Source of the DNA: Halarcobacter sp.
Lineage (GTDB): Bacteria > Campylobacterota > Campylobacteria > Campylobacterales > Arcobacteraceae
Direction: 5' to 3'
DNA length: 64,000 nt
Assembly: GCA_963676565.1 (NCBI GenBank)
Contig: OY781089.1
Coordinates: 224,001 to 288,000 of the forward strand
In this document: piece by piece, positions 1-64,000 of the stretch
Layout: each line of letters begins with the position of its first letter
Numbering within the stretch: position 1 is the first letter of the stretch
Position numbers and translations under genes: made by a program
Notes under the pieces: model-generated
Seen by the model: the letters and a program-made list of their open reading frames with translations, nothing else
Databases searched by the model: none
What the model was told of the DNA's origin: nothing

Positions 1-1
1 A

Positions 2-424
2 ACAGTAAAATTTATATATGATGTTCAAAGTATTCAATTAGATTCTGATTTTAAAAAGAAAATTGTTATTGATATGAATAGAGAAACAATAATTGCAGGT
101 GCGGATATACCAATTGACCCGGTTACAGTTGCTAGAGAAAATTTTACAATTAGAATAAAAAAATCTCCCTTAGATGAAAATCAATGGGATGATAATAAAG
201 CAAACCCTGGTAAAGATATTGGAGATGATGTAAAACTCGATAATAAGCCAATTGCTGTAAATATTGATAATACCCTAATGAATTCAAAAGGAGCTCCAAC
301 AATTTCTGATTTAGTTAGAGCTATGAAAGTAATGAAACTTCCAATGACCGATATAATTGAAACAATTAAAATCATTAAAGAGATGGGTGCATTAAATAAC
401 GTTGAACTGGATATAAGAGGATAA
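2..424 (+). CDS. flgI: Flagellar P-ring protein, C-terminal part (5' truncated by window edge)
   Basis: Frame is open from position 2 (TVKFIYDVQ...KIVIDMNRETIIAG). KIVIDxxxxTIIAG and the terminal PTISDLVRAM...DIIETIKIIKEMGAL..ELDI match the FlgI C-terminus; the gene abuts fliM. Confidence 0.8.
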   Translation, partial: TVKFIYDVQSIQLDSDFKKKIVIDMNRETIIAGADIPIDPVTVARENFTIRIKKSPLDENQWDDNKANPGKDIGDDVKLDNKPIAVNIDNTLMNSKGAPTISDLVRAMKVMKLPMTDIIETIKIIKEMGALNNVELDIRG

Positions 425-425
425 T

Positions 426-1526
426 ATGGCTGAATTTTTAAGTCAAGATGAAATTGATGCACTTTTAGATATTGCTGAAGCTGGAGAAGATATAGATGCT
501 TCTACAGAAGAACAGATAATATCAAAAGAAAAAAACTATTCTATTTATGATTTTAAAAAACCAAATAGAATCTCAAATGAACAGTTTAAAGCTTTTTCAA
601 CTTTACATGATAAGATGTTAAGAGACTTAATTACTGACCTCTCAGCAATGCTTAGAAAGATAGTTGATATTAAACTTTATTCCATTGAACAAATGACTTA
701 TGGTGAGTTTATCCTTTCAATTCCACAATTAACTTCACTAAATACACTTTCAATTAAACCACTTGATGGAAGAATTGTTATTGAGTGTAACCCTGGAATT
801 TCACACAAGATTATTGCAGAATTATTAGGAAGTGGAGCAGTTGCTGCAAGTGATAATTTAGATAGAGAATTAACAGAAATTGAAGTAAATATCTTTGAAC
901 ACTTCTATAAAATGTTCATAAAGCATATGTACAAAGCTTGGGATGAAGTAACAACATTAAACTTTAAAATTGAGTCAAGGGATACAAATGCTAATGCAAT
1001 TCAAATTATCTCTGACCATGAGATTGTTTTACTAGTTGTACTTGAAATTACAATAGATGAAGAATCAGGCTTTCTTTCTATTTGTTACCCTATTTCATAT
1101 ATTGAAACACTATTAAATAAAATCGTTGAAAAGATGTTTAATGAAGGTAAAAATAAAAAAGCTAGTAGAAAAAAAGATATAACAACATTAATTTCTGGTG
1201 CAAAAATGAAAGTTGAAGCAATAATGGCTGAAACAGAATTAACAGTTGAAGACTTATTAAAAATAAAACCTAATGATGTAATAGTATTTAATAAAAATGC
1301 TAGCTCTTCATCTTCAAAACTTTATGTAAATAAAACTGAAAAGTTTTTAGGTGTTTCTGGAATATCAAATAATAGAAAAGCAGTTCAAGTAAAATCTAAT
1401 TTAGACCATGAGAAACAAGAAACTTTAGAGATTTTAAGATTAATGAGAGAAGATAGAATTAAAAAATCACAAGAGTCTAAAGAAAATATCAAAAGACTCT
1501 TAAGTGAAAGAGGAACTAGAAGGTAA
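426..1526 (+). CDS. fliM: Flagellar motor switch protein FliM
   Basis: N-terminal LSQDEIDALL CheY-binding motif, YDFKKPNRIS, EQMTYGEF, RELTEIE, and a C-terminal SpoA-like region. Confidence 0.95.
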   Translation: MAEFLSQDEIDALLDIAEAGEDIDASTEEQIISKEKNYSIYDFKKPNRISNEQFKAFSTLHDKMLRDLITDLSAMLRKIVDIKLYSIEQMTYGEFILSIPQLTSLNTLSIKPLDGRIVIECNPGISHKIIAELLGSGAVAASDNLDRELTEIEVNIFEHFYKMFIKHMYKAWDEVTTLNFKIESRDTNANAIQIISDHEIVLLVVLEITIDEESGFLSICYPISYIETLLNKIVEKMFNEGKNKKASRKKDITTLISGAKMKVEAIMAETELTVEDLLKIKPNDVIVFNKNASSSSSKLYVNKTEKFLGVSGISNNRKAVQVKSNLDHEKQETLEILRLMREDRIKKSQESKENIKRLLSERGTRR

Positions 1527-1528
1527 AT

Positions 1529-2545
1529 TTACCCTTCAATACTCCAAGCTAAAGTTTCACTAGCATACATTGGTACTACATTTTCACTATTATAAGTATA
1601 AATTTGTGGTACAACAAAATCTTTTTGTACTAGTTTAATAGTTTTTTCTACGGGTTTAAAATCATATATGTTTTGTGCATTTAAACTAACAAATGCATTT
1701 AAATTTTCTAATTTACCATTCTTATCAAATAGTTCAGTTAATACTTGTAAAGCTATAGGAGATGTAAATACTCCAGCAGCACAACCACAACACTCTTTTT
1801 TGTGTTTTGGATGGGGAGCACTATCACTTCCAAACATCAATTTTGGATGTGCTTCAAGTGCAGCATTTAATAATGCATCTCTATCTTCTGGTCTTTTTGC
1901 AATAGGTTTACAAAAAAGATGTGGCTGTAACATACCTCCAGCAACATCATCTAAAGTAATTAGTAAATGGTGTAAAGTAACTGTTGCGTATAAATTATCA
2001 TATTTATCTAATAACTCGATTGCATCTTTTGTTGTGATGTGTTCCATAATGATTTTTAGATTAGGGAATGAAGAAGCAATAGACTCATATATAGGCATAA
2101 ACTCTTTTTCCCTATCCATAACAAAACCATTTGTTTCACCGTGAATACATAAAGGAATTCCAAGTTTACTCATTGATTCCAATGTTGGTCTTAAATTTTC
2201 AATATCCATTGATGATACACCTGTCTCAGAATTGGTTGTAATCCCAGCTGGATAAAGTTTAATTGCTATAATTTCATCTTTAATATCTTCTAAAAAGTCA
2301 TAAGAATAATCATCTTTAAAAAATAAGGTTACATAAGGTTCAAAATCATCACCTTTACAAGCTTCAATGATTCTTTGTTTATATGATAAAAGTGCTTCTT
2401 TAGTAGTAACAGGAGGCACTAAATTAGGCATGATTAGAGCTCCTGAAAAAGTATTTGAAGTAAGTGGTCCCACAAGTTTTAGCATCTCACCATCTCTTAA
2501 GTGAAGATGCATATCAAGTGGAGAATTGATTTCAAAACTTCGCAT
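1529..2545 (-). CDS. pyrC: Dihydroorotase (homodimeric type)
   Basis: [43 protein letters not shown] motifs. Confidence 0.95.
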
Positions 2546-2546
2546 A

Positions 2547-2888
<342 letters not shown>

Positions 2889-2971
2889 TCATTTCCTTTT
2901 TTTGATTGTCTTATTTTAGCAAAACTTAGTTAAATCTAAATTATTACTCTCTTTTACATCTAAATTATTAA

Positions 2972-4159
2972 TTAAAATGCCCTTTTGAATTCAGGATAAG
3001 CTTCAACACCACACTCATCAACATCAAGTCCTTGCATCTCTTCATCATCTGCTGCTCTTAAAGCAACTATTTTGTTAAGAATAAACAATACAACAAAAGA
3101 GACACAAAAGGCGAAGATTCCAACTACAACAACACCTTTAAGTTGTCCCATAAATGTTATATCATCTCCATTACTTGCAAAGATTCCAACTGCTAAAGTT
3201 CCCCAAATACCATTTAATAAGTGAACCGATAAAGCACCCACTGGATCATCAAGTTTTAATTTATCAAAGAAAGATACTCCAACAACAACAATCACACCAC
3301 CAATTGCACCAATTAAAATTGGAGTATATATATCATATAAATCAGGCCCTGCAGTAATTGCAACTAATCCACCTAAAGCTCCATTTAATACCATTGTAAT
3401 ATCAAGTTTTTTATACTGAAAATACATAATTATTGAAACAATAATTGCACCAGCAAGTCCAGCTGTATTTGTATTCATAATAGTTAATGCAACTGCATCA
3501 GCACTCTCTTTTGAAGCGATTGAACCAACAGAACCTCCATTAAATCCAAACCAACCAATCCATAATAAAAAAGCACCTAAAGTCACAAGTGGGATATTTG
3601 ATGCAGGGATTACTCTAACTCCACCACTTTTTGGATATCTTCCTTTTCTAGCTCCAATTATAATAATTGCAGCTAATAAAGCCCATCCACCAGTACTGTG
3701 AATAACAGTAGAACCAGCTAAATCATACATTGACAAATCTAAGAATGTTCCATCAAGCATGTCAGCTCCCCACGACCAGTTTACTACTGTAGGATAAATA
3801 AAACCACCCATAATTACAGTAAAAATTGCTAAAGGAATAACTTTTGCTCTTTCACTTACACCACCTGACATAATATTGATTACTTTACCAACAAAAGCCA
3901 TTTGAAATAAAAATGCTGCCCATTTTGACATTGAATCACTTCCAAAATCACCAAATGCAATTGAATAACCTACAAGTAAAAATGCCATAGATGCTATTGC
4001 ATAAATCATTGTGTTTACCATTAACACAGCAGAAACATTCTTTGTTCTAACAAGTCCAGCCTCTAGCATAGCAAACCCAGGAACCATAAAAATGATTAAC
4101 GTCATCGCAAAAAGTGCAAAAAACGTGTCAATAACATAACTAACTGATTGTAAATCCAT
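2972..4159 (-). CDS. amtB: Ammonium transporter (Amt family), paralogue 2
   Basis: GFAMLEAG, DLAGSTVIH, WFGFNGGS, DDPVGALSVH; both channel histidines present; multiple TM segments. Confidence 0.93.
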   Translation of the reverse strand: MDLQSVSYVIDTFFALFAMTLIIFMVPGFAMLEAGLVRTKNVSAVLMVNTMIYAIASMAFLLVGYSIAFGDFGSDSMSKWAAFLFQMAFVGKVINIMSGGVSERAKVIPLAIFTVIMGGFIYPTVVNWSWGADMLDGTFLDLSMYDLAGSTVIHSTGGWALLAAIIIIGARKGRYPKSGGVRVIPASNIPLVTLGAFLLWIGWFGFNGGSVGSIASKESADAVALTIMNTNTAGLAGAIIVSIIMYFQYKKLDITMVLNGALGGLVAITAGPDLYDIYTPILIGAIGGVIVVVGVSFFDKLKLDDPVGALSVHLLNGIWGTLAVGIFASNGDDITFMGQLKGVVVVGIFAFCVSFVVLFILNKIVALRAADDEEMQGLDVDECGVEAYPEFKRAF

Positions 4160-4228
4160 ATTTAACCCTCATCAAATTTTTTGTAATGAGCATTATATAG
4201 TTTAATAAGATATTTTTGAGAATAAAAA

Positions 4229-4245
4229 TGTATAAAAAATATACA
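4229..4245. promoter_or_regulatory. 17-bp palindromic operator TGTATA-N5-TATACA upstream of amtB paralogue 2
   Basis: TGTATAAAAAATATACA is the exact reverse complement of the copies at 5941 and 6089; it lies 31 nt upstream of a minus-strand TATAAT (4192-4197). Confidence 0.8.
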
Positions 4246-4256
4246 GTGAGATAAAT

Positions 4257-4293
4257 TTTATATCAGTGAAGAATAAATCTCCACCGATATAAA
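4257..4293 (-). terminator. Stem-loop after the amtB-glnK operon
   Basis: 16-bp stem whose two mismatches become G-U pairs only on the minus (transcribed) strand. Confidence 0.65.
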
Positions 4294-4298
4294 GGGGC

Positions 4299-4640
<342 letters not shown>

Positions 4641-4657
4641 TTAAATCCTATTCTCTA

Positions 4658-5872
4658 TTAAGCTTTTTTGAACTCTGGATAACATTCAAGACCTGTTTCG
4701 TGAATATCAAGACCAGTGATTTCAGTTTCTTCATCAACTCTTAGTCCAACAACTAAGTCTAAAATTTTCCAAACAATGAATGAAACAATGAATACGAATG
4801 CACCAATTACAACAATACCTTTGATTTGAGCCATGATTGTTACATCAGGGTTAAAGATACCAACTGCTAGTGTTCCCCAGATACCTGCTACTAAGTGAAC
4901 AGATAAAGCACCCACTGGATCATCAATTTTTAACTTATCAAAGAATGGAACTGCAAATACAACAATCGCACCACCAACAATACCTTCAATAAATGCAACT
5001 AACATACCTAAGTCTGGACCAGCTGTACAAGAAACAAGTCCTGCTAATGCACCATTTAGAACCATTGTTAAATCAACTTTTTTGTATAGAAGTTGAGTTA
5101 AGATAGCAGCCATAACAGCACCTGCTGCAGCAGCCATATTTGTATCAGCAACAACTAATGCAATTCCATCAATATCAGCTTTTGAACCTAAAGCTAATTG
5201 AGAACCACCATTAAATCCAAACCATCCCATCCATAAGATGAATGTACCTAATGTAGCAAGAGTTAAGTTTGAACCAGGAATTGGTCTTACTTTACCATCT
5301 TTAGTATATTTACCTTTTCTAGCTCCAAGGATTAAAACACCTGCTAATGCAGCCCATCCACCAACAGAGTGAACAATTGTAGAACCAGCGAAGTCAGAGA
5401 AACCAGCAATTAAACCACCAAGCTCAGTTCCACCCCATGTCCAGTGACCTTGGATTGGATAAATTACACCTGATAAAACAACAACGAAAATTAAGAAAGG
5501 CCATAATTTCATTCTTTCTGCAACAGATCCTGAAATAACTGAAGCAGCTGTAGCAACGAACATAACTTGGAAGAAGAAATCTGCTGCAGCTGGATATCCA
5601 GAGTCAGGACCATTTTCCATAGAAATTGTCGAGAAACTTCCCATGAAAGAAGAACCGTCACCATACATTAAGTTATACCCAATAAAGTAATACATAATAC
5701 AAGAGATTGCAAATAACGCAATATTTTTTGTTAAAACCGTCGCATTATTCTTTGATCTTGTAAGACCAGATTCTAGCATTGCAAAACCTGCTGCCATCCA
5801 CATTACTAATACACCAGAAAATACAAATAGAAACCCATCTAATATGTATTTTAAGTCGTTAAAATTTTCCAT
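4658..5872 (-). CDS. amtB: Ammonium transporter (Amt family), paralogue 1
   Basis: GFAMLESG, FFQVMF, DFAGSTIVH, WFGFNGGS, DDPVGALSVH. Start placed at ATG 5872 (MENFN) because an AAGGA SD precedes it. Confidence 0.95.
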   Translation of the reverse strand: MENFNDLKYILDGFLFVFSGVLVMWMAAGFAMLESGLTRSKNNATVLTKNIALFAISCIMYYFIGYNLMYGDGSSFMGSFSTISMENGPDSGYPAAADFFFQVMFVATAASVISGSVAERMKLWPFLIFVVVLSGVIYPIQGHWTWGGTELGGLIAGFSDFAGSTIVHSVGGWAALAGVLILGARKGKYTKDGKVRPIPGSNLTLATLGTFILWMGWFGFNGGSQLALGSKADIDGIALVVADTNMAAAAGAVMAAILTQLLYKKVDLTMVLNGALAGLVSCTAGPDLGMLVAFIEGIVGGAIVVFAVPFFDKLKIDDPVGALSVHLVAGIWGTLAVGIFNPDVTIMAQIKGIVVIGAFVFIVSFIVWKILDLVVGLRVDEETEITGLDIHETGLECYPEFKKA

Positions 5873-5940
5873 ATTTTTCCTTTTCAAAAAATGTATGTCG
5901 AAATTGTAACAGATAAAAACCTGAGTGAATACATATACGG

Positions 5941-5957
5941 TGTATATTTTTTATACA
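5941..5957. promoter_or_regulatory. 17-bp palindromic operator upstream of amtB paralogue 1
   Basis: TGTATATTTTTTATACA, 32 nt upstream of the -10 hexamer (5903-5908) of a minus-strand extended -10 TGTTACAAT. Confidence 0.8.
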
Positions 5958-6088
5958 ATAGTGAGTTGATAATTAGTTAGTCATTATATAAGAGCCTAGT
6001 CTTCATGGTATCTCTAGAGATTATTAGTTAAAAAATAAATTTTAAACGTTTTTTTATTAATTTTACATATTTGTATTTTTTAAATAAT

Positions 6089-6105
6089 TGTATATTTTTT
6101 ATACA
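6089..6105. promoter_or_regulatory. 17-bp palindromic operator at the promoter of the pglG-like/regulator/glnD operon
   Basis: TGTATATTTTTTATACA, 21 nt upstream of the -10 hexamer of the extended -10 TGTTATAAT (6124-6132), so it touches the -35 zone. Confidence 0.8.
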
Positions 6106-6147
6106 TAGATTTTATATACAGTGTGTTATAATAAAAAAGGAGTATTA

Positions 6148-7008
6148 ATGAAAGAATATTTAGATGTATATTTTCAAAATAGAAATAAAATTGAAGACTT
6201 TATAGAAGAGACTTTTTTAAAAATTGGAGAGCTTAAAAACTTAAGAGATACAGGCTTTAGAGATGTATTTAAACTTTTCCCATCATTAGAATTAGTCTAT
6301 ATAATTGATAAAAAGTCAAAGATACAGATTTCTCCTAACTATTTTAGAACCTATGAAGATAAAAAAGCTTTAGGTATTTCTAGAGATTATCTTTTAGGAA
6401 AAATTCATTTTGATCAAAAAACAAATTCTGCTTTTACCTCAGCTTATGTAAGTAGTGCTACAAAGAACTCTTGCATAACCTTTTGTGTGCAAGAGGAAGA
6501 TTATATTATATTTTTTGATTTTAAAATAGAAACTATTTTGGAAAGATTAAGTTTAATAGAACTAAATAAACCTTTTCATACTATAACTAAGACTTTTTAT
6601 TCCATTGCTGGATATTCGATGTTTGCTTTGTCTTTATTTATAGTTTGTTATTCAATATATGATTTCACTCATTCATTTTTGATAAAAGGTATTTTTGATT
6701 TAGACACAATTTTTAAACCTATTATTGCATTAACTTTAGGTATTGCAATATTTGATTTAGCAAAAACAATTTTAGAGCAAGAAGTTTATTTTAAAAGTTA
6801 TTCAAAAAACTCTAAAGTTGAAACAAAAATGATTACTAAGTTTTTAATTTCAATTATTATTGCTTTATCAATTGAGGCTTTAATGGTTGTATTTAAAATT
6901 GCAATTAATGATTACGACAAAATGATTAATGCATTTTATTTAATTGCTGGTATTTCATTGATAATGATAGCATTATCGATATTTATATATTTAACAAAAA
7001 AGAAATAA
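6148..7008 (+). CDS. PglG-like membrane protein (N-terminal PDC/Cache-like soluble domain plus about four C-terminal TM helices)
   Basis: C-terminal AIFDLAKTILEQEV...KFLISIIIALSIEALMVVFK matches my recollection of Campylobacter PglG. Start at ATG 6148 after AAGGAG. Confidence 0.7.
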   Translation: MKEYLDVYFQNRNKIEDFIEETFLKIGELKNLRDTGFRDVFKLFPSLELVYIIDKKSKIQISPNYFRTYEDKKALGISRDYLLGKIHFDQKTNSAFTSAYVSSATKNSCITFCVQEEDYIIFFDFKIETILERLSLIELNKPFHTITKTFYSIAGYSMFALSLFIVCYSIYDFTHSFLIKGIFDLDTIFKPIIALTLGIAIFDLAKTILEQEVYFKSYSKNSKVETKMITKFLISIIIALSIEALMVVFKIAINDYDKMINAFYLIAGISLIMIALSIFIYLTKKK

Positions 7009-7036
7009 ATTATAGTATAATATAAGAAGGTGAAAC

Positions 7037-7795
7037 ATGGAAAACTATATAGCTATATCTAAAAACTCAAAGGAGATTTTAAACTCTGCACATCTATTGC
7101 AAAGTGTAGAAGTTAATGCTTTAATCTCAGGTGAAGCAGGTGTTGGTAAAAAATCTCTTGCAAAGTATATATTACCAAAAGCCCCGCTATTTAAAGCAAA
7201 AAATCTGCAACAAGATATTGCTGATAATATTATCAATCTACAAAACTGTTCAATAATTATTGATAAAATTGAAAATATTACAAATATTGATTTACTAATT
7301 AATTGGGTAAATGAAAATGGTATTAGAGTTGTTGCAACAACAATGAAAGATGATTTAAATTCAAAGTTAGAAGAGCTTTTCTCAATCACAATTGAATTAC
7401 CACCTTTAAAAGATAGAGAAGAGGATGTAAAAGCTCTAACTACAAAATTTTCAAAAGAAGCAAGTAGTACATTAGATTTGGATATAATAGTACCTTCTAG
7501 ATTAATGATAAATATCTCAAATAATGCTCATAGTTTAAGAAAATCTATATATTTTTCATACCTTTTTGAAACTATTGGTGAAGATGAAATTTTAATGTTT
7601 ATGGAAAACTATATGTTCTCAAATATGGAAGGGGAAAACTCATATAAAGATTTTCTATATTTATTAGAAGTACCTATGTTAAAAGCAGCAACAAAAAAAT
7701 ACAAATCACAAGTACAAATGGCAAAACATTTAGGACTTAATAGAATTACACTTCGAAAAAAACTAGACGGTCACAAGGAATTTTTAGATGGTTAG
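7037..7795 (+). CDS. Degenerate NtrC-like regulator (reduced AAA+ domain plus Fis-type HTH; no receiver domain, no GAFTGA)
   Basis: Walker A GEAGVGK, LPPLKDREEDV, and C-terminal SQVQMAKHLGLNRITLRKKL; overlaps the glnD start. Confidence 0.8.
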   Translation: MENYIAISKNSKEILNSAHLLQSVEVNALISGEAGVGKKSLAKYILPKAPLFKAKNLQQDIADNIINLQNCSIIIDKIENITNIDLLINWVNENGIRVVATTMKDDLNSKLEELFSITIELPPLKDREEDVKALTTKFSKEASSTLDLDIIVPSRLMINISNNAHSLRKSIYFSYLFETIGEDEILMFMENYMFSNMEGENSYKDFLYLLEVPMLKAATKKYKSQVQMAKHLGLNRITLRKKLDGHKEFLDG

Positions 7796-10319
7796 CGAAC
7801 TAAATATTGAAATTGAAGAACTTATATCTCAAGGAGCACAAGATTTTGAAATTTCAAAAATTTTTAGAAACTACTTTAAAAACTATGTAAACTCTATTGA
7901 TACTACTCTTGAAACAACAGGAGGGAAAGACTTCTTTGTTCAACACACAAAACACACTGATAAATTTTTAATAGCTTTATACAAATACATATTAAGAAAA
8001 CATTTTAAAAACTATCAACCAATGAGTACCTCAATACCTATTACCTTAATTGCATTAGGAAGTTATGGAAGGGAACAATTGTGTATCTACTCTGATGTGG
8101 ACTTAATGCTTTTATATGAAGATGTTCCAGGTTATAACTTAAGAACTATTATGGAAGATTTTATCACTTTAGCTTGGGATTGTGGCTTAAAACTTGGTTC
8201 AAGGGTACATGAACTAAAGGATATTGCAGAGGGTGTAAAAGAGGATATTACAATAAAAACCTCTATTATTGAATCAAGAATGATTTATGGATCAAAATAT
8301 CTTTGGTATGGTTATGAAAATGTACTTAAAAAGATAAAAGAAACAGACAAAAAACAATTTGTATTAGAAAAACTTGAAGAACATAAACAAAGACTTTTAA
8401 AATTCCCACTTAAAATGGAACCAAATATTAAAGATGGTTATGGGGGAATGAGAGAATCGAATATGGTATTTTGGATGGCAACAGTTATCCATGGAGTTTA
8501 TGATACAAAAGAGCTTATTGGTCAAGAGTTTACAGAAGATGAATACAAAAAATATAGAGCTGCTTTAGAATATATTTTTCAAGTAAGAAATGCTTTACAT
8601 AATATCTCAAAAAAGAAACTTGATGTTGTAAATTTTGATATCTTGCCAGAACTTAGTACAAAATTAGGTTTTAATCATACTCCACGTTTAACTAAAGAGC
8701 GTCAGTGTATGTCTAAACTTACTGAATCTTTACATAGGATACATCATTTTTCATGCACAATGGTTAAAAAATTTACAAGACAAGTTTTATTTGAAAAAGA
8801 GAATATATCTAAACTCAAAAAATATAGATTTAAAAAAAATCTTTATATTATTGATGATAAATTATATTGTTCTTTTTCAAATAAACCAAAAACTTTAAAT
8901 GCCTTAATTAAAGAATTTATTGAACTTCCTGATACAATTAAAGCTTTTGATAGGTCATATCTTTATTATGTAAGTAGAACTAAAATTCCAAGTAAACAAA
9001 CTAAAGAGTTAAAAAAGAATATAAAAACTTTATTATATAAACCAAATTTGTATCCACTTATAAAGATGATTTATAATGGTAGACTTTTTCAAGCAATTTT
9101 ACCAATAGGTAAAAAAATTGTAAATCAACCTCAATTTGATGGCTATCATCAACACCCTGTTGATATCCACTCAATAAAAACACTTAAAAAATTAGAAGAG
9201 ATAAAAGACCCTTATGTTCGAGAAGTTTATGACTCAATGGATGAAAAAGATAGAGCTTTAGTTAGACTTGTTGCCTTACTACATGATGTTGGAAAAGGAA
9301 GAGTAGTAGACCATCATATTGCAGGAGAAAAACTATTTAAAAATATGACTAAAGCATTTGAATTCGACCCAATCCATATTCAAAGGGGTGCAGTACTAGT
9401 AAGATACCATAATATGATGAGTAAGTTTGCAACTAGCAAAGATATTTACTCTGAAAAAGTGATTCTAGCCTTTACTGCATTATTAGAAGATGAACTAACT
9501 CTAAAAATGCTTTATGTTGTTACATATGCAGATATTTCTGCTGTTGGTGATAGTGTATATAAAAGTGCAACCTCTTCACTTTTAAGACAATTATATCTTC
9601 AATCTTTACCTGCATTTGAAAATAAAAATCTATTAAATGAGAATGTAAGAAGACACAAAAAAGAAGAAACAATTAAAAAATTAAAAAGATATAAAGAGTT
9701 GTCTCAAATTAAGAAGAAAAAACTTATGTATATTTCTTCAAATCAAATTTTCTTGCAACTTAGAGCAAGTGAAATCATGGATATTGCCCTTGATGCATAT
9801 GAGGTTAAAGATTTTAAATATGAGATAGATAATACAAAAAATCTAAGAATAAAAATTATTAGAGCAATACCTCTAAACTTGGGTTATATGCTTGGTAAAT
9901 TAGAGTTTTTAAATATCTCAACATTAAATATTTTCAAACTTTATGACGATAAAAAATACTTTGAAATTAGATTTGATGAAGGAGTTGAGGAAGGGGATTT
10001 AATCTATATAGATAGTGTTATAAAAGATTCATTTGATATGAGTAAAAAAACTAAACTTCTTTCACCTGAAATAAAAAAAGAAAATATCACAATTGATTGT
10101 AATCACTCAGCATATCTTGCTTCTATGCACGTAGTTGCTAAAGATCAAAAAGGTCTTTTTGCTTATATTGCAAAGGTATTTGATGATTTTGAAGTTGAAA
10201 TTGAAAGTGCAAAATTGAGCTCTATGAAAAAAGTGGCAAATGATTTATTCCTTATTGAAAAAGATGGAAACTTTTGTGCAAATCAAGATGAAATCATTGA
10301 ATCCCTTTGTAGCAAATAA
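7788..10319 (+). CDS. glnD: [Protein-PII] uridylyltransferase / uridylyl-removing enzyme
   Basis: NTase motif ALGSYGREQLCIYSDVDL, NIKDGYGGMRE, QFDGYHQHPVDIH, HD motif LLHDVGKG, C-terminal ACT-like DQKGLFAYIA; 843 aa. Confidence 0.92.
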   Translation: MVSELNIEIEELISQGAQDFEISKIFRNYFKNYVNSIDTTLETTGGKDFFVQHTKHTDKFLIALYKYILRKHFKNYQPMSTSIPITLIALGSYGREQLCIYSDVDLMLLYEDVPGYNLRTIMEDFITLAWDCGLKLGSRVHELKDIAEGVKEDITIKTSIIESRMIYGSKYLWYGYENVLKKIKETDKKQFVLEKLEEHKQRLLKFPLKMEPNIKDGYGGMRESNMVFWMATVIHGVYDTKELIGQEFTEDEYKKYRAALEYIFQVRNALHNISKKKLDVVNFDILPELSTKLGFNHTPRLTKERQCMSKLTESLHRIHHFSCTMVKKFTRQVLFEKENISKLKKYRFKKNLYIIDDKLYCSFSNKPKTLNALIKEFIELPDTIKAFDRSYLYYVSRTKIPSKQTKELKKNIKTLLYKPNLYPLIKMIYNGRLFQAILPIGKKIVNQPQFDGYHQHPVDIHSIKTLKKLEEIKDPYVREVYDSMDEKDRALVRLVALLHDVGKGRVVDHHIAGEKLFKNMTKAFEFDPIHIQRGAVLVRYHNMMSKFATSKDIYSEKVILAFTALLEDELTLKMLYVVTYADISAVGDSVYKSATSSLLRQLYLQSLPAFENKNLLNENVRRHKKEETIKKLKRYKELSQIKKKKLMYISSNQIFLQLRASEIMDIALDAYEVKDFKYEIDNTKNLRIKIIRAIPLNLGYMLGKLEFLNISTLNIFKLYDDKKYFEIRFDEGVEEGDLIYIDSVIKDSFDMSKKTKLLSPEIKKENITIDCNHSAYLASMHVVAKDQKGLFAYIAKVFDDFEVEIESAKLSSMKKVANDLFLIEKDGNFCANQDEIIESLCSK

Positions 10320-10426
10320 TAATCTTAAAACAACTAAGTAAATAACTTAATTATTTATTAAGACTTGTAGCATTATAATTTGATTAGAGGATATCTCTAA
10401 TATCATGATATCTTTTAAAAGGATGT

Positions 10427-10744
10427 GTGGTGAAGATGCAGCAAGCTTTTGGGGCAAAAGTTACTACTTTAAAGTTCGAAAATAAATTCGCAACATATGC
10501 TGTATTTTTAAAAAAAACAGCAAATAGAGATCAAAGAATATCACTATTTAACAATTTAAAAAGATTAGTATCAACTGAAATATGGACAAATGAAAACATT
10601 GATTTTATTATTATAGAATTAACTCTGAATAAGAAAAAGTATGTTCAAAATAATAATCTAATCTCATACATTGGTGAAGTACAAATTGATTTAAAAAAAT
10701 TAAATAGTCTAATGACAGGAGATTTCTCTTTAGCTGAAATGTAA
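10427..10744 (+). CDS. Hypothetical protein, first gene of an uncharacterised five-gene operon; weak resemblance to an Inhibitor_I9/subtilisin propeptide fold
   Basis: AAGGA SD before GTG/ATG starts; ends 12 nt before the next gene. The exact start (10427/10430/10436) is uncertain. Confidence 0.55.
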   Translation: MVKMQQAFGAKVTTLKFENKFATYAVFLKKTANRDQRISLFNNLKRLVSTEIWTNENIDFIIIELTLNKKKYVQNNNLISYIGEVQIDLKKLNSLMTGDFSLAEM

Positions 10745-10756
10745 AAAGGATATACA

Positions 10757-11293
10757 ATGAGCGTAGGACAAGAACTCTTAGATGTACCATTACCACAGAT
10801 GGTAGCCGACTTAGCCATGGGTGTAGCTACAGCACAAGAAGCTTTAGATAACAATTCACTACAAACAACATTAGAACTCGCAAAACCAGAAAATGCTATT
10901 AGTTTCGTACCAAAAATTGTAGGAACAATTAATCCTGATACAGGGGAATCAAACATAACACAAGTTGAGGCAAAGGATATTCCACTTATTGCATTTATAA
11001 GACCTACTTGGTATCAGTTTTCTGAAACATCAATTGAAGTATCTATGGATATTAAAACTTCAATGCAAAGGGAAACAAATGTAAAAGTTGGGTTTAAAGC
11101 AAAAGCTGGATGGGGTCCATTTTCTGCTTCCATAAAAACAGATGTTGAACATAATAGAAAATTTGGTAAAGAAGTACATGGAACAAGTAAACTTACTGTA
11201 AAAATGGTTCCTGTACCTCCACCACCTTTATTATTGCCAGAGGTTGATATTCAGGTTTTACAACCAGCTAATCCAACACCACCTGTTAATTAA
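10757..11293 (+). CDS. Hypothetical protein, DUF2589-like
   Basis: AAGGA SD. Helix LPQMVADLAMGVATAQEALD, strand YQFSETSIEVSMDI, hairpin KAKAGWGPFSASI, terminal KLTVKMVPVPPP; clear paralogue of 11365..11841. Confidence 0.7.
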   Translation: MSVGQELLDVPLPQMVADLAMGVATAQEALDNNSLQTTLELAKPENAISFVPKIVGTINPDTGESNITQVEAKDIPLIAFIRPTWYQFSETSIEVSMDIKTSMQRETNVKVGFKAKAGWGPFSASIKTDVEHNRKFGKEVHGTSKLTVKMVPVPPPPLLLPEVDIQVLQPANPTPPVN

Positions 11294-11303
11294 TAGTTTT
11301 ATT

Positions 11304-11331
11304 ATTCATAGTAGAATTTTCTACTATGAAT
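11304..11331 (+). terminator. Perfect intra-operon stem-loop after the first DUF2589-like gene
   Basis: ATTCATAGTAGAA-TT-TTCTACTATGAAT, extendable by flanking GTTTTA/TAAAAC; no U-tract follows. Confidence 0.7.
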
Positions 11332-11364
11332 TAAAACCTTAACCATAGATATAAGGAATATATC

Positions 11365-11841
11365 ATGCCTATACCAAAAGAATATAAAGAGATATCAGCA
11401 AGTTTATCTGATTTCGTGGAGGAGATGTCTTTAGCTATTGCTCAATCTAAAAAAAATTTAGATGAAAGCTCATTGAATACCTTAAAAGAATTAGCAAAAA
11501 CAGATATAGAAATCCCTATCTTAAAACAAGAAGTAACTCAAAATGGAGTAAGGGACAAAATTTCATATGTGAAAGTTTCTGCTTTATCTTTAGGAATGAA
11601 ACCAACTTTTTATGAATTTAGTGAAACTAAAATAGAAGTTTCTATGGATTTAAGCGTTGCAGAAGAAGTAACTTCAACCACAAATACTAAAAAGAAAAAA
11701 CTGTTTGTTAATACTAAAGATATAAAAAATGAAAGGCGATTCGAATCTAATATGAATGCTTTTAGTAAACTATCTATAACAATGGTACCCGTACCTGCAC
11801 CTAATAATATACCTGGGATAATTCAAGATTATGAAAGCTAA
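11365..11841 (+). CDS. Hypothetical protein, DUF2589-like paralogue
   Basis: AAGGA SD. LSDFVEEMSLAIAQSKKNLD, PTFYEFSETKIEVSMDL and SKLSITMVPVPAP align by eye with 10757..11293. Confidence 0.7.
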   Translation: MPIPKEYKEISASLSDFVEEMSLAIAQSKKNLDESSLNTLKELAKTDIEIPILKQEVTQNGVRDKISYVKVSALSLGMKPTFYEFSETKIEVSMDLSVAEEVTSTTNTKKKKLFVNTKDIKNERRFESNMNAFSKLSITMVPVPAPNNIPGIIQDYES

Positions 11842-12070
11842 TGATTTCTTTGGAATAGTTTCAGATTCTTTATTAGATGTCTACAAGATTAACAAAAAGA
11901 TTGAAAAGAATAATCTTTTAATAAAAGATATTGAACTAGAGATGAGTTTCTCTCCTGATTCTGAACTTAAGAATATATCTTTAGCTAAAGTGGAAAATAA
12001 ATTTATGGATAGATATAAAGAGACTAGCTACTTTAATATTAATATAAAAGCATCTGTAAAAAGGAAATAA
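11831..12070 (+). CDS. Small hypothetical protein (helix-strand-strand pattern like its neighbours)
   Basis: Overlaps the upstream gene by 11 nt and ends 1 nt before the next gene; LLIKDIELEMSF strand pattern. Confidence 0.6.
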   Translation: MKANDFFGIVSDSLLDVYKINKKIEKNNLLIKDIELEMSFSPDSELKNISLAKVENKFMDRYKETSYFNINIKASVKRK

Positions 12071-12071
12071 A

Positions 12072-12569
12072 ATGCCAAATTTTGAAAAAATAACAGAGAT
12101 AGAAAGAAAACTTAATACAATTGATAAAAAGCAATTGCAAAGTTTTAAACAGAGTTATAAAATTCAGGAAATAAAAGCTACAAAATTAAGTGATGAAAAT
12201 AAAACCTTGAAAATGGAAGTTAAAAATATAGAAAAGGAAAAAGTAAATCTTCAAAAACTTTTAGAAAAGCAAGAGATTCAACTAAAACAATTTGAAGAGT
12301 TAAAAAAAATCAAACCTCTATATCAAAATGATTTCAATAATTTCATAGCAGATTCAGTAAAAGCATTACAAAACAATTTAGAATCAGATGATGATAGTGA
12401 TTATGAATTTATGATTAGAGATGTACAAATTGAAGCTCTAGTTTCCACAGAAAATCGAAATGGAAAATTATCTTATGTGATTCCAACCTCTACCCAGCTA
12501 AAAGAGATTGATGGGAATAAGTTACAAAAACTGAAATACTCTTTAAGTGTAGTACCAAAAACTAGATAG
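12072..12569 (+). CDS. Hypothetical protein: N-terminal coiled coil plus Trypco/DUF2589-like C-terminal module
   Basis: K/E/Q-rich heptad region (about aa 1-80), then FNNFIADSVKALQ...YEFMIRDVQIEA...KLKYSLSVVP; AAGGA SD. Confidence 0.65.
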   Translation: MPNFEKITEIERKLNTIDKKQLQSFKQSYKIQEIKATKLSDENKTLKMEVKNIEKEKVNLQKLLEKQEIQLKQFEELKKIKPLYQNDFNNFIADSVKALQNNLESDDDSDYEFMIRDVQIEALVSTENRNGKLSYVIPTSTQLKEIDGNKLQKLKYSLSVVPKTR

Positions 12570-12578
12570 TTTTATTAA

Positions 12579-12606
12579 GGAGAAGACTAAAGTTAAAATC
12601 TTCTCC
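12579..12606. terminator. Hairpin between convergent operons
   Basis: GGAGAAGA...TCTTCTCC between the stops at 12569 (+) and 12619 (-). Confidence 0.55.
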
Positions 12607-12618
12607 AAAATAATTTCA

Positions 12619-15600
12619 TTATTGACTCTCTAAAGCCATTTTAGAAGCCAATTTAAAATCTGTTTTTCCACTTCCTAATTTTGGAACATTTTCAACTATT
12701 CTGTATATACTTGGTATCATTAACTTATTATCAAATTCGTCTTTAATTTTGTTTTTCAAAGTAAGTAATTGTTTTTCATCTATATTTGAAATTAAGGCAA
12801 CTATTTTTTCACCCTTTTTTTCATCTTTAATTGAGCTTGTAACAACATCTATTTCATCATTTGGTAAAACTCTTCTAATATTCTCTTCAACTGCTCCAAG
12901 ACTAATCATTTCGCCACCAAGTTTAGCAAATCTTGAATATCTATCAACAATTGTTAAAAAGCCATCTTCATCAAGTCTACCTTTATCTCCTGTTATATAA
13001 TAGGTTTTACCATCTAATTGTTTTAATACCTCTTTAGTCTTTTTCTCATCTTTTAAATAACCTTTCATAACTTGAACACCAGATATTAAAATCATTCCCT
13101 CTTCATTTGTTTCAAGCTCTTTATAGGTATCAGGGTCTACTATTTTAAATGTTGTTCCAGGAATTGGCATACCTACAGTTCCTACTTTTGCCCCAACTTG
13201 AATAGTTCCATCTTTTCCTTTCATTAAAGGCAGATTACATGCTGCAACAGGTGTTGTTTCAGTAACACCATAACCTTCTAAAATCTCTTTATCGAATTTT
13301 GTTTTAAAATCTTCCCTAACTTTTAAAGATAACTTTTCAGCTCCAGCAACTGTAAGTCTTAAGCTTTCAAACATCTGCTTAGTTACCTTTGCATTTCTTG
13401 TATAAAGTCTAAAGAAAGTGGAGGTTCCAAGCATAATTGTTCCTTTATATTTTTCTACTAACTTACCAATTGCATAACCATCAGTTGGATCAGGGTGTGC
13501 CACACAACGAATCCCTTCTATTAAAGGTAAAAAAAGTGTTACAACAGTACCAAATGCATGAAAAAATGGTAATGAGCCAACTATAATATCATCATCATTT
13601 ACATTTAAAATTGCAGCAATTTGTTGAGAGTTTCCTACTATATTTTGATGAGTTAATTCAATACCTTTAGGTATCCCTTCACTTCCACTAGAAAACATTA
13701 TTAAAGCTGTATCATCTTTTTTAGTTCTTTTTATATGTAAATTTTTTAGTAAAAAAGTAGGGAAAACAATCACACTTAATAGAGTTAATAATCCCTTAGT
13801 TTTAGTAATTTGACTTTTCATATCTTCAACATATAAAATTTCACATAAATCTAATACCTCATCAACATCAACACCTTTTTCTTTTAGTTTAACTATAAAC
13901 TTTTGTGAAGCAACAATTGTTTGGATTTCTGCTTTTTTTACACTTTCAACTAAAGCTTCAATGGATGCTGTAAAATTTAAATTAACGGCAACTTTTCCCA
14001 ACATTAAAATTGAAGTATTTAAAAAAGCTCCCCCTGCACTAGCAGGAACTAAAAGTCCAACATTTTGCCCTTTTACTTTTCTTTTTATAATATTTTTGAA
14101 AAGAATTGAAGCTGTTAAAAACTTATAAGCTGTTAATTCAACTCCTGTTGAATCGGCAAAGATTAAATCACCTTTAATCTGCTTTAGTCTATCAAATATC
14201 ATTTCGGAAATAGTATCAAGAGTTTTTGTATGCTCTTTCCAAGAGATTGTTGATAAAGTTTTAACAGCTTTCTTAACTGTAACTATAGTTGCTTTTTCTT
14301 TTTTCATAGCCCTTGAAAAAGATACCGTAACACAATTGGTTCTTTTACTTTTTTTGTATTTTTTATTTGCCCTACTAAACATAGACTCCCATAAACCTCT
14401 AATATAAAAAGCTATAACAGGCACATCTGTCTTTGTTTGTTTTAAAATTAGTTCAAAGCCTCTTTTAAACTCCCCTAAGTGTCCATTTCTAGTAATTCCA
14501 CCCTCAGGGAAAAGTACAACTACACTTCCTTTGTCAAGCTCTTTTGCTACAGTTTTAATAGTCTCTTTACTGGCATCATTAGATATAGGAATTGCTTTAA
14601 AAAGTTTTAGAAGCCAATTTAAATACCATTTTTCATATATTGGTTTGTGCATTACAAATTTTATTTGTCTTGGACTACTCATCAAAATCACTGCCCAATC
14701 TATCCAAGATACATGATTTCCTAAAAGTAAAGCCCCTCCTGAAGATGGAATATGCTTAACACCTTGAACCTCTAAATTGTATTTTAATCCAACAACAAAC
14801 TTCATAAATAATAAAATTAAAGATTGAGGCAATTTATAAATGGTATATGCCATCCCTGCTATTGTTATAAATAGTATTAGATATATTGTATTTAAAGGGT
14901 CAAGATTGTTTAAAGATACAAAAGTTGTGATACTAAGCATTAAAAACATTGCTAAAGAATGAAACCAATTATTCCCAGCTAAGATTGTCCCTAAGTTTTT
15001 CTTTTTAGCATTAAATTGAATCAAAGAGTTTAATGGAACAACAAAAAGTCCACCAAAAATACCAAAAGTTAAAAAGGTAAGAGCTAATAAGCTTGCACTA
15101 TCAACCAATGTAGAAAGATACATCATTACAGCCATACCAATAGCTGCAAGAGGAATAGTTCCAGCTTCAATATAATGTTTTGATAGTTTTGAATATATAA
15201 TTGAACCAATTGCAATTCCAATTCCTGAGGCTGCTATTACACCATTTATCACAAATACATCTGTGATATTTAAATATTGTTTTGCAAAAGATGGGAAAAC
15301 AGCCATAAGACCTTGGGATACTCCCCAAAAAACTGATAAGCCAATAACCGATAAAAATATTATATTATTTGAATAGATTGTTTTTATATTTTTCGTTAAA
15401 AGCTTCCCTTGAAGAAGTGCTTTTCTATCAAGGTATAAACCTTCATTTTTAACATATAAGGTTTTTAATCTTCTTAAAATAACTAATGATACAGCCATCT
15501 CTAAAAAAGCAACTGGGACAATATAATAAGTCAATGGTAAAATCGCATCTAAGAGTTGCTCTTTTGTTGTTAAAACTTGTAGATTATTTGCATTATAAAA

Positions 15601-16098
15601 AGATTCAAATACAAAAGAACCACATGCAATCGAAAATAAAATTGCTATTATTGATACTGCTTGTAAACTAGCATTTCCTTTTGCTAAGTTTTTCTTACCC
15701 CAAATATCTATAATAATACCAAATTTAGCAGGGGAATAAATTGCACTTTGTACTGCTAATAAAACAAGGTTTAACATAGCTATATAGAAGTTCCCACTTA
15801 AATAGGAAAATATCATTAAAATTGATAAAGAAAAAGAGGATATTGCTCCATATATTAATATATTTTTTTTATTATATTTATCTGATAAATATCCACTTAG
15901 TGTAAAAAGGAGTAAGAAAGGGATAATTATCATGGCATTTATAATAGATATCCAAACAACTTGAGTACTACCATCAAATATCTTAAATGCTATATTTTGT
16001 AAAAGCACTTTATGTGCAACATCAACTATTACATTACAAAAGACTACAAATAAAAACGCTAATTTTATAACTAGTAAATTACTTGATAATTTATTCAT
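12619..16098 (-). CDS. aas: MFS / acyltransferase / acyl-ACP synthetase fusion (2-acyl-GPE acyltransferase)
   Basis: N-terminal MFS (GYLSDKYNK, SPAKFG), PlsC motifs NHVSWID and FPEG, AMP-binding FSSGSEGIPKG, EGYGVTE, TGDKG, RFAKLGGEMI. Confidence 0.92.
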   Translation of the reverse strand: MNKLSSNLLVIKLAFLFVVFCNVIVDVAHKVLLQNIAFKIFDGSTQVVWISIINAMIIIPFLLLFTLSGYLSDKYNKKNILIYGAISSFSLSILMIFSYLSGNFYIAMLNLVLLAVQSAIYSPAKFGIIIDIWGKKNLAKGNASLQAVSIIAILFSIACGSFVFESFYNANNLQVLTTKEQLLDAILPLTYYIVPVAFLEMAVSLVILRRLKTLYVKNEGLYLDRKALLQGKLLTKNIKTIYSNNIIFLSVIGLSVFWGVSQGLMAVFPSFAKQYLNITDVFVINGVIAASGIGIAIGSIIYSKLSKHYIEAGTIPLAAIGMAVMMYLSTLVDSASLLALTFLTFGIFGGLFVVPLNSLIQFNAKKKNLGTILAGNNWFHSLAMFLMLSITTFVSLNNLDPLNTIYLILFITIAGMAYTIYKLPQSLILLFMKFVVGLKYNLEVQGVKHIPSSGGALLLGNHVSWIDWAVILMSSPRQIKFVMHKPIYEKWYLNWLLKLFKAIPISNDASKETIKTVAKELDKGSVVVLFPEGGITRNGHLGEFKRGFELILKQTKTDVPVIAFYIRGLWESMFSRANKKYKKSKRTNCVTVSFSRAMKKEKATIVTVKKAVKTLSTISWKEHTKTLDTISEMIFDRLKQIKGDLIFADSTGVELTAYKFLTASILFKNIIKRKVKGQNVGLLVPASAGGAFLNTSILMLGKVAVNLNFTASIEALVESVKKAEIQTIVASQKFIVKLKEKGVDVDEVLDLCEILYVEDMKSQITKTKGLLTLLSVIVFPTFLLKNLHIKRTKKDDTALIMFSSGSEGIPKGIELTHQNIVGNSQQIAAILNVNDDDIIVGSLPFFHAFGTVVTLFLPLIEGIRCVAHPDPTDGYAIGKLVEKYKGTIMLGTSTFFRLYTRNAKVTKQMFESLRLTVAGAEKLSLKVREDFKTKFDKEILEGYGVTETTPVAACNLPLMKGKDGTIQVGAKVGTVGMPIPGTTFKIVDPDTYKELETNEEGMILISGVQVMKGYLKDEKKTKEVLKQLDGKTYYITGDKGRLDEDGFLTIVDRYSRFAKLGGEMISLGAVEENIRRVLPNDEIDVVTSSIKDEKKGEKIVALISNIDEKQLLTLKNKIKDEFDNKLMIPSIYRIVENVPKLGSGKTDFKLASKMALESQ

Positions 16099-16100
16099 AC

Positions 16101-16736
16101 TTAAACCTTCTTAAACTCAATAATTGTATGTCTGTTAAAAATGTATGGCTTAAATGAATTTAAAATATTTAAAACTAAAACCTCTGGTAAGAAGCCTGTG
16201 TTTTCTAACACCTTTGTACTAAGTTCCCTTTCAAGCAAAGCTAGTTTTTTACTTGTTTTTACATATTCATTTATAAGTTCACTAGCAATTTGATAATCTC
16301 TCAACTCTTCATATACTTTTAGAACTTCAATTTCTGTTTTAAAATATATATCTTTATCATCAAGTAAATCTAAAGCAATAGCCTCTTTTATAATCTTTTT
16401 ATTTAAATCTTTTTTTGATATTGGATTTTTAATCTCACTTGATAACATCTCAATTGATTGTAAAATAAGTTCAGACCTATCGTCAAAATTTATATTATAA
16501 TAATCAAAAAGTTCTTTTATATAATCAATAGAAAAACTAAGATTATCTTTAAAATATTTAATCAAATTTAAAACTGATACAGTAATCTCTGGGTAGTATT
16601 TCATATTTTTTGAAGTGTATACTGTATTTGGGAGTAAACCTTTTTTACTATAAAAAGATATAGTATGATTAGAAAGGTCAGTTTCTTCTACCAACTCACT
16701 CATTTTATAATATGGTTTTCCATCTATAATTTTCAT
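16101..16736 (-). CDS. MerR-family HTH transcriptional regulator
   Basis: YKMSELVEETDLSNHTISFYSKKGLLP...YYP winged HTH; stop is 2 nt upstream of the aas start. Confidence 0.85.
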   Translation of the reverse strand: MKIIDGKPYYKMSELVEETDLSNHTISFYSKKGLLPNTVYTSKNMKYYPEITVSVLNLIKYFKDNLSFSIDYIKELFDYYNINFDDRSELILQSIEMLSSEIKNPISKKDLNKKIIKEAIALDLLDDKDIYFKTEIEVLKVYEELRDYQIASELINEYVKTSKKLALLERELSTKVLENTGFLPEVLVLNILNSFKPYIFNRHTIIEFKKV

Positions 16737-16748
16737 CTTTAATTCCTT

Positions 16749-16827
16749 AAAGTAAAGAGTTCAACTCTTCACTTTTGAAATTGTAGAGAAATTTAAAATA
16801 AAAGTCAAGAGTAAAACTCTTTACTTT
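16749..16827 (-). promoter_or_regulatory. Sigma70 promoter flanked by two 27-bp palindromic operators
   Basis: AAAGTAAAGAGT-TCA-ACTCTTCACTTT (16749-16775) and AAAGTCAAGAGT-AAA-ACTCTTTACTTT (16801-16827). Minus-strand TTGACT (16808-16803) and TACAAT (16785-16780) with a 17-bp spacer. Confidence 0.8.
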
Positions 16828-16871
16828 TTAGTTTTGTAACTGTTTGGTAATTTATAAGTTCTAGATTAATA

Positions 16872-18386
16872 TTAGCTTTTACTACTCTTACTAAACTCTT
16901 TTATCATTGCTAATATTTCCGATTCATTTGCGGCATCTTCCCTAGTAATAAGTCCTGATTTTAAGGTTTCTAATTTGGATAATGCAGTTTCTATTCGTTC
17001 TAAAAACTCATTAGCTTCTGTTCCTTGAGTTTTTTTATCTTCTTGTTTTAAATTATCTCCTTCTGTTTTTACAATAGCTTGACCCATAACTCTTTTTTCC
17101 ATAGCAGCTATCTCTTTTTCTGTTTTACTTAATAAGGCTTCAATCTCTTTTTTTGAGTAATTCCCCTCTTCTATTTTCTCTTTTAGTTTTCGAAGAAGCT
17201 CTTGTAAAGATTCAAGTTCAGAAACTGTAAAACCAGTTTTCATTAAAGAGAAAATATCTTCAACCATAGCCCTTAACTTTTCTATATCTTCTTTTTCCTT
17301 TTTGTTAGAACTTGTGGTATTGTTTTTTTTGTTTTCATCATTATCACTAGCTTTATAATTGTCAAAAAAACTCAGAACACTATTTAATAAATCTAACATC
17401 TCTGAAGGATCTCCACCAAACTTTCTTGCACCCTCTTCAAGGTCAGAGATTTCATCTTTAAAATAATCTTTTATGCTTTCTAAAGATGCAAACTCTTTTT
17501 TAGGATTTTTCTCATGATTTCCAGGAACTATATTTCCATTTTCATCTTCCATAAGTCCACTTCCAAAAGAAGACCAAAAATTAGCACTTAATTTCATATA
17601 GTCACGAACATCTAAATTTGATAAAAAGTTAACAAATTCATCTTTTAAATTTGCATCCTTTGAAAAAGCAGAATCTTCAAACCAGAAATCATTCCCTGCT
17701 TTAAAACTATTATATCTTTGTAAACCCGTGCTATATTTTTCATCTATTATAGAGCTATCATCTAAAGAGTTTTTATATGAAGTTAAAATATTTTTATAGG
17801 CATTTGCGTATGGCATTGCTTGTTCTTTACCCACCACTCCTGAAAGTGATATATGGGAATTAGACATTGTTGAGAAGAAAAAATTAAATTCTGTTGCAGT
17901 CATATTTTTAAAATATTCCCTTGTATTAACATCATCTGAACCATAATTGATATAACCATTTTCTACATCAACACTATAACTTGCTTTTAACTCCTTACCC
18001 GAAAGGTATCTATTGGCACTCATATGCATATCAAAAGAGAAAGTCAAAATTTCACTTTTTGACATAGTTGAAGTTGTTTCAAATACTGCTTTTTGCATAT
18101 TTATATCTCCAAAACTTGCAGCCATCCCAAAAGCTATAGATTTTTCAAATCCAGACTCTTCACTAATAAATTTTAAATGTGCACTTTTTTCCTCATCTGT
18201 TAAACTATTAAAATACTCAAAATCATATAGATCAACTTCTTCAGAATTTGTAGACTTATCTTTTTTATTAGATGTATCAGCTAGTGTTTGTTGAAAACTA
18301 TTTGTTTCATTTTCACTCTTAACAACTTTTCTATAACTTATACTTTCATAGCTATTATATGATACGTGTGTTGATGCAACTGTCAT
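16872..18386 (-). CDS. Hypothetical protein; C-terminal helical domain shared with 19530..20705
   Basis: Start reassigned to ATG 18386 after AGGAGA, with extended -10 TGTTATAAT upstream. Contains EDIFSLMKTGFTVSELES...EKRVMG. Confidence 0.75.
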   Translation of the reverse strand: MTVASTHVSYNSYESISYRKVVKSENETNSFQQTLADTSNKKDKSTNSEEVDLYDFEYFNSLTDEEKSAHLKFISEESGFEKSIAFGMAASFGDINMQKAVFETTSTMSKSEILTFSFDMHMSANRYLSGKELKASYSVDVENGYINYGSDDVNTREYFKNMTATEFNFFFSTMSNSHISLSGVVGKEQAMPYANAYKNILTSYKNSLDDSSIIDEKYSTGLQRYNSFKAGNDFWFEDSAFSKDANLKDEFVNFLSNLDVRDYMKLSANFWSSFGSGLMEDENGNIVPGNHEKNPKKEFASLESIKDYFKDEISDLEEGARKFGGDPSEMLDLLNSVLSFFDNYKASDNDENKKNNTTSSNKKEKEDIEKLRAMVEDIFSLMKTGFTVSELESLQELLRKLKEKIEEGNYSKKEIEALLSKTEKEIAAMEKRVMGQAIVKTEGDNLKQEDKKTQGTEANEFLERIETALSKLETLKSGLITREDAANESEILAMIKEFSKSSKS

Positions 18387-18590
18387 GATTTCTCCTATAT
18401 TAATTAGCGATTTCATATTCATAATCAAACTTTTTATTTATCCATATGAAATTATAACACCGATAAAACTTTTAATCATTTTTTTTCTAACAAAAAAAAT
18501 TATATTTTTTTAAATTTTAAAAAGAACTACTAAAAAAGCGTAACTATAAGAATATAATAAAATTGAATATTTAAAAAAAAGGAAGAGATT

Positions 18591-18609
18591 TGTGACACAA
18601 GATGTGACA
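18591..18609. promoter_or_regulatory. Direct repeat TGTGACA-N5-TGTGACA, candidate response-regulator site
   Basis: 12-bp period; near-identical to the site at 19457-19475; stands out in very AT-rich intergenic DNA. Confidence 0.55.
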
Positions 18610-18635
18610 GATAGAAATGTATTAAACTAATTGTT

Positions 18636-19325
18636 TTAAAAAACAGGTGTTAATTTAAATCCTTGAGGAGGAACTGCTTCTATTAATTTATGCTCTAATT
18701 TTGTCCTTAACCTATAAACTAGAGTTCTAATTGCACCATTTGTTACTTGTGAATGGGGCCAAATAATATATTCTATTTCATAAAAAGAAACAGGACTTCC
18801 CTTTGCTTCAACAAGTATACTTAAAAGTTTTCTCTCTTTTACACTAAGTTTTATAGGTGTTGTTTTAAAAAAAAGTGATTGGGTTTCCATATCAAAATAA
18901 TAATCAAATCCTAAAGGTGTACATCTTTTATCTATTATTACTTGATTTGATCTATTTATTTTAAATATTGCCAAAAGTAAAGCAGACTTTAGTTCCTTTT
19001 TATTAATTGGTTTTAAAAGATAACTTATTGGATTGGTTTCAATTGCCCTTGTCATAGTTTCATCATCATCGCAAGAAGTAAGATAAATAATAGGTATATT
19101 CTTAAATTTCTGGACCTCTTTTGCAAGTTCAATTCCATCTTGACCATTTTCTAAATTTATGCCAATTGTGATAATATCAGGTAATTTTATATCTATTACT
19201 TTAAAAGCATCATTATAGTTTGACACTACATCAATAACTTCATAACCAAATTCAAGAATAGTATTTTTTATATTAATAGCTTCTGCATTTTCTTTTTCAA
19301 CAATTAAAATCTTTGTTTTATTCAT
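18636..19325 (-). CDS. Atypical response regulator (pseudo-receiver plus OmpR-type winged helix)
   Basis: REC-like ILIVEKE...PDIITIGINL...IIYLTS...YLLKP with Gly at the phospho-Asp position; C-terminal AIRTLVYRLRTKL...GFKL. Confidence 0.85.
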   Translation of the reverse strand: MNKTKILIVEKENAEAINIKNTILEFGYEVIDVVSNYNDAFKVIDIKLPDIITIGINLENGQDGIELAKEVQKFKNIPIIYLTSCDDDETMTRAIETNPISYLLKPINKKELKSALLLAIFKINRSNQVIIDKRCTPLGFDYYFDMETQSLFFKTTPIKLSVKERKLLSILVEAKGSPVSFYEIEYIIWPHSQVTNGAIRTLVYRLRTKLEHKLIEAVPPQGFKLTPVF

Positions 19326-19456
19326 ATTAGACCTAAAAAAATATAATAAAATTATAGTAAAATAATCTTACTCTTTATACTTTAGATTTTTAAAATTCAA
19401 AAAATTCTAATCTAGGCACTTAAAAATAGAGTCTAAAAATTAAGAAAAATTAAAAC

Positions 19457-19490
19457 CGTGACTGTACATGTGACACTCTTTTGGTATACT
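19457..19490 (+). promoter_or_regulatory. Direct repeat CGTGACT-N5-TGTGACA next to an extended -10
   Basis: Repeat at 19457-19475 followed by TGGTATACT (19482-19490), upstream of ATG 19530. Confidence 0.55.
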
Positions 19491-19529
19491 TTTTTGTTGA
19501 CGATATTAAAATGTTGAAAGGCTTTTTAA

Positions 19530-20705
19530 ATGCAAATTAAATCATATCTAGATAGCTTTAGTAAAAATGCTGTAAATGCACAAGATAACAATCAAAAAGC
19601 AGAAAACATCCCTTTTGATAAACTTCTAATTGAAAAAAATATACAAAATAATATTCCCAAAGAAGTTCCTGTTCATCTAGAAAAATATGATGATTCAAAA
19701 TTAACTCAAGAGCAGTTTGATAAGCTAATAGATAAACTTGATTTGAATTATTTATCCCAAGAGGAAAAAGAACTTTATAAATCAATTATTGATAATGGAT
19801 ATATAAGCAATGAAGAGATAAAAGATTTATCCTATGAAGAGATGAAAACCTTAGGTAAATTTGTTTTCAAAAAAGATGAATCGGGTGAATATATAGATGA
19901 AACCCTTTTAAATAGTGATATGAAAGCAGGAACCCTTTTAAGTACTGCTGTTATTAGCGATAATGATGATTTTAATAAATCAGTATTTAAAATGGTTGAA
20001 AACCTTGAAAAAGATGAGGATATAACAAACTTCATGTATCTAATTACTGGAACTTTTCATAGTAATAAGCTCATTGCATTTCCCCAATTACAAGAGATAG
20101 ACTATGAAGGAAAAGATATTAAAGAGTTTTTAAAAGACAAAATCTCTACTTTTGAAGATATGATTGAAGTTTCTGCAAGTAGTGAGCTAAGTAAAGTACT
20201 TCAAGGTGTTATCAATCAATTTGATGATTTATTAAATCTTTTTAATACTATCTCAAAAAATAAAGATGAACCAACTACAAAGTGTTCTTATGAAGTAGAT
20301 ATTACCCAAAAACTTATTGATGATTTATTCTCTTTAATGGAAACTGGATTAACTAAAACAGAACTTGAATCCATAGAAAAACTAATGAATCAAATAAAAG
20401 AAAAAATAGAAGATTCAAAAGAAAAAAAAGTATCAGAGGATAAAATAAGAGAACTTCTTAAAGAGCTAGAAGACAAAATAAAAGAGATACAAAAAAGAGT
20501 AATGGGTAATGATAAGATTGAAATTGAAAAGGACTCAAATAATATAAAAGATGATGAATTATCAGTAAATATGCAAGAGTTTAAATCTACTCTACAAAGT
20601 CTGAAAATTGCCCTTGAAAAAATAAAAGAAGAGGGTGCAAATAAAACCAATCCTCTTTCTAGTCATGAAGAGTTGAGCTTAAGAGAACAACTTAATCAAA
20701 ACTAA
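19530..20705 (+). CDS. Hypothetical protein, partial paralogue of 16872..18386
   Basis: DDLFSLMETGLTKTELES...QKRVMG; acidic and helical, with no signal peptide or TM segment evident. Confidence 0.75.
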   Translation: MQIKSYLDSFSKNAVNAQDNNQKAENIPFDKLLIEKNIQNNIPKEVPVHLEKYDDSKLTQEQFDKLIDKLDLNYLSQEEKELYKSIIDNGYISNEEIKDLSYEEMKTLGKFVFKKDESGEYIDETLLNSDMKAGTLLSTAVISDNDDFNKSVFKMVENLEKDEDITNFMYLITGTFHSNKLIAFPQLQEIDYEGKDIKEFLKDKISTFEDMIEVSASSELSKVLQGVINQFDDLLNLFNTISKNKDEPTTKCSYEVDITQKLIDDLFSLMETGLTKTELESIEKLMNQIKEKIEDSKEKKVSEDKIRELLKELEDKIKEIQKRVMGNDKIEIEKDSNNIKDDELSVNMQEFKSTLQSLKIALEKIKEEGANKTNPLSSHEELSLREQLNQN

Positions 20706-20730
20706 TAGTGGGTAAGAGTTTACCCACTAT
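20705..20730. terminator. Hairpin between convergent genes
   Basis: ATAGTGGGTAA-GAGT-TTACCCACTAT, perfect 11-bp stem. Confidence 0.7.
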
Positions 20731-20762
20731 ATCACAATATTTATCTAACAATTTACTTCAAG

Positions 20763-22181
20763 TTAAACAAATACTTTTCTAAGTGCTGAAACCCTAGATA
20801 AAATTAAAAAGTCAAAGGCTAAGACAGCTATTAAAGTAAGTCCTACTAGTGGGAAAAATAAAGATACTGCTAGCATTAAAAGCATTGCATTTTTCCAATG
20901 GGGTAAATTTTTTGGCATTGGTGGAGCAACTAGTTTAAATCCTGCACCCGTTGGTCTTCTTTTCCACCACATTATAAGTCCTGTGATACTTAAAGCAATT
21001 ACAGATAAACAGATTATAGTATTTATAAGTAGATTCCAAATAGTCACTAAACCCATATGTATAGGAATAGATAGAGCCATTGTCTTTCCAGCAAAAGAAT
21101 AGTCATCAAAGGTAACTTTTGCAAGAACTTTTCCCGTATACCTATCAATATGGACTGTCTTATCATCAAATGGATTTTTTGCATCACTATTCATGGTATC
21201 TTGATTTAAAGTCCATACTCCTATTTCACCTTTAGGAAAAGAAACTCTATATCTTCCTTCAAAACCTAACCTTGTGGCTAATCTTTCAATACTATCTATA
21301 TTTACTTTTTCACCTTTTAATGTTCCTTTTACTCCTTCTTTTGAACCTGAAGCTGGTAATTGGGTATGTTCAATAGCCCATGGCATTCCTTCACTAGGAC
21401 CATGATTTAAAGAAGCATGAGTTTTATCTGATAAAGGGATTTTATCCCATTTTTGAGCAGGGAAAGTACTCCAAGCTTGAACTAACTTTCCACCCCAAAC
21501 TCCAGTCCAAGACATTCCAGAAAGTAAAAATAAAAAGAAAAAAATAGCAACATAAGTTCCTAAAACTGAGTGAAAGTTCTTAAAAAACTCCCTACCTTTT
21601 AAAGAAAAATCAAAAGCTAATACTTTATTTATTTTTTTACCTCGAGGCCACCAAAGATATAAACCAGTAATAATTAAAATAATAGCAAAACCAGCAGCAA
21701 TTTCTAATATCCTATCTCCAGTTTTACCTATGAGTAAATCACTATGGATATTGTCTGCTAAGTCATACCAACCTTGTCTTCTTTTCCAGTCTTTTACAAT
21801 CTCTCCTGTGTAAGGATTTACTGCAACCATTGTTTGAGAACCATCTTTTAACTTCAATCTAAAAACATTTACTCTATCTTTTTTAGGAGCCATAATTAGC
21901 TCCACTAAAGTAGAATTAGGAATTGTACTTTGAGCAAGTTTTGACTGTTTTTCCAAACTAATCTTAACAACACCTTGAGGGACAGGAACAATTACTCTTT
22001 CCCCATCTCGCCCATCAAAGAAACCTATATACATCATCATAATACCAGTTATAGCCAAAATAAGCATAAAAGGGACTACAAAAACACCAGCATAAAAATG
22101 CCATCTCCATACCGCTTTATAAAAAACACTATCTTTGTTTTCTATATCTTTTTTTTGATTTAATTTCATCTGCACATCCAA
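20763..22181 (-). CDS. PepSY-associated TM helix protein (iron-regulated membrane protein family)
   Basis: WRWHFYAG, VNPYTGEI, IHSDLLIG, TGLYLWWPR, HIDRYTGKVL, IHMG, MWWKRRP. The true start may be ATG 22169. Confidence 0.88.
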   Translation of the reverse strand: MDVQMKLNQKKDIENKDSVFYKAVWRWHFYAGVFVVPFMLILAITGIMMMYIGFFDGRDGERVIVPVPQGVVKISLEKQSKLAQSTIPNSTLVELIMAPKKDRVNVFRLKLKDGSQTMVAVNPYTGEIVKDWKRRQGWYDLADNIHSDLLIGKTGDRILEIAAGFAIILIITGLYLWWPRGKKINKVLAFDFSLKGREFFKNFHSVLGTYVAIFFFLFLLSGMSWTGVWGGKLVQAWSTFPAQKWDKIPLSDKTHASLNHGPSEGMPWAIEHTQLPASGSKEGVKGTLKGEKVNIDSIERLATRLGFEGRYRVSFPKGEIGVWTLNQDTMNSDAKNPFDDKTVHIDRYTGKVLAKVTFDDYSFAGKTMALSIPIHMGLVTIWNLLINTIICLSVIALSITGLIMWWKRRPTGAGFKLVAPPMPKNLPHWKNAMLLMLAVSLFFPLVGLTLIAVLAFDFLILSRVSALRKVFV

Positions 22182-22220
22182 TTAAGAAAATAACTGGAGA
22201 GTTTATAAAAAAAGTGTTAA

Positions 22221-23108
22221 TTATCTATTAATTAAAACTTTCTTTATAGAATCAAAAGAGAATATAACTAAAGCAAGCCAAATTAAAATAAAAGTGATTA
22301 ACTTATCAGTATTAAAATCTTCATTGTAAATAAAAATTGCCAATAAAAAAGAAGCTGTTGGACCAATATATTGAAAAAAACCTAAAGTTGTAAGTCTTAT
22401 TCTAATTGCAGCACTATTGAAAAGCAAAAGAGGTATTACAGTTACAAATCCGGCTAAAAATAACATAAAAGATATATATGAAGAACTATTTTGAATAAAT
22501 GATAGATTTCCATATAGATATAAATATATTAAATATCCAATAGCAAAAGGGAATAAAAGTAAAACCTCAACAAACAATCCAACTTGAGAAGAAACATTTA
22601 TTTTCTTTCTAAGAAGCCCATAAAATGCAAAACTAAAAGCAAGAGAAAAGGCAATATATGGAATATGTCCTAAGGTTAAAAGTTGATAAATTACAGCTAA
22701 TAAAGCAATAAAAATAGCAAAATATTGACTTATACTTACTCTCTCACTAAAAAAGAAATAACCAAATACAACATTTACTAAAGGATTAATATAATATCCC
22801 AAAGATGTTTCTAAAATTTTACCATTTGACACTGCCCAGATAAAAATAAGCCAATTAACTGATACAAAAAAAGTTGAGGCTAAAAGATATTTTATTTTTC
22901 TCATATCCTTTATGGTAATAAAAAACAAACCTATCTCTTTTTTATAAAAAATCAATGGCAAAAGGATAAAAACAGAAAAAACAATTCTATATAATAAAAC
23001 TTCTGTAGAGTCTATTGTTGCAACTTCTTTAAAATAAATTGGTGATAATCCACCCCAAAAAAGAAAAGCAAAAGTTGCATAAAAATAACCTTGAGCTTCT
23101 TTACTCAA
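22221..23108 (-). CDS. rarD: EamA/DMT-family transporter RarD
   Basis: NWLIFIWAV...LETSLGYYINPLVNV, FYGLLRKK, LGFFQYIGPT. Confidence 0.9.
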   Translation of the reverse strand: MSKEAQGYFYATFAFLFWGGLSPIYFKEVATIDSTEVLLYRIVFSVFILLPLIFYKKEIGLFFITIKDMRKIKYLLASTFFVSVNWLIFIWAVSNGKILETSLGYYINPLVNVVFGYFFFSERVSISQYFAIFIALLAVIYQLLTLGHIPYIAFSLAFSFAFYGLLRKKINVSSQVGLFVEVLLLFPFAIGYLIYLYLYGNLSFIQNSSSYISFMLFLAGFVTVIPLLLFNSAAIRIRLTTLGFFQYIGPTASFLLAIFIYNEDFNTDKLITFILIWLALVIFSFDSIKKVLINR

Positions 23109-23176
23109 AATAACTCCTTAAAAAAGGAATTATTTTATCCAAACTTCAATTATTAATATAGTAAAAAATTGCTCTT

Positions 23177-23404
23177 TTAAAAAAACTTCTTAATCTCTTC
23201 TGGATTTAGTAATTTTCCTGTGCTTTTTACCTCTCCATTTATAACAAGACCTGGCGTATTCATAACACCATATTCCATGATTTTTACCATATCTTCTACT
23301 TTTTCAACTTGTGCAAAAACTCCAGCTTCAGCAACTGCTTTTTTTGCATTTTCAGTTAATGCTTGGCACTTTGAACAACCTGTTCCTAAAATTTCTATTT
23401 TCAT
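23177..23404 (-). CDS. Small thioredoxin-like redox protein (ars-associated)
   Basis: MKIEILGTGCSKC...YGVMNTPGLVING; CxxC motif; follows arsP. Confidence 0.88.
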   Translation of the reverse strand: MKIEILGTGCSKCQALTENAKKAVAEAGVFAQVEKVEDMVKIMEYGVMNTPGLVINGEVKSTGKLLNPEEIKKFF

Positions 23405-23482
23405 CTATTCTCCTATAGAATGCCCTATTTCAGGAGGGCAATATAATTAATATTTCTTAAACTATCTAAAGCAATTTATTCT

Positions 23483-24442
23483 TTACAATATTGCATTAAA
23501 GATATAACCAATTAATATTATACCACTACCTATTATTGCAAAAAATATTGCAATTAATTTTATATGCAAAACTCTTTTTAAAATCATTGCTTCAGGAAGA
23601 CTTAGGGCTGTAACTGCCATCATAAAAGATAAAGCACTTCCAAGCAACATCCCCTTTGAAGTTAAAACCTCAACAAGAGGCATAACCCCTGCAGCACTTG
23701 AATACATTGGAATTCCTAAAACAACTGCTAAAGGAACTGTATACCAAGCATCTCCGCCTGTATATTTTACTATAAAATCTGTAGGAACATATCCATGAAT
23801 AAATGCACCAACTCCTACACCTAAAATCACATAAATATAAATCTTTTTAAAGATATCTATTGTGTAATCCCAAGCTTCTTTAACTCTAGATTTTGCATCC
23901 AAATTAATATCAGGATTTTCACAACACCCTTCCATCGGTTTTACATCAATAAGTATATATTTTTCTGCATTTGTTTTACCAATTAAGTATCCACCAATAA
24001 TTGCAATTAAAAGCCCAAACCCTATATAAATAGCCGTGATTTTCCAACCAAAAAGGCCAAATAACATAGCTATTGCTATTTCGTTGTTTAGTGGGGCACT
24101 TATTAAAAAGGAAAAAGTAACTCCAATAGGAATTCTAGCTTGTAAAAAACCTAAAAATAAAGGAATAGCAGAACAAGTACAAAAAGGAGTAATTATTCCA
24201 AAAAGAGATGCTAGGATATTTCCTGTAAATTGTGACTTTCCTTGCAGGTAAGCTCTTACTTTTTCAACATTAAACCAAGTTCTAAGATATGAAACTACAA
24301 AAATAATAGTAATTAAAAGTATAAAAATCTTAACAGTATCATAAATAAAAAAATGTACAGCACTTCCAATAGTAGTATCTGCATCTAATGCAAATAAACC
24401 ATATACTAACTTGTCAACAATTTTTTCCCACCAAGTAAACAT
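23483..24442 (-). CDS. arsP: ArsP-family permease (DUF318)
   Basis: TPFCTCSAIPLF, FSFLISAP, GIPMYS, ALSLPE; located in the ars cluster. Confidence 0.85.
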   Translation of the reverse strand: MFTWWEKIVDKLVYGLFALDADTTIGSAVHFFIYDTVKIFILLITIIFVVSYLRTWFNVEKVRAYLQGKSQFTGNILASLFGIITPFCTCSAIPLFLGFLQARIPIGVTFSFLISAPLNNEIAIAMLFGLFGWKITAIYIGFGLLIAIIGGYLIGKTNAEKYILIDVKPMEGCCENPDINLDAKSRVKEAWDYTIDIFKKIYIYVILGVGVGAFIHGYVPTDFIVKYTGGDAWYTVPLAVVLGIPMYSSAAGVMPLVEVLTSKGMLLGSALSFMMAVTALSLPEAMILKRVLHIKLIAIFFAIIGSGIILIGYIFNAIL

Positions 24443-24443
24443 T

Positions 24444-24848
24444 TTATAAACCTAACTCTTCTTTTACCTTTGGAAGTAAAGTTTCATAAATCTCTTCATA
24501 TGTTGCTTCAAATGCATCAAAACCTTTCCCATCTGGATCTTCAAAACCAACATGGATAACTTTCACTGCATTTGGGAACATTGGGCAAGTCTCATTCGCA
24601 TGGTCACAAACTGTTACAACTAAATCATACTCATTGTCAATAACTTTATCAATAGTTTTTGAGTGATATTCCTCTTTCCAAATACCTTTTTCTTCTAATA
24701 GTTTTTGTGCATTTGGATTTACTCTTCCACTTGCTTTTACACCACTACTATCACTTACTGCACCTTCAATAAATGCATTTATTTGAGCCTCAGCTATAAT
24801 ACTTCTACAAGAGTTCCCTGTACATAAAATTAAAACTTTTTTATCCAT
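24444..24848 (-). CDS. arsC: Arsenate reductase, thioredoxin-dependent LMW-PTPase type
   Basis: P-loop CTGNSCRS, VCDHANETCP (resolving cysteines), FEDP. Confidence 0.92.
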   Translation of the reverse strand: MDKKVLILCTGNSCRSIIAEAQINAFIEGAVSDSSGVKASGRVNPNAQKLLEEKGIWKEEYHSKTIDKVIDNEYDLVVTVCDHANETCPMFPNAVKVIHVGFEDPDGKGFDAFEATYEEIYETLLPKVKEELGL

Positions 24849-24881
24849 CTTTTTTCCTTTAAAATATGCTTTAAACTATTT

Positions 24882-25006
24882 GGCTACCGAAAGATTTTAT
24901 TGAGTTTATTTGAACGATTCTGGAACTTTAGGGTCAACATCTTTGATGTTGGGGTACCCAAAGTGAAGCTCTAGTGAAAATAAACTACAATAAAATTCTA
25001 TTAGCC
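24882..25006. repeat. 125-bp imperfect long hairpin (MITE/ERIC-like element or structured RNA) between arsB and arsC
   Basis: Nested pairings GGCTA/TAGCC, ATTTTATTG/CAATAAAAT, AGTTTATTT/AAATAAACT, ACTTT/AAAGT, GGGT/ACCC, CAACATC-TTT-GATGTTG. Confidence 0.65.
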
Positions 25007-26260
25007 TTATATTAGTGTCAACAACACAACAAACAGAACTGGTGGCGTTACAATAAGACCAAATTTACTATATTGCCAGAAACCAATTTTCACACCCTTT
25101 TGACCTAAAACATGAAGCCAAAGTAAAGTTGCTAAAGAACCGAATGGAGTCATTTTAGGGCCTAAGTTACATCCAATGATATTTGCATAAGCTAAAGCTT
25201 CATTTGGTATATCTTTCATTGCAATATCCATGACCATAATTGTTGGCATATTGTTCATAATAGCACTTAATATTGCACTTAAAAAACCTGTTCCAATAAT
25301 TGCAATTGCATCACCTCTTTGTACTAAATCTTGCAATATTAAAGTCAAATAATCAGTTAAACCTTCATTTTTAAGACCATAAACTACTATATACAAACCA
25401 ATAGAAAACCACACCACTTGCCAAGGTGCTGTTTTAATTATCTCTTTTGCATTTGCATATTTTGAAACACTTGCAATAATTAAGAAAATCAAACCCCCAC
25501 CTAAGGCAAATACAGAAACTGGTAAATCAAATCCATCACCAATAAAATATCCAACTAATAAAAGTGCTAAAAATATCCATGAAAATTTAAATAATGTCTT
25601 ACTTTTTAATACCTCATCTGGATTTTTTAATAAACTAACATCTACAGTTTTTGGAATATCCTTTCTTAAAATAAGCCATAAAACAACAATAGAAACAATA
25701 GTACTTACTATATATGGAATAATCATATTTGATAAATACTCTAAAAATCCTATGTCAAAATAGTTTGCCGTAACAATATTTGTTAAGTTTGAAAATACAA
25801 AAGGAAGTGAAGCTGAGTCACTAATAAATCCACCTGCTAGTAAAAAAGCTAAAATTGTTTTTGCATTTAATTGTAAAATTCTCATTTTTGCAAGTAAAAT
25901 AGGAGTTAAAATAAGTGCTGCTCCATCATTTGCAAAAAGTGCTGATACAAAACTTCCAAGTAATAAAGCATAGACAAACATCAGATGCCCACTTCCCTTT
26001 GATAGTTTTGCCATTTTAATTGCACACCATTCAAAAAATCCAATCTCATCTAAAACCATCGATAAAATTATAATCCCAATAAATGCTAAAGTTGCATCCC
26101 ATACAATATCTGTAACAATTAAAACATCATCTAAACTTACAACACCCACTATTAAAGCAATAATTGCTCCAATTACAGCTGTCGTTCCTATTTGTAAACC
26201 CTTGGGTTGCCATATTACAAAAATAAGTGTTATCAAAAATATAGCACTAGCTTGTATCAT
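25007..26260 (-). CDS. arsB: Arsenite efflux pump ArsB
   Basis: VIWQPKGL, VWDATLAF, ALFANDGAALILTPI, SNLTNIV, NNMPT, LGPKMTPFGSLATLLWLHVL. Confidence 0.95.
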   Translation of the reverse strand: MIQASAIFLITLIFVIWQPKGLQIGTTAVIGAIIALIVGVVSLDDVLIVTDIVWDATLAFIGIIILSMVLDEIGFFEWCAIKMAKLSKGSGHLMFVYALLLGSFVSALFANDGAALILTPILLAKMRILQLNAKTILAFLLAGGFISDSASLPFVFSNLTNIVTANYFDIGFLEYLSNMIIPYIVSTIVSIVVLWLILRKDIPKTVDVSLLKNPDEVLKSKTLFKFSWIFLALLLVGYFIGDGFDLPVSVFALGGGLIFLIIASVSKYANAKEIIKTAPWQVVWFSIGLYIVVYGLKNEGLTDYLTLILQDLVQRGDAIAIIGTGFLSAILSAIMNNMPTIMVMDIAMKDIPNEALAYANIIGCNLGPKMTPFGSLATLLWLHVLGQKGVKIGFWQYSKFGLIVTPPVLFVVLLTLI

Positions 26261-26279
26261 TTTTTTTAATCTCCTAAGT

Positions 26280-26309
26280 TTCTAATATATCAAGATATAT
26301 TGATGTATT
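26280..26309. promoter_or_regulatory. Putative ArsR operator, copy in front of arsB
   Basis: TTCTAATATATCAAGATATATTGATGTATT is the exact 30-nt reverse complement of 27044-27073. Confidence 0.75.
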
Positions 26310-26334
26310 TTATAAAAAAAGAGTAACTAACTAG

Positions 26335-26688
26335 TTACTCTTCAGCTAATTCATAAATTTCTGGTTTTAAAGTATAGATGAACGTATCAACTTCAAGTTC
26401 ATCATATCTTTCAACAGTAACTGGTGTTCTAACAAACTCTTCACCCTCAAACTCATCTAAAAATTCCCAATGATTAATTAAATTTGATGAATAAAAAAGA
26501 TACCCATGAATAGTATCTCTATCAATATCAAGTCTAATTCCAGGATATCCCATACCTGCAGACCAGCCTGCATCTATTAGTTTCCCTTTTACAGTTGCTG
26601 GTACAAATTTTCCAACAATATTTTCCAAAACATGTCCATTTGGACAGTTTGGCATCAATGTTCCATATACAAAAAGTGTTTCAGTCAT
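26335..26688 (-). CDS. Gamma-glutamylcyclotransferase (GGCT/AIG2-like) family protein
   Basis: LFVYGTLM, GYPG, LDEFEG..FVR; its start overlaps the arsR stop (TAATG). Confidence 0.85.
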   Translation of the reverse strand: MTETLFVYGTLMPNCPNGHVLENIVGKFVPATVKGKLIDAGWSAGMGYPGIRLDIDRDTIHGYLFYSSNLINHWEFLDEFEGEEFVRTPVTVERYDELEVDTFIYTLKPEIYELAEE

Positions 26689-26996
26689 TAATTATTACAA
26701 GCCTTTACTAAATTTGGTAATTCAATATCTAAAGTCATAATCTCTCTTATGGCACCTTGACGAAACTCATCTAAAGGTGTTCTAATAGAATAATATGCCC
26801 ATCGCCCTTCTCTGTCAACTCTTAAAAATCCTGCTTCTTTTAGAATTTTAAGATGTCTTGAAAGTCTAGATTGAATCATATCAAAAGAGTTTTCTAAATC
26901 ACATACACAACATTTTCCATGGATATTTAGAAACTTGATTATTTTTACTCTTGTTTCGTCATTTAATGCGGAAACAGATTTTAAGAATATATCCAT
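26688..26996 (-). CDS. arsR: ArsR/SmtB-family repressor
   Basis: ALNDETRVKI, CCVCDL metalloid site, QSRLSRHLKILKEAG, REGRWAYY. Confidence 0.92.
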   Translation of the reverse strand: MDIFLKSVSALNDETRVKIIKFLNIHGKCCVCDLENSFDMIQSRLSRHLKILKEAGFLRVDREGRWAYYSIRTPLDEFRQGAIREIMTLDIELPNLVKACNN

Positions 26997-27039
26997 CGAT
27001 TTTTTCCTCTCTTTTGATTTTGAAAGTATATCATAAAAA

Positions 27040-27073
27040 TTCTAATACATCAATATATCTTGATATATTAGAA
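27040..27073. promoter_or_regulatory. Putative ArsR operator at the arsR promoter
   Basis: TTCTAATACATCAA-TATATC-TTGATATATTAGAA, 14-bp arms with one mismatch. Confidence 0.8.
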
Positions 27074-27128
27074 TAAAGTAAATAAAAATTGTCAATTTGA
27101 TTTCATTTAAAGTTCTGTATAATTTATA

Positions 27129-29042
27129 ATGAGTTATAAAAATGAAAAACAACTATTAATTTTTATTAGGTTCACTTTACCTATATTAGCATTATTATTT
27201 ACTATTGCTATAACAACTTTTTTATATATTGAAAAAAGAACAAAAGTTAATAAATTGAAAGAAGAGATTCAATCTACTTTTATAAAAAATAAAAAACAAA
27301 CAATAAAAGAACAAATTGACAACCTATATTATTACATAGTGTCTGAACAAAAAGATTTAGAAGAGAATCTTGCAAAATCTCTAACTTATGAGGTTAGACA
27401 AACTCACAAAATTGCAAAAAGTATATACTATAGATATAAACATAATCACTCGAAAGATGAAATAAAAGAGATGATTAGAGCTGCCCTTAGAGAGATAAGA
27501 TTCAATAACGATAGAGCTTACTTTTTTATTTTGGATAAAGAGGGCAAAAATCAATTACATCCAATGATGCCAGAACTAGAAGGAAAAAATGTTTATAATA
27601 CAAGAGATACAAAAGGATCTTATATTGTAAAAGAGCCCCTTGAATTATTGAAAAAAAAGGATGAAGTATTCTATAACTGGTATTGGATAAAATCACAAAA
27701 GAATAAAAAAGAATATAAAAAAATAGGATTCCTTAAAAATTTTCATGAATTAAATTGGGTTATTGGTACAGGTGAATACCTTGAAGACTTTTCTAAAGAT
27801 ATTCAGAAAAAAATATTAAACCAGATTGAGAAATTAAGGTATGGAGAAAATAGTTATTTCATTGTAACAAATAAAGATAAAAAATATATAAGTCATATAA
27901 ATAAAGATCTTATCAATAAAAACGTTTTTAAAATTCTTGGAAAAACAAATACCTCTGAATCAGTTAATACAATTAAAGAGATAACAAAAACAAAAGAGGG
28001 TTTTGTCACTTTAAATTTTTTTAAACCAAACTCTAATATTGTATCATCAAAAATAATATATCAGAAGAAAATTCCAAATTGGGGATGGACTATTAGTACA
28101 GGGTTTTATATAGATGATGCTTCTAAAGCTATTGAATATGAGAAAAATAGAATTGAAAAAGAATATCAAGATAATATAAAGAATCTACTTTTTATTTTTT
28201 TAATTTCAATTATTATCTTAGTTCCACTATTCTTTTATATCTCACTTATAATTGAAAAGAAATTTAAAAAATATAAAGATAGTATTCAAGAATATATTGA
28301 TGAAAATCAAAAACAATATGAACTATTGGCACAAAAAAGTAAATTGAGTGCAATGGGTGAGATGTTAGCAAATATTGCCCACCAGTGGAAACAACCTTTA
28401 TCTCTTATCACTACTGCAACTAGTGGTATAAAATTAAACAAAGAGTTAGAAATCAAAGATGATGAATTTTTATATAAAGCAGTTGATGATATACAAATTA
28501 GTGCTAATCATTTAGCTGAAACAATAAATGATTTCACAGACTTTTTTAAGCCAGATAAGAAAAAAAATCAATTTTTTATGAAAGATGTTGTTGCTAAAAC
28601 ACTAAAACTTTTATCTTCACAATTTCAAACTAAAAATATAAAGATTATAAAACAAATAGAAGATATTTCTATTATAAACTATGAAAGGGAATTGCTACAA
28701 GTTTTATTAAATATTATAAATAATTCAAAAGATGCAATTTTAGAAAACAAAATAGAAAATGGCTTGATTTTTATTGAAGTATATCATGATGAAAATAATG
28801 TAATAATTGAGATAAAAGACAATGCAAAAGGGATAGATAAGAAGATAAAAGAACGTATTTTTGAACCATACTTTACTACAAAGCATGAATCAAAAGGAAC
28901 AGGAATAGGTTTATATATGTCTCAAGAAATAGTTACAAAACATATGAATGGTACAATTGAAGTAAACAATACTCAGTACGAGTATAATAAAGAAATACAA
29001 AAAGGTGCCATATTTAAAATAACTCTTCCAATATCAAATTAG
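27129..29042 (+). CDS. Cache-domain sensor histidine kinase (no adjacent regulator)
   Basis: Two TM helices around a periplasmic Cache region (YFFILD...HP, WVIGTGEY, WGWTISTGFYIDD); H-box IAHQWKQPL; DNAKGI, FEPYFTTK, GTGIGL. Confidence 0.9.
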   Translation: MSYKNEKQLLIFIRFTLPILALLFTIAITTFLYIEKRTKVNKLKEEIQSTFIKNKKQTIKEQIDNLYYYIVSEQKDLEENLAKSLTYEVRQTHKIAKSIYYRYKHNHSKDEIKEMIRAALREIRFNNDRAYFFILDKEGKNQLHPMMPELEGKNVYNTRDTKGSYIVKEPLELLKKKDEVFYNWYWIKSQKNKKEYKKIGFLKNFHELNWVIGTGEYLEDFSKDIQKKILNQIEKLRYGENSYFIVTNKDKKYISHINKDLINKNVFKILGKTNTSESVNTIKEITKTKEGFVTLNFFKPNSNIVSSKIIYQKKIPNWGWTISTGFYIDDASKAIEYEKNRIEKEYQDNIKNLLFIFLISIIILVPLFFYISLIIEKKFKKYKDSIQEYIDENQKQYELLAQKSKLSAMGEMLANIAHQWKQPLSLITTATSGIKLNKELEIKDDEFLYKAVDDIQISANHLAETINDFTDFFKPDKKKNQFFMKDVVAKTLKLLSSQFQTKNIKIIKQIEDISIINYERELLQVLLNIINNSKDAILENKIENGLIFIEVYHDENNVIIEIKDNAKGIDKKIKERIFEPYFTTKHESKGTGIGLYMSQEIVTKHMNGTIEVNNTQYEYNKEIQKGAIFKITLPISN

Positions 29043-29046
29043 AAAA

Positions 29047-29073
29047 AATAGATGGGAAATTATCCCACCTATT
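29047..29073 (-). terminator. Intrinsic terminator of tkt
   Basis: 11-bp stem with a G-U pair on the minus strand, followed by a T-run. Confidence 0.65.
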
Positions 29074-29078
29074 TAATA

Positions 29079-30989
29079 TTATAAATCGTTTTTAATTTTT
29101 GCTTCTAAAGCTTCAGTTGTGAAACCAAAGTGTTCAAATAGTTTTTCAGCAGGAGCACTTGCTCCAAATGTATCCATACCATATACTACATCAGCAAATT
29201 TATAGTATTCCATACCACGTGCAGCCTCAACTGCAAATACTTTTGTATTTGGTTTAATAATTGTGTCAATATACTCTTTATCTTGCTCAACAAGTAAATC
29301 AAAACAAGGAACAGAAACAATATTTGCTTTAATTCCTGCTTTTTCAAGATTACAAGCAGTTTGAAGTGCTAACATAACTTCAGAACCTGATGCCATAATT
29401 GTTATAGTCGCATCTTCTCTTTCTTTTAATAAATAACCACCATTTGAAACATCTCCAAATGCTTTTTCAGGTTTTAAAACTTCTAAGTTTTGTCTTGAAC
29501 AAACAAATGCAGTTGGTGCATTCATTTTAAGTGCAACTTTCCAAGACTCAACATTTTCATTTGCATCAGCAGGTCTAAATGTATAGAAGTTTGGTAAAGC
29601 TCTAAATTGAGATAAATGTTCAATTGGTTGGTGAGTTGGTCCATCTTCACCTACACCAATAGAATCATGAGTCCATACAAAGTGTTGTGGAATAGATGCT
29701 AATGCAGCAATTCTAGCACTTGGTTTTAAATAATCTGAGAATACAAAGAATGTAGCAGAGAATACTCTGTATAAACCATAAAGATTCATTGCATTTGTCA
29801 TTGCTGCCATTGCATGTTCTTTAATACCAAAGTGAATATTTCTTCCTTGTGGGAAATCACCTTTACCAGAAAGTTCTGTTTTGTTTGATGGAGCAAGGTC
29901 AGCAGAACCACCTAAGAAACCAGGAATTGCGTCTGCTATTGCATTTAAAATTTTATGATTAGAAGATCTTGTAGCAACACTAGTACCTGCATCAAATACA
30001 GGGTATTTAATTGCATCAAAATTTGGATTTTGTAATTTCTCAATTTTTTCTTTTGTTTCAGCAGACAATGAAGCATTCCATGCATTTTCAGCTTCAATTC
30101 CAACGATTAATTTATCAAAAGAACCTTTTATATCATAAGGTACTACAAATTTCTCTTCTGGATCAAACCCAGCTTTTTTCTTAGAAGCTTTAAGCTCATC
30201 TTCACCTAATGGAGCACCATGTGTATGATGACTTCCCTCTAAAGTTGCTGCACCTTTTCCAATTGCTGTTTTTGCAATAATTAAAACAGGTTTATCAGAA
30301 GCTTTTGCAGTAACAATAGCTTTATCAATTTGATCAAAATTATGTCCATCAATCTCTAATACTTCAAAGTTTATCGCTTGAAATCTTTTCTTAACATTTT
30401 CAGACCAAGCAATAGAAGTATCACCTTCGATTGTAATATCATTTGAATCATAAATTACAATTAAGTTATCTAGTTCTAAGTGACCTGCAGTTGCACAAGC
30501 TTCATATGAAATACCCTCTTGTAAATCTCCATCACCACAAAGGCAATAAACTTTATGATTGATTACATCTTTTCCTAAAGTGTTTTGTGCATATTTTGCA
30601 GCCATTGCAAAACCAACTGCATTTGCAATACCTTGACCTAAAGGACCAGTTGTAATTTCAACACCATGAGTGTGCCCATATTCTGGGTGACCTGGAGTTT
30701 TAGAGTTATATTGTCTAAACTCTCTCATATCTGGGATACTAACGTTAAATCCCCAAAGGTGTAAAAGAGAATATACTAAACCTGTAGCATGTCCCCCAGA
30801 GAAAACTAATCTATCTCTGTTTAACCATTTTTCATTTGTTGGGTTTAAATTTAAGTGAGAACTTAAAACTGTAGCAATATCTGCCATACCCATTGGAGCA
30901 CCTGGGTGACCTGAATTTGCTTGTTGAACCATATCAGCTGCTAAAAATCTAATTGTATCAGCTTGCTTTTGAAGTAATTGTTTTGACAT
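29079..30989 (-). CDS. tkt: Transketolase
   Basis: SGHPGAPMG, TPGHPE, TTGPLGQG, GDGDLQEG, GGSADLAPSN, THDSIGVGEDGPTHQP. Confidence 0.97.
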   Translation of the reverse strand: MSKQLLQKQADTIRFLAADMVQQANSGHPGAPMGMADIATVLSSHLNLNPTNEKWLNRDRLVFSGGHATGLVYSLLHLWGFNVSIPDMREFRQYNSKTPGHPEYGHTHGVEITTGPLGQGIANAVGFAMAAKYAQNTLGKDVINHKVYCLCGDGDLQEGISYEACATAGHLELDNLIVIYDSNDITIEGDTSIAWSENVKKRFQAINFEVLEIDGHNFDQIDKAIVTAKASDKPVLIIAKTAIGKGAATLEGSHHTHGAPLGEDELKASKKKAGFDPEEKFVVPYDIKGSFDKLIVGIEAENAWNASLSAETKEKIEKLQNPNFDAIKYPVFDAGTSVATRSSNHKILNAIADAIPGFLGGSADLAPSNKTELSGKGDFPQGRNIHFGIKEHAMAAMTNAMNLYGLYRVFSATFFVFSDYLKPSARIAALASIPQHFVWTHDSIGVGEDGPTHQPIEHLSQFRALPNFYTFRPADANENVESWKVALKMNAPTAFVCSRQNLEVLKPEKAFGDVSNGGYLLKEREDATITIMASGSEVMLALQTACNLEKAGIKANIVSVPCFDLLVEQDKEYIDTIIKPNTKVFAVEAARGMEYYKFADVVYGMDTFGASAPAEKLFEHFGFTTEALEAKIKNDL

Positions 30990-31085
30990 AATGTTCCTAA
31001 TTATCGAAGTTTCGTTGTTGTAAATTTTGTGGATTATAGCTAAAAATAGTTAAATAGTTTTTGAAATAAAACTTATCTAAAGATT

Positions 31086-31113
31086 AAGAGAAAAGGAATG
31101 ATCCTTTTCTCTT
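31086..31113 (-). terminator. Terminator after the giant adhesin
   Basis: AAGAGAAAAGGA-ATGA-TCCTTTTCTCTT, perfect 12-bp stem 6 nt after the stop. Confidence 0.75.
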
Positions 31114-31119
31114 CATATT

Positions 31120-34100
31120 TTAAAGATCTGGGTCAATAGATACATCTTCATCTATTAAGATTTTGATGTTTGAAGCTCCATCTGTTCCTTGATAAACATT
31201 AAATATTTCACCATTTATCTCCTCTTTACCTTGAGAAGTCCAGTTAGAATCTCCACCTTCAAGTGTTACTTTGTCGTCACTATCACCAAAGATTTTTAAC
31301 TCTTGATCATCATCAATAACTAAATCATCTACATTTATTTCTAAATTATTTGCATGAGAATTAGTCATATCAACGGCATCAGTATTTGCTGATAAAACTC
31401 CACTTAAATCAATAGTATCTGCATCTACTAAATCAATAACATTTTCAGTTTGTGTTGGTGTAAGATCAACTTCAATAGTTACATCTACTGTTGTACTATC
31501 TCCATCTTCATCAGAAGCTGTTACACTAAATAGTTTTGAAGTATCAGTACTAAACTCTGAAGATTTAGCAGTATATGTATAATCTCCTGATGTAAAATCA
31601 AATGTTAGTGTACCATCACCATCTAATTCTACTCCAGAAGAAGGGAAGTTTGCACTTGTATATGCATTTCCATCAACTTCTATACTATCAATAGAAATTT
31701 CACCATTTCCTTCTGAAATATTTTCTAAGACATTTCCATTAACAGAAGCTGTAACTGTTCCTGCTAGTACATTTCCAAGTGTTGAATCATCAGTTACCAT
31801 AAGAACTTCATCTCCATCTTGAACTTGAACAATTTTAAGTGGACCCTCTGTTGCTCCTGAACCTACACCAATTACATTTAATTTATCTATATTATTTGAT
31901 ACATAATTAGACCATTCAACTATTGTATGATCAGAATCTTCATCAATTCTCCAACTATCGTTATTTGGATTACCATCAGATAAGAAATATGCAATAGTTG
32001 AATCAGCATCATGTCCATTAAAGTCAACATCCATAGTTTTTTCTAAACCTAGATAGTAATTTGTGGCATGTTCAGATAAATCATGGCTAACTAGATGTGC
32101 AAATGTATAATTTGAACCAGAATATACTAAATCATCATGATTGTTCATTGACAGATCATTTAAAAATGCGATAGCTTGAGAAGTACTCATCCATCCAAAA
32201 TTTGCAGAACAAGAGTTGAATAGTGTTAAGTTAACTTCAGTTTCACCATTTGCTGCATAAGCTTGAATTGTTGAGATAACTGATGCTTTTGCAATTTCAA
32301 ATCTTGTAGTCCAATTATCATTGCTATCTTTTACCCCATCATTCATAGAACCAGAAACATCTAAAGTAAATAATAGATTTGTAGTAGCATCACCAAATAC
32401 TAAACTATTAGTTTCGTCATAACTCACTGGTAAACTATCAGGAACAATCAATTTAAACTCACTACTTATTTGTGCTTCAAGTGGACAATTATCTGGATCT
32501 GCAGGAGTAATTTCTCCATTTAAGCTCTCTTCTGATTTAGCAGTAATTGTTAAAACATACTCATCAGGAGTAATTCCATCAGGTACTGAAACTTTAATAG
32601 CATCCATATCCCAAGATTTTACATCTACATAATCAAGTGCTGCAGTTGCAGTAAATGTATGTGCTCCATCAGAAATAGTAAACCCTTCAGGTAAATTATC
32701 AACAATTATACTTTTAAAGCTTTCTGAACCATCTAAATCAACTAATTCTGAAGAGATTGCAAAATAAGCATCATTACCACTTTCAATAGTTAACTCAGTT
32801 TGACTTGATACTAACTCAGTAAATCTTACATCGTGAATTAAGAAGTCATCACCCTCTTGTTTAGCTGAAATTCTAATCTCATCAAAACTTCCACCATTTG
32901 GTAATGCAAAAGTATATGGTCCATCAATAGTATCAGTTTGTGCTGCATCATAGTGTTCTTGAGAACCTATTTTTACACCATCTTTATAGAAGTCTACAAT
33001 TGCAACTTCTCCATCACCGTCACCATTGTCATAGCTATGTTTCCATGCATAACTAACATCTACACTAGTTAATGCATTTTCAAACTCAATAGCAATAACC
33101 TCAGAACCTTCTCCTGGATGATAGTTTATCTCTGTATCATTACCTGGATTTTCACCACTTGGAACAGTTGATTGAACACCAAAACCATCATGTGTTGTGC
33201 CTGTTACAATTGAAATTGGTGCTTCATCTAATTCTCCATCTCCATCATTGTCATAATGGTAATATGCTTTAACTGTATATCCACCACTTGTATCATTTAC
33301 ATTAGTTAAATCAATTGTTGTAGTATTTTCTGTACTTCCTAAAACACTTAATGTTGGAGCATCTGCTACAGGTGAAACGTCAATAGTCATAACTGAAGAT
33401 GTAGAAGTCCATGTTGCAGTATTATCTGTAGAGATACTAAAGTTAAACTGCGCATAATCATTTTGTTGATCACCAGTTCCTGCATCATGATATTCATCTC
33501 TTCCAGATTGATGTAAATCAGGTAAAAATGTAAGTTTTCCATCATCTATATCAGTTGAACTAATCTCAATTGGTGCAGCTATTGCTACTCCATTTAATAA
33601 TATAGTCCCAAGTACTGGTAAAGAGTCTATTCTAACAGTAGTTGCATCACTGTCGAAATCATCTAAAGTAAATGTATAGCTTATATCTTCACAAGTTATT
33701 ACATTTGTATCAATTGGTGTATTAATTGTGATATTTAAATTAGCAGTTGCACTATCTCCATCTCCATCTGTAACAGTATAAGGAATAGTTAATGTCTCAA
33801 TCCCAGAATCTTTATCAAGCTGTGAAATTGTATATCCTGGTGTTGCTGTATCTAATCCTGTAGCTGTAAGTTTAATAATTGTTTCACCTAAACTATTTTT
33901 ACCAATTAAAGTTGTAAGATCATCAGATACTCCATCATTTGCATAACTCCAAGTAACTGTTCCAACTGAACCACTTACAATTATCTCATCGAAACCATCA
34001 GATAAGTTTTCATCTCCCCAATTAAAGGCTTCTTTATCACCATCAAGTTTAACTCCAGTTCCATCAGCTGCTCCATCTGCACCGAAGCTAAAGTCAAATG

Positions 34101-37100
34101 TGCCAGATGCATTTACTACAGTTCCTTGTAAAGTAGCCGATAAATCTGCTGGATTATCAACTTCAAGTACATTTGACGAAACTAATGACAAGTAAGTTGT
34201 ACTTACATTTGTTCCTATTCCTACTGAATAAACTCCTGCAATATTATTTGATGAATCATTTACAAATGTATTCCAAGTATTTAATGTAGGAGAATCTACA
34301 TAAGGTGTGCCATCATGATCTTCAAATCCATCTACATGGTTACCACTTGTATAATCGTTTGGATTATAAGTTGTAGAGTCATTCATCTCTACAGTTGGGT
34401 AACCATCTGATAAGAAATAAACATATGTATCTCCACCATTTGGTGAAACTGAATAGCTACCTACTGTTTCTTGTAGTGCGTCTTCATAGTTTGTCCAACC
34501 ACCATCACTTAAATTAGTTAAATATGTAGTAACTTCAGATGCGCTCATCCAAGTTCCATTTCCAAATGCAGTTGTACTAAATGTATTAATTTGAATCAAT
34601 ACATCTCTTCCTTGTGATTCATACTCTGAAATTAGATCTTCAATTGACTCTTTTGCAATCTCTAATCTAGTTTTAGATGTTCCTGCTACATCATTATCCA
34701 TACTTGATGATACATCTAATGTAAATACTAAATTAACAGGTTTTGAATCTACTTCAACTGTTTTTGAAACATCATTAGCAGATGCGATATCATCTGCAAT
34801 CTCAATAGTAATCGTATCTGTTGCTTTAGTTCCATTTCCATCTATTATCTCTACTTCTAAAGATAAATCTGATAATAAATCTTCTACATTCATTTGTTGA
34901 TGATCTACATTCTCATGTAATGTAAATGTATACTCACTATTTGCTGGGTCTAATGAAATAGTAAATATTGGTGTCCCATTCTCATCTACTCCTGTTATTG
35001 TTTGATTATTATTAGAATACTCTAATGTTATATCAAGCCCTTCTGCTGTTATTGATGTTGTTTGATTCCCTGTAAATTGAATGCTTCCTGCTCCATCATC
35101 TCCAAAGTCAAATGTCAATGCTTTTGTTTCTGTATATACATTATTATATCCATCTGTATCAGTTGTATTGATTGATGGTAATGCATCTTCATCTACAAGT
35201 GCATCTTCTACTGTAATTGTTGGGATATCATCTACTGGAATAATTACATCTATTTCTAAGTTAGCTGTTACGCTATCTCCATCTCCATCTGTAATTGTAT
35301 ATGGTACTTTTAGACTCTCTATACCACTTTCTTTATCTAACTGTGTTACTACATATTTTGGAGAATTTGTATAAATATCTGTTGCTTCTATTTTTACAAC
35401 TACTTCTCCATTACTATTTGTCCCTGTAATCAATGTTCCATCTGCTGAAACTACCCAAGTAACATTTGTTATATCATTACCATTTGAGTCTTTTGCTGTT
35501 GGTGTTTCCCATGTAAATGCTAATTTATCTCCATCTTGTTTAGTCCCTGTTCCATCTGCTGCTCCATCTGCTCCAAATGAGAAATCTAGACTACCAGTTT
35601 CATAAACAACTGTCCCTTGTAATGTTGAAACTAAATCTGCTGGATCATCTACAATTGTTACATCACTTGAAACTTGTTCTAAATAACTTTCATTTACATT
35701 TGTTCCTATCCCTACTGCGAATACTTCTTCTATATTATTTGCTGGATTTGATACAAATGCATTCCATGCATCTAATCTTGCTGCATCTATATATCCTGTA
35801 TCTGCAGTCGCACCATCTATTCCATCTTGGTCATTACCATCTGTTACATCACCTACTGTTGAAGTTGAATCATCCATCTCTACAGTTGGGTAACCATCTG
35901 ATATAAAGTATGCATAAGTTGTCCCTGTTGGAACTGTTGAACTTTCATAAGCTGTTTGAGTAACTGCTAATGCATCTTCATAATTTGTCCAACCATTATC
36001 ATTTAATGTATTTAAAAAGGCTGACAATTCACTCGCTGTCATCCATTTCCCATTTTCTGCTGAATCTGCACTTGTACTAAATGTATTTACTTGTATCAAT
36101 ACATCTCTTCCTTGTGCTTGATAATCTGCTACTACTTGTTCCATTGCTTCTATTGCAATCTCTAATCTTGTTTGTGATGTACCTGCTACATCATTCCCCA
36201 TACTTCCTGATACATCTAATGTAAATACTAAGTTTACTGCTTCTGGATTTAAATCTATTGTTGTCTCTGTATCATTTGCTTCTGGCATATCATCTTCAAC
36301 AACAACATTTAATGTTCCTGTATCAGTTGCACCTTTTGCATCTTTTACATATACTCCTACATCAAATCCTACTACATCTTCAACTGAATTTGTTGGATGA
36401 TCTATTTGATTTAATTGAGTAACAGTATAGTCACCATTACTATCAACTTCGATTTTAATAACCTCTTGCCAATCTGGATTTGAAGTTGTTCCGTTATTAA
36501 TTTTACCAACTAATGTATCCGTATCCTCTCCACTCCACTCTACTGTTTTACCTTCTGAAGTTAATGTCGATGTTGGTGCTGTTAATTTAACTGTTAAAGC
36601 ATCACCATCTGGATCTGATGCAACACTTCCTGTTTGAACTACTTTATTTGTTGTATCATCCCCTGCATTTTCACCTGTTGTATCTTTTAATCCACCAGAT
36701 AAACCTTCATCAGAAACTCTTACACTTGCATCTGTTACAACTGGTGGCTCATTATCTGTTTTACCATCAATTGTAATTGTTAATGTTGTTGTACTTGTAT
36801 CCCCATCACTATCTGTAATAGTATATGTAAACTCTTCTGTTAATGTTTGTCCATCATCTAATGCTAATACTCTTGAATCTGCATTATCTAAATCATATGT
36901 ATATGAACCATCTGAATTTAGTGTAATCTTTCCATATTCACCATCAAATGAACTTCCTACATTTCCTGATACTGGATTTGTTGTATCATTACCTTTTGCA
37001 ACTCCCGTTACATATACTGGTGCATCATCACTATCTGCTCCAATATCATCTGCTACATCTCCTGTTTGTCCATTTCCATAAACATTACCACTTAATGTAT

Positions 37101-40100
37101 CTGTTTTCTCATTCATAGATCTTACGTCTGCATTTGCTACTGGTACATCATCTACAATTGTTACTGTTAATGTTCCTGTTGCGTCATCTCCATCTGGATC
37201 TACAATTTTTAATGAAATTTCATCTTTTATCTCATTATTATTTGTTGGATGATCTAGGTTATCTTTTAATGTATATTCATAACTAACTAATCCTGTATTC
37301 TCATCATAACCTGTAATAATTAATGTTCCTTTTACAGTATCAATTGGCGAAGAATTCGTATTATTTGTATCTAATAATTCTGCTTTTGTAAATGTTGTTC
37401 CACCAATTTCAACTTTAGTAATTCCATCAGGAGAAGTAATTTTAAATACTCCTGTATCTTTTTCACTATCATCACTTGAATCATCTAAACCTTTTTCATA
37501 TACAATTGATGAAGGATCATTTAAATCTGGATTTGGATCAATTGTTGGTTTATCATCAATTCCTATATTTAAGTTAGCGCTTGCACTATCACCATCTCCA
37601 TCTGTTACAGTAAATGGCATTACTAAATCATCAATCCCACTATTTTTGTCTAATTGTGTTATTTCATATTTTGGATCAGTTGTAATATCTTTTGCTTCTA
37701 CTTTAATTACTACATCACCATTAATTTTTCCTACAATTGTTTGCCCATCTGATGATACTGTCCAATCAACACTTACATCATTTCCATCTGCATCTTTTGC
37801 TGTTGGTGTTTGCCATTCAAATGCTAATTTATTATCATCTAATTTAATCCCTGTTCCATCTGCTGCTCCATCTGCTCCAAATGAAAAGTCTAAGTCTCCT
37901 GATTTATTAATCATTGTTGATAATAATTGTGTAGATAAATCATCTGAATCTACTATTGTTGTATCTGAAGAGATTTGTTTTAAGTATGTGTCATCAGTCA
38001 TTTCAATTCCAACGGCATACACACCTTGAATATTATTTGCAGGATCAGAAACAAATGCATCCCAAGCATCTACTCTTGCTTGATCTAAATATGTGTCTTC
38101 ATTATTAAGGAAGGTATATGGATTATCATCTACATTATCTAAGTTATAACTTCCTGTTGTATCGTCTGGATCTACTGTTCTATCATCTAACTCTGTTGTT
38201 GGAACTCCATCTGATAAGAAATATATATATGTATCACCCTCTACTGGTGTTGTATAATGTTGCTGTGTTTCATATAATGCATCTTCATAGTTTGTTAATC
38301 CTGTTGCAGTTAAGTTTAATTTACTATTTAAATCTGCAGAATCAAACCATCCTGAAGTAGAATTTACTTCTGAACTAAATGTATTAATCTGTACATTTAC
38401 ATCTCTTCCTTGATTTTCATATTCACTTACTAAATCTTTAATTGCATTAATTGCTTTTTCTAATTTACTTCCTGAACCATTACCCATACTTCCTGATACA
38501 TCTAATGTAAATACTAAATTAATTGGTTCTAATGTTGTATCTATTGAAACATTAGTATTATTAGCAGATGCGATATCATCTGCAATCTCAATAGTAATCG
38601 TATCTGTTGCTCTAGTTCCATTTCCATCTATTATCTCTACTTCTAAAGATAAATCTGATAATAAATCTTCTACATTCATTTGTTGATGATCTACATTCTC
38701 ATGTAATGTAAATGTATACTCACTATTTGCTGGGTCTAATGAAATAGTAAATATTGGTGTCCCATTCTCATCTACTCCTGTTATTGTTTGATTATTATTA
38801 GAATACTCTAATGTTATATCAAGCCCTTCTGCTGTTATTGATGTTGTTTGATTCCCTGTAAATTGAATGCTTCCTGCTCCATCATCTCCAAAGTCAAATG
38901 TCAATGCTTTTGTTTCTGTATATACATTATTATATCCATCTGTATCAGTTGTATTGATTGATGGTAATGCATCTTCATCTACAAGTGCATCTTCTACTGT
39001 AATTGTTGGGATATCATCTACTGGAATAATTACATCTATTTCTAAGTTAGCTGTTACGCTATCTCCATCTCCATCTGTAATTGTATATGGTACTTTTAGA
39101 CTCTCTATACCACTTTCTTTATCTAACTGTGTTACTACATATTTTGGAGAATTTGTATAAATATCTGTTGCTTCTATTTTTACAACTACTTCTCCATTAC
39201 TATTTGTCCCTGTAATCAATGTTCCATCTGCTGAAACTACCCAAGTAACATTTGTTATATCATTACCATTTGAGTCTTTTGCTGTTGGTGTTTCCCATGT
39301 AAATGCTAATTTATCTCCATCTTGTTTAGTCCCTGTTCCATCTGCTGCTCCATCTGCTCCAAATGAGAAATCTAGACTACCAGTTTCATAAACAACTGTC
39401 CCTTGTAATGTTGAAACTAAATCTGCTGGATCATCTACAATTGTTACATCACTTGAAACTTGTTCTAAATAACTTTCATTTACATTTGTTCCTATCCCTA
39501 CTGCGAATACTTCTTCTATATTATTTGCTGGATTTGATACAAATGCATTCCATGCATCTAATCTTGCTGCATCTATATATCCTGTATCTGCAGTCGCACC
39601 ATCTATTCCATCTTGGTCATTACCATCTGTTACATCACCTACTGTTGAAGTTGAATCATCCATCTCTACAGTTGGGTAACCATCTGATATAAAGTATGCA
39701 TAAGTTGTCCCTGTTGGAACTGTTGAACTTTCATAAGCTGTTTGAGTAACTGCTAATGCATCTTCATAATTTGTCCAACCATTATCATTTAATGTATTTA
39801 AAAAGGCTGACAATTCACTCGCTGTCATCCATTTCCCATTTTCTGCTGAATCTGCACTTGTACTAAATGTATTTACTTGTATCAATACATCTCTTCCTTG
39901 TGCTTGATAATCTGCTACTACTTGTTCCATTGCTTCTATTGCAATCTCTAATCTTGTTTGTGATGTACCTGCTACATCATTCCCCATACTTCCTGATACA
40001 TCTAATGTAAATACTAAGTTTACTGCTTCTGGATTTAAATCTATTGTTGTCTCTGTATCATTTGCTTCTGGTGTGTCATCATCAATATTAATATTTAAAC

Positions 40101-43100
40101 TTCCAGAAACTTTATCCCCATCTGCATCTTTTACATCATATGTTATGGCAAAGTTTACATTGTTTTCTGTATCATCTCCAACTAAACCATCTAAAGTTGG
40201 ATGAGATATTGGTGCTTCTTGTGTAACTGTGTAATCACCCGTTGCAGAATCAACAGTTATAGTTGCAACTAAAACAGGATTTGCTCCACCTTGATCTTGA
40301 TAAATTGATAATAAAGATCCATCAGCATTAGGAGTTGCTGTTAATCCATATGAATTGCTATCAATACCTGTAAGTTCAACACTTCCTGCCCCATCTGTCC
40401 CAAAATCAAAATTTAATGTACCAGTTGCATTTGAAGAATCTATATCATCTTCAATTCCTCCAGCATTTCCATTTGGCATAGTATCATCATCTAATTTCAC
40501 TAAATCATTTAACCCTGCACTTGGTCCATCATCTTTTATATTAAATACACCTACATCTACACTTGTATCACTTGATGCTAATGCTACTGTTGCTGTATCT
40601 GTATCTCCATCTGCATCTGTTACTGTTTGTGTTAAGTTTATTGATACATCTTCATTATTTAGTTGTCCTAGTACTAGGCTCTCTGTATCATTATCACTTG
40701 TTGTATCTGAATGCCATACATTCTTTGTTTGTGTAAAGGTTACTGTTGATCCTGTATTACTAATTGTAAAGTATGTTGTTGTCCCTACTTTACCTACTAT
40801 CTCTCCATTCTCTTCACTTAATAAAATCTCTGCACCTTTTGCGCCATTAACACCTAATGCATATAATCCTGATGCTACACCTGATACTGTTGTTCCTGTT
40901 GCATCTGTTAAGCTTAGTGAGTAACTTGTACTTCCTGCTCCATCTGTTCCATATACTTCTGATGCTGTTACTCCACCTACTCCTACTACTTTAAATAAGC
41001 TTGAGAAGTCAGCTTCTGATGAGTTCGCGCTTACATTATCTGCTGGATTCGCTTGTGCTCCTGCACTCTCATCTACTGTTAATGATATATTTGTAACTTT
41101 TGCGGCATCTACTGCTGCATCATTTAAATCTGCACTTGGTCCATCATCTTTTATATTAAATACACCTACATCTACACTTGTATCACTTGATGCTAATGCT
41201 ACTGTTGCTGTATCTGTATCTCCATCTGCATCTGTTACTGTTTGTGTTAAGTTTATTGATACATCTTCATTATTTAGTTGTCCTAATACTAAGCTCTCTG
41301 TATCATTATCACTTGTTGTATCTGAATGCCATACATTCTTTGTTTGTGTAAATGTTACTGTTGATCCTGTATTACTAATTGTAAAGTATGTTGTTGTTCC
41401 TACTTTACCAACTATCAATCCATTCTCTTCACTTAATAAAATCTCTGCACCTTTTGCGCCATTCACACCTAATGCATATAATCCTGATGCTACCCCTGAT
41501 ACTGTTGTTCCTGTTGCATTTGTTAAGCTTAGTGAGTAACTTGTACTTCCTGCTCCATCTGTTCCATATACTTCTGATGCTGTTACTCCACCTACTCCTA
41601 CTACTTTAAATAAGCTTGAGAAGTCAGCTTCTGATGAGTTCGCGCTTACATTATCTGCTGGATTCGCTTGTGCTCCTGCACTCTCATCTACTGTTAATGA
41701 TATATTTGTAACTTTTGCGGCATCTACTGCTGCATCATTTAAATCTGCACTTGGTCCATCATCTAAGAATCTAATATCTAAAGACTGTTCACTTGTTGCA
41801 GAAACAGTATCTTTATCTGCATCAGTTATTGTTAATTTTACTTTAATTAAATCATCTAAATTTAAAGGTGTCTCTTCATGATCTAAAATACCATCATTAT
41901 TTACATCTGCATTTACATCTGCATCATCAGAATGTTCCATAGCCTGGTATTGAGTAACTGTAACTTCACCAGTAGCACTATTAATTGAAATTGTAAATAC
42001 AGGATTTGTAGTTGTATCTCCATCAACATACCCAGAAAAAGATCCATCATTATTCTCTTTTAATAAGATTTCAGTAGTATCTCCAGTTAAATACAATCCT
42101 GTGCTAACTCCATCAGTCGCTGCTAGGCTATATTCTTCTGTTACACTACCTGTATCATCAGCACCTATAGAATAAGTAAATAAACCAGATATTGCACTTG
42201 CTGAAATTGTTGCACTTGTTTGTCCTACAATACCAGTATCAAAATCAGATTCATCAAGCTTAACTAATAAATCACTTTGATTATTCTTTATAGTTGGTAC
42301 ATCATCTTCAAATTGAAGAGCATTACTAATATCAACATTAGCCACTCCTGTAGCAGTATCTTCATCACTATCAGTAACTACTGCCGTTGCATATAAAACT
42401 ACATTTCCATCAGCTAATCCAATAATCTCATCAGTACCACCTACAATATTATCTGGAGCATTATGATCTATCTCTTCATATTGAGTTAAACTAACTTCAC
42501 CTGAAACCTCATCAACACTTACTTTGAATACTTCTATGCCAGAAGTTGTTGTACCTATAATATCTCCATTAGAATCTACTGATACTGTAATTGATTCACC
42601 AGCATGTGTTAAACCAGTAGTTGCAGTTTTAACTGCTAAAGTATAAGTAATTGTACTGCTTGCAGAAGCATCATTATCAGCTCCAATACTTACATTACTA
42701 ATATCAAAAAGAGTTGAGAAAGAAGCTTTTGCAGTACTTTCATTAGATCCAATTGTTTCTTCATCTAAAGTTGTTAATGTTGGGATATTTTCTTCATTAT
42801 ACTGAATATCTGCACTTGGAGTGTCATCAACAATATTAAGATTTAACTCTGCATCAGCAATATCACCATCATTATCTCTTACAGAAATAGCAATTGTTGA
42901 AGAAGGCAAAATACTTGAACTATTGTTAGAAGCATCTCCATCATCTAATTCTCCATCATGATTTATATTATCTAATAAAGTGTACTCATATTGAACTTCA
43001 TACAAATTTGTAGATATTTGAGTGAAGCCTGTAATTACAATTTCTCCTTCTCCGACATTAATTGCATTTGAAGGAGTAGTATTTGTTGCAAGTAACTCAG

Positions 43101-43869
43101 TTAATGTAAAATTTACACCAGCAACAGTTACCAAAGATATCCCATCTGGAGAATCGATTGAAAAACTACCATTGTAAATATCGCTATTATCAGATGAACT
43201 TAAAAGTCCAGATTCATAAACAGTTCCAGCATCTCCAATAATCAATACGGGAGAAAGATCACCCTCTGCGGCATCAACTTCTCCACTAGGGTTTGCTGGA
43301 TCAAAAGTTGTACCTCTTCCTCTTCCAACTACACTATTTACTTGTCCAGATGGATCAATAGGGTCATTTGTTAGACCTCCTGTATCACCAACTTCACCTC
43401 CAGCTGCTGCAGCATCTAATTGTTCTGCTAAAGCACCGAAACCATCAATAACAATACCATCAAGAAAAGTAGGATCAGGATTATTCGTATCAGCTAATAA
43501 TTCTTTTAATTGGCTAATAACATTATCACCTTCAAAGTCATAATTTAAGGCAGTTTCATTAAGTTCTTTAAGACCATCTTCGTCATTCATAATACCAAGA
43601 ACAGTTTTTTCTTTTTCATTAGCAATGCCATCAGAGGCCTTGATGAAATCTGCCATATTTTCTAAAACTATAACAATTCTTTCACCATTACCAGCAAAAA
43701 CAAGTTCAATAGTACTTTCACCATCTTTTAGATCTAAAGTATATTGTCTGCTTCCATCTGAGTTATCAAAGTAAAACTGTTGTCCAGCACTAGGAGAGAA
43801 GGTCGTATTCTCTGAAATCTCTTTCGTTTCAACTAGACCATTTGGATTTTTTATTATTAACTTAATCAT
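31120..43869 (-). CDS. Giant type I-secreted repetitive adhesin (LapA/BapA-like), 4249 aa, with five vWA domains
   Basis: Very acidic; many Ig-like/T1SS-143-type repeats (D.DGD...I.DD.P); five FTLDVSxSM MIDAS motifs; no Sec signal; T1SS-type C-terminus; cognate T1SS genes upstream. Confidence 0.92.
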   Translation of the reverse strand: MIKLIIKNPNGLVETKEISENTTFSPSAGQQFYFDNSDGSRQYTLDLKDGESTIELVFAGNGERIVIVLENMADFIKASDGIANEKEKTVLGIMNDEDGLKELNETALNYDFEGDNVISQLKELLADTNNPDPTFLDGIVIDGFGALAEQLDAAAAGGEVGDTGGLTNDPIDPSGQVNSVVGRGRGTTFDPANPSGEVDAAEGDLSPVLIIGDAGTVYESGLLSSSDNSDIYNGSFSIDSPDGISLVTVAGVNFTLTELLATNTTPSNAINVGEGEIVITGFTQISTNLYEVQYEYTLLDNINHDGELDDGDASNNSSSILPSSTIAISVRDNDGDIADAELNLNIVDDTPSADIQYNEENIPTLTTLDEETIGSNESTAKASFSTLFDISNVSIGADNDASASSTITYTLAVKTATTGLTHAGESITVSVDSNGDIIGTTTSGIEVFKVSVDEVSGEVSLTQYEEIDHNAPDNIVGGTDEIIGLADGNVVLYATAVVTDSDEDTATGVANVDISNALQFEDDVPTIKNNQSDLLVKLDESDFDTGIVGQTSATISASAISGLFTYSIGADDTGSVTEEYSLAATDGVSTGLYLTGDTTEILLKENNDGSFSGYVDGDTTTNPVFTISINSATGEVTVTQYQAMEHSDDADVNADVNNDGILDHEETPLNLDDLIKVKLTITDADKDTVSATSEQSLDIRFLDDGPSADLNDAAVDAAKVTNISLTVDESAGAQANPADNVSANSSEADFSSLFKVVGVGGVTASEVYGTDGAGSTSYSLSLTNATGTTVSGVASGLYALGVNGAKGAEILLSEENGLIVGKVGTTTYFTISNTGSTVTFTQTKNVWHSDTTSDNDTESLVLGQLNNEDVSINLTQTVTDADGDTDTATVALASSDTSVDVGVFNIKDDGPSADLNDAAVDAAKVTNISLTVDESAGAQANPADNVSANSSEADFSSLFKVVGVGGVTASEVYGTDGAGSTSYSLSLTDATGTTVSGVASGLYALGVNGAKGAEILLSEENGEIVGKVGTTTYFTISNTGSTVTFTQTKNVWHSDTTSDNDTESLVLGQLNNEDVSINLTQTVTDADGDTDTATVALASSDTSVDVGVFNIKDDGPSAGLNDLVKLDDDTMPNGNAGGIEDDIDSSNATGTLNFDFGTDGAGSVELTGIDSNSYGLTATPNADGSLLSIYQDQGGANPVLVATITVDSATGDYTVTQEAPISHPTLDGLVGDDTENNVNFAITYDVKDADGDKVSGSLNINIDDDTPEANDTETTIDLNPEAVNLVFTLDVSGSMGNDVAGTSQTRLEIAIEAMEQVVADYQAQGRDVLIQVNTFSTSADSAENGKWMTASELSAFLNTLNDNGWTNYEDALAVTQTAYESSTVPTGTTYAYFISDGYPTVEMDDSTSTVGDVTDGNDQDGIDGATADTGYIDAARLDAWNAFVSNPANNIEEVFAVGIGTNVNESYLEQVSSDVTIVDDPADLVSTLQGTVVYETGSLDFSFGADGAADGTGTKQDGDKLAFTWETPTAKDSNGNDITNVTWVVSADGTLITGTNSNGEVVVKIEATDIYTNSPKYVVTQLDKESGIESLKVPYTITDGDGDSVTANLEIDVIIPVDDIPTITVEDALVDEDALPSINTTDTDGYNNVYTETKALTFDFGDDGAGSIQFTGNQTTSITAEGLDITLEYSNNNQTITGVDENGTPIFTISLDPANSEYTFTLHENVDHQQMNVEDLLSDLSLEVEIIDGNGTRATDTITIEIADDIASANNTNVSIDTTLEPINLVFTLDVSGSMGNGSGSKLEKAINAIKDLVSEYENQGRDVNVQINTFSSEVNSTSGWFDSADLNSKLNLTATGLTNYEDALYETQQHYTTPVEGDTYIYFLSDGVPTTELDDRTVDPDDTTGSYNLDNVDDNPYTFLNNEDTYLDQARVDAWDAFVSDPANNIQGVYAVGIEMTDDTYLKQISSDTTIVDSDDLSTQLLSTMINKSGDLDFSFGADGAADGTGIKLDDNKLAFEWQTPTAKDADGNDVSVDWTVSSDGQTIVGKINGDVVIKVEAKDITTDPKYEITQLDKNSGIDDLVMPFTVTDGDGDSASANLNIGIDDKPTIDPNPDLNDPSSIVYEKGLDDSSDDSEKDTGVFKITSPDGITKVEIGGTTFTKAELLDTNNTNSSPIDTVKGTLIITGYDENTGLVSYEYTLKDNLDHPTNNNEIKDEISLKIVDPDGDDATGTLTVTIVDDVPVANADVRSMNEKTDTLSGNVYGNGQTGDVADDIGADSDDAPVYVTGVAKGNDTTNPVSGNVGSSFDGEYGKITLNSDGSYTYDLDNADSRVLALDDGQTLTEEFTYTITDSDGDTSTTTLTITIDGKTDNEPPVVTDASVRVSDEGLSGGLKDTTGENAGDDTTNKVVQTGSVASDPDGDALTVKLTAPTSTLTSEGKTVEWSGEDTDTLVGKINNGTTSNPDWQEVIKIEVDSNGDYTVTQLNQIDHPTNSVEDVVGFDVGVYVKDAKGATDTGTLNVVVEDDMPEANDTETTIDLNPEAVNLVFTLDVSGSMGNDVAGTSQTRLEIAIEAMEQVVADYQAQGRDVLIQVNTFSTSADSAENGKWMTASELSAFLNTLNDNGWTNYEDALAVTQTAYESSTVPTGTTYAYFISDGYPTVEMDDSTSTVGDVTDGNDQDGIDGATADTGYIDAARLDAWNAFVSNPANNIEEVFAVGIGTNVNESYLEQVSSDVTIVDDPADLVSTLQGTVVYETGSLDFSFGADGAADGTGTKQDGDKLAFTWETPTAKDSNGNDITNVTWVVSADGTLITGTNSNGEVVVKIEATDIYTNSPKYVVTQLDKESGIESLKVPYTITDGDGDSVTANLEIDVIIPVDDIPTITVEDALVDEDALPSINTTDTDGYNNVYTETKALTFDFGDDGAGSIQFTGNQTTSITAEGLDITLEYSNNNQTITGVDENGTPIFTISLDPANSEYTFTLHENVDHQQMNVEDLLSDLSLEVEIIDGNGTKATDTITIEIADDIASANDVSKTVEVDSKPVNLVFTLDVSSSMDNDVAGTSKTRLEIAKESIEDLISEYESQGRDVLIQINTFSTTAFGNGTWMSASEVTTYLTNLSDGGWTNYEDALQETVGSYSVSPNGGDTYVYFLSDGYPTVEMNDSTTYNPNDYTSGNHVDGFEDHDGTPYVDSPTLNTWNTFVNDSSNNIAGVYSVGIGTNVSTTYLSLVSSNVLEVDNPADLSATLQGTVVNASGTFDFSFGADGAADGTGVKLDGDKEAFNWGDENLSDGFDEIIVSGSVGTVTWSYANDGVSDDLTTLIGKNSLGETIIKLTATGLDTATPGYTISQLDKDSGIETLTIPYTVTDGDGDSATANLNITINTPIDTNVITCEDISYTFTLDDFDSDATTVRIDSLPVLGTILLNGVAIAAPIEISSTDIDDGKLTFLPDLHQSGRDEYHDAGTGDQQNDYAQFNFSISTDNTATWTSTSSVMTIDVSPVADAPTLSVLGSTENTTTIDLTNVNDTSGGYTVKAYYHYDNDGDGELDEAPISIVTGTTHDGFGVQSTVPSGENPGNDTEINYHPGEGSEVIAIEFENALTSVDVSYAWKHSYDNGDGDGEVAIVDFYKDGVKIGSQEHYDAAQTDTIDGPYTFALPNGGSFDEIRISAKQEGDDFLIHDVRFTELVSSQTELTIESGNDAYFAISSELVDLDGSESFKSIIVDNLPEGFTISDGAHTFTATAALDYVDVKSWDMDAIKVSVPDGITPDEYVLTITAKSEESLNGEITPADPDNCPLEAQISSEFKLIVPDSLPVSYDETNSLVFGDATTNLLFTLDVSGSMNDGVKDSNDNWTTRFEIAKASVISTIQAYAANGETEVNLTLFNSCSANFGWMSTSQAIAFLNDLSMNNHDDLVYSGSNYTFAHLVSHDLSEHATNYYLGLEKTMDVDFNGHDADSTIAYFLSDGNPNNDSWRIDEDSDHTIVEWSNYVSNNIDKLNVIGVGSGATEGPLKIVQVQDGDEVLMVTDDSTLGNVLAGTVTASVNGNVLENISEGNGEISIDSIEVDGNAYTSANFPSSGVELDGDGTLTFDFTSGDYTYTAKSSEFSTDTSKLFSVTASDEDGDSTTVDVTIEVDLTPTQTENVIDLVDADTIDLSGVLSANTDAVDMTNSHANNLEINVDDLVIDDDQELKIFGDSDDKVTLEGGDSNWTSQGKEEINGEIFNVYQGTDGASNIKILIDEDVSIDPDL
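34774..36285. repeat. 1512-bp internal duplication, copy A (vWA plus Ig-like units)
   Basis: Matches 38560-40071 at offset 3786; only one substitution (K/R) noticed by eye. Confidence 0.9.
38560..40071. repeat. 1512-bp internal duplication, copy B
   Basis: Matches 34774-36285; identical shadow ORFs at 35081/38867 and 35577/39363 confirm the offset. Confidence 0.9.
40515..41764. repeat. Tandem 615-bp (205-aa) repeat, two copies plus a short partial
   Basis: CTGCACTTGGTCCATCATCT recurs at 40515, 41130 and 41745; the protein copies differ at about two residues. Confidence 0.9.
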
Positions 43870-43913
43870 GACTTTTCCTTTAAGTATTTTTTTATACTAT
43901 ATTTTATTAAAAA

Positions 43914-43933
43914 AAAGTCTCTATAAAGTCTCT
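43914..43933 (-). promoter_or_regulatory. 11-bp-period direct repeat upstream of the adhesin (OmpR-type site candidate)
   Basis: AAAGTCTCT-AT-AAAGTCTCT, 45-64 nt upstream of the adhesin ATG. Confidence 0.55.
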
Positions 43934-43972
43934 TAAAATGAATTGTTTTATTTTTTTGAATAATTGAAGAAA

Positions 43973-44770
43973 TTACTTATTAGTGATTATTTTAAAAAGT
44001 GCCCCATCTTTTTTATTTTCTACCCAAAGTCTACCATTCATATTGTTTTCAATTATCAATTTTGACATAAATAGACCTATACCTGTACCGTTAATTTTTT
44101 CATAGGTAAAAAATGGTTTGAATATATCCTCAATAGGTTTTACTCTTACTCCTCCTGCATTATCTTCTATACAAATAATAACTTCATCTTCTGTTTCATC
44201 AATAGTTATAATTATCTTTGGATTTTTTATTTTTCTTTGGATTAGTATATCTTTTGCATTATTAATAATATTGATTAAAACCTGAGTATATTCATTTTTA
44301 TAACCATAAATAATTGGATTCTTTTTAACGATAATATCCAACATAATATTGTTATTCTTTAAGCAAGAACTTAAAATATTTAAAGAAGCATTTATTTGTG
44401 AAGATAGTTTAAACTCCTCTTTTTCTTTTGTTGTTGCGAAAAAATTTTTAAAGTCGTCAATAGTATTTGACATATATTTAGTTATTTCATTTAATTTAGT
44501 TATTGTTTCTTTTAACTCTTTTTTATCAATTTCTAAATCAAAATCTATTTTTGCTTGTATTGGGATAAATAATGAAGAGAGTTCCATTAGGGGCTGTCGC
44601 CATTGATGAGCGATATTATTAAGCATTTCTCCCATAGCTGCCATCTTATTTTGTTGGAACATGATTTTATCTTTTTGACGGTTTTTTTCAACCTCTAAAC
44701 TTATAAGTTTTTCAAGTTCTTTATTTTGTTCCTCTAATTCAAGAAATTCATCTAATTTTGTTTGTCTCAT
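43973..44770 (-). CDS. Soluble histidine kinase with no sensor domain
   Basis: Short coiled coil then IAHQWRQPL, NIINNAKD, DNAGG, GTGIGL; an in-frame TGA three codons upstream rules out a longer ORF. Confidence 0.85.
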   Translation of the reverse strand: MRQTKLDEFLELEEQNKELEKLISLEVEKNRQKDKIMFQQNKMAAMGEMLNNIAHQWRQPLMELSSLFIPIQAKIDFDLEIDKKELKETITKLNEITKYMSNTIDDFKNFFATTKEKEEFKLSSQINASLNILSSCLKNNNIMLDIIVKKNPIIYGYKNEYTQVLINIINNAKDILIQRKIKNPKIIITIDETEDEVIICIEDNAGGVRVKPIEDIFKPFFTYEKINGTGIGLFMSKLIIENNMNGRLWVENKKDGALFKIITNK

Positions 44771-44780
44771 GATAAATCAA

Positions 44781-44817
44781 TTAATCTTTAAGGGAGGGAG
44801 AACCCCTTAAAGATTAA
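44781..44817 (-). terminator. Strong hairpin between the WG-repeat gene and the kinase
   Basis: TTAATCTTTAAGGG-N9-CCCTTAAAGATTAA, perfect 14-bp stem. Confidence 0.7.
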
Positions 44818-45578
44818 AAGTTTTCACCTCTTGAAAAAATAGACTCTGTAATCTCTTTTCCTTTAGAGTTTATATATGCTGTTTTTCCATTTAGAATTAC
44901 CTTTGCAAATCCTTTTGAAAAATTAAATGCATAATCATATTTTGGTTGAGCTAAAACATTACAAGATTCATCAATATAACCCCATTTACCATCTTTAACA
45001 GTTCTTGCAAAACCATCAACATAATTGTAAATTTCATCATATTCATCATTAATTTTAAGATTCATATCTTTTGTTATACAACCCCATTTTCCATTTGCAT
45101 TAGACTGTACAAAAGTAGCATCTGCAAAAAACTCTCTTGCTTTTCTAAATATAGGTTTTTGAACAACTTCAAATTTTTTATTCATATATCCATATTTATC
45201 ATCAACTTTAATAAGTGAAAATCCATTGAATAATTTTGAAATAGAGTCATAAATAGGTTTTACAACCATTTCATTTTTTCTATTTACAATTCCATATTTT
45301 CCATTATATTCAACTACAGTATACTCATCACCATAATAATTGTGTAACCAATGTAAGTTTAGAAGATTTGGATGTTTAGTTTTAATGTTTTTATTTTCTG
45401 CATCATCAAAACTCGACATTTCATCATAAATTGGTTTTATTACTACTTCACTATTATTTTCTAAAGTTCCATACTTACCATTTTCATTGATTATTGCTAA
45501 ACTATTTTCACTAGAATTAGAACATCCAGTAAAAACTAACAATAATATAGAACTTAAGAATAGTATTTTTTTTGCCAT
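44814..45578 (-). CDS. WG-repeat lipoprotein
   Basis: Lipobox VFTGC; repeated NGKYG/GKWG...I.P.YD...F..GFA units. Confidence 0.85.
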   Translation of the reverse strand: MAKKILFLSSILLLVFTGCSNSSENSLAIINENGKYGTLENNSEVVIKPIYDEMSSFDDAENKNIKTKHPNLLNLHWLHNYYGDEYTVVEYNGKYGIVNRKNEMVVKPIYDSISKLFNGFSLIKVDDKYGYMNKKFEVVQKPIFRKAREFFADATFVQSNANGKWGCITKDMNLKINDEYDEIYNYVDGFARTVKDGKWGYIDESCNVLAQPKYDYAFNFSKGFAKVILNGKTAYINSKGKEITESIFSRGENF

Positions 45579-45587
45579 AATTTATCC

Positions 45588-46934
45588 TTATTTATTTGGA
45601 TCTGTCTCAATTCTAAACTCAACTCTTCTTGATAATACATAGTTTTCAGTTCCATCTTCATTTAGAACAGATTCAGATGAAGATTTACCATCAGCCACAA
45701 AAGCTTTTTCAATAAATCCTTTATTTTCTACAACTGCATCATCAGTATTTCCTGTGATATATTTTAAAACTTTATCTGCTCTTTTTTGAGAAAGAACTCT
45801 ATTTTTTTCAAATTTTTCTTCAGCAGTTTTTGCTGTTCTATATCTAGATGAAGTGTGCCCTTCAACATGAACAGATGTAATTTCATTACTGTAATCTTTT
45901 AAGATATTCACATATCTTGGGAAGAAACTATTTAAAATCTCTTTATAGTTAGTAGATATTTTACTACTACCTCTTGTAAACATTAATGCTGGGTTTTTAA
46001 ATCTAAAAGTTAGAGTATCCTCATCAATTTCTGCATTCCACTGTTCAAAATCTGGTTCAAACTCTGCTTTTAAAGCATTGTATAAATCATTTAATACATG
46101 AATAGTTAAATCATCTTGGGCTTTACCTCTTTGTTTTGCTGAGTTAATAGCCATTGCCATTGCAGTATAATCACCATTTGCAATTTTTTCCTCAACTTGT
46201 GCACACCATCTATCTCCATTAATAACACCTTCAGTAATTGTCTCACCACCATCAAATGATAATTGAACTTGTCTTACATCAGCATCTAAAACATCACCAC
46301 AAATTTTTGGTGTATTATCGTTGATTACTTCATAATCATCCATAGTAATTAAGTTATAAAATTGTTCAGTAGGAGCTGCAACTTTTTCTGGTTCACTACA
46401 TTCTGCTTCAACATTTTCAGCTCTTAATAGTTTTGCAATTAAAACATCATTTGTTTTTGAAGCATAATGAAGTGGAGACATCTCATATTTATCTAATACA
46501 TCTCTTTTTGCACCATTACAAATTAATAGTTTAGACATATTTGTATATCCATTTCTTGTTGAATCTATTAATGGAGTATCTCCATATTTATCAACACTAT
46601 TAACATTTGCACCATTTTCAATAAGTTTTTCAGCAATATCAAAATGATTAAATCTTGAAGCTAAGTGTAAAGGTGTGTAACCAAACTTGTCTTTTTCGTT
46701 TAAATCAATTTTTTCATTAATAAAAAAATCAACTAATTTCATATCATTAATTCTAACAGCATCATGAATAGATGATTCTGTTAAGATATCCTTATGTTTT
46801 AAACTTGTAACGCTATCTCCATTAACAGTTGTACTAGATTTAGCTGGAACAGAAGTTGTAGAAACTTCTTTACTAGAACATCCACTTAAAACAATTAGTG
46901 TAGCAACACTAAAACCAATCAAATATTTTTTCAT
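45588..46934 (-). CDS. Lipoprotein with ankyrin repeats, an Ig-like domain and an OmpA/ZorB-like peptidoglycan-binding domain
   Basis: Lipobox LSGC; GYTPLHLA, GDTPLIDS, MSPLHYA; NDNTPKICG...NGDYT; EGHTSS...NRVLSQKRA...SRRVEF. Confidence 0.85.
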   Translation of the reverse strand: MKKYLIGFSVATLIVLSGCSSKEVSTTSVPAKSSTTVNGDSVTSLKHKDILTESSIHDAVRINDMKLVDFFINEKIDLNEKDKFGYTPLHLASRFNHFDIAEKLIENGANVNSVDKYGDTPLIDSTRNGYTNMSKLLICNGAKRDVLDKYEMSPLHYASKTNDVLIAKLLRAENVEAECSEPEKVAAPTEQFYNLITMDDYEVINDNTPKICGDVLDADVRQVQLSFDGGETITEGVINGDRWCAQVEEKIANGDYTAMAMAINSAKQRGKAQDDLTIHVLNDLYNALKAEFEPDFEQWNAEIDEDTLTFRFKNPALMFTRGSSKISTNYKEILNSFFPRYVNILKDYSNEITSVHVEGHTSSRYRTAKTAEEKFEKNRVLSQKRADKVLKYITGNTDDAVVENKGFIEKAFVADGKSSSESVLNEDGTENYVLSRRVEFRIETDPNK

Positions 46935-46959
46935 TTTATTCTCCCTTTATTTATTTAAT

Positions 46960-48450
46960 TTATCTTTCATGTAACGAATCTTGTTTTACTTTTAAAATAG
47001 GTTTTAAAATAAAATCCAATATCGTCTTCTTACCAGTTACAATATCAACACTTGCAATCATCCCTGGAATAATTGGAAGTTTTCTTCCATTTCTTTCAAG
47101 GTAATTTTTATCTGTTTTTACAATAACCCGATAATAACTTTTATCTTCTTTTGAGTTTTCATCTACAATAGAATCAGCCGAGATTTCTACAATTTTACCA
47201 ACCAACCCACCATAAATTGAGAAATCGTATGCTGTAATTTTTACAATAGCCTTTTGACTAGGATTTATAAAAGCAATATCTCTTGGATCAATCTTAGCCT
47301 CCACAAGAAGAATATCACTTTGAGGAACTATCTCAACCAAGTCCATACCAGACTTTACAACACCACCAATAGTGTTAAAATTAAGCTGCTTTATAATTCC
47401 ATCAACAGGAGATAAGATTGAAGTTTTAGCAACCTTATCCTCTTCTCCGACTAATTTTGCTTCAAACTTATTTATCAAACTTGCAGTTTTTTGTAATTCA
47501 TCTGATGCTTGTGCCCTAAAAGAGTTTAATTTCTCTGATATCCTATTATTAGCTTCAGATATAGCCAGTTGGGATCTTCTTACTGACAATAAAGAAGCTT
47601 CTAATTCTGCACTTACATCAGTATACTCTTTTTCAATATTTAATAAATCATATTTAGACCTTACACCCCTTTGAACTAATTTTTGGATAGTTGCTTTTTG
47701 CTCTTTGATAAGTAAAAAGCTTTTTTTCAAGTTTTTGATTGTATTTCTAATCTCTTTTAATTCTTGTTTCTTTTGACCTAATTGAGTTTCTAAAACTCTA
47801 ACTGAAGATTTCAATTCTTTATATCTATTTTCCAATAAATTCTTTTCCAATCTATCATAACCAGAAGAGTCTTCCAAAACCTCTTTTGGGAAATTTATTT
47901 TAGGTAATTTTTTTCTAATATCTATTCTTGATTCTATTTCAAGCCTTTCTTTAACGGCTAACAAACTTATATACTCTTGTTTATTTTCTTCTAATGTCGC
48001 TTGAAATCTTGTAGTATCAATTTTCATAATAGGAGTTCCTTGCTTTACAATCTCTCCTTCTTTTACTAATATTTCTGAAATAATTCCACCATCTAAAGAT
48101 TGAACCCTTTGAATTTTATCAGAAGGGATTACCTTACCATTACCTCTAGCAAGTTCATCAACTTCTGCTAATGCAGCCCAGGTTATAGCCCCAATTATAA
48201 AAATAGAAATGAAAATAAATGCTAAATTGGAAAATTTACTTGGATTTTCATTTGCATGGGCATAATTAGAATATATAAATTCTAAATCCTCGTCCTCTTC
48301 ATCTTTTAAACCATATAATCTACCAAACCATCCAACTTTTTTCTTTGATTTCAATTTTTGTGAAGCTTCATTATAAGATTCATTGTAATCTTTATTAAAA
48401 GTTTTTAAGTTTTCTTGTAATAATGTTTCTTTATTTTCCATTATTACCAC
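46960..48450 (-). CDS. Type I secretion membrane fusion protein (HlyD/LapC family)
   Basis: ARGNGKVIPS..IQRVQSLDGGII, SPVDGII, KITAYDFSIYGGL, IIPGMIASVDI.TGKKTILDF. Confidence 0.95.
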   Translation of the reverse strand: MVIMENKETLLQENLKTFNKDYNESYNEASQKLKSKKKVGWFGRLYGLKDEEDEDLEFIYSNYAHANENPSKFSNLAFIFISIFIIGAITWAALAEVDELARGNGKVIPSDKIQRVQSLDGGIISEILVKEGEIVKQGTPIMKIDTTRFQATLEENKQEYISLLAVKERLEIESRIDIRKKLPKINFPKEVLEDSSGYDRLEKNLLENRYKELKSSVRVLETQLGQKKQELKEIRNTIKNLKKSFLLIKEQKATIQKLVQRGVRSKYDLLNIEKEYTDVSAELEASLLSVRRSQLAISEANNRISEKLNSFRAQASDELQKTASLINKFEAKLVGEEDKVAKTSILSPVDGIIKQLNFNTIGGVVKSGMDLVEIVPQSDILLVEAKIDPRDIAFINPSQKAIVKITAYDFSIYGGLVGKIVEISADSIVDENSKEDKSYYRVIVKTDKNYLERNGRKLPIIPGMIASVDIVTGKKTILDFILKPILKVKQDSLHER

Positions 48451-50593
48451 CTAAATTTGCTTTAAACAACTCCTCTTTTGAACCATCAAAAGCTATTTGT
48501 CCATCATCTAAGATTATAACCCTATCAACAAGTTGAAGAAGCGAAGTTTTATGAGTAACTATTACTAATGTTTTGTTTTTAATAATTCTTTCAATTTTTG
48601 ATATAAAAGCCTTTTCTGTTTGTCTATCCATAGCATTTGTAGGTTCATCAAGCATCAATATACTTGGATTTGAGACTAAAGCCCTTGCAAGGGTTACAGA
48701 TTGTCGTTCCCCTCCACTTAAACCTTCTCCTCTTTCACCAACCATTAAATCAAAACCAGCTTCATGTTTCCCTAAAAACTCATCAAGTCCTGCAATTTTT
48801 GATACATTTATAAGTTCTTCATCTGATACATATTGTTCCCCAATAGTTATATTATCTTTAATTGTTCCCATAAATAAAAATGGTTCTTGAGGTACACATC
48901 CAACAGCATGTCTTAAATCAATTGGATCTATTTGTCTTGTATCAACTCCATCAATTAAAACCGACCCATTAGTTGGTTCATAAAGATTCATAATAAGTTT
49001 TAATAAAGTAGATTTTCCAGAACCTATTTTTCCTAAGATTGCAATTTTTTCACCTTCATTTATTTTTAGGTTTAAATTTTTTATTGTTTGGTGATTTTGT
49101 TCTTTATATGAAAAATTTAGATTTTTCAATACAATTTCACCTTTTAAATTTGGTCTACTTATATAAGTTTTATCCTCTTTTTCAAGTGGCATGTTCATTA
49201 CTTCATCTAAATTTTTTAAAGATAGCATTGTTTTATCAAATCTTATTAACAAACCAACTAGTTGAGAAATAGGCGAAATAACTCTTCCATTCAATATCAT
49301 AGCTGCAATAATAGCACCCATTGTAATTTCACCTTCAGAGGCTAAATAAACACCACCTGCAACTATTGCAATATTTGAAAACTGTGAAATAAAAGCTGTA
49401 AAAAAAGTGATGCTTTGAGATAAGAAATGACCCTTATCGGCATAATGAACTGTTTTAGTAACTGATTGATCCCAGTTTGTTCTCATCCTATTTTGGGCTC
49501 TTACACTTTTAATTATTTCTAAACCTGTTACAGATTCAATCAAAGTTGTTTGCTTAATTTGCTCCTCTTTAACAGATTTTTCAATTAGTTGTTTTAAAGG
49601 TCTTTGCATATACCACGAAGTAATCAATGAAATAATCACAGTTGTAATTGTAATGTAAGCTAAAGGACCACCTATATAAAATATCACACCAATAAATATT
49701 ATTACAAAAGGAAAATCTACAAAAGCAGCAATAGTAGCACTTGTAAAAAATTCTCTCACTGTTTCAAAAGATTGTAGTCTACTTACAAATTGTCCGGTAG
49801 AAGCTGGTTTTGATTCCATTTTTATATTTAATACATGATTGAAAATTCTATTGGCAACTAATGTATCTGTTCTTTTACTTGCTACTCCTAAAAAGTAAGA
49901 CCTTAAAACTTTAAGAATAAAATCAAAAAACATAACTAAAGATATCCCAATAAATAAAGCCCACATTGTTTCAATTGCATTATTAGGAAGTACTCTATCA
50001 TATACATTCATTGTAAAAAGAGGTGTTGCAAGAATAAAAAGATTTATAAAAAGTGAAACCATAATCACTTGCTTATAAATCCCTTTGTTTTTAAATAATG
50101 TTCCCCAAAACCACTCTTTAGGGTTTTCAACAAGAACCTCTTTTTCAACTCTATTATTAAAATTGAACTCTGGTTTTATAATTATTAATTCCCCAGTATA
50201 TTCAGAATTTAATTTATCTAAATCAATAGTTGTTTCCCCAGAACTTAATCCTGGCATTATAACTTTTGCAAGACCTTCTTTTTCATCATAATCTAGTAAT
50301 ATACAAGATCTATCATTATCCAATAAAAGAACAGAGGGTAAAGCCAATTTCGTAAGTTTAGTGATTTTTCTTTTTACAATTTTACTTGCAAGCCCAATTC
50401 TATTAGCAGATTCAATAAACATATCAATATTTAATGATCTATTATGAACTGGTAAATTAAACTTTAAAGATTCAGCAGAGGTTTCCCTTTTATGATATTT
50501 AGCAAGAAAGAGTAAACACTCAAGTAAAGTGTCTACTCTTCTTCTATCTTTTAAATTATTAAAGTTTTCTTCTAAGCCATTTTTATCTTGCAA
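48431..50593 (-). CDS. Type I secretion ABC transporter (LapB/HlyB family with C39-like domain)
   Basis: FTMNVYDRVLPN, Walker A GKIGSGKST, LSGGERQ, LMLDEPT. Confidence 0.95.
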   Translation of the reverse strand: MQDKNGLEENFNNLKDRRRVDTLLECLLFLAKYHKRETSAESLKFNLPVHNRSLNIDMFIESANRIGLASKIVKRKITKLTKLALPSVLLLDNDRSCILLDYDEKEGLAKVIMPGLSSGETTIDLDKLNSEYTGELIIIKPEFNFNNRVEKEVLVENPKEWFWGTLFKNKGIYKQVIMVSLFINLFILATPLFTMNVYDRVLPNNAIETMWALFIGISLVMFFDFILKVLRSYFLGVASKRTDTLVANRIFNHVLNIKMESKPASTGQFVSRLQSFETVREFFTSATIAAFVDFPFVIIFIGVIFYIGGPLAYITITTVIISLITSWYMQRPLKQLIEKSVKEEQIKQTTLIESVTGLEIIKSVRAQNRMRTNWDQSVTKTVHYADKGHFLSQSITFFTAFISQFSNIAIVAGGVYLASEGEITMGAIIAAMILNGRVISPISQLVGLLIRFDKTMLSLKNLDEVMNMPLEKEDKTYISRPNLKGEIVLKNLNFSYKEQNHQTIKNLNLKINEGEKIAILGKIGSGKSTLLKLIMNLYEPTNGSVLIDGVDTRQIDPIDLRHAVGCVPQEPFLFMGTIKDNITIGEQYVSDEELINVSKIAGLDEFLGKHEAGFDLMVGERGEGLSGGERQSVTLARALVSNPSILMLDEPTNAMDRQTEKAFISKIERIIKNKTLVIVTHKTSLLQLVDRVIILDDGQIAFDGSKEELFKANLGGNNGK

Positions 50594-50608
50594 GTTAAAT
50601 CCAATATT

Positions 50609-52411
50609 TTAATTATATTTCGCGTATAAAGCCTGATGTTTACTTATATTATCAACATAAGGTTTACCAGATAAAATACTTGGACTTAATGATTTAAGTG
50701 CCTCTTTCGCCTCTTTTACAGAACTATAAACTCCATATAAAACTTTTGCACTTTTCATACTAGGTCCAAATTCAAAGGCATAAGCATTATCTCCAAGGTT
50801 ATTTTCTTTTATGAATTTACTTGCTTCAACCATTCCATTTTTTGTAGCAATATTAATTGTAAAGAAATTTTTTGGAGCTTCTAGAAAAGACTTATATTCT
50901 GAAGTTGCCATTTTCATCGCATCAGATGATGCTTTTTTAGTGATTTCACTATCCATTGAACTTGCAACAGCTGTAGTATCTAAACCTAACTCATTTCTAA
51001 TTAGTTTACTATCAGAAGTACTAATTAAACCATTTAATTGTGATTCTGTTTCTTTATCTTGTTTTTTAGGGCTATAATCAATCACTCTTGGTTGAACATT
51101 TGCACAATCTTGATTAGGGTTAGACAAAATTGTATCAGTTAACATTGATAGATTAAACATTAAATCATAGTAATTATTTAATGCTGCATATTCCATATTT
51201 ATTAAACTTTTTGAAGAGTTATAAAGTTCAGTCTCTGCATCTAAGATATCAACAAAAGTTCTCGTACCAGCTTCAAATTCATTTCTATAAGCTTCAACAA
51301 TATTTACATTTGCTTCCACATATTTTGTTAATGCTTCAACTCTTTTTTTATATTTAAAATATTTACTATAAGTAGATTTTACATCTGCAACTACTTCATT
51401 AGTAATATTTTCTAATGTCTTTTTTCTCTCTTGTAGGAATATTTTCTCTTGTTCTGATCTAACGGAATCTCTATTACCATTATATAAGTTCCAATTTAGA
51501 TTTAATCTAGCATATGCATCTTTTTGTGTACCATTTTCATTTAACTCTAAATCATCATCAATAGATGCTTTTAATTCTAAATTTAAATTTGGAAGAAATT
51601 TTGAATCGTATTGTGCAATCTTTTCTCTTTGTTTTTTTATATTTTCAATCTCTTCTTGAATTCTATAATTTCTTAAAACAGCAAGTTCAATTGCTTCTTT
51701 TAATGTTCCAGGTACTTTTGATTCATCTATAGTTGGTCTACAAACATTACCTTTTGGTTCAGAACCAACAAATTTAAAATAATTTGCAATACCTGTATCT
51801 TTTAAATCTTGTTCTTCAATGTAACTATCTGTAACAAAATGTAGCTTTGAAGATACTTGATAGGTTTCTAAAACTTCCCCACTAATCTCTTCTTTTTCTT
51901 TTGCTGTAACTAAATTGTCTTCATGAACTTGAAGCATACTTTGTGATAAAACAATTCTTTCATCAAATTTAACTAAATCATTATATACTCTAACAGTATC
52001 TAAAATAGTATTTTCAATGGCATATAAACTTCTAAATTTATTTGCAAAATTTTGATGTTTCATTTCGCTAACTTGAGAAGGGGTTTCTCCACCATCATAT
52101 AAATACTGTCTTAAAATTATAGCTGCGTTGTAACCATCTTCAGTAGTGTTCACATCAGGAGTTGCATCATCAAAATCTTTATCAATTTTCGCAGTTTCTA
52201 AATATGATTCAAAATCTAATGTTGGTAGGTATAAACCTTCCCTATCATCAACATACATTCTATATGCTTCTTGATTTTTTCTCTCAGCTATAATATCTGG
52301 ATTATTATTAAGTGTTAACTCGACTGTATCTCTTAAACTATTTGCAAAAGAAGAAACAGATAATACTGCTAATCCTATACCAATACCAATAAATGCCATA
52401 CCCCGTTTCAT
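50609..52411 (-). CDS. TolC/LapE-family outer membrane protein with a C-terminal SPOR-like extension
   Basis: Signal peptide, NNPDI, YLPTLD, EFEAGTRTFVDILDAETEL; last ~90 aa FTINIAT...KVLYGVYSSVKEAKEALKSL...KPYV. Confidence 0.88.
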   Translation of the reverse strand: MKRGMAFIGIGIGLAVLSVSSFANSLRDTVELTLNNNPDIIAERKNQEAYRMYVDDREGLYLPTLDFESYLETAKIDKDFDDATPDVNTTEDGYNAAIILRQYLYDGGETPSQVSEMKHQNFANKFRSLYAIENTILDTVRVYNDLVKFDERIVLSQSMLQVHEDNLVTAKEKEEISGEVLETYQVSSKLHFVTDSYIEEQDLKDTGIANYFKFVGSEPKGNVCRPTIDESKVPGTLKEAIELAVLRNYRIQEEIENIKKQREKIAQYDSKFLPNLNLELKASIDDDLELNENGTQKDAYARLNLNWNLYNGNRDSVRSEQEKIFLQERKKTLENITNEVVADVKSTYSKYFKYKKRVEALTKYVEANVNIVEAYRNEFEAGTRTFVDILDAETELYNSSKSLINMEYAALNNYYDLMFNLSMLTDTILSNPNQDCANVQPRVIDYSPKKQDKETESQLNGLISTSDSKLIRNELGLDTTAVASSMDSEITKKASSDAMKMATSEYKSFLEAPKNFFTINIATKNGMVEASKFIKENNLGDNAYAFEFGPSMKSAKVLYGVYSSVKEAKEALKSLSPSILSGKPYVDNISKHQALYAKYN

Positions 52412-52525
52412 ATATTACCCCTTAAATAATTCTTAAGATTAATTTATAATTTTTAATTTTAAACTTTAATTATAAATTATTTTATTATCTTACATTTCAC
52501 TTATTCTAGCATAAAAAGATTAAAA

Positions 52526-53245
52526 ATGTATAGATTTGATAAAAATAATAAAAAAAATTTTAAATTTATTCTAAATTACCTTAATATATTGTATATTGAG
52601 GATGAAAAAAACATAAAAGAAAACATTGAGAAAACCTTAAAACTGATGGTTTCAAATGTTTTTTCATGTGAAAACATTGAAGAAGCAAAAAAAATCATTG
52701 AAAATAAAAGAATTGATTTAATTATTTCAGATATTAATTTACCAGGACAAAATGGCCTTGATTTTGTTGAAATGTTAAGAGAATGTAATAATATAACTCC
52801 AGTTATTTTATTATCAGCATATACCCAAAAAGATTATTTATTGAAAGCGACAAGATTAAAGCTTGTTGATTATCTAGTTAAGCCTATAAATTTTGATGAA
52901 CTAAAAAATTGTTTATATAGAGCTTGTGAAGAGATAATTGAAAAAGGTTTATTCATAATAAGTTTTGAGGAAGAGATCTCTTACAATGTTTTACAAAAGA
53001 AACTTTATTCAAAAGATGAGAAAACAATAGATTTAACACATAAAGAGATTTTACTTCTTGAATACTTAATTGAAAACAATAATAGAGTTGTAACCCATCA
53101 AGAGATTAAGGATCATATTTGGGAAGATATTTTTGAAGCAAGCGATTCTGCATTAAAAAATTTACTTAATAAACTTAGAAAAAAAATTGGTAAAAATAGC
53201 ATTGAAAACATTTCAGGGGTTGGATTTAGAATACATTTAAGTTAA
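52526..53245 (+). CDS. OmpR-family response regulator, divergent from the T1SS operon
   Basis: YIEDE, IISDINLPGQNG (Asp intact), YLVKP, LKNLLNKLRKKI...GVGFR. Confidence 0.92.
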   Translation: MYRFDKNNKKNFKFILNYLNILYIEDEKNIKENIEKTLKLMVSNVFSCENIEEAKKIIENKRIDLIISDINLPGQNGLDFVEMLRECNNITPVILLSAYTQKDYLLKATRLKLVDYLVKPINFDELKNCLYRACEEIIEKGLFIISFEEEISYNVLQKKLYSKDEKTIDLTHKEILLLEYLIENNNRVVTHQEIKDHIWEDIFEASDSALKNLLNKLRKKIGKNSIENISGVGFRIHLS

Positions 53246-53278
53246 AATATACTTTATAATATATCTAAAGGTTTAATC

Positions 53279-53581
53279 ATAAAAAAGTTTACTAGTTATA
53301 CACTTATTATAGTTTCAATTATCATAATTTTTTTTATTGGTGGATCAAACTACTTACACTATAAAATGAAAAAAGAATATCTTACTTATACTTTAATAAA
53401 CAGCGAAATACAAACTTTAAACGATATCTATTCATTATGTTCTGGATTAGTTTTAGCAAATCCAACAAAAGAAAATGTTGATAGTTGTAATTTTGTTTAT
53501 AAAAAAATTGAATATAAAATTGAAGAAGTGAAAGAAAAGTCACCACATATTTATTTTTATACAAAATATATAAGTGGCTAA
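53279..53581 (+). CDS. Small hypothetical protein, probably membrane-anchored (possible ATA start; ORF track starts at 53366)
   Basis: Frame is open upstream of ATG 53366 and encodes KKFTSYTLIIVSIIIIFFIGGS; AAAGG at 53267-53271 and TATAAT at 53255-53260 precede ATA 53279. Confidence 0.5.
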   Translation: MKKFTSYTLIIVSIIIIFFIGGSNYLHYKMKKEYLTYTLINSEIQTLNDIYSLCSGLVLANPTKENVDSCNFVYKKIEYKIEEVKEKSPHIYFYTKYISG

Positions 53582-53845
53582 AAAAAAGAGTACCATAAGG
53601 AATACTTATGATACTCTAATAGATATGCATGAAATTAATCAATGTAATGATAACCCTAATATCATTAATCTACCCTTAATTTAGTATAATTTTTACTTAT
53701 AATACTAACTTATTATAAGATTTTATCTTTAATATTAATTAAAATAATATTTATTTCTATTATAATATTTATACAGTTTAGTAATAATCTTGAAACTAAA
53801 ACTTACTATACTGTTAACTTAAATTATCAAACCAAAGGATAAAAT

Positions 53846-54328
53846 TTGCTTGCTACATTTCCAAATGATGACCGCTACAAAATGGTTGAAAAAACAATGA
53901 AGAAACTAAGTTATGATAGAAGTGCATTAATTGAAACACTACACACTGCACAAGAAACTTTTGGTTATTTAGAAAATGAAACTCTAAAATTTATAGCTAG
54001 AAGATTAAAACTTCCATATTCAAAAGTTTATGGAGTTGCAACTTTTTATCATTTTTTTAGACTTAAACCAAAGGGGAAACATACAGTTGTAGTTTGCATG
54101 GGAACTGCATGTTATATTAAAGATGCAAATAAGATTCTAGAAAAACTGGAAAATAAATTTAATATAAAAGCAGGAGAAACAACAAAGGATGGTTTACTTT
54201 CCCTTATAAGTGCAAGATGTGTTGGTTCATGTTCTTTAGCTCCCATAGCAATTTATGATAACAAAGCAATAGGACATTTAAGTATAGAACAATCTATTGA
54301 AGAGGCACAGGAGTTAATAAAATGTTAA
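53846..54328 (+). CDS. hoxE: Bidirectional hydrogenase diaphorase subunit E (2Fe-2S, NuoE-like)
   Basis: LIETLHTAQETFGYL, VYGVATFYHFF, CMGTAC...CVGSC; TTG start after AAGGA. Confidence 0.9.
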   Translation: MLATFPNDDRYKMVEKTMKKLSYDRSALIETLHTAQETFGYLENETLKFIARRLKLPYSKVYGVATFYHFFRLKPKGKHTVVVCMGTACYIKDANKILEKLENKFNIKAGETTKDGLLSLISARCVGSCSLAPIAIYDNKAIGHLSIEQSIEEAQELIKC

Positions 54329-55941
54329 ACTCATTAGAAGAATTAATTGAATTAGCAAGTGAGAAAAGAGATTTAAAAAGAAATTCTCACGAGGAATTAA
54401 GAGTTTGTATAGGAAGTTCATGTGCAGCCTTAAATGCAAACGACCTATTAAAAGATTTAAAAAAAGAGGTTAAAGAAAATAACCTTGATAAAAGATGCAA
54501 AGTAAAAGGTGTAGGATGTAATGGACTTTGCTCTGAAGCTATTATGGTTGCCCATTATCATAAAGTAGGTGAAAGGGAATCAATTTATAGTTTTATTGAC
54601 AGTTCAAATACAAAAGATTTTATTGATACTTTAAATACTGAAACTCCTATAGAAGAAAAAAAATGTGATATATCAAAACCATTCTTTACAAGACAAGAAA
54701 AAATAGTTTTAGAAAATGCAGGAATAGTTGACCCAGATGATATTGATGATTATATTGCATATGATGGTTATCAAGCATTTTATAAAGCTTTAGATGAAAT
54801 GAGTCCTCAAGAAGTAATTAATGAGATTAAAACAAGTGGACTTCGAGGTAGAGGTGGAGGTGGATATCCAACAGGATTAAAATGGGATTCTGTTGCCAAA
54901 GTGGATGCTGATCAAAAATATATAGTTTGTAATGGTGATGAAGGTGACCCCGGAGCCTTTATGGATAGAGCCATAATGGAAGCAGATCCCCATAAAATAA
55001 TTGAGGGTATGGCTTTAGCAGGATATGCATGTGGTGCAACAAAAGGTTATATATATGTAAGAGCTGAATATCCAATTGCTGTTCAAAAACTAAATAAAGC
55101 AATCAAACAAGCAAGAAAAAAGGGGATTTTAGGAACTCAAATTGCTGATAGTGGTTTTAGCTTCGATTTAGAAGTTAGACTTGGTGGTGGAGCCTTTGTT
55201 TGTGGAGAAGCAACAGCCCTTGTTACATCAATTGAAGGAAATCGTGGAAACCCTAGACAAAAGCCACCACACTTAAGTGATTATGGTTTATGGAAATCTC
55301 CAACAATTTTAAATAATGTAGAAACCTTTGCAAATATAGCTCCAATTATTAGAAAAGGTGGAGAATGGTTTAAATCTTTTGGAACTGAAAAATCTCCTGG
55401 AACAAAAGTATTTGCATTAACTGGACATATTAAAAATACTGGATTAGTTGAAGTTCCTATGGGAATAACACTAAGGGAACTTATTTTTGAAGTTGGAGGA
55501 GGATTAGCTGAAGGGACAAAGTTAAAAGCTATTCAAACAGGTGGGCCAAGCGGTGGTTGTATTCCCGTTGAACTACTTGATACACCAGTTGATTATGAAT
55601 CTTTAAAAGAGATAGGTTCAATCATGGGAAGTGGTGGACTAATAGTTATGGATGATAGTTCAAATATGGTTGAAGTAGCTAGATTCTTTATGGATTTTTG
55701 TCAAAGTGAATCTTGTGGAAAATGTGTTCCATGCAGAGTTGGAACTTTAGAATTAACACAATTACTTGATAAGTTTATTGCTAAAAAAGCAACAAAAAGT
55801 GATTATGAATTATTAAAAAATATGTGTGAAGTTGTGCAGGATACAAGTCTATGTGGACTTGGACAAACAGCACCAAATCCAGTACTTAGTACAATAAAAT
55901 ATTTTGAAGAAGAGTATTTAGAAGGGATAATAAATGATTAA
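54322..55941 (+). CDS. hoxF: Bidirectional hydrogenase diaphorase subunit F (FMN/NAD-binding)
   Basis: GLRGRGGGGYPTG, CNGDEGDPGAFMDR, FVCGEATAL, ESCGKCVPCRVG, SLCGLG; N-terminal 2Fe-2S domain. Confidence 0.93.
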   Translation: MLNSLEELIELASEKRDLKRNSHEELRVCIGSSCAALNANDLLKDLKKEVKENNLDKRCKVKGVGCNGLCSEAIMVAHYHKVGERESIYSFIDSSNTKDFIDTLNTETPIEEKKCDISKPFFTRQEKIVLENAGIVDPDDIDDYIAYDGYQAFYKALDEMSPQEVINEIKTSGLRGRGGGGYPTGLKWDSVAKVDADQKYIVCNGDEGDPGAFMDRAIMEADPHKIIEGMALAGYACGATKGYIYVRAEYPIAVQKLNKAIKQARKKGILGTQIADSGFSFDLEVRLGGGAFVCGEATALVTSIEGNRGNPRQKPPHLSDYGLWKSPTILNNVETFANIAPIIRKGGEWFKSFGTEKSPGTKVFALTGHIKNTGLVEVPMGITLRELIFEVGGGLAEGTKLKAIQTGGPSGGCIPVELLDTPVDYESLKEIGSIMGSGGLIVMDDSSNMVEVARFFMDFCQSESCGKCVPCRVGTLELTQLLDKFIAKKATKSDYELLKNMCEVVQDTSLCGLGQTAPNPVLSTIKYFEEEYLEGIIND

Positions 55942-56653
55942 AGAAAAAGTTAGAGTAAAAACCTTTAAAATAAATGATATTGATGTGACAGGAAAATCAA
56001 ATTCTTCAATACTTGAAGTAGCAACCGAACATGATATTAAAATACCAACTTTGTGTTATATGAAAGGTTTAAGTGCCGTTGGATCTTGTAGAATGTGCTT
56101 AGTAGAAGTAAAAGGAAGTGATAAACTAATTCCTGCATGTACTTCAAAAATAAAAGAAGGAATGGAAGTTATTACAAACTCTCCAAAGCTTGAAAGCCAT
56201 AGAAAAATGGTTTTATCTATGATATTTGCAGAAAGAACTCACACTTGTAGTGTTTGTGTATCAAATGGTCATTGTGAACTACAAGATCAAGCAATAGAAC
56301 TTGGACTTGAACACTCTCATGTTCCATATATTAATAAAAACTTTGAAATTGATGCATCACATAAAGATTATGTTTATGACCCAAATAGATGTATCTTATG
56401 TACTAGATGTGTTAGAGTTTGTGATGAAGTTGAAGGTGCCCATGCTTTAGATATCTTTGGCCGTGGAATTGATGCTAAGATTATTCATGATATGGATGAA
56501 CCATGGGCAGACAGTGAAAGCTGTACTTCTTGTGGAAAATGTGTGCAGGTATGTCCAACTGGGTCATTATTTGAAAAAGGTGTAAGTTCAACAGAGATGG
56601 TTAAAAAGAAAAATATTGTAACAAACCTAATTCAAATGAGGGAAAATAGATGA
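55934..56653 (+). CDS. hoxU: Bidirectional hydrogenase subunit U (Fe-S)
   Basis: IPTLC...GSCRMCLVE, HTCSVC..NGHCELQ, CILCTRCVRVC, CTSCGKCVQVCPTG. Confidence 0.93.
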   Translation: MIKEKVRVKTFKINDIDVTGKSNSSILEVATEHDIKIPTLCYMKGLSAVGSCRMCLVEVKGSDKLIPACTSKIKEGMEVITNSPKLESHRKMVLSMIFAERTHTCSVCVSNGHCELQDQAIELGLEHSHVPYINKNFEIDASHKDYVYDPNRCILCTRCVRVCDEVEGAHALDIFGRGIDAKIIHDMDEPWADSESCTSCGKCVQVCPTGSLFEKGVSSTEMVKKKNIVTNLIQMRENR

Positions 56654-57186
56654 AAAAGATAAAAGTAGGAACAGTTTGGCTTGATGGTTGTTCTGGTTGT
56701 CATATGTCTTTTCTAGACATGGATGAAAGAATTGTTGAATTATCTGAATATATGGATGTAGTTTATTCTCCTTATGTTGATGCAAAAGAGATTCCAAATG
56801 AACTTGATTTATTCATAGTTGAAGGGGCTTTAAGTACAGATCATGATATTAAAATTATAAAAGAGATTCGAAAAAATTCGAAAAAAATCTTAGCATTGGG
56901 TGATTGTGCAATTACAGGAAATGTATCTGCATTAAAAAACCTAGCAGGAACCGATGCAGTTTTAGAAAAAGGATATTTTGACCTAGCTGATTTTAATAAA
57001 GGTAAATACCCAGATAAGGTAATTCCAAAACTTTTAGACAAGGTTATCCCTCTTAATGAAGCTATAGATGTTGATTATTTTGTTCCTGGCTGCCCAACTC
57101 CAGCAGATGCAATTTATGCAGTGTTAAAAGGTCTTATTGAAGGTGTTGAAGTTGATGTTAGTAAATATACAAGATTTGGCTTATAG
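56650..57186 (+). CDS. hoxY: [NiFe]-hydrogenase small subunit Y
   Basis: WLDGCSGCHMSFLDMDE, GDCA, PGCP; 178 aa; no Tat signal. Confidence 0.93.
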   Translation: MKKIKVGTVWLDGCSGCHMSFLDMDERIVELSEYMDVVYSPYVDAKEIPNELDLFIVEGALSTDHDIKIIKEIRKNSKKILALGDCAITGNVSALKNLAGTDAVLEKGYFDLADFNKGKYPDKVIPKLLDKVIPLNEAIDVDYFVPGCPTPADAIYAVLKGLIEGVEVDVSKYTRFGL

Positions 57187-57195
57187 GAGAGATTT

Positions 57196-58626
57196 ATGGG
57201 AAAAGAAAAAATTGTAATTAGTCCAGTAACAAGAATAGAAGGGCATGCAAAAATCACTATTGATTTAGATGAAAATAAAAATGTTGAGGATGCGAGATTA
57301 CATGTAACTCAATATAGAGGTTTCGAAAAAATGTGTGAAGGAAGACCATACTCAGAGATGCCAGGACTAACTGCACGAACATGTGGAATTTGCCCAGTGA
57401 GTCATGCAATTTCATCTTCAAAAGCCTGTGATAATCTATTGGCCGTAAGACCTCCTAAAGCTGGAAGAAACTTAAGAAGAATAATAAACCTTGCTCAAAT
57501 CATCCAATCACATGCTTTAAATTTCTATCATCTTAGTTCCCCTGATTTTGTATTTGGTTTTGATGCAGCCCCTGAGGATAGAAATATTTTTAAACTTATG
57601 CAAACCCACCCTCAAATGGCAAAGGATGGAATAAAACTTAGAGCTTTTGGTCAAAAAATAATTGAAACCCTTGGAGGGAAAAGAATACATCCAACATGGA
57701 TTGTTCCAGGTGGTGTTAGTCATGAAATAAGCGTGGAAACCAAAGATTCTATCTTAGCTTCAATTCCTGAAGCTTTAGAGATTGCACAAACAGCCTTAAA
57801 ATACTTTACTGAGAACTTACATAAATTTCAAAAAGAGATTGATTCTTTCGCAAACTTTCCATCTTTATTTATGGGATTAGTAAACAAAAAAGGTAATCTT
57901 GAACACTATGATGGATTTTTAAGATTTATAGATAGTCAAGGAAATATCTTAGAAGATGGAATTGATCCAAGATTTTATAAAGATTATATTGGAGAAGCAG
58001 TTGAAGAGGATAGTTATTTAAAATCTCCATATTATAAACCACTTGGATACCCAAATGGTATGTATAGAGTAGGTCCTCTTGCTAGACTAAATATCGCAAA
58101 TGCTTGTGGAACTCCTCTTGCTGATATTGAATTTGAAAAGTTTAAAAATATAAATAATGGTAAACCAGTACTTAATACTTTTTATTACCATTATGCAAGA
58201 TTAATTGAGATTATATATGGAATTGAAAGAATTGAACAACTACTAAATGAACCACAAACACTTGATACTCAAATTAGAGCCCATGCAAATATTAATAGAA
58301 ACCAAGGTGTTGGGTGTTCTGAAGCTCCAAGGGGAACATTATTCCATGATTACCAAAGTGATGATAATGGGATAATTACAGGTGTTAATCTAATCATTGC
58401 AACAGGTAACAATAACCTTGCAATGAATGCAGGGGTTAAACAAGTTGCCCAAACTTTTCTAGATGGAAATGATATAAAAGAGGGAGCACTTAATAGAGTT
58501 GAAGCTGTTATTAGATGTTTTGACCCATGTCTTAGTTGTTCTACCCATGCTCAAGGAATTGTCTCTTCAACAATTGAGATTAGAGATGAAAAGAAAAATA
58601 TAATTGAAACTATAAGAAGAGGATAA
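57196..58626 (+). CDS. hoxH: [NiFe]-hydrogenase large subunit H (group 3d)
   Basis: PVTRIEGHAKI, L1 motif RTCGICPVSH, L2 motif DPCLSCSTH with a cleavable C-terminal extension. Confidence 0.95.
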   Translation: MGKEKIVISPVTRIEGHAKITIDLDENKNVEDARLHVTQYRGFEKMCEGRPYSEMPGLTARTCGICPVSHAISSSKACDNLLAVRPPKAGRNLRRIINLAQIIQSHALNFYHLSSPDFVFGFDAAPEDRNIFKLMQTHPQMAKDGIKLRAFGQKIIETLGGKRIHPTWIVPGGVSHEISVETKDSILASIPEALEIAQTALKYFTENLHKFQKEIDSFANFPSLFMGLVNKKGNLEHYDGFLRFIDSQGNILEDGIDPRFYKDYIGEAVEEDSYLKSPYYKPLGYPNGMYRVGPLARLNIANACGTPLADIEFEKFKNINNGKPVLNTFYYHYARLIEIIYGIERIEQLLNEPQTLDTQIRAHANINRNQGVGCSEAPRGTLFHDYQSDDNGIITGVNLIIATGNNNLAMNAGVKQVAQTFLDGNDIKEGALNRVEAVIRCFDPCLSCSTHAQGIVSSTIEIRDEKKNIIETIRRG

Positions 58627-58634
58627 ATCAAAAA

Positions 58635-59054
58635 ATGACAATAATTGTAGGTTTTGGAAATGATTTAAGAGGTGAAGATGGTTTTGGAATTGATGTAATA
58701 AAAAGATTGCAAAGCTATGATTTACCTAATACCAAATTGATTTCAACCTTTCAATTAACACCAGAATTAAGCCTTGAGTTAAAAGAAGCTACAAAATTGA
58801 TTTTTATTGATGCTACTTTTAACCATAAAGACAATTATTCTTTAGCTTGTAATCTTGAAGAATATAAGTACGACAATTTAAGTCATCATATTAGTATTAG
58901 AACAATTTTAATGATTTTAGAAAGGCTATATGATACTAAACCAGAATATGAACTTTATTCAATGTTTACAAATAATTTAGATGAAATAATTGATGAGAAA
59001 AATTATGAAAAATCTATAAAGGAAGTTGTGCAGTTTTTAAAAACAGTTAACTAA
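58635..59054 (+). CDS. hoxW: Hydrogenase maturation endopeptidase
   Basis: IVGFGNDLRGEDGFG, QLTPEL, IFIDA, SHH; follows hoxH. Confidence 0.85.
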   Translation: MTIIVGFGNDLRGEDGFGIDVIKRLQSYDLPNTKLISTFQLTPELSLELKEATKLIFIDATFNHKDNYSLACNLEEYKYDNLSHHISIRTILMILERLYDTKPEYELYSMFTNNLDEIIDEKNYEKSIKEVVQFLKTVN

Positions 59055-59059
59055 AAAAG

Positions 59060-59905
59060 TTAACTGTTTAGAAATGAATCTTCAACGATTTGAATCTCTT
59101 CTCTTGAGCCAAAATATATTGGTGTAGTTGCATTTATATCTGTAGTTGTCATATCTAAAATACGACCTTTTTTATTAATTGCTCTACCACCTGCTTGCTC
59201 AATTATATAAGCAATAGGGAAGGCTTCAAAGACAGTAAATAGTTTTCCTTCTGGAAAAGATTTAGTTGCAGGAGAAGAGTATAATCCACCTTTTTTAAAT
59301 AAAATTTGGTGAGTATCTAAACATAATGAATCTGAAAATCTTAATCTATAACCTTTGTTAAAAAAACTATCTACTAAAGCTTTGTGTTCAGGTGTCCACT
59401 CAGGAACTAAACCAGCAGTCGAGTTTATTTTCCCAACTTTTTCTAATGTTAAATTATCTTGTTCAATAAACTCCCCATCTTCAAATGAAAAATATTGAAC
59501 TCCATCCATTTTTGAAGCAAATACTAATTGAAAAGTTGGTCCATATGTTACGTAAATTGCTGCTTTTAAATGAAAAGCATCCATTTGTTTTTCATAAATA
59601 CCAAAAATTGAACCCAAAGAAAAGTTTACATCGAGTAAATCAATATTGTCAATTGATACATAACTTACTTTGTATTTTCCTTTTTCATTATTTACTTTTA
59701 AATTTTTGTGTTGTCTTCCAATAAAAGAGTGGATAGATTTTGTTCTTCTAAACTCTCTTTCTATAACGTCTGCACAATAAGATCGAACTTGTTCATTCAT
59801 CTCTTTGTCAGTTAATCCACTTGAAATAAATCTATCACAATCAACAAATACATTTTTTTCTATATCTTCAGCAATATTTGTTATGGCGTTAAAAATAGCT
59901 ATCAT
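59060..59905 (-). CDS. Class I fructose-1,6-bisphosphatase homologue with degenerate catalytic motifs
   Basis: DVNFSLGSIFGIY, YGPT, GYRLR, HQILFKKGG, FEAFPIAYIIEQAGG show the fold; the canonical DPLDGS reads VSIDNI. Confidence 0.8.
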   Translation of the reverse strand: MIAIFNAITNIAEDIEKNVFVDCDRFISSGLTDKEMNEQVRSYCADVIEREFRRTKSIHSFIGRQHKNLKVNNEKGKYKVSYVSIDNIDLLDVNFSLGSIFGIYEKQMDAFHLKAAIYVTYGPTFQLVFASKMDGVQYFSFEDGEFIEQDNLTLEKVGKINSTAGLVPEWTPEHKALVDSFFNKGYRLRFSDSLCLDTHQILFKKGGLYSSPATKSFPEGKLFTVFEAFPIAYIIEQAGGRAINKKGRILDMTTTDINATTPIYFGSREEIQIVEDSFLNS

Positions 59906-59955
59906 TTATTATCCTAAAAACAGTCCCAATTTTGTGGGGACCTTTTATCTTTTTA

Positions 59956-61542
59956 TTAACTTGTTATAAAAGTTCTGAAATTAATAAAATCAAAAATTGA
60001 GTTCTTATACTCTAATTTATCTAATAATTCAAAATCAATATTGTTATTATTTATCATACCAAGTAATTCATTAAAGTTGGATATATGCTCTTTAGTTCTA
60101 TTTTCACTGTACTCAGTAGCTGTAGCAGTTGTCATTAAAAACGCCCAGTCACTACTTTGAGCCAATAATAACTCCCTTAACATTTGAGTTAAAACCCTTG
60201 ATATATTATCATCATCTGTATGGAAATATTCCCGTGCTTTTTCTTCTAAAACATCAGCCATCTCATGAAGATGTCTATATATCCAATCATTTCCTTCATT
60301 AAGCCAAACATCATAATATCCTTTATCTCCCCAAGAGGAAGGATTAGGATTTACAACCTGATTTTTTGGGTACATGTTTAGATATTCTATTGGAGTTACA
60401 GCTTTCATAACTTTGTGTTTATCAATTTCTCTAAACATATTTGCTAAAAACTCTGGACCTTCAAACCACCAATGACCAAAAAGCTCTGCATCATAAGGTG
60501 AAACAACCATTGGCGTTCTATCCATAAGTGACCCTAAATGGTCAAACTGTTTTTCCCTATGCCAGTGAAAATTCTCAGCATGTTGCTTTGTTCTATCTTG
60601 AGCAACCCATGGATTATATGCTTCTTTATAGTCTGTAGTTCCTGTAATCTTATGATATTTAAAACCTGTAAATACTCTAATACCATCTGGATTGATATAA
60701 GGTTTAATATAATCAAAATCAAGGTCATAACCTATATCTCTATAAAAGTCTCTATAATTGAAATCCCCAGGGTATCCCTCTTTTGAACTCCAAACTTGTT
60801 TTGATGATTGTGCATCTCTACCAAATGCTGCACAAGAACTTGGGGTATAAGTTGGAGTATAAACTCCATTTACAGAAGTTGGTCTTCCATATGTTAAGGC
60901 ATGGGAATCAACGATAAAAAACCTTATCCCTTTTTCATTTAGTATTTCATCTAAACCATCATAATAGGCACACTCAGGTAACCAAATACCTTTAGGTTTT
61001 CGTCCAAAATGTTTCTCATGGGATTGAACTGCAATTTCTATTTGTGTTCTAACTGCATGTACATTTACACTTAAAATTGGTAAATATCCATGGGTTGCTC
61101 CACAAGTTATAACTTCTAATGAACCTTTATTATAAAAATATTTATATCCATTTAAAACATTTCCTTCTAAGAAACCTTCAAAAAATTCTTTAGTTTCAAT
61201 AAATAAATCTCTATAAAAATTGGCCAATGGTCCAAAATGACCATCACCCTTTGTTCTTTCAACCTCTTTGTCTCCAAGTTCTATATGTTTATCTAAAAAA
61301 GCTTTATATTTACCCATAAGATGTGAATCCGCTAACATCTCAGCAAGAGGTGGAGTAACAGAAGTAGTAAGTTTAAAATTTACACCATCATCATCTAATT
61401 TTTTTAATCTTTTCAATAAAGGAATATAACACTCGGTGATAGCCTCAAAAAGCCAATGTTCCTCTAAAAAATTCTCATACTGTGGATGCTTTACAAACGG
61501 TAAATGTGAATGTAATACAGGTACCCAATATCCTTTAACCAT
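59956..61542 (-). CDS. GH57 1,4-alpha-glucan branching enzyme (with DUF1957 C-terminus)
   Basis: VLHSHLPFV, EEHWLFEAITECYIPLL, WLPECAY (nucleophile), PYDAELFGHWWFEGP (acid/base), RELLLAQSSDWAF. Confidence 0.92.
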   Translation of the reverse strand: MVKGYWVPVLHSHLPFVKHPQYENFLEEHWLFEAITECYIPLLKRLKKLDDDGVNFKLTTSVTPPLAEMLADSHLMGKYKAFLDKHIELGDKEVERTKGDGHFGPLANFYRDLFIETKEFFEGFLEGNVLNGYKYFYNKGSLEVITCGATHGYLPILSVNVHAVRTQIEIAVQSHEKHFGRKPKGIWLPECAYYDGLDEILNEKGIRFFIVDSHALTYGRPTSVNGVYTPTYTPSSCAAFGRDAQSSKQVWSSKEGYPGDFNYRDFYRDIGYDLDFDYIKPYINPDGIRVFTGFKYHKITGTTDYKEAYNPWVAQDRTKQHAENFHWHREKQFDHLGSLMDRTPMVVSPYDAELFGHWWFEGPEFLANMFREIDKHKVMKAVTPIEYLNMYPKNQVVNPNPSSWGDKGYYDVWLNEGNDWIYRHLHEMADVLEEKAREYFHTDDDNISRVLTQMLRELLLAQSSDWAFLMTTATATEYSENRTKEHISNFNELLGMINNNNIDFELLDKLEYKNSIFDFINFRTFITS

Positions 61543-61593
61543 GTCTTTCCCTTAAATTTTACCCCAATATCTTAGGGCTTAGTTACAAATCTT

Positions 61594-62241
61594 TTATTTT
61601 ACAATTGATGAAGAGCTGAAATTTTGTTTTTCTTCAATCTCATCTATAAAATGTCTAACTTTTTCCATCTCTTCAACATATTTTGCAGAAGACACTCCCT
61701 CATGTGAATGTTCAATTGTACTTCTAATAACTTCTGTCCATCCCATTTTTTTTCTAATCCAAACCTCATCTTCACTACTTGGCAAATTTATCTGTGAAGA
61801 AAAAGTGTGAATTGTATTTGAAGTAATTAATTCAACAAAATCATCCTCTTTTGTTAAACCAACTTTTACATAAACATTCATATTTTCAAAAGGTCTTTTC
61901 ACATAATATTTACCTAAAGCAAATGAAGACTCAAAACTGTAAAGTTCTTGATTGTTTGAATCATAAACTTTAAAATAAAGTTTATCTTTGCCTAAATCAA
62001 TGTTGTTTTTTGATAATGTCTCATCATTAACTTCCCAATACACAAAATACTTTTGAGTATTTACCATCAAGATTCTTAGGGTATCTTTATTGTATCTATC
62101 TGGGATTTCATACTCTTGAACAACTGGTTCTCCCTCTTCTACAAGAGTATCTATAACATGTGATGAACTAGAAAAATCATCTTCTAGTTTCATACTTTCC
62201 TTTACTAAATCATCTGCTTTTGGATTCATCTCTTTCCCCAT
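61594..62241 (-). CDS. DUF4912-domain protein
   Basis: IPDRYNKDTLRILMVNTQKYFVYWEV...ITSNTIHT and terminal SS motifs; commonly found next to GH57 branching enzymes. Confidence 0.75.
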   Translation of the reverse strand: MGKEMNPKADDLVKESMKLEDDFSSSSHVIDTLVEEGEPVVQEYEIPDRYNKDTLRILMVNTQKYFVYWEVNDETLSKNNIDLGKDKLYFKVYDSNNQELYSFESSFALGKYYVKRPFENMNVYVKVGLTKEDDFVELITSNTIHTFSSQINLPSSEDEVWIRKKMGWTEVIRSTIEHSHEGVSSAKYVEEMEKVRHFIDEIEEKQNFSSSSIVK

Positions 62242-62295
62242 TGATTTTTGCTAATATTATATTATAAAAATGTTACAAATTTGTAATAACACTGT

Positions 62296-63912
62296 TTAAA
62301 TATTATCAAATATATTATTTACTATCTCTTGTGCTTCAACTTGTATTTGTTTTAAGTGTTCATTTCCTTTAAAACTTTCCCCATAAATTTTATAAATATC
62401 CTCAGTACCACTTGGTCTAATTGCGAACCAACCATTTTGTGTACTTACTTTTAATCCACCAATTGCAGCGCCATTATCTGCCTTTGTTAAAATCGATTCA
62501 ATTTTTTCACCAGCTAAGGTATCAGCTTTTATATCTTCAGGTTTTAAATTTTTAAGTGCCTTTTTTTGATCGCTATTTGCAACGGCATCTAATCTTCCAT
62601 ATACTGGTTCTCCAAACTTTTCAATTAAATCATCATAATAAAGTCCAGGGTCTTTTTTTGTTTTTGCTAAAATCTCTACGGCTAGAAGATTTAAAATAAT
62701 ACCATCTTTATCTGTACTCCAAGGTTGTCCATTTTTTCTTAAAAATGATGCACCTGCACTCTCTTCTCCACCAAAGAATACCTCTTTTGTACTTAATGGT
62801 TTAACAAACCATTTAAATCCAACTGGTGTTTCAAATACTTTTTTACCATTATCTTTTACAACTCTATCAATCATTGATGAACTAACTAGTGTTTTTCCTA
62901 CACCTAAACCGTCAAATTCTCTATTTTTTGATAAATAATCAATTGCAACAGATAGATAATGATTTGGGTTTAAAAGCCCTTTACTTTTTGTAACAATACC
63001 ATGTCTATCAAAATCTGTATCATTTCCAAAGGCAATATCAAAATCCTCTTTTAAATCAATTAATCCTGCCATTGCATATGGTGAAGAGCAGTCCATTCTA
63101 ATCTTTCCATCTTTGTCACAACACATAAATGAAAATGTAAAATCAGGTGTATCATTAAACACTTCAATATTTAAATCATATTTTTCTTTTATTGCAGTGT
63201 AATAAGCCATTCCTGAACCACCCATAGCATCTGCACCAATTTTTAAATTAGCATCTTTAATAATATCCATATCAATAACATTTACTAAATCATCTACATA
63301 TGGCGTTACAAAATCATATTCAAATAAAAATCCTGATTCTAAGGCACTATCTAAATCCATTAGTTTTACATCTTGTAAATCATTTTTTAAAATCTCATTT
63401 GCCCTTGCTTCAATAACTTTTGTAATAGACTCATCAGCAGGTCCTCCATCACTAAAGTTATATTTAAACCCTCCATCACTTGGAGGATTATGTGATGGAG
63501 TTATTACAATTCCATCAGAGTTTTCATGGCTTAAAATTGCATGGGATATTACAGGAGTTGGTGTATATCCAAAATCTTTAGCATAATAAGTTTTAACACC
63601 ATTTGCAGCTAAAACCTCAAGTGTTGTTCTATGTGCTGGTGTCGATAAAGCATGGGTATCCATCCCCACAAAAAGTTGTGAATGACCTTTTTGCTTATGA
63701 AACTCAGCAACAGCTTGTGCCATTGCCATAATATGCTCTTCATTAAAACTATTTTTAGAAGCACAACCTCTGTGACCTGAAGTTCCAAAACTCACCATAT
63801 GAGCTTCATTCTGTACATCTGGAACTTTCGTATAATAATCACTTATTAGTTGTGGTATGTTTTCTAAAATTGATTTTGGCGCCTTTTTCCCTGCAAATTC
63901 ATGTAATCCCAT
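62296..63912 (-). CDS. pgm: Phosphoglucomutase (alpha-D-glucose phosphate-specific)
   Basis: FGTSGHRG, TPSHNPP phosphoserine loop, DTDFDRHG, GEESAGASF, RPSGTEDIYKIY. Confidence 0.95.
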   Translation of the reverse strand: MGLHEFAGKKAPKSILENIPQLISDYYTKVPDVQNEAHMVSFGTSGHRGCASKNSFNEEHIMAMAQAVAEFHKQKGHSQLFVGMDTHALSTPAHRTTLEVLAANGVKTYYAKDFGYTPTPVISHAILSHENSDGIVITPSHNPPSDGGFKYNFSDGGPADESITKVIEARANEILKNDLQDVKLMDLDSALESGFLFEYDFVTPYVDDLVNVIDMDIIKDANLKIGADAMGGSGMAYYTAIKEKYDLNIEVFNDTPDFTFSFMCCDKDGKIRMDCSSPYAMAGLIDLKEDFDIAFGNDTDFDRHGIVTKSKGLLNPNHYLSVAIDYLSKNREFDGLGVGKTLVSSSMIDRVVKDNGKKVFETPVGFKWFVKPLSTKEVFFGGEESAGASFLRKNGQPWSTDKDGIILNLLAVEILAKTKKDPGLYYDDLIEKFGEPVYGRLDAVANSDQKKALKNLKPEDIKADTLAGEKIESILTKADNGAAIGGLKVSTQNGWFAIRPSGTEDIYKIYGESFKGNEHLKQIQVEAQEIVNNIFDNI

Positions 63913-63934
63913 TTGTTCTCCCTATAATTGATTT

Positions 63935-64000
63935 TTATCTATACATTTTTTCGTAATATTCATTTGCCATTCGTCCAGATTCAAATGCTGGTATAACGTC
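63935..64000 (-). CDS. glgP: C-terminal end of a probable alpha-glucan (glycogen) phosphorylase, truncated by window edge
   Basis: Minus-strand frame reads DVIPAFESGRMANEYYEKMYR*; F..xRM..EY...Y is the phosphorylase C-terminal motif; lies upstream of pgm. Only 21 residues are visible. Confidence 0.6.
   Translation of the reverse strand, partial: DVIPAFESGRMANEYYEKMYR

Follow-up and report, generated by a model that had tools for sequence, protein, structure and literature searches.

A mobile, self-contained DUF2589-superfamily module of five genes in Halarcobacter and its possible role in membrane perforation

A compact insert between glnD and aas

ORF analysis of the window, a stretch of 64,000 nucleotides from Halarcobacter sp., placed five genes (o1 to o5), all on the forward strand, at positions 10427-12569 between the convergent genes glnD and aas (Table 1). 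Successive genes are separated by 12 bp (o1-o2), 71 bp (o2-o3), and 1 bp (o4-o5), while o3 and o4 overlap by 11 bp. Pfam identified the flanks as glnD (GlnD_UR_UTase, 5.6e-26, with HD and ACT) and an aas-type MFS/acyltransferase/AMP-binding fusion. This agrees with the original prediction, made from the sequence alone, of five tightly packed, co-oriented genes between these flanks, and every motif string quoted in it was found in the translations. The insert is clean and measures 2.3 kb. All five module-free genomes of the same genus (5/5) carry a convergent ORF 2 to 12 bp past glnD, which is an aas-type reading frame of ∼490 amino acids in four of them and a 295-amino-acid ORF in the fifth (L090), and two module-bearing genomes of the genus show the same five ORF sizes behind glnD.

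Table 1. Coordinates of the insert, its genes, and the features assigned within them (window positions)
Feature	Position	Strand	Evidence
Whole inserted island, from glnD stop to aas stop	10320..12618	.	
Gene 1 (o1, 105 aa), small protein of predicted ferredoxin-like beta-alpha-beta-beta-alpha-beta fold	10427..10744	+	AF2; hhalign; dN/dS 0.18
Gene 2 (o2, 178 aa), subunit A, assigned to DUF2589 superfamily	10757..11293	+	hhalign; homologue search; dN/dS 0.09
o2 codons 109-130, conserved amphipathic beta-hairpin, tip G118-W119-G120-P121-F122	11081..11146	+	Column alternation in 100 family-A sequences
o2 codons 152-178, invariant P-V-P-P-P, then Pro-rich variable tail	11210..11290	+	24 sequences
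Gene 3 (o3, 158 aa), subunit B, hairpin-less paralogue of A	11365..11841	+	BLASTP vs. o2, 4e-18
Gene 4 (o4, 79 aa), mini-domain standing alone, built of a helix, a strand, a hairpin, and a terminal strand	11831..12070	+	MAFFT; dN/dS 0.19
Gene 5 (o5, 165 aa), residues 1-85, coiled-coil region	12072..12326	+	Heptad periodicity
Gene 5 (o5), residues 86-165, C-terminal mini-domain of gene-4 kind	12327..12569	+	Family profiles; whole-gene dN/dS 0.04
Hairpin, likely shared terminator of convergent o5 and aas	12572..12613	.	RNA fold -11.5 kcal/mol, z -3.4

Given dN/dS values of 0.04 to 0.19 against a 95%-identical Halarcobacter MAG, o1, o2, o4, and o5 are real genes; the comparison covers these four, as the length of o3 differs from that of its counterpart. 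The hairpin behind o5, likely a terminator serving o5 and aas alike, was equalled in folding by 1 of 200 shuffles and was not listed by a consensus terminator scan.

Scans with Pfam, NCBIfam, and PADLOC returned no family at its cut-off for any of o1 to o5, and in PADLOC-DB v2 the sole match was DruC (E = 0.022), which fell in o5's coiled coil. Among the five proteins, the 19-residue Kyte-Doolittle mean peaked at 1.17, in o2, and consequently no transmembrane helix or signal-peptide core was seen in any of them. Together, scans and hydropathy uphold the earlier statement that the genes lack enzyme motifs, signal peptides, and transmembrane helices. The module matches no characterised system, as had been supposed, and we found no description of it in print.

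The first gene, which has an alternative ATG at 10436, belongs to a family linked to the upstream-gene family c2 by profile comparison (hhalign 96.9%, E = 1.4e-10). Its AF2 model, built with 54 sequences, reached a pLDDT of 80.8, and no Pfam match was obtained in six gene-1 members scanned. Fold matches were generic: the best Foldseek E value was 7.7e-3, and the VIA matches (a fungal protease pro-peptide, Z 7.7; the AHAS ACT subunit, 7.3; POIA1, 7.1; the PCSK9 pro-domain, 6.8) all fell within the tool's stated noise band. The predicted ferredoxin-like fold of o1 would be one that also serves in pro-domains, in small chaperones, and in regulators that bind ligands.

DUF2589-type subunits and their mini-domain partners

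The second and third genes encode paralogues, as first read from the sequence: BLASTP aligns o2 and o3 at 30% identity over 145 residues, and comparison of the two family profiles gave 100%. We refer to the o2 protein as subunit A and to the o3 protein as subunit B. A consists of an N-terminal helix rich in small residues, amphipathic strands, a VPVPPPP motif, and a variable tail. It has 578 homologues at E<=0.001 in Bacteria and Archaea, with 54 to 95% identity among the 120 matches listed. Its first ∼35 residues are near-invariant from bacteria to archaea. Alternation of hydrophobic and polar columns is strict over residues 109 to 130 in 100 family-A sequences (columns 109, 110, 111, and 112 are 89, 1, 84, and 3% hydrophobic, and so on), and strand 93-101 alternates in the same way (100/0/100/4/100/0/100/6%). 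The hairpin formed by residues 109 to 130 has arms of only ∼9 to 10 residues and a tip with the consensus G-[F/W]-[G/A]-x-[W/F], a motif that is present in 80 of 100 A proteins versus 0 of 68 B proteins; in o3, the corresponding region is shorter and polar. Amphipathic hairpins of such a kind are used by beta-pore-forming proteins. AF2 modeled A poorly (pLDDT 52), with the lowest confidence at the hairpin itself (28 to 33), and a fold search with this model came back empty.

At the C terminus of both subunits, a terminal strand is followed by a Pro motif and then by a variable tail. In o2, P152, V153, P154, P155, and P156 are invariant among 24 sequences, and the tail following VPVPPPP is 22 residues long. 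In relatives, Big_2, He_PIG, PASTA, or Laminin_G_3 domains follow the Pro motif, or an OmpA domain is inserted.

Although o2 and o3 have no match to DUF2589 (PF11655; gathering score, 23 bits) at E<=1, the resemblance to this family that had been noted in the original prediction turned out to reflect homology. Compared with 15 canonical PF11655 proteins, the o2 family aligned over 154 columns (hhalign Prob 96.3%, E = 1.9e-9) and the o3 family scored 86.5% (E = 4.6e-6), and 29 of the 30 nearest clusters in the ESM Atlas were DUF2589. Direct PF11655 matches were all sub-threshold in the A-family relatives (7/24, best E = 4.4e-5), and the wider relatives gave one at 21.5 bits (1/67). By profile comparison, then, o2 and o3 are members of the DUF2589 superfamily, though they lie below the Pfam cut-offs.

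Canonical DUF2589 proteins, which are themselves uncharacterised, resemble A and B in several ways. They are encoded as adjacent diverged paralogues (paired in 8 of 9 positive genomes), lack signal peptides and transmembrane helices, and show the Gly-aromatic hairpin tip in the A-type copy only (GWGCFS, GWGMFS, GFGPFK, GWGPIS, and GWGPFS, read by eye). They differ in ending in a helix (…MPEGLARV…), where the window's proteins end in the VPVPPPP motif and tail. Their surroundings differ as well. In six of nine loci, the canonical pair abuts a murein hydrolase; five families are represented (Amidase_3, GH25, GH108, GH19 [twice], and phage lysozyme), and regulators of the AraC or LuxR type are often nearby, whereas the module has three other fixed partners and no hydrolase. 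At least four of these six hydrolases have no N-terminal hydrophobic segment, and a signal-less murein hydrolase beside a canonical pair is an arrangement that needs a membrane lesion. A location of DUF2589 near RebB R-body genes, mentioned in the original prediction, was not seen, with no RebA/RebB-family gene among the neighbours scanned at module loci and canonical DUF2589 loci. For the window itself, its claim that neither RebB nor a protease is present held, as Pfam found no Reb family in o1 to o5 or the two flanking genes and the insert contains no peptidase.

The fused domains and the hydrolase neighbours could also speak for a released antibacterial pore-former, in which A-type proteins would attack other cells from outside and B would be a self-protection partner. 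The domains fused to A-like cores in relatives are receptor-type binders of glycan or murein (Laminin_G_3, Big_2, He_PIG, PASTA, and OmpA), and one canonical-pair locus adjoins a Tle1-like phospholipase in addition to the murein hydrolases found beside such pairs. However, the window's A shows neither a receptor domain nor a signal peptide and has no secretion partner, the module contains no lysis or export gene, and conservation as high as that of A speaks against a toxin in an arms race, so we regard this role as highly improbable.

The last two genes share a mini-domain. In o5 (12072-12569), it follows a coiled coil, which had been proposed earlier and is supported by the heptad periodicity of residues 1 to 85 (hydrophobic periodicity peak of 0.87 at 3.5 residues versus <=0.32 at other periods; 40% charged; 2 Pro/Gly); matches of this region to coiled-coil families were sub-threshold only. 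In most lineages, gene 4 encodes a protein of ∼165 amino acids (family c3), of which o4 may be a short form, since o4 and seven relatives align by MAFFT to the N-terminal ∼95 residues of c3, with a weak profile link (E = 0.022). Gene-4 and gene-5 domains are connected by a chain of family profiles (c3 versus c6, 95.3%, E = 2e-8; c6 versus c4, 96.2%; c4 versus the o5 family, 96.3%), and their merged alignment is co-linear. The proposal that o4 and o5 repeat the layout of A and B in reduced form thus stood in part: the two mini-domains belong together, but pairwise BLASTP found nothing, and the profile link to o2 and o3 is weak (E = 0.0034). In haloarchaea, all five gene-5 proteins scanned contain PASTA (5/5).

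A likeness to the Trypco/Pepco domains had also been suggested. As outlined for these domains, Pepco (Trypco1/Trypco2, PF19493/PF19631) is a beta-barrel pore effector that is activated by a protease and belongs to Avs and vWA-MoxR conflict systems (bioRxiv 10.1101/2025.11.14.688446; eLife 2020, PMC7159879), forming SDS-resistant 9- to 10-mer beta-barrels that become toxic pores once a Pro/charged C-terminal tail is cut off (bioRxiv 10.1101/2025.11.14.688446). The window proteins have no match to PF19631 (cut-off, 24.2 bits). Among the sub-threshold Pfam matches of gene-4 proteins, Trypco2 is the most frequent (8/50, best E = 0.011), and it is likewise matched below the cut-off by 5/24 proteins of the A family (best E = 0.024). 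The merged mini-domain profile aligned with a small set of eight cyanobacterial Trypco2 proteins over 90 co-linear columns at E = 3.6e-4 and a Prob of 36.7%; the A family matched Trypco2 at E = 0.025, and DUF2589 itself did so at E = 0.097. The suggested likeness is thus weak: every Pfam match is sub-threshold, and the mini-domain profile, though co-linear, reaches a probability of only 37%. Like Pepco, the module's proteins are small, signal-less, and composed of a helix plus strands, with a terminal strand running into a Pro-rich disordered tail. They differ in that A and B are larger and have an extra long hairpin, in that the module adjoins neither a peptidase of trypsin or caspase type nor a sensor of the STAND or vWA kind, and in that five genes make up a presumed stoichiometric set, where Pepco is a single effector gene.

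Distribution and genomic context of the module

The module recurs with the same five parts in both Bacteria and Archaea, haloarchaea included, and spans at least 14 phyla. Scanning 185,579 species genomes yielded 170 confirmed loci, i.e., ∼1 in 1000. That the genes would co-occur in other genomes was confirmed at 80 loci: o2- and o3-like genes are both present in 80/80, the second paralogue being found with o3 as the query and assigned to the B family by score in 67. Gene-1 relatives occur in 77/80 (two families, 8 and 69), gene-4 relatives (c3) in 47/80, and gene-5 relatives fall into families c4 (41 loci), c6 (17), and c11 (8). Because the insertion is clean, only 3 of 151 genomes of the family carry the module, and phyla are intermixed on the tree, we conclude that the five inserted genes move horizontally as a self-contained module.

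Neighbourhoods are unrelated to one another and made up of ordinary metabolic genes, with no recurring protease, phage, or defence context among 89 flanking ORFs from 17 loci. Peptidase-type families were limited to M13, M3, and transglutaminase-like, each at a different locus. Neither the insert nor its flanks contain a murein hydrolase or a recognisable sensor. The module matched none of 50,697 phage genomes and no PHROG family.

This context bears on an anti-phage (abortive-infection) role, a role-level variant of the membrane-perforating assembly discussed below, in which the coiled-coil and mini-domain proteins would sense infection and release A to perforate the membrane. The very patchy, horizontally transferred distribution would suit such a role, as would the description of Pepco as a defence effector and the fact that one of the 17 loci adjoins a TIR-WD40 gene plus an integrase and two others adjoin Uma2 or PIN genes. 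Nevertheless, defence- or mobile-like genes account for only 4 of the 89 flanking ORFs (in 3/17 loci), no protease or NTPase sensor recurs, and PADLOC gave nothing beyond the DruC match. Moreover, the sequence of A is nearly frozen across phyla, unlike most defence proteins, and the window's insert is flanked by glnD and aas instead of lying in a defence island. We therefore consider this role unlikely.

Conservation differs strongly among the five parts. Median identity over 572 cross-lineage pairs from 41 loci is 70.9% for A, 51.3% for B, 27.3% for gene 1, 29.7% for gene 4, and 22.1% for gene 5, a gradient that fits the predicted layout of a major subunit, minor subunits, and a coiled-coil part.

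Possible membrane perforation and its main rival

Our best explanation, offered tentatively, is that the module encodes a regulated membrane-perforating hetero-oligomer. A would be the working part, combining a helix, a strictly amphipathic beta-sheet, the ∼22-residue hairpin, a rigid VPVPPPP motif, and a disordered Pro-rich tail; B would provide the same frame without the hairpin; and o4 and the C terminus of o5 would represent a cut-down N-terminal half of the A/B frame, in o5 mounted on the coiled coil. A, probably with B, could assemble into a soluble beta-rich oligomer, whose A hairpins would, on some signal, enter the cytoplasmic membrane and produce a lesion of beta-barrel type. Capping, scaffolding, or restraint of the membrane step may fall to B, the two mini-domain proteins, and o1, and the purpose could be controlled release, programmed death, or defence.

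We favor perforation because of the hairpin found only in A, the homology to canonical DUF2589 proteins with their hydrolase neighbours, the precedent of Pepco, the self-contained mobility, and the domains fused in relatives, which are of cell-envelope type. Several observations count against it. A barrel is supported neither by the AF2 model of A nor by the fold search, and the hairpin arms are short. A two-layer beta-sandwich would need alternating strands too, as would a polymer interface. Across phyla, A is conserved far beyond what we would expect of toxins or holins, and haloarchaea, which have no murein, keep the module. Finally, no protease, murein hydrolase, or recognisable sensor accompanies the genes, and the Trypco2 link stays below significance.

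The main rival is a non-membrane self-assembling structure, in which A would polymerise as the major subunit, giving a filament, tube, cage, or hydrophobic-interface coat in the cytoplasm. Minor, cap, or nucleator roles would then fall to B and the mini-domain proteins, the coiled-coil protein would be a brace or tether, and the hydrophobic face of the hairpin would pack on neighbouring subunits or a non-aqueous phase and not on a bilayer. The identity gradient is what one would see for a major subunit in tight packing and accessories held more loosely, GvpA versus GvpC being a comparable case, and the near-invariant start of A fits as well. So do the lack of toxin-immunity logic, trigger, or enzyme, the ordinary metabolic neighbourhoods, the failure of AF2 on the A monomer, which is common for obligate polymers, and the C-terminal add-on domains of relatives, which suit a tail-displaying surface. 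On the other hand, Pepco, the closest characterised though distant relative, is described as a membrane pore, canonical pairs adjoin signal-less murein hydrolases and so point to membrane breaching, the fused domains are envelope-type and not cytoplasmic, and the module has no nucleotide-binding or assembly factor. We therefore judge such a structure somewhat unlikely.

Gas vesicles offer the nearest analogy for a polymer. With GvpA, its paralogues GvpJ/M, and the helical GvpC, they too have a highly conserved small major subunit made of a helix and an amphipathic hairpin, diverged minor paralogues, and a helical-repeat or coiled accessory protein, and they occur in bacteria and haloarchaea. 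They differ from the module in having no sequence relation to it and in their GvpN/F/L-type partners, which the module lacks. The Gas_vesicle family (GvpA) had no match in five module-bearing genomes, in a search whose control was silent and which thus had no positive control; this absence also speaks against the polymer alternative.

For membrane perforation, the closest functional parallels may be holin-endolysin cassettes and type 10 secretion systems, which, judging from the hydrolase neighbours of canonical DUF2589 pairs, would share with the module a cytoplasmic, signal-less, membrane-breaching component. Holins are alpha-helical transmembrane proteins, whereas o1 to o5 have no transmembrane helix, and, in contrast to these cassettes, the module adjoins no murein hydrolase, is also found in haloarchaea, and has no phage or PHROG match. 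A wider conjecture, which we hold to be doubtful, is that DUF2589-A proteins form a prokaryote-wide class of signal-less beta-hairpin membrane perforators. The canonical two-gene form would supply holin stand-ins for cytoplasmic murein hydrolases. In the five-gene form, A and the hairpin-less B would be joined by two mini-domain caps, a coiled-coil arm, and a chaperone resembling a pro-domain in a gated machine that is self-contained and would have been exchanged as a unit by bacteria and haloarchaea for controlled opening of the cytoplasmic membrane, in release or programmed death, without a protease trigger.

If the hairpin acts on the membrane, the module would represent a new, protease-independent route to open it, and this, taken with the canonical pairs linked to hydrolases, would provide a first function for the entire DUF2589 superfamily; if A polymerises instead, five small soluble parts would make a new self-assembling protein material. 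At 2.3 kb, the system is small, self-contained, and portable and hence open to direct testing. Subunit A is unusual in being ∼71% identical over at least 14 phyla and both prokaryotic domains, a degree of conservation that is usually the hallmark of core machines or of structural lattices with tight packing, yet it occurs in only ∼1 in 1000 species genomes and is nameless. On a Sphaerotilus megaplasmid, the same five parts are all annotated as "hypothetical protein."

Gene content and possible expression of the island

The five inserted ORFs, o1 to o5, lie between glnD upstream and a convergent aas-type gene encoding an MFS/acyltransferase/acyl-ligase fusion. None of them reached a Pfam, NCBIfam, or PADLOC cutoff, and hydropathy analysis revealed a TM-grade hydrophobic segment in none. 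The original prediction had claimed that o2 and o3 are paralogous, which the comparison bears out (E = 4e-18); we refer to their families as subunit A (o2; 178 amino acids in the window) and subunit B (o3; 158 amino acids). Relative to a 95%-identical Halarcobacter MAG, dN/dS was 0.04 to 0.19 for o1, o2, o4, and o5, showing that even the 79-amino-acid o4 is a real gene. In genomes of the same genus without the module, a convergent ORF follows glnD by 2 to 12 bp in 5/5 cases, with an aas-type frame in 4/5; the island therefore consists of exactly five genes, with no integrase and no other cargo.

Positions of the five ORFs and associated features in the window
Feature	Position	Strand	Remarks
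Island	10320-12618		Exactly five genes
Leader 5' of o1	10318-10426		107 bp, AT-rich
Imperfect palindrome	~10384-10418		In the leader; overlaps ribosome-binding region
o1 (gene 1)	10427-10744	+	Head to tail with o2-o5
Antisense ORF	10645-10956	-	Window example of the long antisense ORFs
o2 (subunit A)	10757-11293	+	12 bp after o1
o3 (subunit B)	11365-11841	+	71 bp after o2
o4 (gene 4)	11831-12070	+	11-bp overlap with o3; 79 amino acids
o5 (gene 5)	12072-12569	+	1 bp after o4
Hairpin between o5 and aas	12572-12613		RNA fold -11.5 kcal/mol, z -3.4

The hairpin downstream of o5 looks like a terminator shared by o5 and aas. Hairpins in the leader had a predicted folding z of -2.1, below significance. 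The promoter scan was uninformative (14 sites versus 13.1 expected), and the o1 leader showed no convincing promoter. Three oligo-dT RNA runs contributed only 0 to 1 reads, these libraries being no test of transcription. Over window positions 9300 to 13600, the metatranscriptome assembly X20 contained contigs of a related strain (94 to 97% identical) covering o1 and most of o2 at a depth of 2.7 to 6.8, with aas at a depth of 9 and 92% identity; no contig covered o3 to o5. These contigs hint at transcription of the first module genes, with DNA carry-over as an alternative source. Long antisense ORFs overlap o2 and o3 in all 80 module loci collected here. The corresponding cluster holds 401 ORFs, 0 of which lie on the gene strand. 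These "shadow" ORFs are most likely a by-product of conserved coding sequence and not genes.

Relationship to DUF2589 and a possible link to Trypco2

A likeness to DUF2589 (PF11655) had been proposed from the sequence alone. Profile comparison upheld it: the A family aligned with 15 canonical PF11655 proteins, drawn from 9 of 301 genomes, over 154 columns (Prob 96.3%, E = 1.9e-9), while the B family reached a Prob of 86.5%, and DUF2589 made up 29 of the 30 nearest clusters in the ESM Atlas. The Pfam model itself misses the module family, giving sub-threshold matches in 7/24 A relatives and matching one of 67 wider relatives scanned, out of 150 listed. An exhaustive profile search retrieved 1,167 representatives at E ≤ 0.001; with the limit set at ≤1e-10 their number dropped to 622, and at ≤1e-30 to 42.

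The short helix-plus-strands domain of o4 and of the o5 C terminus is referred to as the mini-domain here. Trypco2 was the commonest sub-threshold Pfam match of the gene-4 proteins (8/50, best E = 0.011; five members longer than 300 amino acids were left out of this alignment). The merged mini-domain profile was colinear with eight cyanobacterial Trypco2 proteins over 90 columns (E = 3.6e-4, Prob 37%), as well as with the N-terminal half of A (E = 0.0034). The mini-domain is thus likely, as judged from these profiles, a reduced DUF2589/Trypco2-like domain. A homologue search with the gene-4 alignment for a bridge to Trypco2 returned 20 proteins of its own family, none of them Pfam labeled; the o5 C-terminal domain gave no lead in the ESM Atlas (best score 0.76), and the A profile had 0 matches at E ≤ 10 among PDB sequences. 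On these profile comparisons, the Trypco2/Pepco connection is weaker than the DUF2589 link. We group the module with small, beta-rich assembling proteins of the DUF2589/Pepco kind, but the chance that it belongs elsewhere is appreciable.

The module in other genomes

Relatives of o2 numbered 578 at E ≤ 0.001. The 120 listed among them (54 to 95% identical) span Campylobacterota, a number of proteobacterial classes, and also archaea, for example Haladaptatus and "Ca. Methanohalarchaeum." A pattern scan in which each species was represented by a single genome yielded 208 candidate stretches; confirmation left 170, and from these we kept the 80 best loci. The genes co-occur throughout this set, with an A and a B gene in 80/80 loci. 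Clustering of nearby ORFs and comparison of cluster profiles added three fixed partners: a gene-1 family of ∼100 amino acids (clusters c2 and c10, in 69 and 8 of the 80 loci; mutual hhalign 96.9%), a gene-4 family of ∼165 amino acids (c3, 47 loci), and a gene-5 coiled-coil family (c4 in 41 loci, the o5 family c11 in 8, and the haloarchaeal c6 in 17; mutual 96%). Gene 4 matches, over its first ∼95 residues, the domain located C-terminal to the coiled coil of gene 5 (c3 versus c6, 95.3%, E = 2e-8), and alignments show that in the clade of the window (Campylobacterota and Thiotrichales) gene 4 is reduced to the mini-domain alone, as in o4. Conservation is graded across the parts: median identity was 70.9% for A, 51.3% for B, 27.3% for gene 1, 29.7% for gene 4, and 22.1% for gene 5 (572 pairs in which A is <75% identical, from the 41 loci that carry every standard part).

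In haloarchaeal loci (L010, L013, L015 to L018, L021, L025, L029, and others), gene 1 is placed after gene 5. Among 30 of 42 sampled proteins scanned, haloarchaeal gene 5 was fused to PASTA in 5/5 cases and to HhH (HHH_5/DUF4332) in 4/5; PASTA occurs here although haloarchaea lack murein. More than one ORF scored as A type in 15 haloarchaeal loci, where the extra ORF may be an additional copy or an overlapping ORF call.

The host genome, a single 3.34-Mb contig, contains o2 and o3 as its only DUF2589-like copies. With the combined A+B profile, matches occur in 3 of the 151 family genomes, one of them G000, and in 2 of the 21 others from the genus. A quick tree of A requires 19 changes for its 14 phylum labels, against a minimum of 13, with 8 for Chloroflexota alone; the window's A falls in a clade of 10 rows made up of Campylobacterota and Thiotrichales (SH-aLRT 100). 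No o2 match was found by tblastn in 50,697 phage records, and none of 17 DUF2589-type and accessory proteins matched in PHROGs, where hits were limited to a fused lectin domain. A single one of 72,556 plasmid records matched, a nonmobilizable Sphaerotilus megaplasmid with the same five genes between a gluconolactonase gene and ilvD, all annotated "hypothetical protein." Flanking genes in 17 lower-GC loci share no common theme, ranging over transport, metabolism, and regulators (89 of 100 listed ORFs; the other 11 belong to two Coleofasciculus loci that are in synteny with a third one). Taken together, the unrelated flanks, the lack of a phage match, and the mixed phyla on the A tree indicate, at the level of sequence comparison, that the module has been transferred horizontally as one unit.

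Among these 89 flanking ORFs, none was a recurrent peptidase or murein hydrolase, and four, in 3 of the 17 loci, are defense- or mobile-like (TIR-WD40 and integrase, Uma2, PIN). We consider a role of the module in defense less likely, and likewise a role as an antibacterial toxin. The sole clearly defense- or mobile-looking neighborhood of the 17 is that of a Phototrophicaceae MAG (L078:103-5379), where the module adjoins a TIR-WD40 protein and a tyrosine integrase. The Chlorobium genome with locus L092 (G152:C4:272564-272809) encodes, at another site, a separate 177-amino-acid protein that passes the Trypco2 cutoff at 25.1 bits.

A candidate membrane-perforating oligomer

Residues 109 to 130 of A form a conserved amphipathic hairpin with near-perfect hydrophobic/polar alternation. 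Its tip, G-[F/W]-[G/A]-x-[W/F], is present in 80/100 A proteins and 0/68 B proteins, whose corresponding region is shorter and polar; by eye, a tip of this kind is also seen in canonical DUF2589 proteins of the A type. At the C terminus of both A and B, a terminal strand leads into an invariant Pro motif (P152-V-P-P-P156), after which comes a Pro-rich tail of variable sequence. In relatives of A/B retrieved by the exhaustive profile search (P0123, P0185, P0198, P0221, P0238, and P0264), PASTA, Big_2, He_PIG, Laminin_G_3 (ConA-like lectin), or pilin-head domains follow the Pro motif, or an OmpA-like domain is inserted in the core. Another relative, P0121, has two matched stretches in 227 amino acids and looks, from its sequence, like an A-B single-chain fusion.

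Canonical DUF2589 genes form adjacent pairs in 8/9 positive genomes, and their neighbors were scanned in three sets (23 ORFs, 29/48, and 67/86). A murein hydrolase abuts the pair in 6/9 loci (L120, L121, L122, L124, L125, and L126), from five families (Amidase_3, GH25, GH108 with PG_binding_3, GH19 twice, and phage lysozyme). No N-terminal hydrophobic segment is present in at least four of these six hydrolases; one is membrane anchored. By gene content, pair and hydrolase together resemble a cassette for lysis or release that has no holin. AraC- or LuxR-type regulators adjoin canonical pairs in at least three loci.

Gene 1 is predicted to fold as a ferredoxin-like alpha/beta sandwich (pLDDT 80.8). 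The top matches in two fold searches were subtilase pro-domains, I9 inhibitors, ACT domains, and NapD, all generic ferredoxin-like matches in the noise band. We do not claim the protease pro-domain/I9 identity that a by-eye motif likeness had prompted.

Within the Pepco effector literature, the only on-topic item found was a 2025 preprint (10.1101/2025.11.14.688446), which describes Pepco, the Trypco1/Trypco2 pore effector, as SDS-resistant 9- to 10-mer beta-barrels with amphipathic basal helices, turned into a toxic pore by cutting off a Pro/charged tail. When the identity gradient, the hairpin, the tail, the hydrolase neighbors, and gene 1 are set beside this precedent, the most economical reading is a membrane-perforating oligomer, which we propose tentatively and by analogy. 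Subunit A would supply its membrane-inserting hairpins; capping, scaffolding, or restraint would fall to B, the mini-domain proteins (one of which is mounted on a coiled coil), and the pro-domain-like gene 1. The main rival is a non-membrane polymer or shell, for which the extreme conservation of A, the lack of a trigger or enzyme in the module, and the ordinary neighborhoods speak; we regard it as somewhat less likely than the perforating oligomer.

Prediction of the o2-o3 complex scored 0.01 (mark 0.32), a "no answer" result that speaks neither for nor against such a complex. The AF2 model of o2, from a 24-row alignment, was unusable (pLDDT 52), and Foldseek gave nothing better than E = 0.6 with it. 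As for a gas-vesicle link, PF00741 was unmatched in five module-bearing genomes, with control genomes equally silent.

Our literature search, which reached neither subscription journals nor bioRxiv supplements, turned up no account of this five-gene module or of DUF2589 function and no mention of "PF11655," and the matches listed on holins and beta-barrels included no paper on a DUF2589-type family. In two articles, DUF2589 appears only as a table entry (PMC11402942) and as a gene-list entry, AF0414-AF0417, induced on lactate (PMC3949148).

Follow-up and report, generated by a model that had tools for sequence, protein, structure and literature searches.

The window analysed here, a 64-kb stretch of Halarcobacter sp. 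DNA, contains a type I secretion operon whose genes run in the order TolC-like protein, ABC transporter, HlyD-type protein, ankyrin lipoprotein, WG-repeat lipoprotein, kinase-like protein and 4249-aa adhesin (Table 1). Open reading frames and Pfam matches to the TolC-like, ABC and HlyD genes and to the giant adhesin thus bear out the type I secretion context that an earlier note on this DNA had proposed. The OmpR-type regulator gene is found beside the TolC gene in relatives as well. For the C-terminus of the TolC-like protein the Pfam search was empty, and its likeness to SPOR domains was visible only in a fold search with the predicted model, in which the top three Foldseek matches were the SPOR domains of DamX (E 8.2e-5), DedD and CwlC. 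The N-terminus of the adhesin is conserved: 53 columns are invariant across 6 sequences, and the A-x-A-A-G stretch at its end is invariant too, an arrangement that we take to resemble the retention modules of LapA-type adhesins.

Table 1. Features of the secretion operon and of its accessory lipoprotein (positions within the window)
Feature	Position	Strand	Basis or remark
Accessory lipoprotein gene, 448 aa, ATG start	45588..46934	-	ORF and domain profiles
Signal peptide and lipobox L-S-G-C, residues 1-19, Cys19	46878..46934	-	Translation
Predicted disordered tether, residues 20-47	46794..46877	-	pLDDT <50 at residues 18-47
Ankyrin repeats (four), residues ~48-180	46395..46793	-	Pfam Ank_2 122.7 bits, Ank 76.7 bits
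Ig-like beta-sandwich (Big_13), residues ~190-278	46101..46367	-	Pfam 27.5 bits vs cut-off 27
ZorB2-type (putative peptidoglycan-binding) domain, residues 281-445, with N378, L381, R385	45600..46094	-	Profiles, PDB, Foldseek, conservation
TolC-like outer-membrane factor, 600 aa	50609..52411	-	Pfam OEP 116 bits
SPOR-like C-terminal domain of TolC-like protein (last 110 aa)	50612..50941	-	Foldseek; model pLDDT 88.4
Type I secretion ABC transporter, N-terminal C39-like domain, 720 aa	48431..50593	-	Pfam ABC_tran, ABC_membrane, Peptidase_C39
HlyD-type membrane-fusion protein, 496 aa	46960..48450	-	Pfam HlyD_3 78.6 bits
WG-repeat lipoprotein, 254 aa	44814..45578	-	Pfam WG_beta_rep 125.2 bits; conserved downstream partner gene
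Histidine-kinase-like protein (HATPase_c), 265 aa	43973..44770	-	Pfam; position conserved in relatives
4249-aa adhesin, presumed substrate	31120..43869	-	Pfam DUF5801 (seven stretches), VWA_2 (four), Cadherin_4
OmpR-type response regulator, divergent	52526..53245	+	Pfam Response_reg and Trans_reg_C

The fourth gene of the operon is a real open reading frame, and its translation includes LYNALKAEFEPDFEQWNAEIDEDTLTFRFKNP, KEILNSFFPRYVNIL, VHVEGHTSS, LSQKRA and LSRRVEFR. The order of parts described in the earlier note, with a lipobox followed by ankyrin repeats, an Ig-like domain and a C-terminal domain, was recovered with the profile matches in Table 1 and, for the C-terminal domain, a Pfam OmpA (PF00691) score of 36.4 bits. 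The lipobox is MKKYLIGFSVATLIVLSGC, with Cys19 and a Ser at position +2, as judged by eye and by regular expression rather than by a trained predictor, and the regular expression also finds a lipobox in many relatives; with a signal peptide ending in a lipobox that contains the invariant Cys, the protein is a predicted lipoprotein. In the AlphaFold2 model of the 448-aa protein (mean pLDDT 84.7), residues 2-16 form a helix, residues 44-179 form helix pairs whose Foldseek matches are designed ankyrin proteins, and strands at residues 210-278 make up the Ig-like part.

The C-terminal domain belongs to the ZorB2 subtype of the OmpA superfamily. Membership in the superfamily follows from a PF00691 score above the curated cut-off of 27.2 bits and from the presence of the N..L...R site (N378/L381/R385), whereas the PADLOC ZorB2 profile (PDLC00641) matched the domain far more strongly, at 176.3 bits (E 1.9e-52), with residues 281-445 aligned to profile positions 60-225 of 238. 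Likewise, the NCBIfam ZorB2 family NF041787 scored 139 bits and the MotB family NF006508 39.9 bits; the NF041787 cut-off is 400 bits, and the true ZorB2 of this genome also falls below it, at 282.6 bits. A sequence search of the PDB returned 8vvi_A at 96.2 bits, an OmpA-family chain at 32.8 bits and PomB at 15 bits. The predicted structure had as its top Foldseek match the same entry (8vvi_A/B; E 8.4e-12, 174 columns, 38-39% identity), which is the type II ZorAB complex of S. kujiense (PMC11890865). The genome's own ZorB2 is 36% identical to the lipoprotein over 194 aa (E 3e-37), and a scan of the whole genome with the PADLOC ZorB2 profile ranked the true ZorB2 at 324.8 bits, the lipoprotein gene at 178.9 bits, a ZorB1-like protein at 78.1 bits and the next OmpA-like frame at 20 bits. 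The profiles, the PDB and the identity to the genome's ZorB2 agree that the domain is ZorB-like rather than generic OmpA/MotB, and the profile scores, the solved structure and the tree described below all place it with the ZorB2 type and not with ordinary OmpA, Pal or MotB proteins, the clustering that would have spoken against the earlier note.

The accessory lipoprotein is nevertheless not a ZorB. Because the profile match is confined to positions 60-225, the N-terminal transmembrane helix of ZorB with its conserved ion-conducting Asp is missing, and in its place the protein begins with a lipoprotein signal followed by the ankyrin and Ig-like parts, a replacement that the earlier note had recognized. 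The note had also stated that no zorA is present, and this held when all window frames of at least 60 aa were searched with the genome's own copies as queries (phmmer, E<=10): neither ZorA2, ZorE2, a MotA-like protein nor the N-terminal 55 residues of ZorB2 gave a match. With neither a membrane helix carrying an Asp nor a MotA/SiiB-like partner in the window, the protein does not qualify as a proton-conducting accessory of the SiiA/MotB kind. The genome does have a complete type II Zorya system, in which ZorA2 adjoins ZorB2 and ZorB2 lies 2.6 Mb from the lipoprotein gene, and a second MotA-like/ZorB1-like pair is encoded elsewhere.

The motifs named in the earlier note as characteristic of ZorB do set the ZorB2-type and secretion-linked domains apart from the ZorB1-like outgroup. 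Of the 72 secretion-linked domains, 68 have F337 and 69 have P339; both residues occur in 49/49 ZorB rows and in none of the four outgroup rows. W299 is found in 65 of the 72 and again in 49/49 ZorB rows, at a position where the outgroup has a gap. The usual form of the OmpA/Pal/MotB motif is GHTD. The putative wall-binding residues are conserved among the secretion-linked domains almost without exception (N378 in 71/72, L381 in 68/72, R385 in 72/72). These residues correspond to N152, L155 and R159 of E. coli ZorB, which, mutated together with Y151, are reported to be required for wall binding and defence (PMC11946911), and we take this correspondence as support for the site. Four orthologues from one sister genus (G273, G352, G324 and G375) keep the operon position and have lost both the GHTSS motif and the binding-site Arg, which suggests that wall binding is not retained in every orthologue.

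To place the gene among its relatives we used the best 150 of 1328 relatives, together with 40 Arcobacteraceae loci collected with single-protein queries and genome searches; the loci were hand-picked for long contigs and a spread of genera and are not a random sample. Among these chosen loci, ankyrin-type genes lie directly after TolC-ABC-HlyD in 21 of 29 cases, across several genera, and in 20 of those 21 the next gene encodes the WG lipoprotein. Such a fixed position in a TolC-ABC-HlyD operon with a large substrate is what would be expected of a type I secretion accessory. In nine further loci, all of which adjoin ABC and HlyD genes, an OEP-family protein is fused to the same domain (9/9), either C-terminally (P0099, P0152 and P0206 in L041, L075 and L076) or N-terminally (P0106, P0108 and P0148 in L042-L046 and L070). 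In L041, whose operon is orthologous (TolC E 1e-130, HlyD E 4e-188), the domain sits on TolC and the ankyrin gene is absent. At their C-termini, orthologous TolC proteins have a SPOR-like domain, a ZorB2-type domain or neither. The conserved gene order and the TolC-like fusions back the connection with an adhesin secretion machine that the earlier note had drawn.

There are exceptions to this pattern. Secretion genes are absent within about 10 kb of eight of the 29 ankyrin-type loci (L049, L051, L053, L058, L061, L066, L069 and L074), several of which are second copies with an operon copy in the same genome. About 8 of the roughly 25 ankyrin-type representatives lack a lipobox and carry an ordinary signal peptide instead, indicating that the lipid anchor is dispensable. 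One locus, L076, contains a TolC fusion and an ankyrin-type gene together, which shows that one form does not simply stand in for the other. The same type of domain also occurs in a Desulfobacterales lipoprotein (P0045) whose gene stands alone between unrelated genes. The ZorB-sized relatives that were checked each adjoin their own ZorA (3/3; L077-L079). The Arcobacteraceae genome search gave about 13 matches in ZorB-sized frames, and the other matches below E ~1e-17 were mostly of the frame size of the ankyrin type or the TolC fusions.

Phylogenetic analysis placed the domain with ZorB2-type domains, not with ordinary OmpA/Pal/MotB, and gathered 68 of the 72 secretion-linked domains into one clade (SH-aLRT 97). 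The branches of the MotB-like and OmpA-like outgroups from the same genome were too long (6.4-6.6 changes per column) for rooting the first tree. In quick trees the secretion clade fell among the ZorB rows. When the 50 ZorB-type rows were forced to one side of a branch, the AU test did not reject the arrangement (p-AU 0.744), and the constrained tree was 20.4 log-likelihood units better. As the test did not reject the ZorB rows as one group, we do not claim that Zorya was the source of the domain; between the reused defence domain and the shared ancestral module offered in the earlier note, the AU test favours neither.

These observations lead us to propose that the protein probably serves as a motorless wall anchor, a periplasmic accessory subunit of the type I secretion system for the giant adhesin, a reading drawn from gene order and domain content. 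Its five parts in order would be a lipid anchor, a flexible tether of ~28 residues, the four ankyrin repeats, the Ig-like part as a spacer and the ZorB2-subtype domain. The last would use the conserved N378/L381/R385 site to bind the cell wall without a covalent bond. Ankyrin repeats are a protein-binding module, and the ankyrin/Ig part may attach to the secretion machine, the likeliest docking point being the TolC-like protein, which would itself bring a second wall-binding module, its predicted SPOR-like domain, from the same operon. The outer-membrane end of the machine, holding the 4249-aa adhesin, would thus be fixed to the wall and could bear load, much as ZorB or MotB would if reduced to the half that anchors the stator, with the ion-driven motor removed.

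The ankyrin repeats might instead grip the adhesin's periplasmic N-terminal plug, so that the adhesin and not the channel would be tied to the wall. The protein-binding nature of the repeats, the gene order that ties the lipoprotein gene to the adhesin gene and the invariant columns and A-x-A-A-G end of the adhesin's N-terminus all fit a retention receptor of this kind, and a complex prediction with ankyrin/Ig residues 44-280 and the N-terminal 165 residues of the adhesin (score 0.00, mark 0.32) was neutral on binding. However, in the fusion loci L041, L070-L073 and L075 the wall-binding domain is on TolC and the ankyrin protein is absent, which points to the channel as the site of action, and we consider a retention receptor improbable. 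We likewise regard it as quite improbable that the protein is a general Pal/OmpA-like staple between outer membrane and wall, merely encoded in the operon and not specific to secretion. The eight ankyrin-type loci away from secretion genes and the solitary Desulfobacterales lipoprotein would suit such a tether, but the fixed operon position in 21 of 29 loci from several genera, the joining of the domain to a secretion-operon TolC in 9/9 fusion loci and the separate clade of the secretion-linked domains speak against it.

A part in a motor or in defence, whether as a ZorB substitute working with a ZorA-like pentamer encoded elsewhere or as a decoy or regulator of Zorya, is close to refuted. The genome does hold potential partners in its complete type II Zorya and its MotA-like/ZorB1-like pair, and the lipoprotein shares 36% identity with the resident ZorB2. 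In the described ZorAB architecture, however, the transmembrane helix of ZorB lies inside the ZorA pentamer (PMC11946911, PMC11890865), and a protein with a cleavable lipoprotein signal as its N-terminus, missing the helix and its Asp, cannot sit there. In addition, each of the ZorB-sized relatives in L077-L079 has its own ZorA adjoining.

The domain subtype, hitherto described from the Zorya anti-phage motor alone, proves to have a large sister group that belongs to another machine, and in Arcobacteraceae the ZorB2-type domain is far commoner in secretion machines than in Zorya, with the ~13 ZorB-sized matches as the measure of the latter. This provides a concrete handle on the source of the periplasmic part of ZorB, and hence on the origin of Zorya. 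Outer-membrane channels holding megadalton adhesins may be fastened to the wall by interchangeable modules, namely a ZorB2-type domain, a SPOR domain or both. For annotation, a ZorB2 profile match at E 1e-52 is on its own no evidence of a defence gene. Speculatively, and with considerable doubt, the ZorB2-type domain might be older than Zorya, with sister lineages serving a phage-sensing ion motor on one side and type I secretion, as ankyrin lipoprotein or TolC fusion, on the other. If the latter had kept the wall engagement upon envelope perturbation that is proposed for ZorB, adhesin secretion or release could follow the state of the cell wall, and a wall-state sensor would be built into the adhesin secretion system. 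In the full-text literature outside subscription journals we found no description of an architecture joining a ZorB-type domain, ankyrin repeats and type I secretion; a search for 'ZorB' with 'type I secretion' matched only Zorbax-type words, and none of the titles listed concerned a TolC fusion to a SPOR or OmpA-like wall-binding domain.

Among known systems, type II ZorB (8VVI) is alike across the entire periplasmic part, starting at helix alpha-1 and running to the C-terminus, at 36-39% identity and with the motifs W..AE, FFPRY, EGHTSS, N..LS..R and SRRVEF in common. It differs in that the lipoprotein has a lipobox, ankyrin repeats and an Ig domain instead of the transmembrane helix and Asp, and in that the lipoprotein gene lies in a type I secretion operon with no ZorA or ZorE neighbours. 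Pal, the C-terminal domain of OmpA and the periplasmic domain of MotB share the superfamily fold and the N/L/R wall-binding site, but their sequence match is much weaker (32.8 bits for the OmpA-family chain and 15 for PomB, vs 96.2 for ZorB), and the lipoprotein has GHTSS at the site of the usual GHTD. The N/L/R site is described as common to the OmpA-like superfamily (PMC11946911).

Two further systems are comparable in their setting. In the Shewanella bpfA operon, the OmpA-family gene Sputcn32_3595 is reported to share a transcript with the genes for an RTX adhesin and its type I secretion (PMC3672883), and by description, the level at which the two were compared, it too is an OmpA-family gene in an adhesin and type I secretion operon. 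SiiA, encoded by Salmonella SPI-4, has a periplasmic domain reported to bind peptidoglycan, and mutation of an Arg lowers invasion (10.1101/641415); none of the 9 PDB sequence matches of the lipoprotein at E<=1 was a chain named SiiA. By analogy, both proteins would be non-canonical wall-binding accessories for the secretion of a giant adhesin, the wall binding being putative for the lipoprotein. Unlike the lipoprotein, which has neither a membrane helix nor a MotA-like partner, SiiA resembles MotB, lies in the inner membrane and, with SiiB, conducts protons.

The C-terminal domain of the 448-aa lipoprotein is ZorB-like. Residues 281-445 matched the PADLOC ZorB2 profile with 176.3 bits (E 1.9e-52) over profile positions 60-225 of 238, which takes in all but the membrane segment; the runner-up was a ZorB1 model at 120.5 bits. 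In NCBIfam, ZorB2 scored 139 bits, a MotB family 39.9 and the TssL OmpA domain 33.2. Run against the lipoprotein's own genome, the PADLOC ZorB2 profile scored a 234-aa frame at 324.8 bits, the lipoprotein gene at 178.9, a ZorB1-like protein at 78.1 and the OmpA-like frame ranked after these at 20. The first of them, the 234-aa frame, is a genuine ZorB2, because it lies between ZorA2 (633.6 bits) and ZorE2 (412.3 bits); it shares 36% identity with the lipoprotein domain across 194 residues (E 3e-37). Among PDB sequences, 8vvi_A (96.2 bits, E 1.9e-26) ranked above an OmpA-family chain (32.8) and PomB (15), and 8vvi_A/B was also the top structural match of the lipoprotein model (E 8.4e-12, 174 columns, 38-39% identity); 8VVI is described as the Sulfuricurvum kujiense type II ZorAB complex (PMC11890865). 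The earlier note had called the domain ZorB-like rather than generic OmpA/MotB and proposed a profile comparison; with ZorB2 well above the OmpA/MotB scores, the PADLOC, NCBIfam, own-genome and PDB matches all agree with it.

A lipoprotein signal (MKKYLIGFSVATLIVLSGC, Cys19) opens the protein. Pfam then places Ank_2 at residues 56-143 and in further stretches (122.7 bits), Big_13, an Ig-like domain, at 202-270 (27.5 bits) and, above its cut-off of 27.2, an OmpA-family domain (36.4 bits). The AlphaFold2 model (alignment of 20 relatives, mean pLDDT 84.7) has residues 18-47 disordered, helix pairs as far as residue 179, then a beta-sandwich (210-278) and, from helix 282-299 through the C-terminus, an alpha/beta domain. 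All motifs quoted earlier are present in the translation, which also bears out the lipobox of the described layout, as Pfam does its ankyrin, Ig-like and OmpA-type parts. The lipoprotein is not a ZorB, because the membrane helix with its conserved Asp is absent and a search at E<=10 with the own-genome ZorA2, ZorE2, MotA-like protein and N-terminus of ZorB2 found no match in any window frame of at least 60 aa; the TM anchor is thus replaced and zorA missing from the window, as had been noticed.

Features of the window and of Zorya-like or related loci elsewhere
Feature	Position	Strand	Size and content
TolC-like OEP protein	1st in row	-	600 aa
TolC-like protein, last 110 residues	50612-50941	-	SPOR-like
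ABC transporter with C39-like domain	2nd in row	-	720 aa
HlyD protein	3rd in row	-	496 aa
Ankyrin/Ig/ZorB2-type lipoprotein	4th in row, 45588-46934	-	448-aa ORF
WG-repeat lipoprotein	5th in row	-	254 aa
Kinase-like HATPase_c protein	6th in row	-	265 aa
Giant adhesin	7th in row, 31120-43869	-	4249 aa; 7 DUF5801 stretches, 4 VWA_2, cadherin-like domain
Adhesin N-terminus	43360-43869	-	conserved
Type II Zorya, own genome (~2.90 Mb)	L009 8683-12488		ZorA2 558 aa, ZorB2 231 aa, ZorE2 475 aa
MotA-like/ZorB1-like pair, own genome (~2.04 Mb)	L010 7036-9295		360 aa and 396 aa (long membrane protein, coiled-coil linker)
ZorAB pair, sister family	L090 4732-8144		ZorA2-like 873 aa, ZorB2-like 263 aa
Lipoprotein, Desulfobacterales MAG	L092 3495-4520		341 aa; helical N-terminal part and ZorB2-type domain

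Zorya-like genes occur elsewhere. In the own genome, a WYL-domain gene lies upstream of a complete type II Zorya, and a MotA-like/ZorB1-like pair is followed by an ABC-F type ATPase gene; similar pairs occur in other Arcobacteraceae (L080-L082). In the sister family, a ZorA2-like and ZorB2-like pair was found in 7/7 and 21/21 sampled species of two genera (L090 and L015-L040), with no ZorE match beside it in 23 of 25 loci checked; this pair is conserved like a housekeeping gene.

The minus-strand gene row is a type I secretion operon for the giant adhesin, with an OmpR-type regulator reading divergently. The adhesin N-terminus is conserved in six relatives and ends in an invariant A-x-A-A-G stretch, and the own genome has three genes for LapG-like peptidases (Peptidase_C93), all of them outside the window. 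Both fit the retained-adhesin class, for which LapA/LapG-type retention is the comparison. By eye, very long parts of the adhesin translation are duplicated internally and almost identical: one block of several hundred residues, which includes a VWA domain, and another of about 230 residues beginning DDGPSADLNDAAVDAAKV are each present twice.

Compared with a plain OEP protein, the window's TolC-like protein has about 150 additional residues, and this extra C-terminal part had no Pfam match. Its end, modelled on 15 orthologues (pLDDT 88.4), had SPOR domains as its best three Foldseek matches, DamX (E 8.2e-5, TM 0.61), DedD and CwlC, of which only DamX fell below E 0.001. SPOR domains bind glycan strands without peptides, and the modelled end would make a second wall-binding module of the operon. 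In orthologous operons, TolC has at the same place a SPOR-like domain, a ZorB2-type domain of divergent sequence (L075, L076) or neither (L057, L062, L083, L086).

A word-indexed search returned 46 proteins of similar length, 43 with ankyrin and OmpA Pfam domains; those with names were 'ankyrin repeat domain-containing protein' from Arcobacter sp. LA11, Halarcobacter and a Campylobacterota isolate. Relatives of shorter length (219-245 aa, 36-45% identity) were full-length ZorB2 proteins, and 10/10 scanned matched the ZorB2 profile over roughly positions 7-236 (237-322 bits). An exhaustive search gave 1328 representatives (E<=0.001), and among the best 150 of these the top ~35 were long proteins (289-725 aa) with the domain C-terminal, ZorB-sized proteins with a W-x-S-x-S-D-L-M membrane motif starting at ~128 bits. 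Pfam, run on 30 of the 150, found ankyrin and OmpA domains in 13, Big_13 also in seven of those, and six OEP (TolC-family) proteins bearing the domain, C-terminally in P0099, P0152 and P0206 and N-terminally, straight after the signal peptide, in P0106, P0108 and P0148. At E<=1e-8, 92/184 Arcobacteraceae genomes matched, including 22/24 other species of the window's genus; ~13 matches were in ZorB-sized frames (207-255 aa), and most others below E ~1e-17 were in frames of 357-464 or 570-730 aa. Orthologues in genomes G488, G489, G480 and G481 have one in-frame stop (TAG or TAA) within the domain match and may be pseudogenes or sequencing errors. The Desulfobacterales lipoprotein gene is flanked by a radical-SAM gene and an unknown gene, and its 6.8-kb contig carries neither secretion nor Zorya genes.

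Gene context was compared at 40 Arcobacteraceae loci, hand-picked to favour long contigs and to span different genera and frame sizes; their genes were annotated by searching with the proteins of the window. The ankyrin-type gene directly followed TolC-ABC-HlyD at 21 of 29 loci, a WG lipoprotein gene coming next in 20 of the 21; eight (L049, L051, L053, L058, L061, L066, L069, L074) had no secretion genes within ~10 kb. ABC and HlyD genes adjoined the TolC fusion at 6/6 loci, one of which (L076) is also counted among the 29, and at 9/9 distinct loci once L041-L046 were added and three same-place loci merged. L041, from a Campylobacteraceae MAG, has TolC-with-domain (E 1e-130 to the window's TolC), ABC, HlyD (E 4e-188) and, last, an adhesin of 2046 aa or more, with no ankyrin gene at the locus; L042-L046, from Arcobacteraceae MAGs, have domain-TolC, ABC and HlyD. 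All three ZorB-sized loci had a ZorA2-like neighbour and two had ZorE2, and three weaker matches were long ZorB-like membrane proteins adjoining a MotA-like gene. In several genomes of the window's genus, two ankyrin-type copies lie 32-36 kb apart (L049/L050, L051/L052, L053/L054), one inside the secretion operon and the other solo. The solo copies at L051, L053 and L069 (another two-copy genome) adjoin other ORFs of >1000 aa.

Domains from ankyrin-type lipoproteins or TolC fusions (secretion-type) grouped together in both trees, which were quick searches with a single support measure and left out fragments shorter than the domain and rows >70% identical to a kept row. In the first (180 rows), 50 secretion-type rows formed one clade (SH-aLRT 94); in the second (127 rows, with context-labelled sequences added, ZorB1-like/MotA-paired proteins as outgroup and two thirds of ZorB rows left out), 68 of 72 formed a pure clade (SH-aLRT 97, stem 0.28), outside which fell P0093 and three divergent long-branched domains (L075, two from L076). 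The phylogeny that the earlier note had proposed thus places these 68 domains in one clade with ZorB neighbours in the free tree. TolC fusions occupy at least three positions within the clade, so the domain moved between lipoprotein and TolC more than once. The secretion clade may have been taken from Zorya, or it may be a sister lineage from a common ancestor; the trees fit either. In the free tree it adjoins Campylobacterota ZorB proteins; the AU test did not reject all 50 ZorB-type rows together (p-AU 0.744), and the tree so constrained was 20.4 log-likelihood units above the free-search tree.

Common and group-specific residues (lipoprotein numbering)
Residue	Secretion-type	ZorB-type	ZorB1-like outgroup
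N378	71/72	49/49	4/4
L381	68/72	49/49	4/4
R385	72/72	49/49	4/4
W299	65/72	49/49	gap (n=4)
F337 (FFPRY)	68/72	49/49	0/4
P339 (FFPRY)	69/72	49/49	0/4
S362 (GHTSS)	72/72	47/49	0/4 (N or D)

Paired by motif spacing, N378, L381 and R385 would correspond to E. coli ZorB N152, L155 and R159; the Y151A/N152A/L155A/R159A quadruple mutant is described as losing wall binding and defence (PMC11946911).

Operon position (21/29 loci) and TolC fusions (9/9 loci) support the proposal of a ZorB-type domain in an adhesin secretion machine, and from sequence the lipoprotein would tie a type I secretion machine to the wall as a ZorB2-type anchor that lacks the motor; the related fusions make up a family. Read as a Rosetta stone, the fusions suggest that the TolC-like channel is where the wall-binding domain acts. 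When the domain is on a separate lipoprotein, it may be docked at the channel by the ankyrin repeats and Ig spacer while the lipid tail holds the lipoprotein at a membrane. By the E. coli sorting rule, which may not apply in this phylum, Ser at +2 points to the outer membrane. The channel would hold the 4249-aa adhesin and, fixed to the wall, could bear the pull on it. Against the anchor reading, however, stand the eight solo ankyrin-type loci, the lipobox missing in some members, L076 carrying both forms, and the orthologues in G273, G352, G324 and G375, which keep the operon position but have lost GHTSS and the binding Arg. This decayed domain was seen in one sister genus at the same operon position (L012, L013, L014, L017), and one of these orthologues (321 aa) also lacks the Ig domain.

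In the open-access literature, nothing was found on a ZorB-type domain in secretion systems, the ankyrin architecture described here, or TolC-SPOR or TolC-OmpA-like fusions. The Shewanella bpfA operon is described as also having a gene for an 'OmpA-like family protein', whose role had not been studied (PMC3672883). Salmonella SiiA, as described, binds the wall and is an accessory protein in the secretion of a giant adhesin, as the present lipoprotein would be, but differs from it in being a proton-conducting MotB-like membrane protein.
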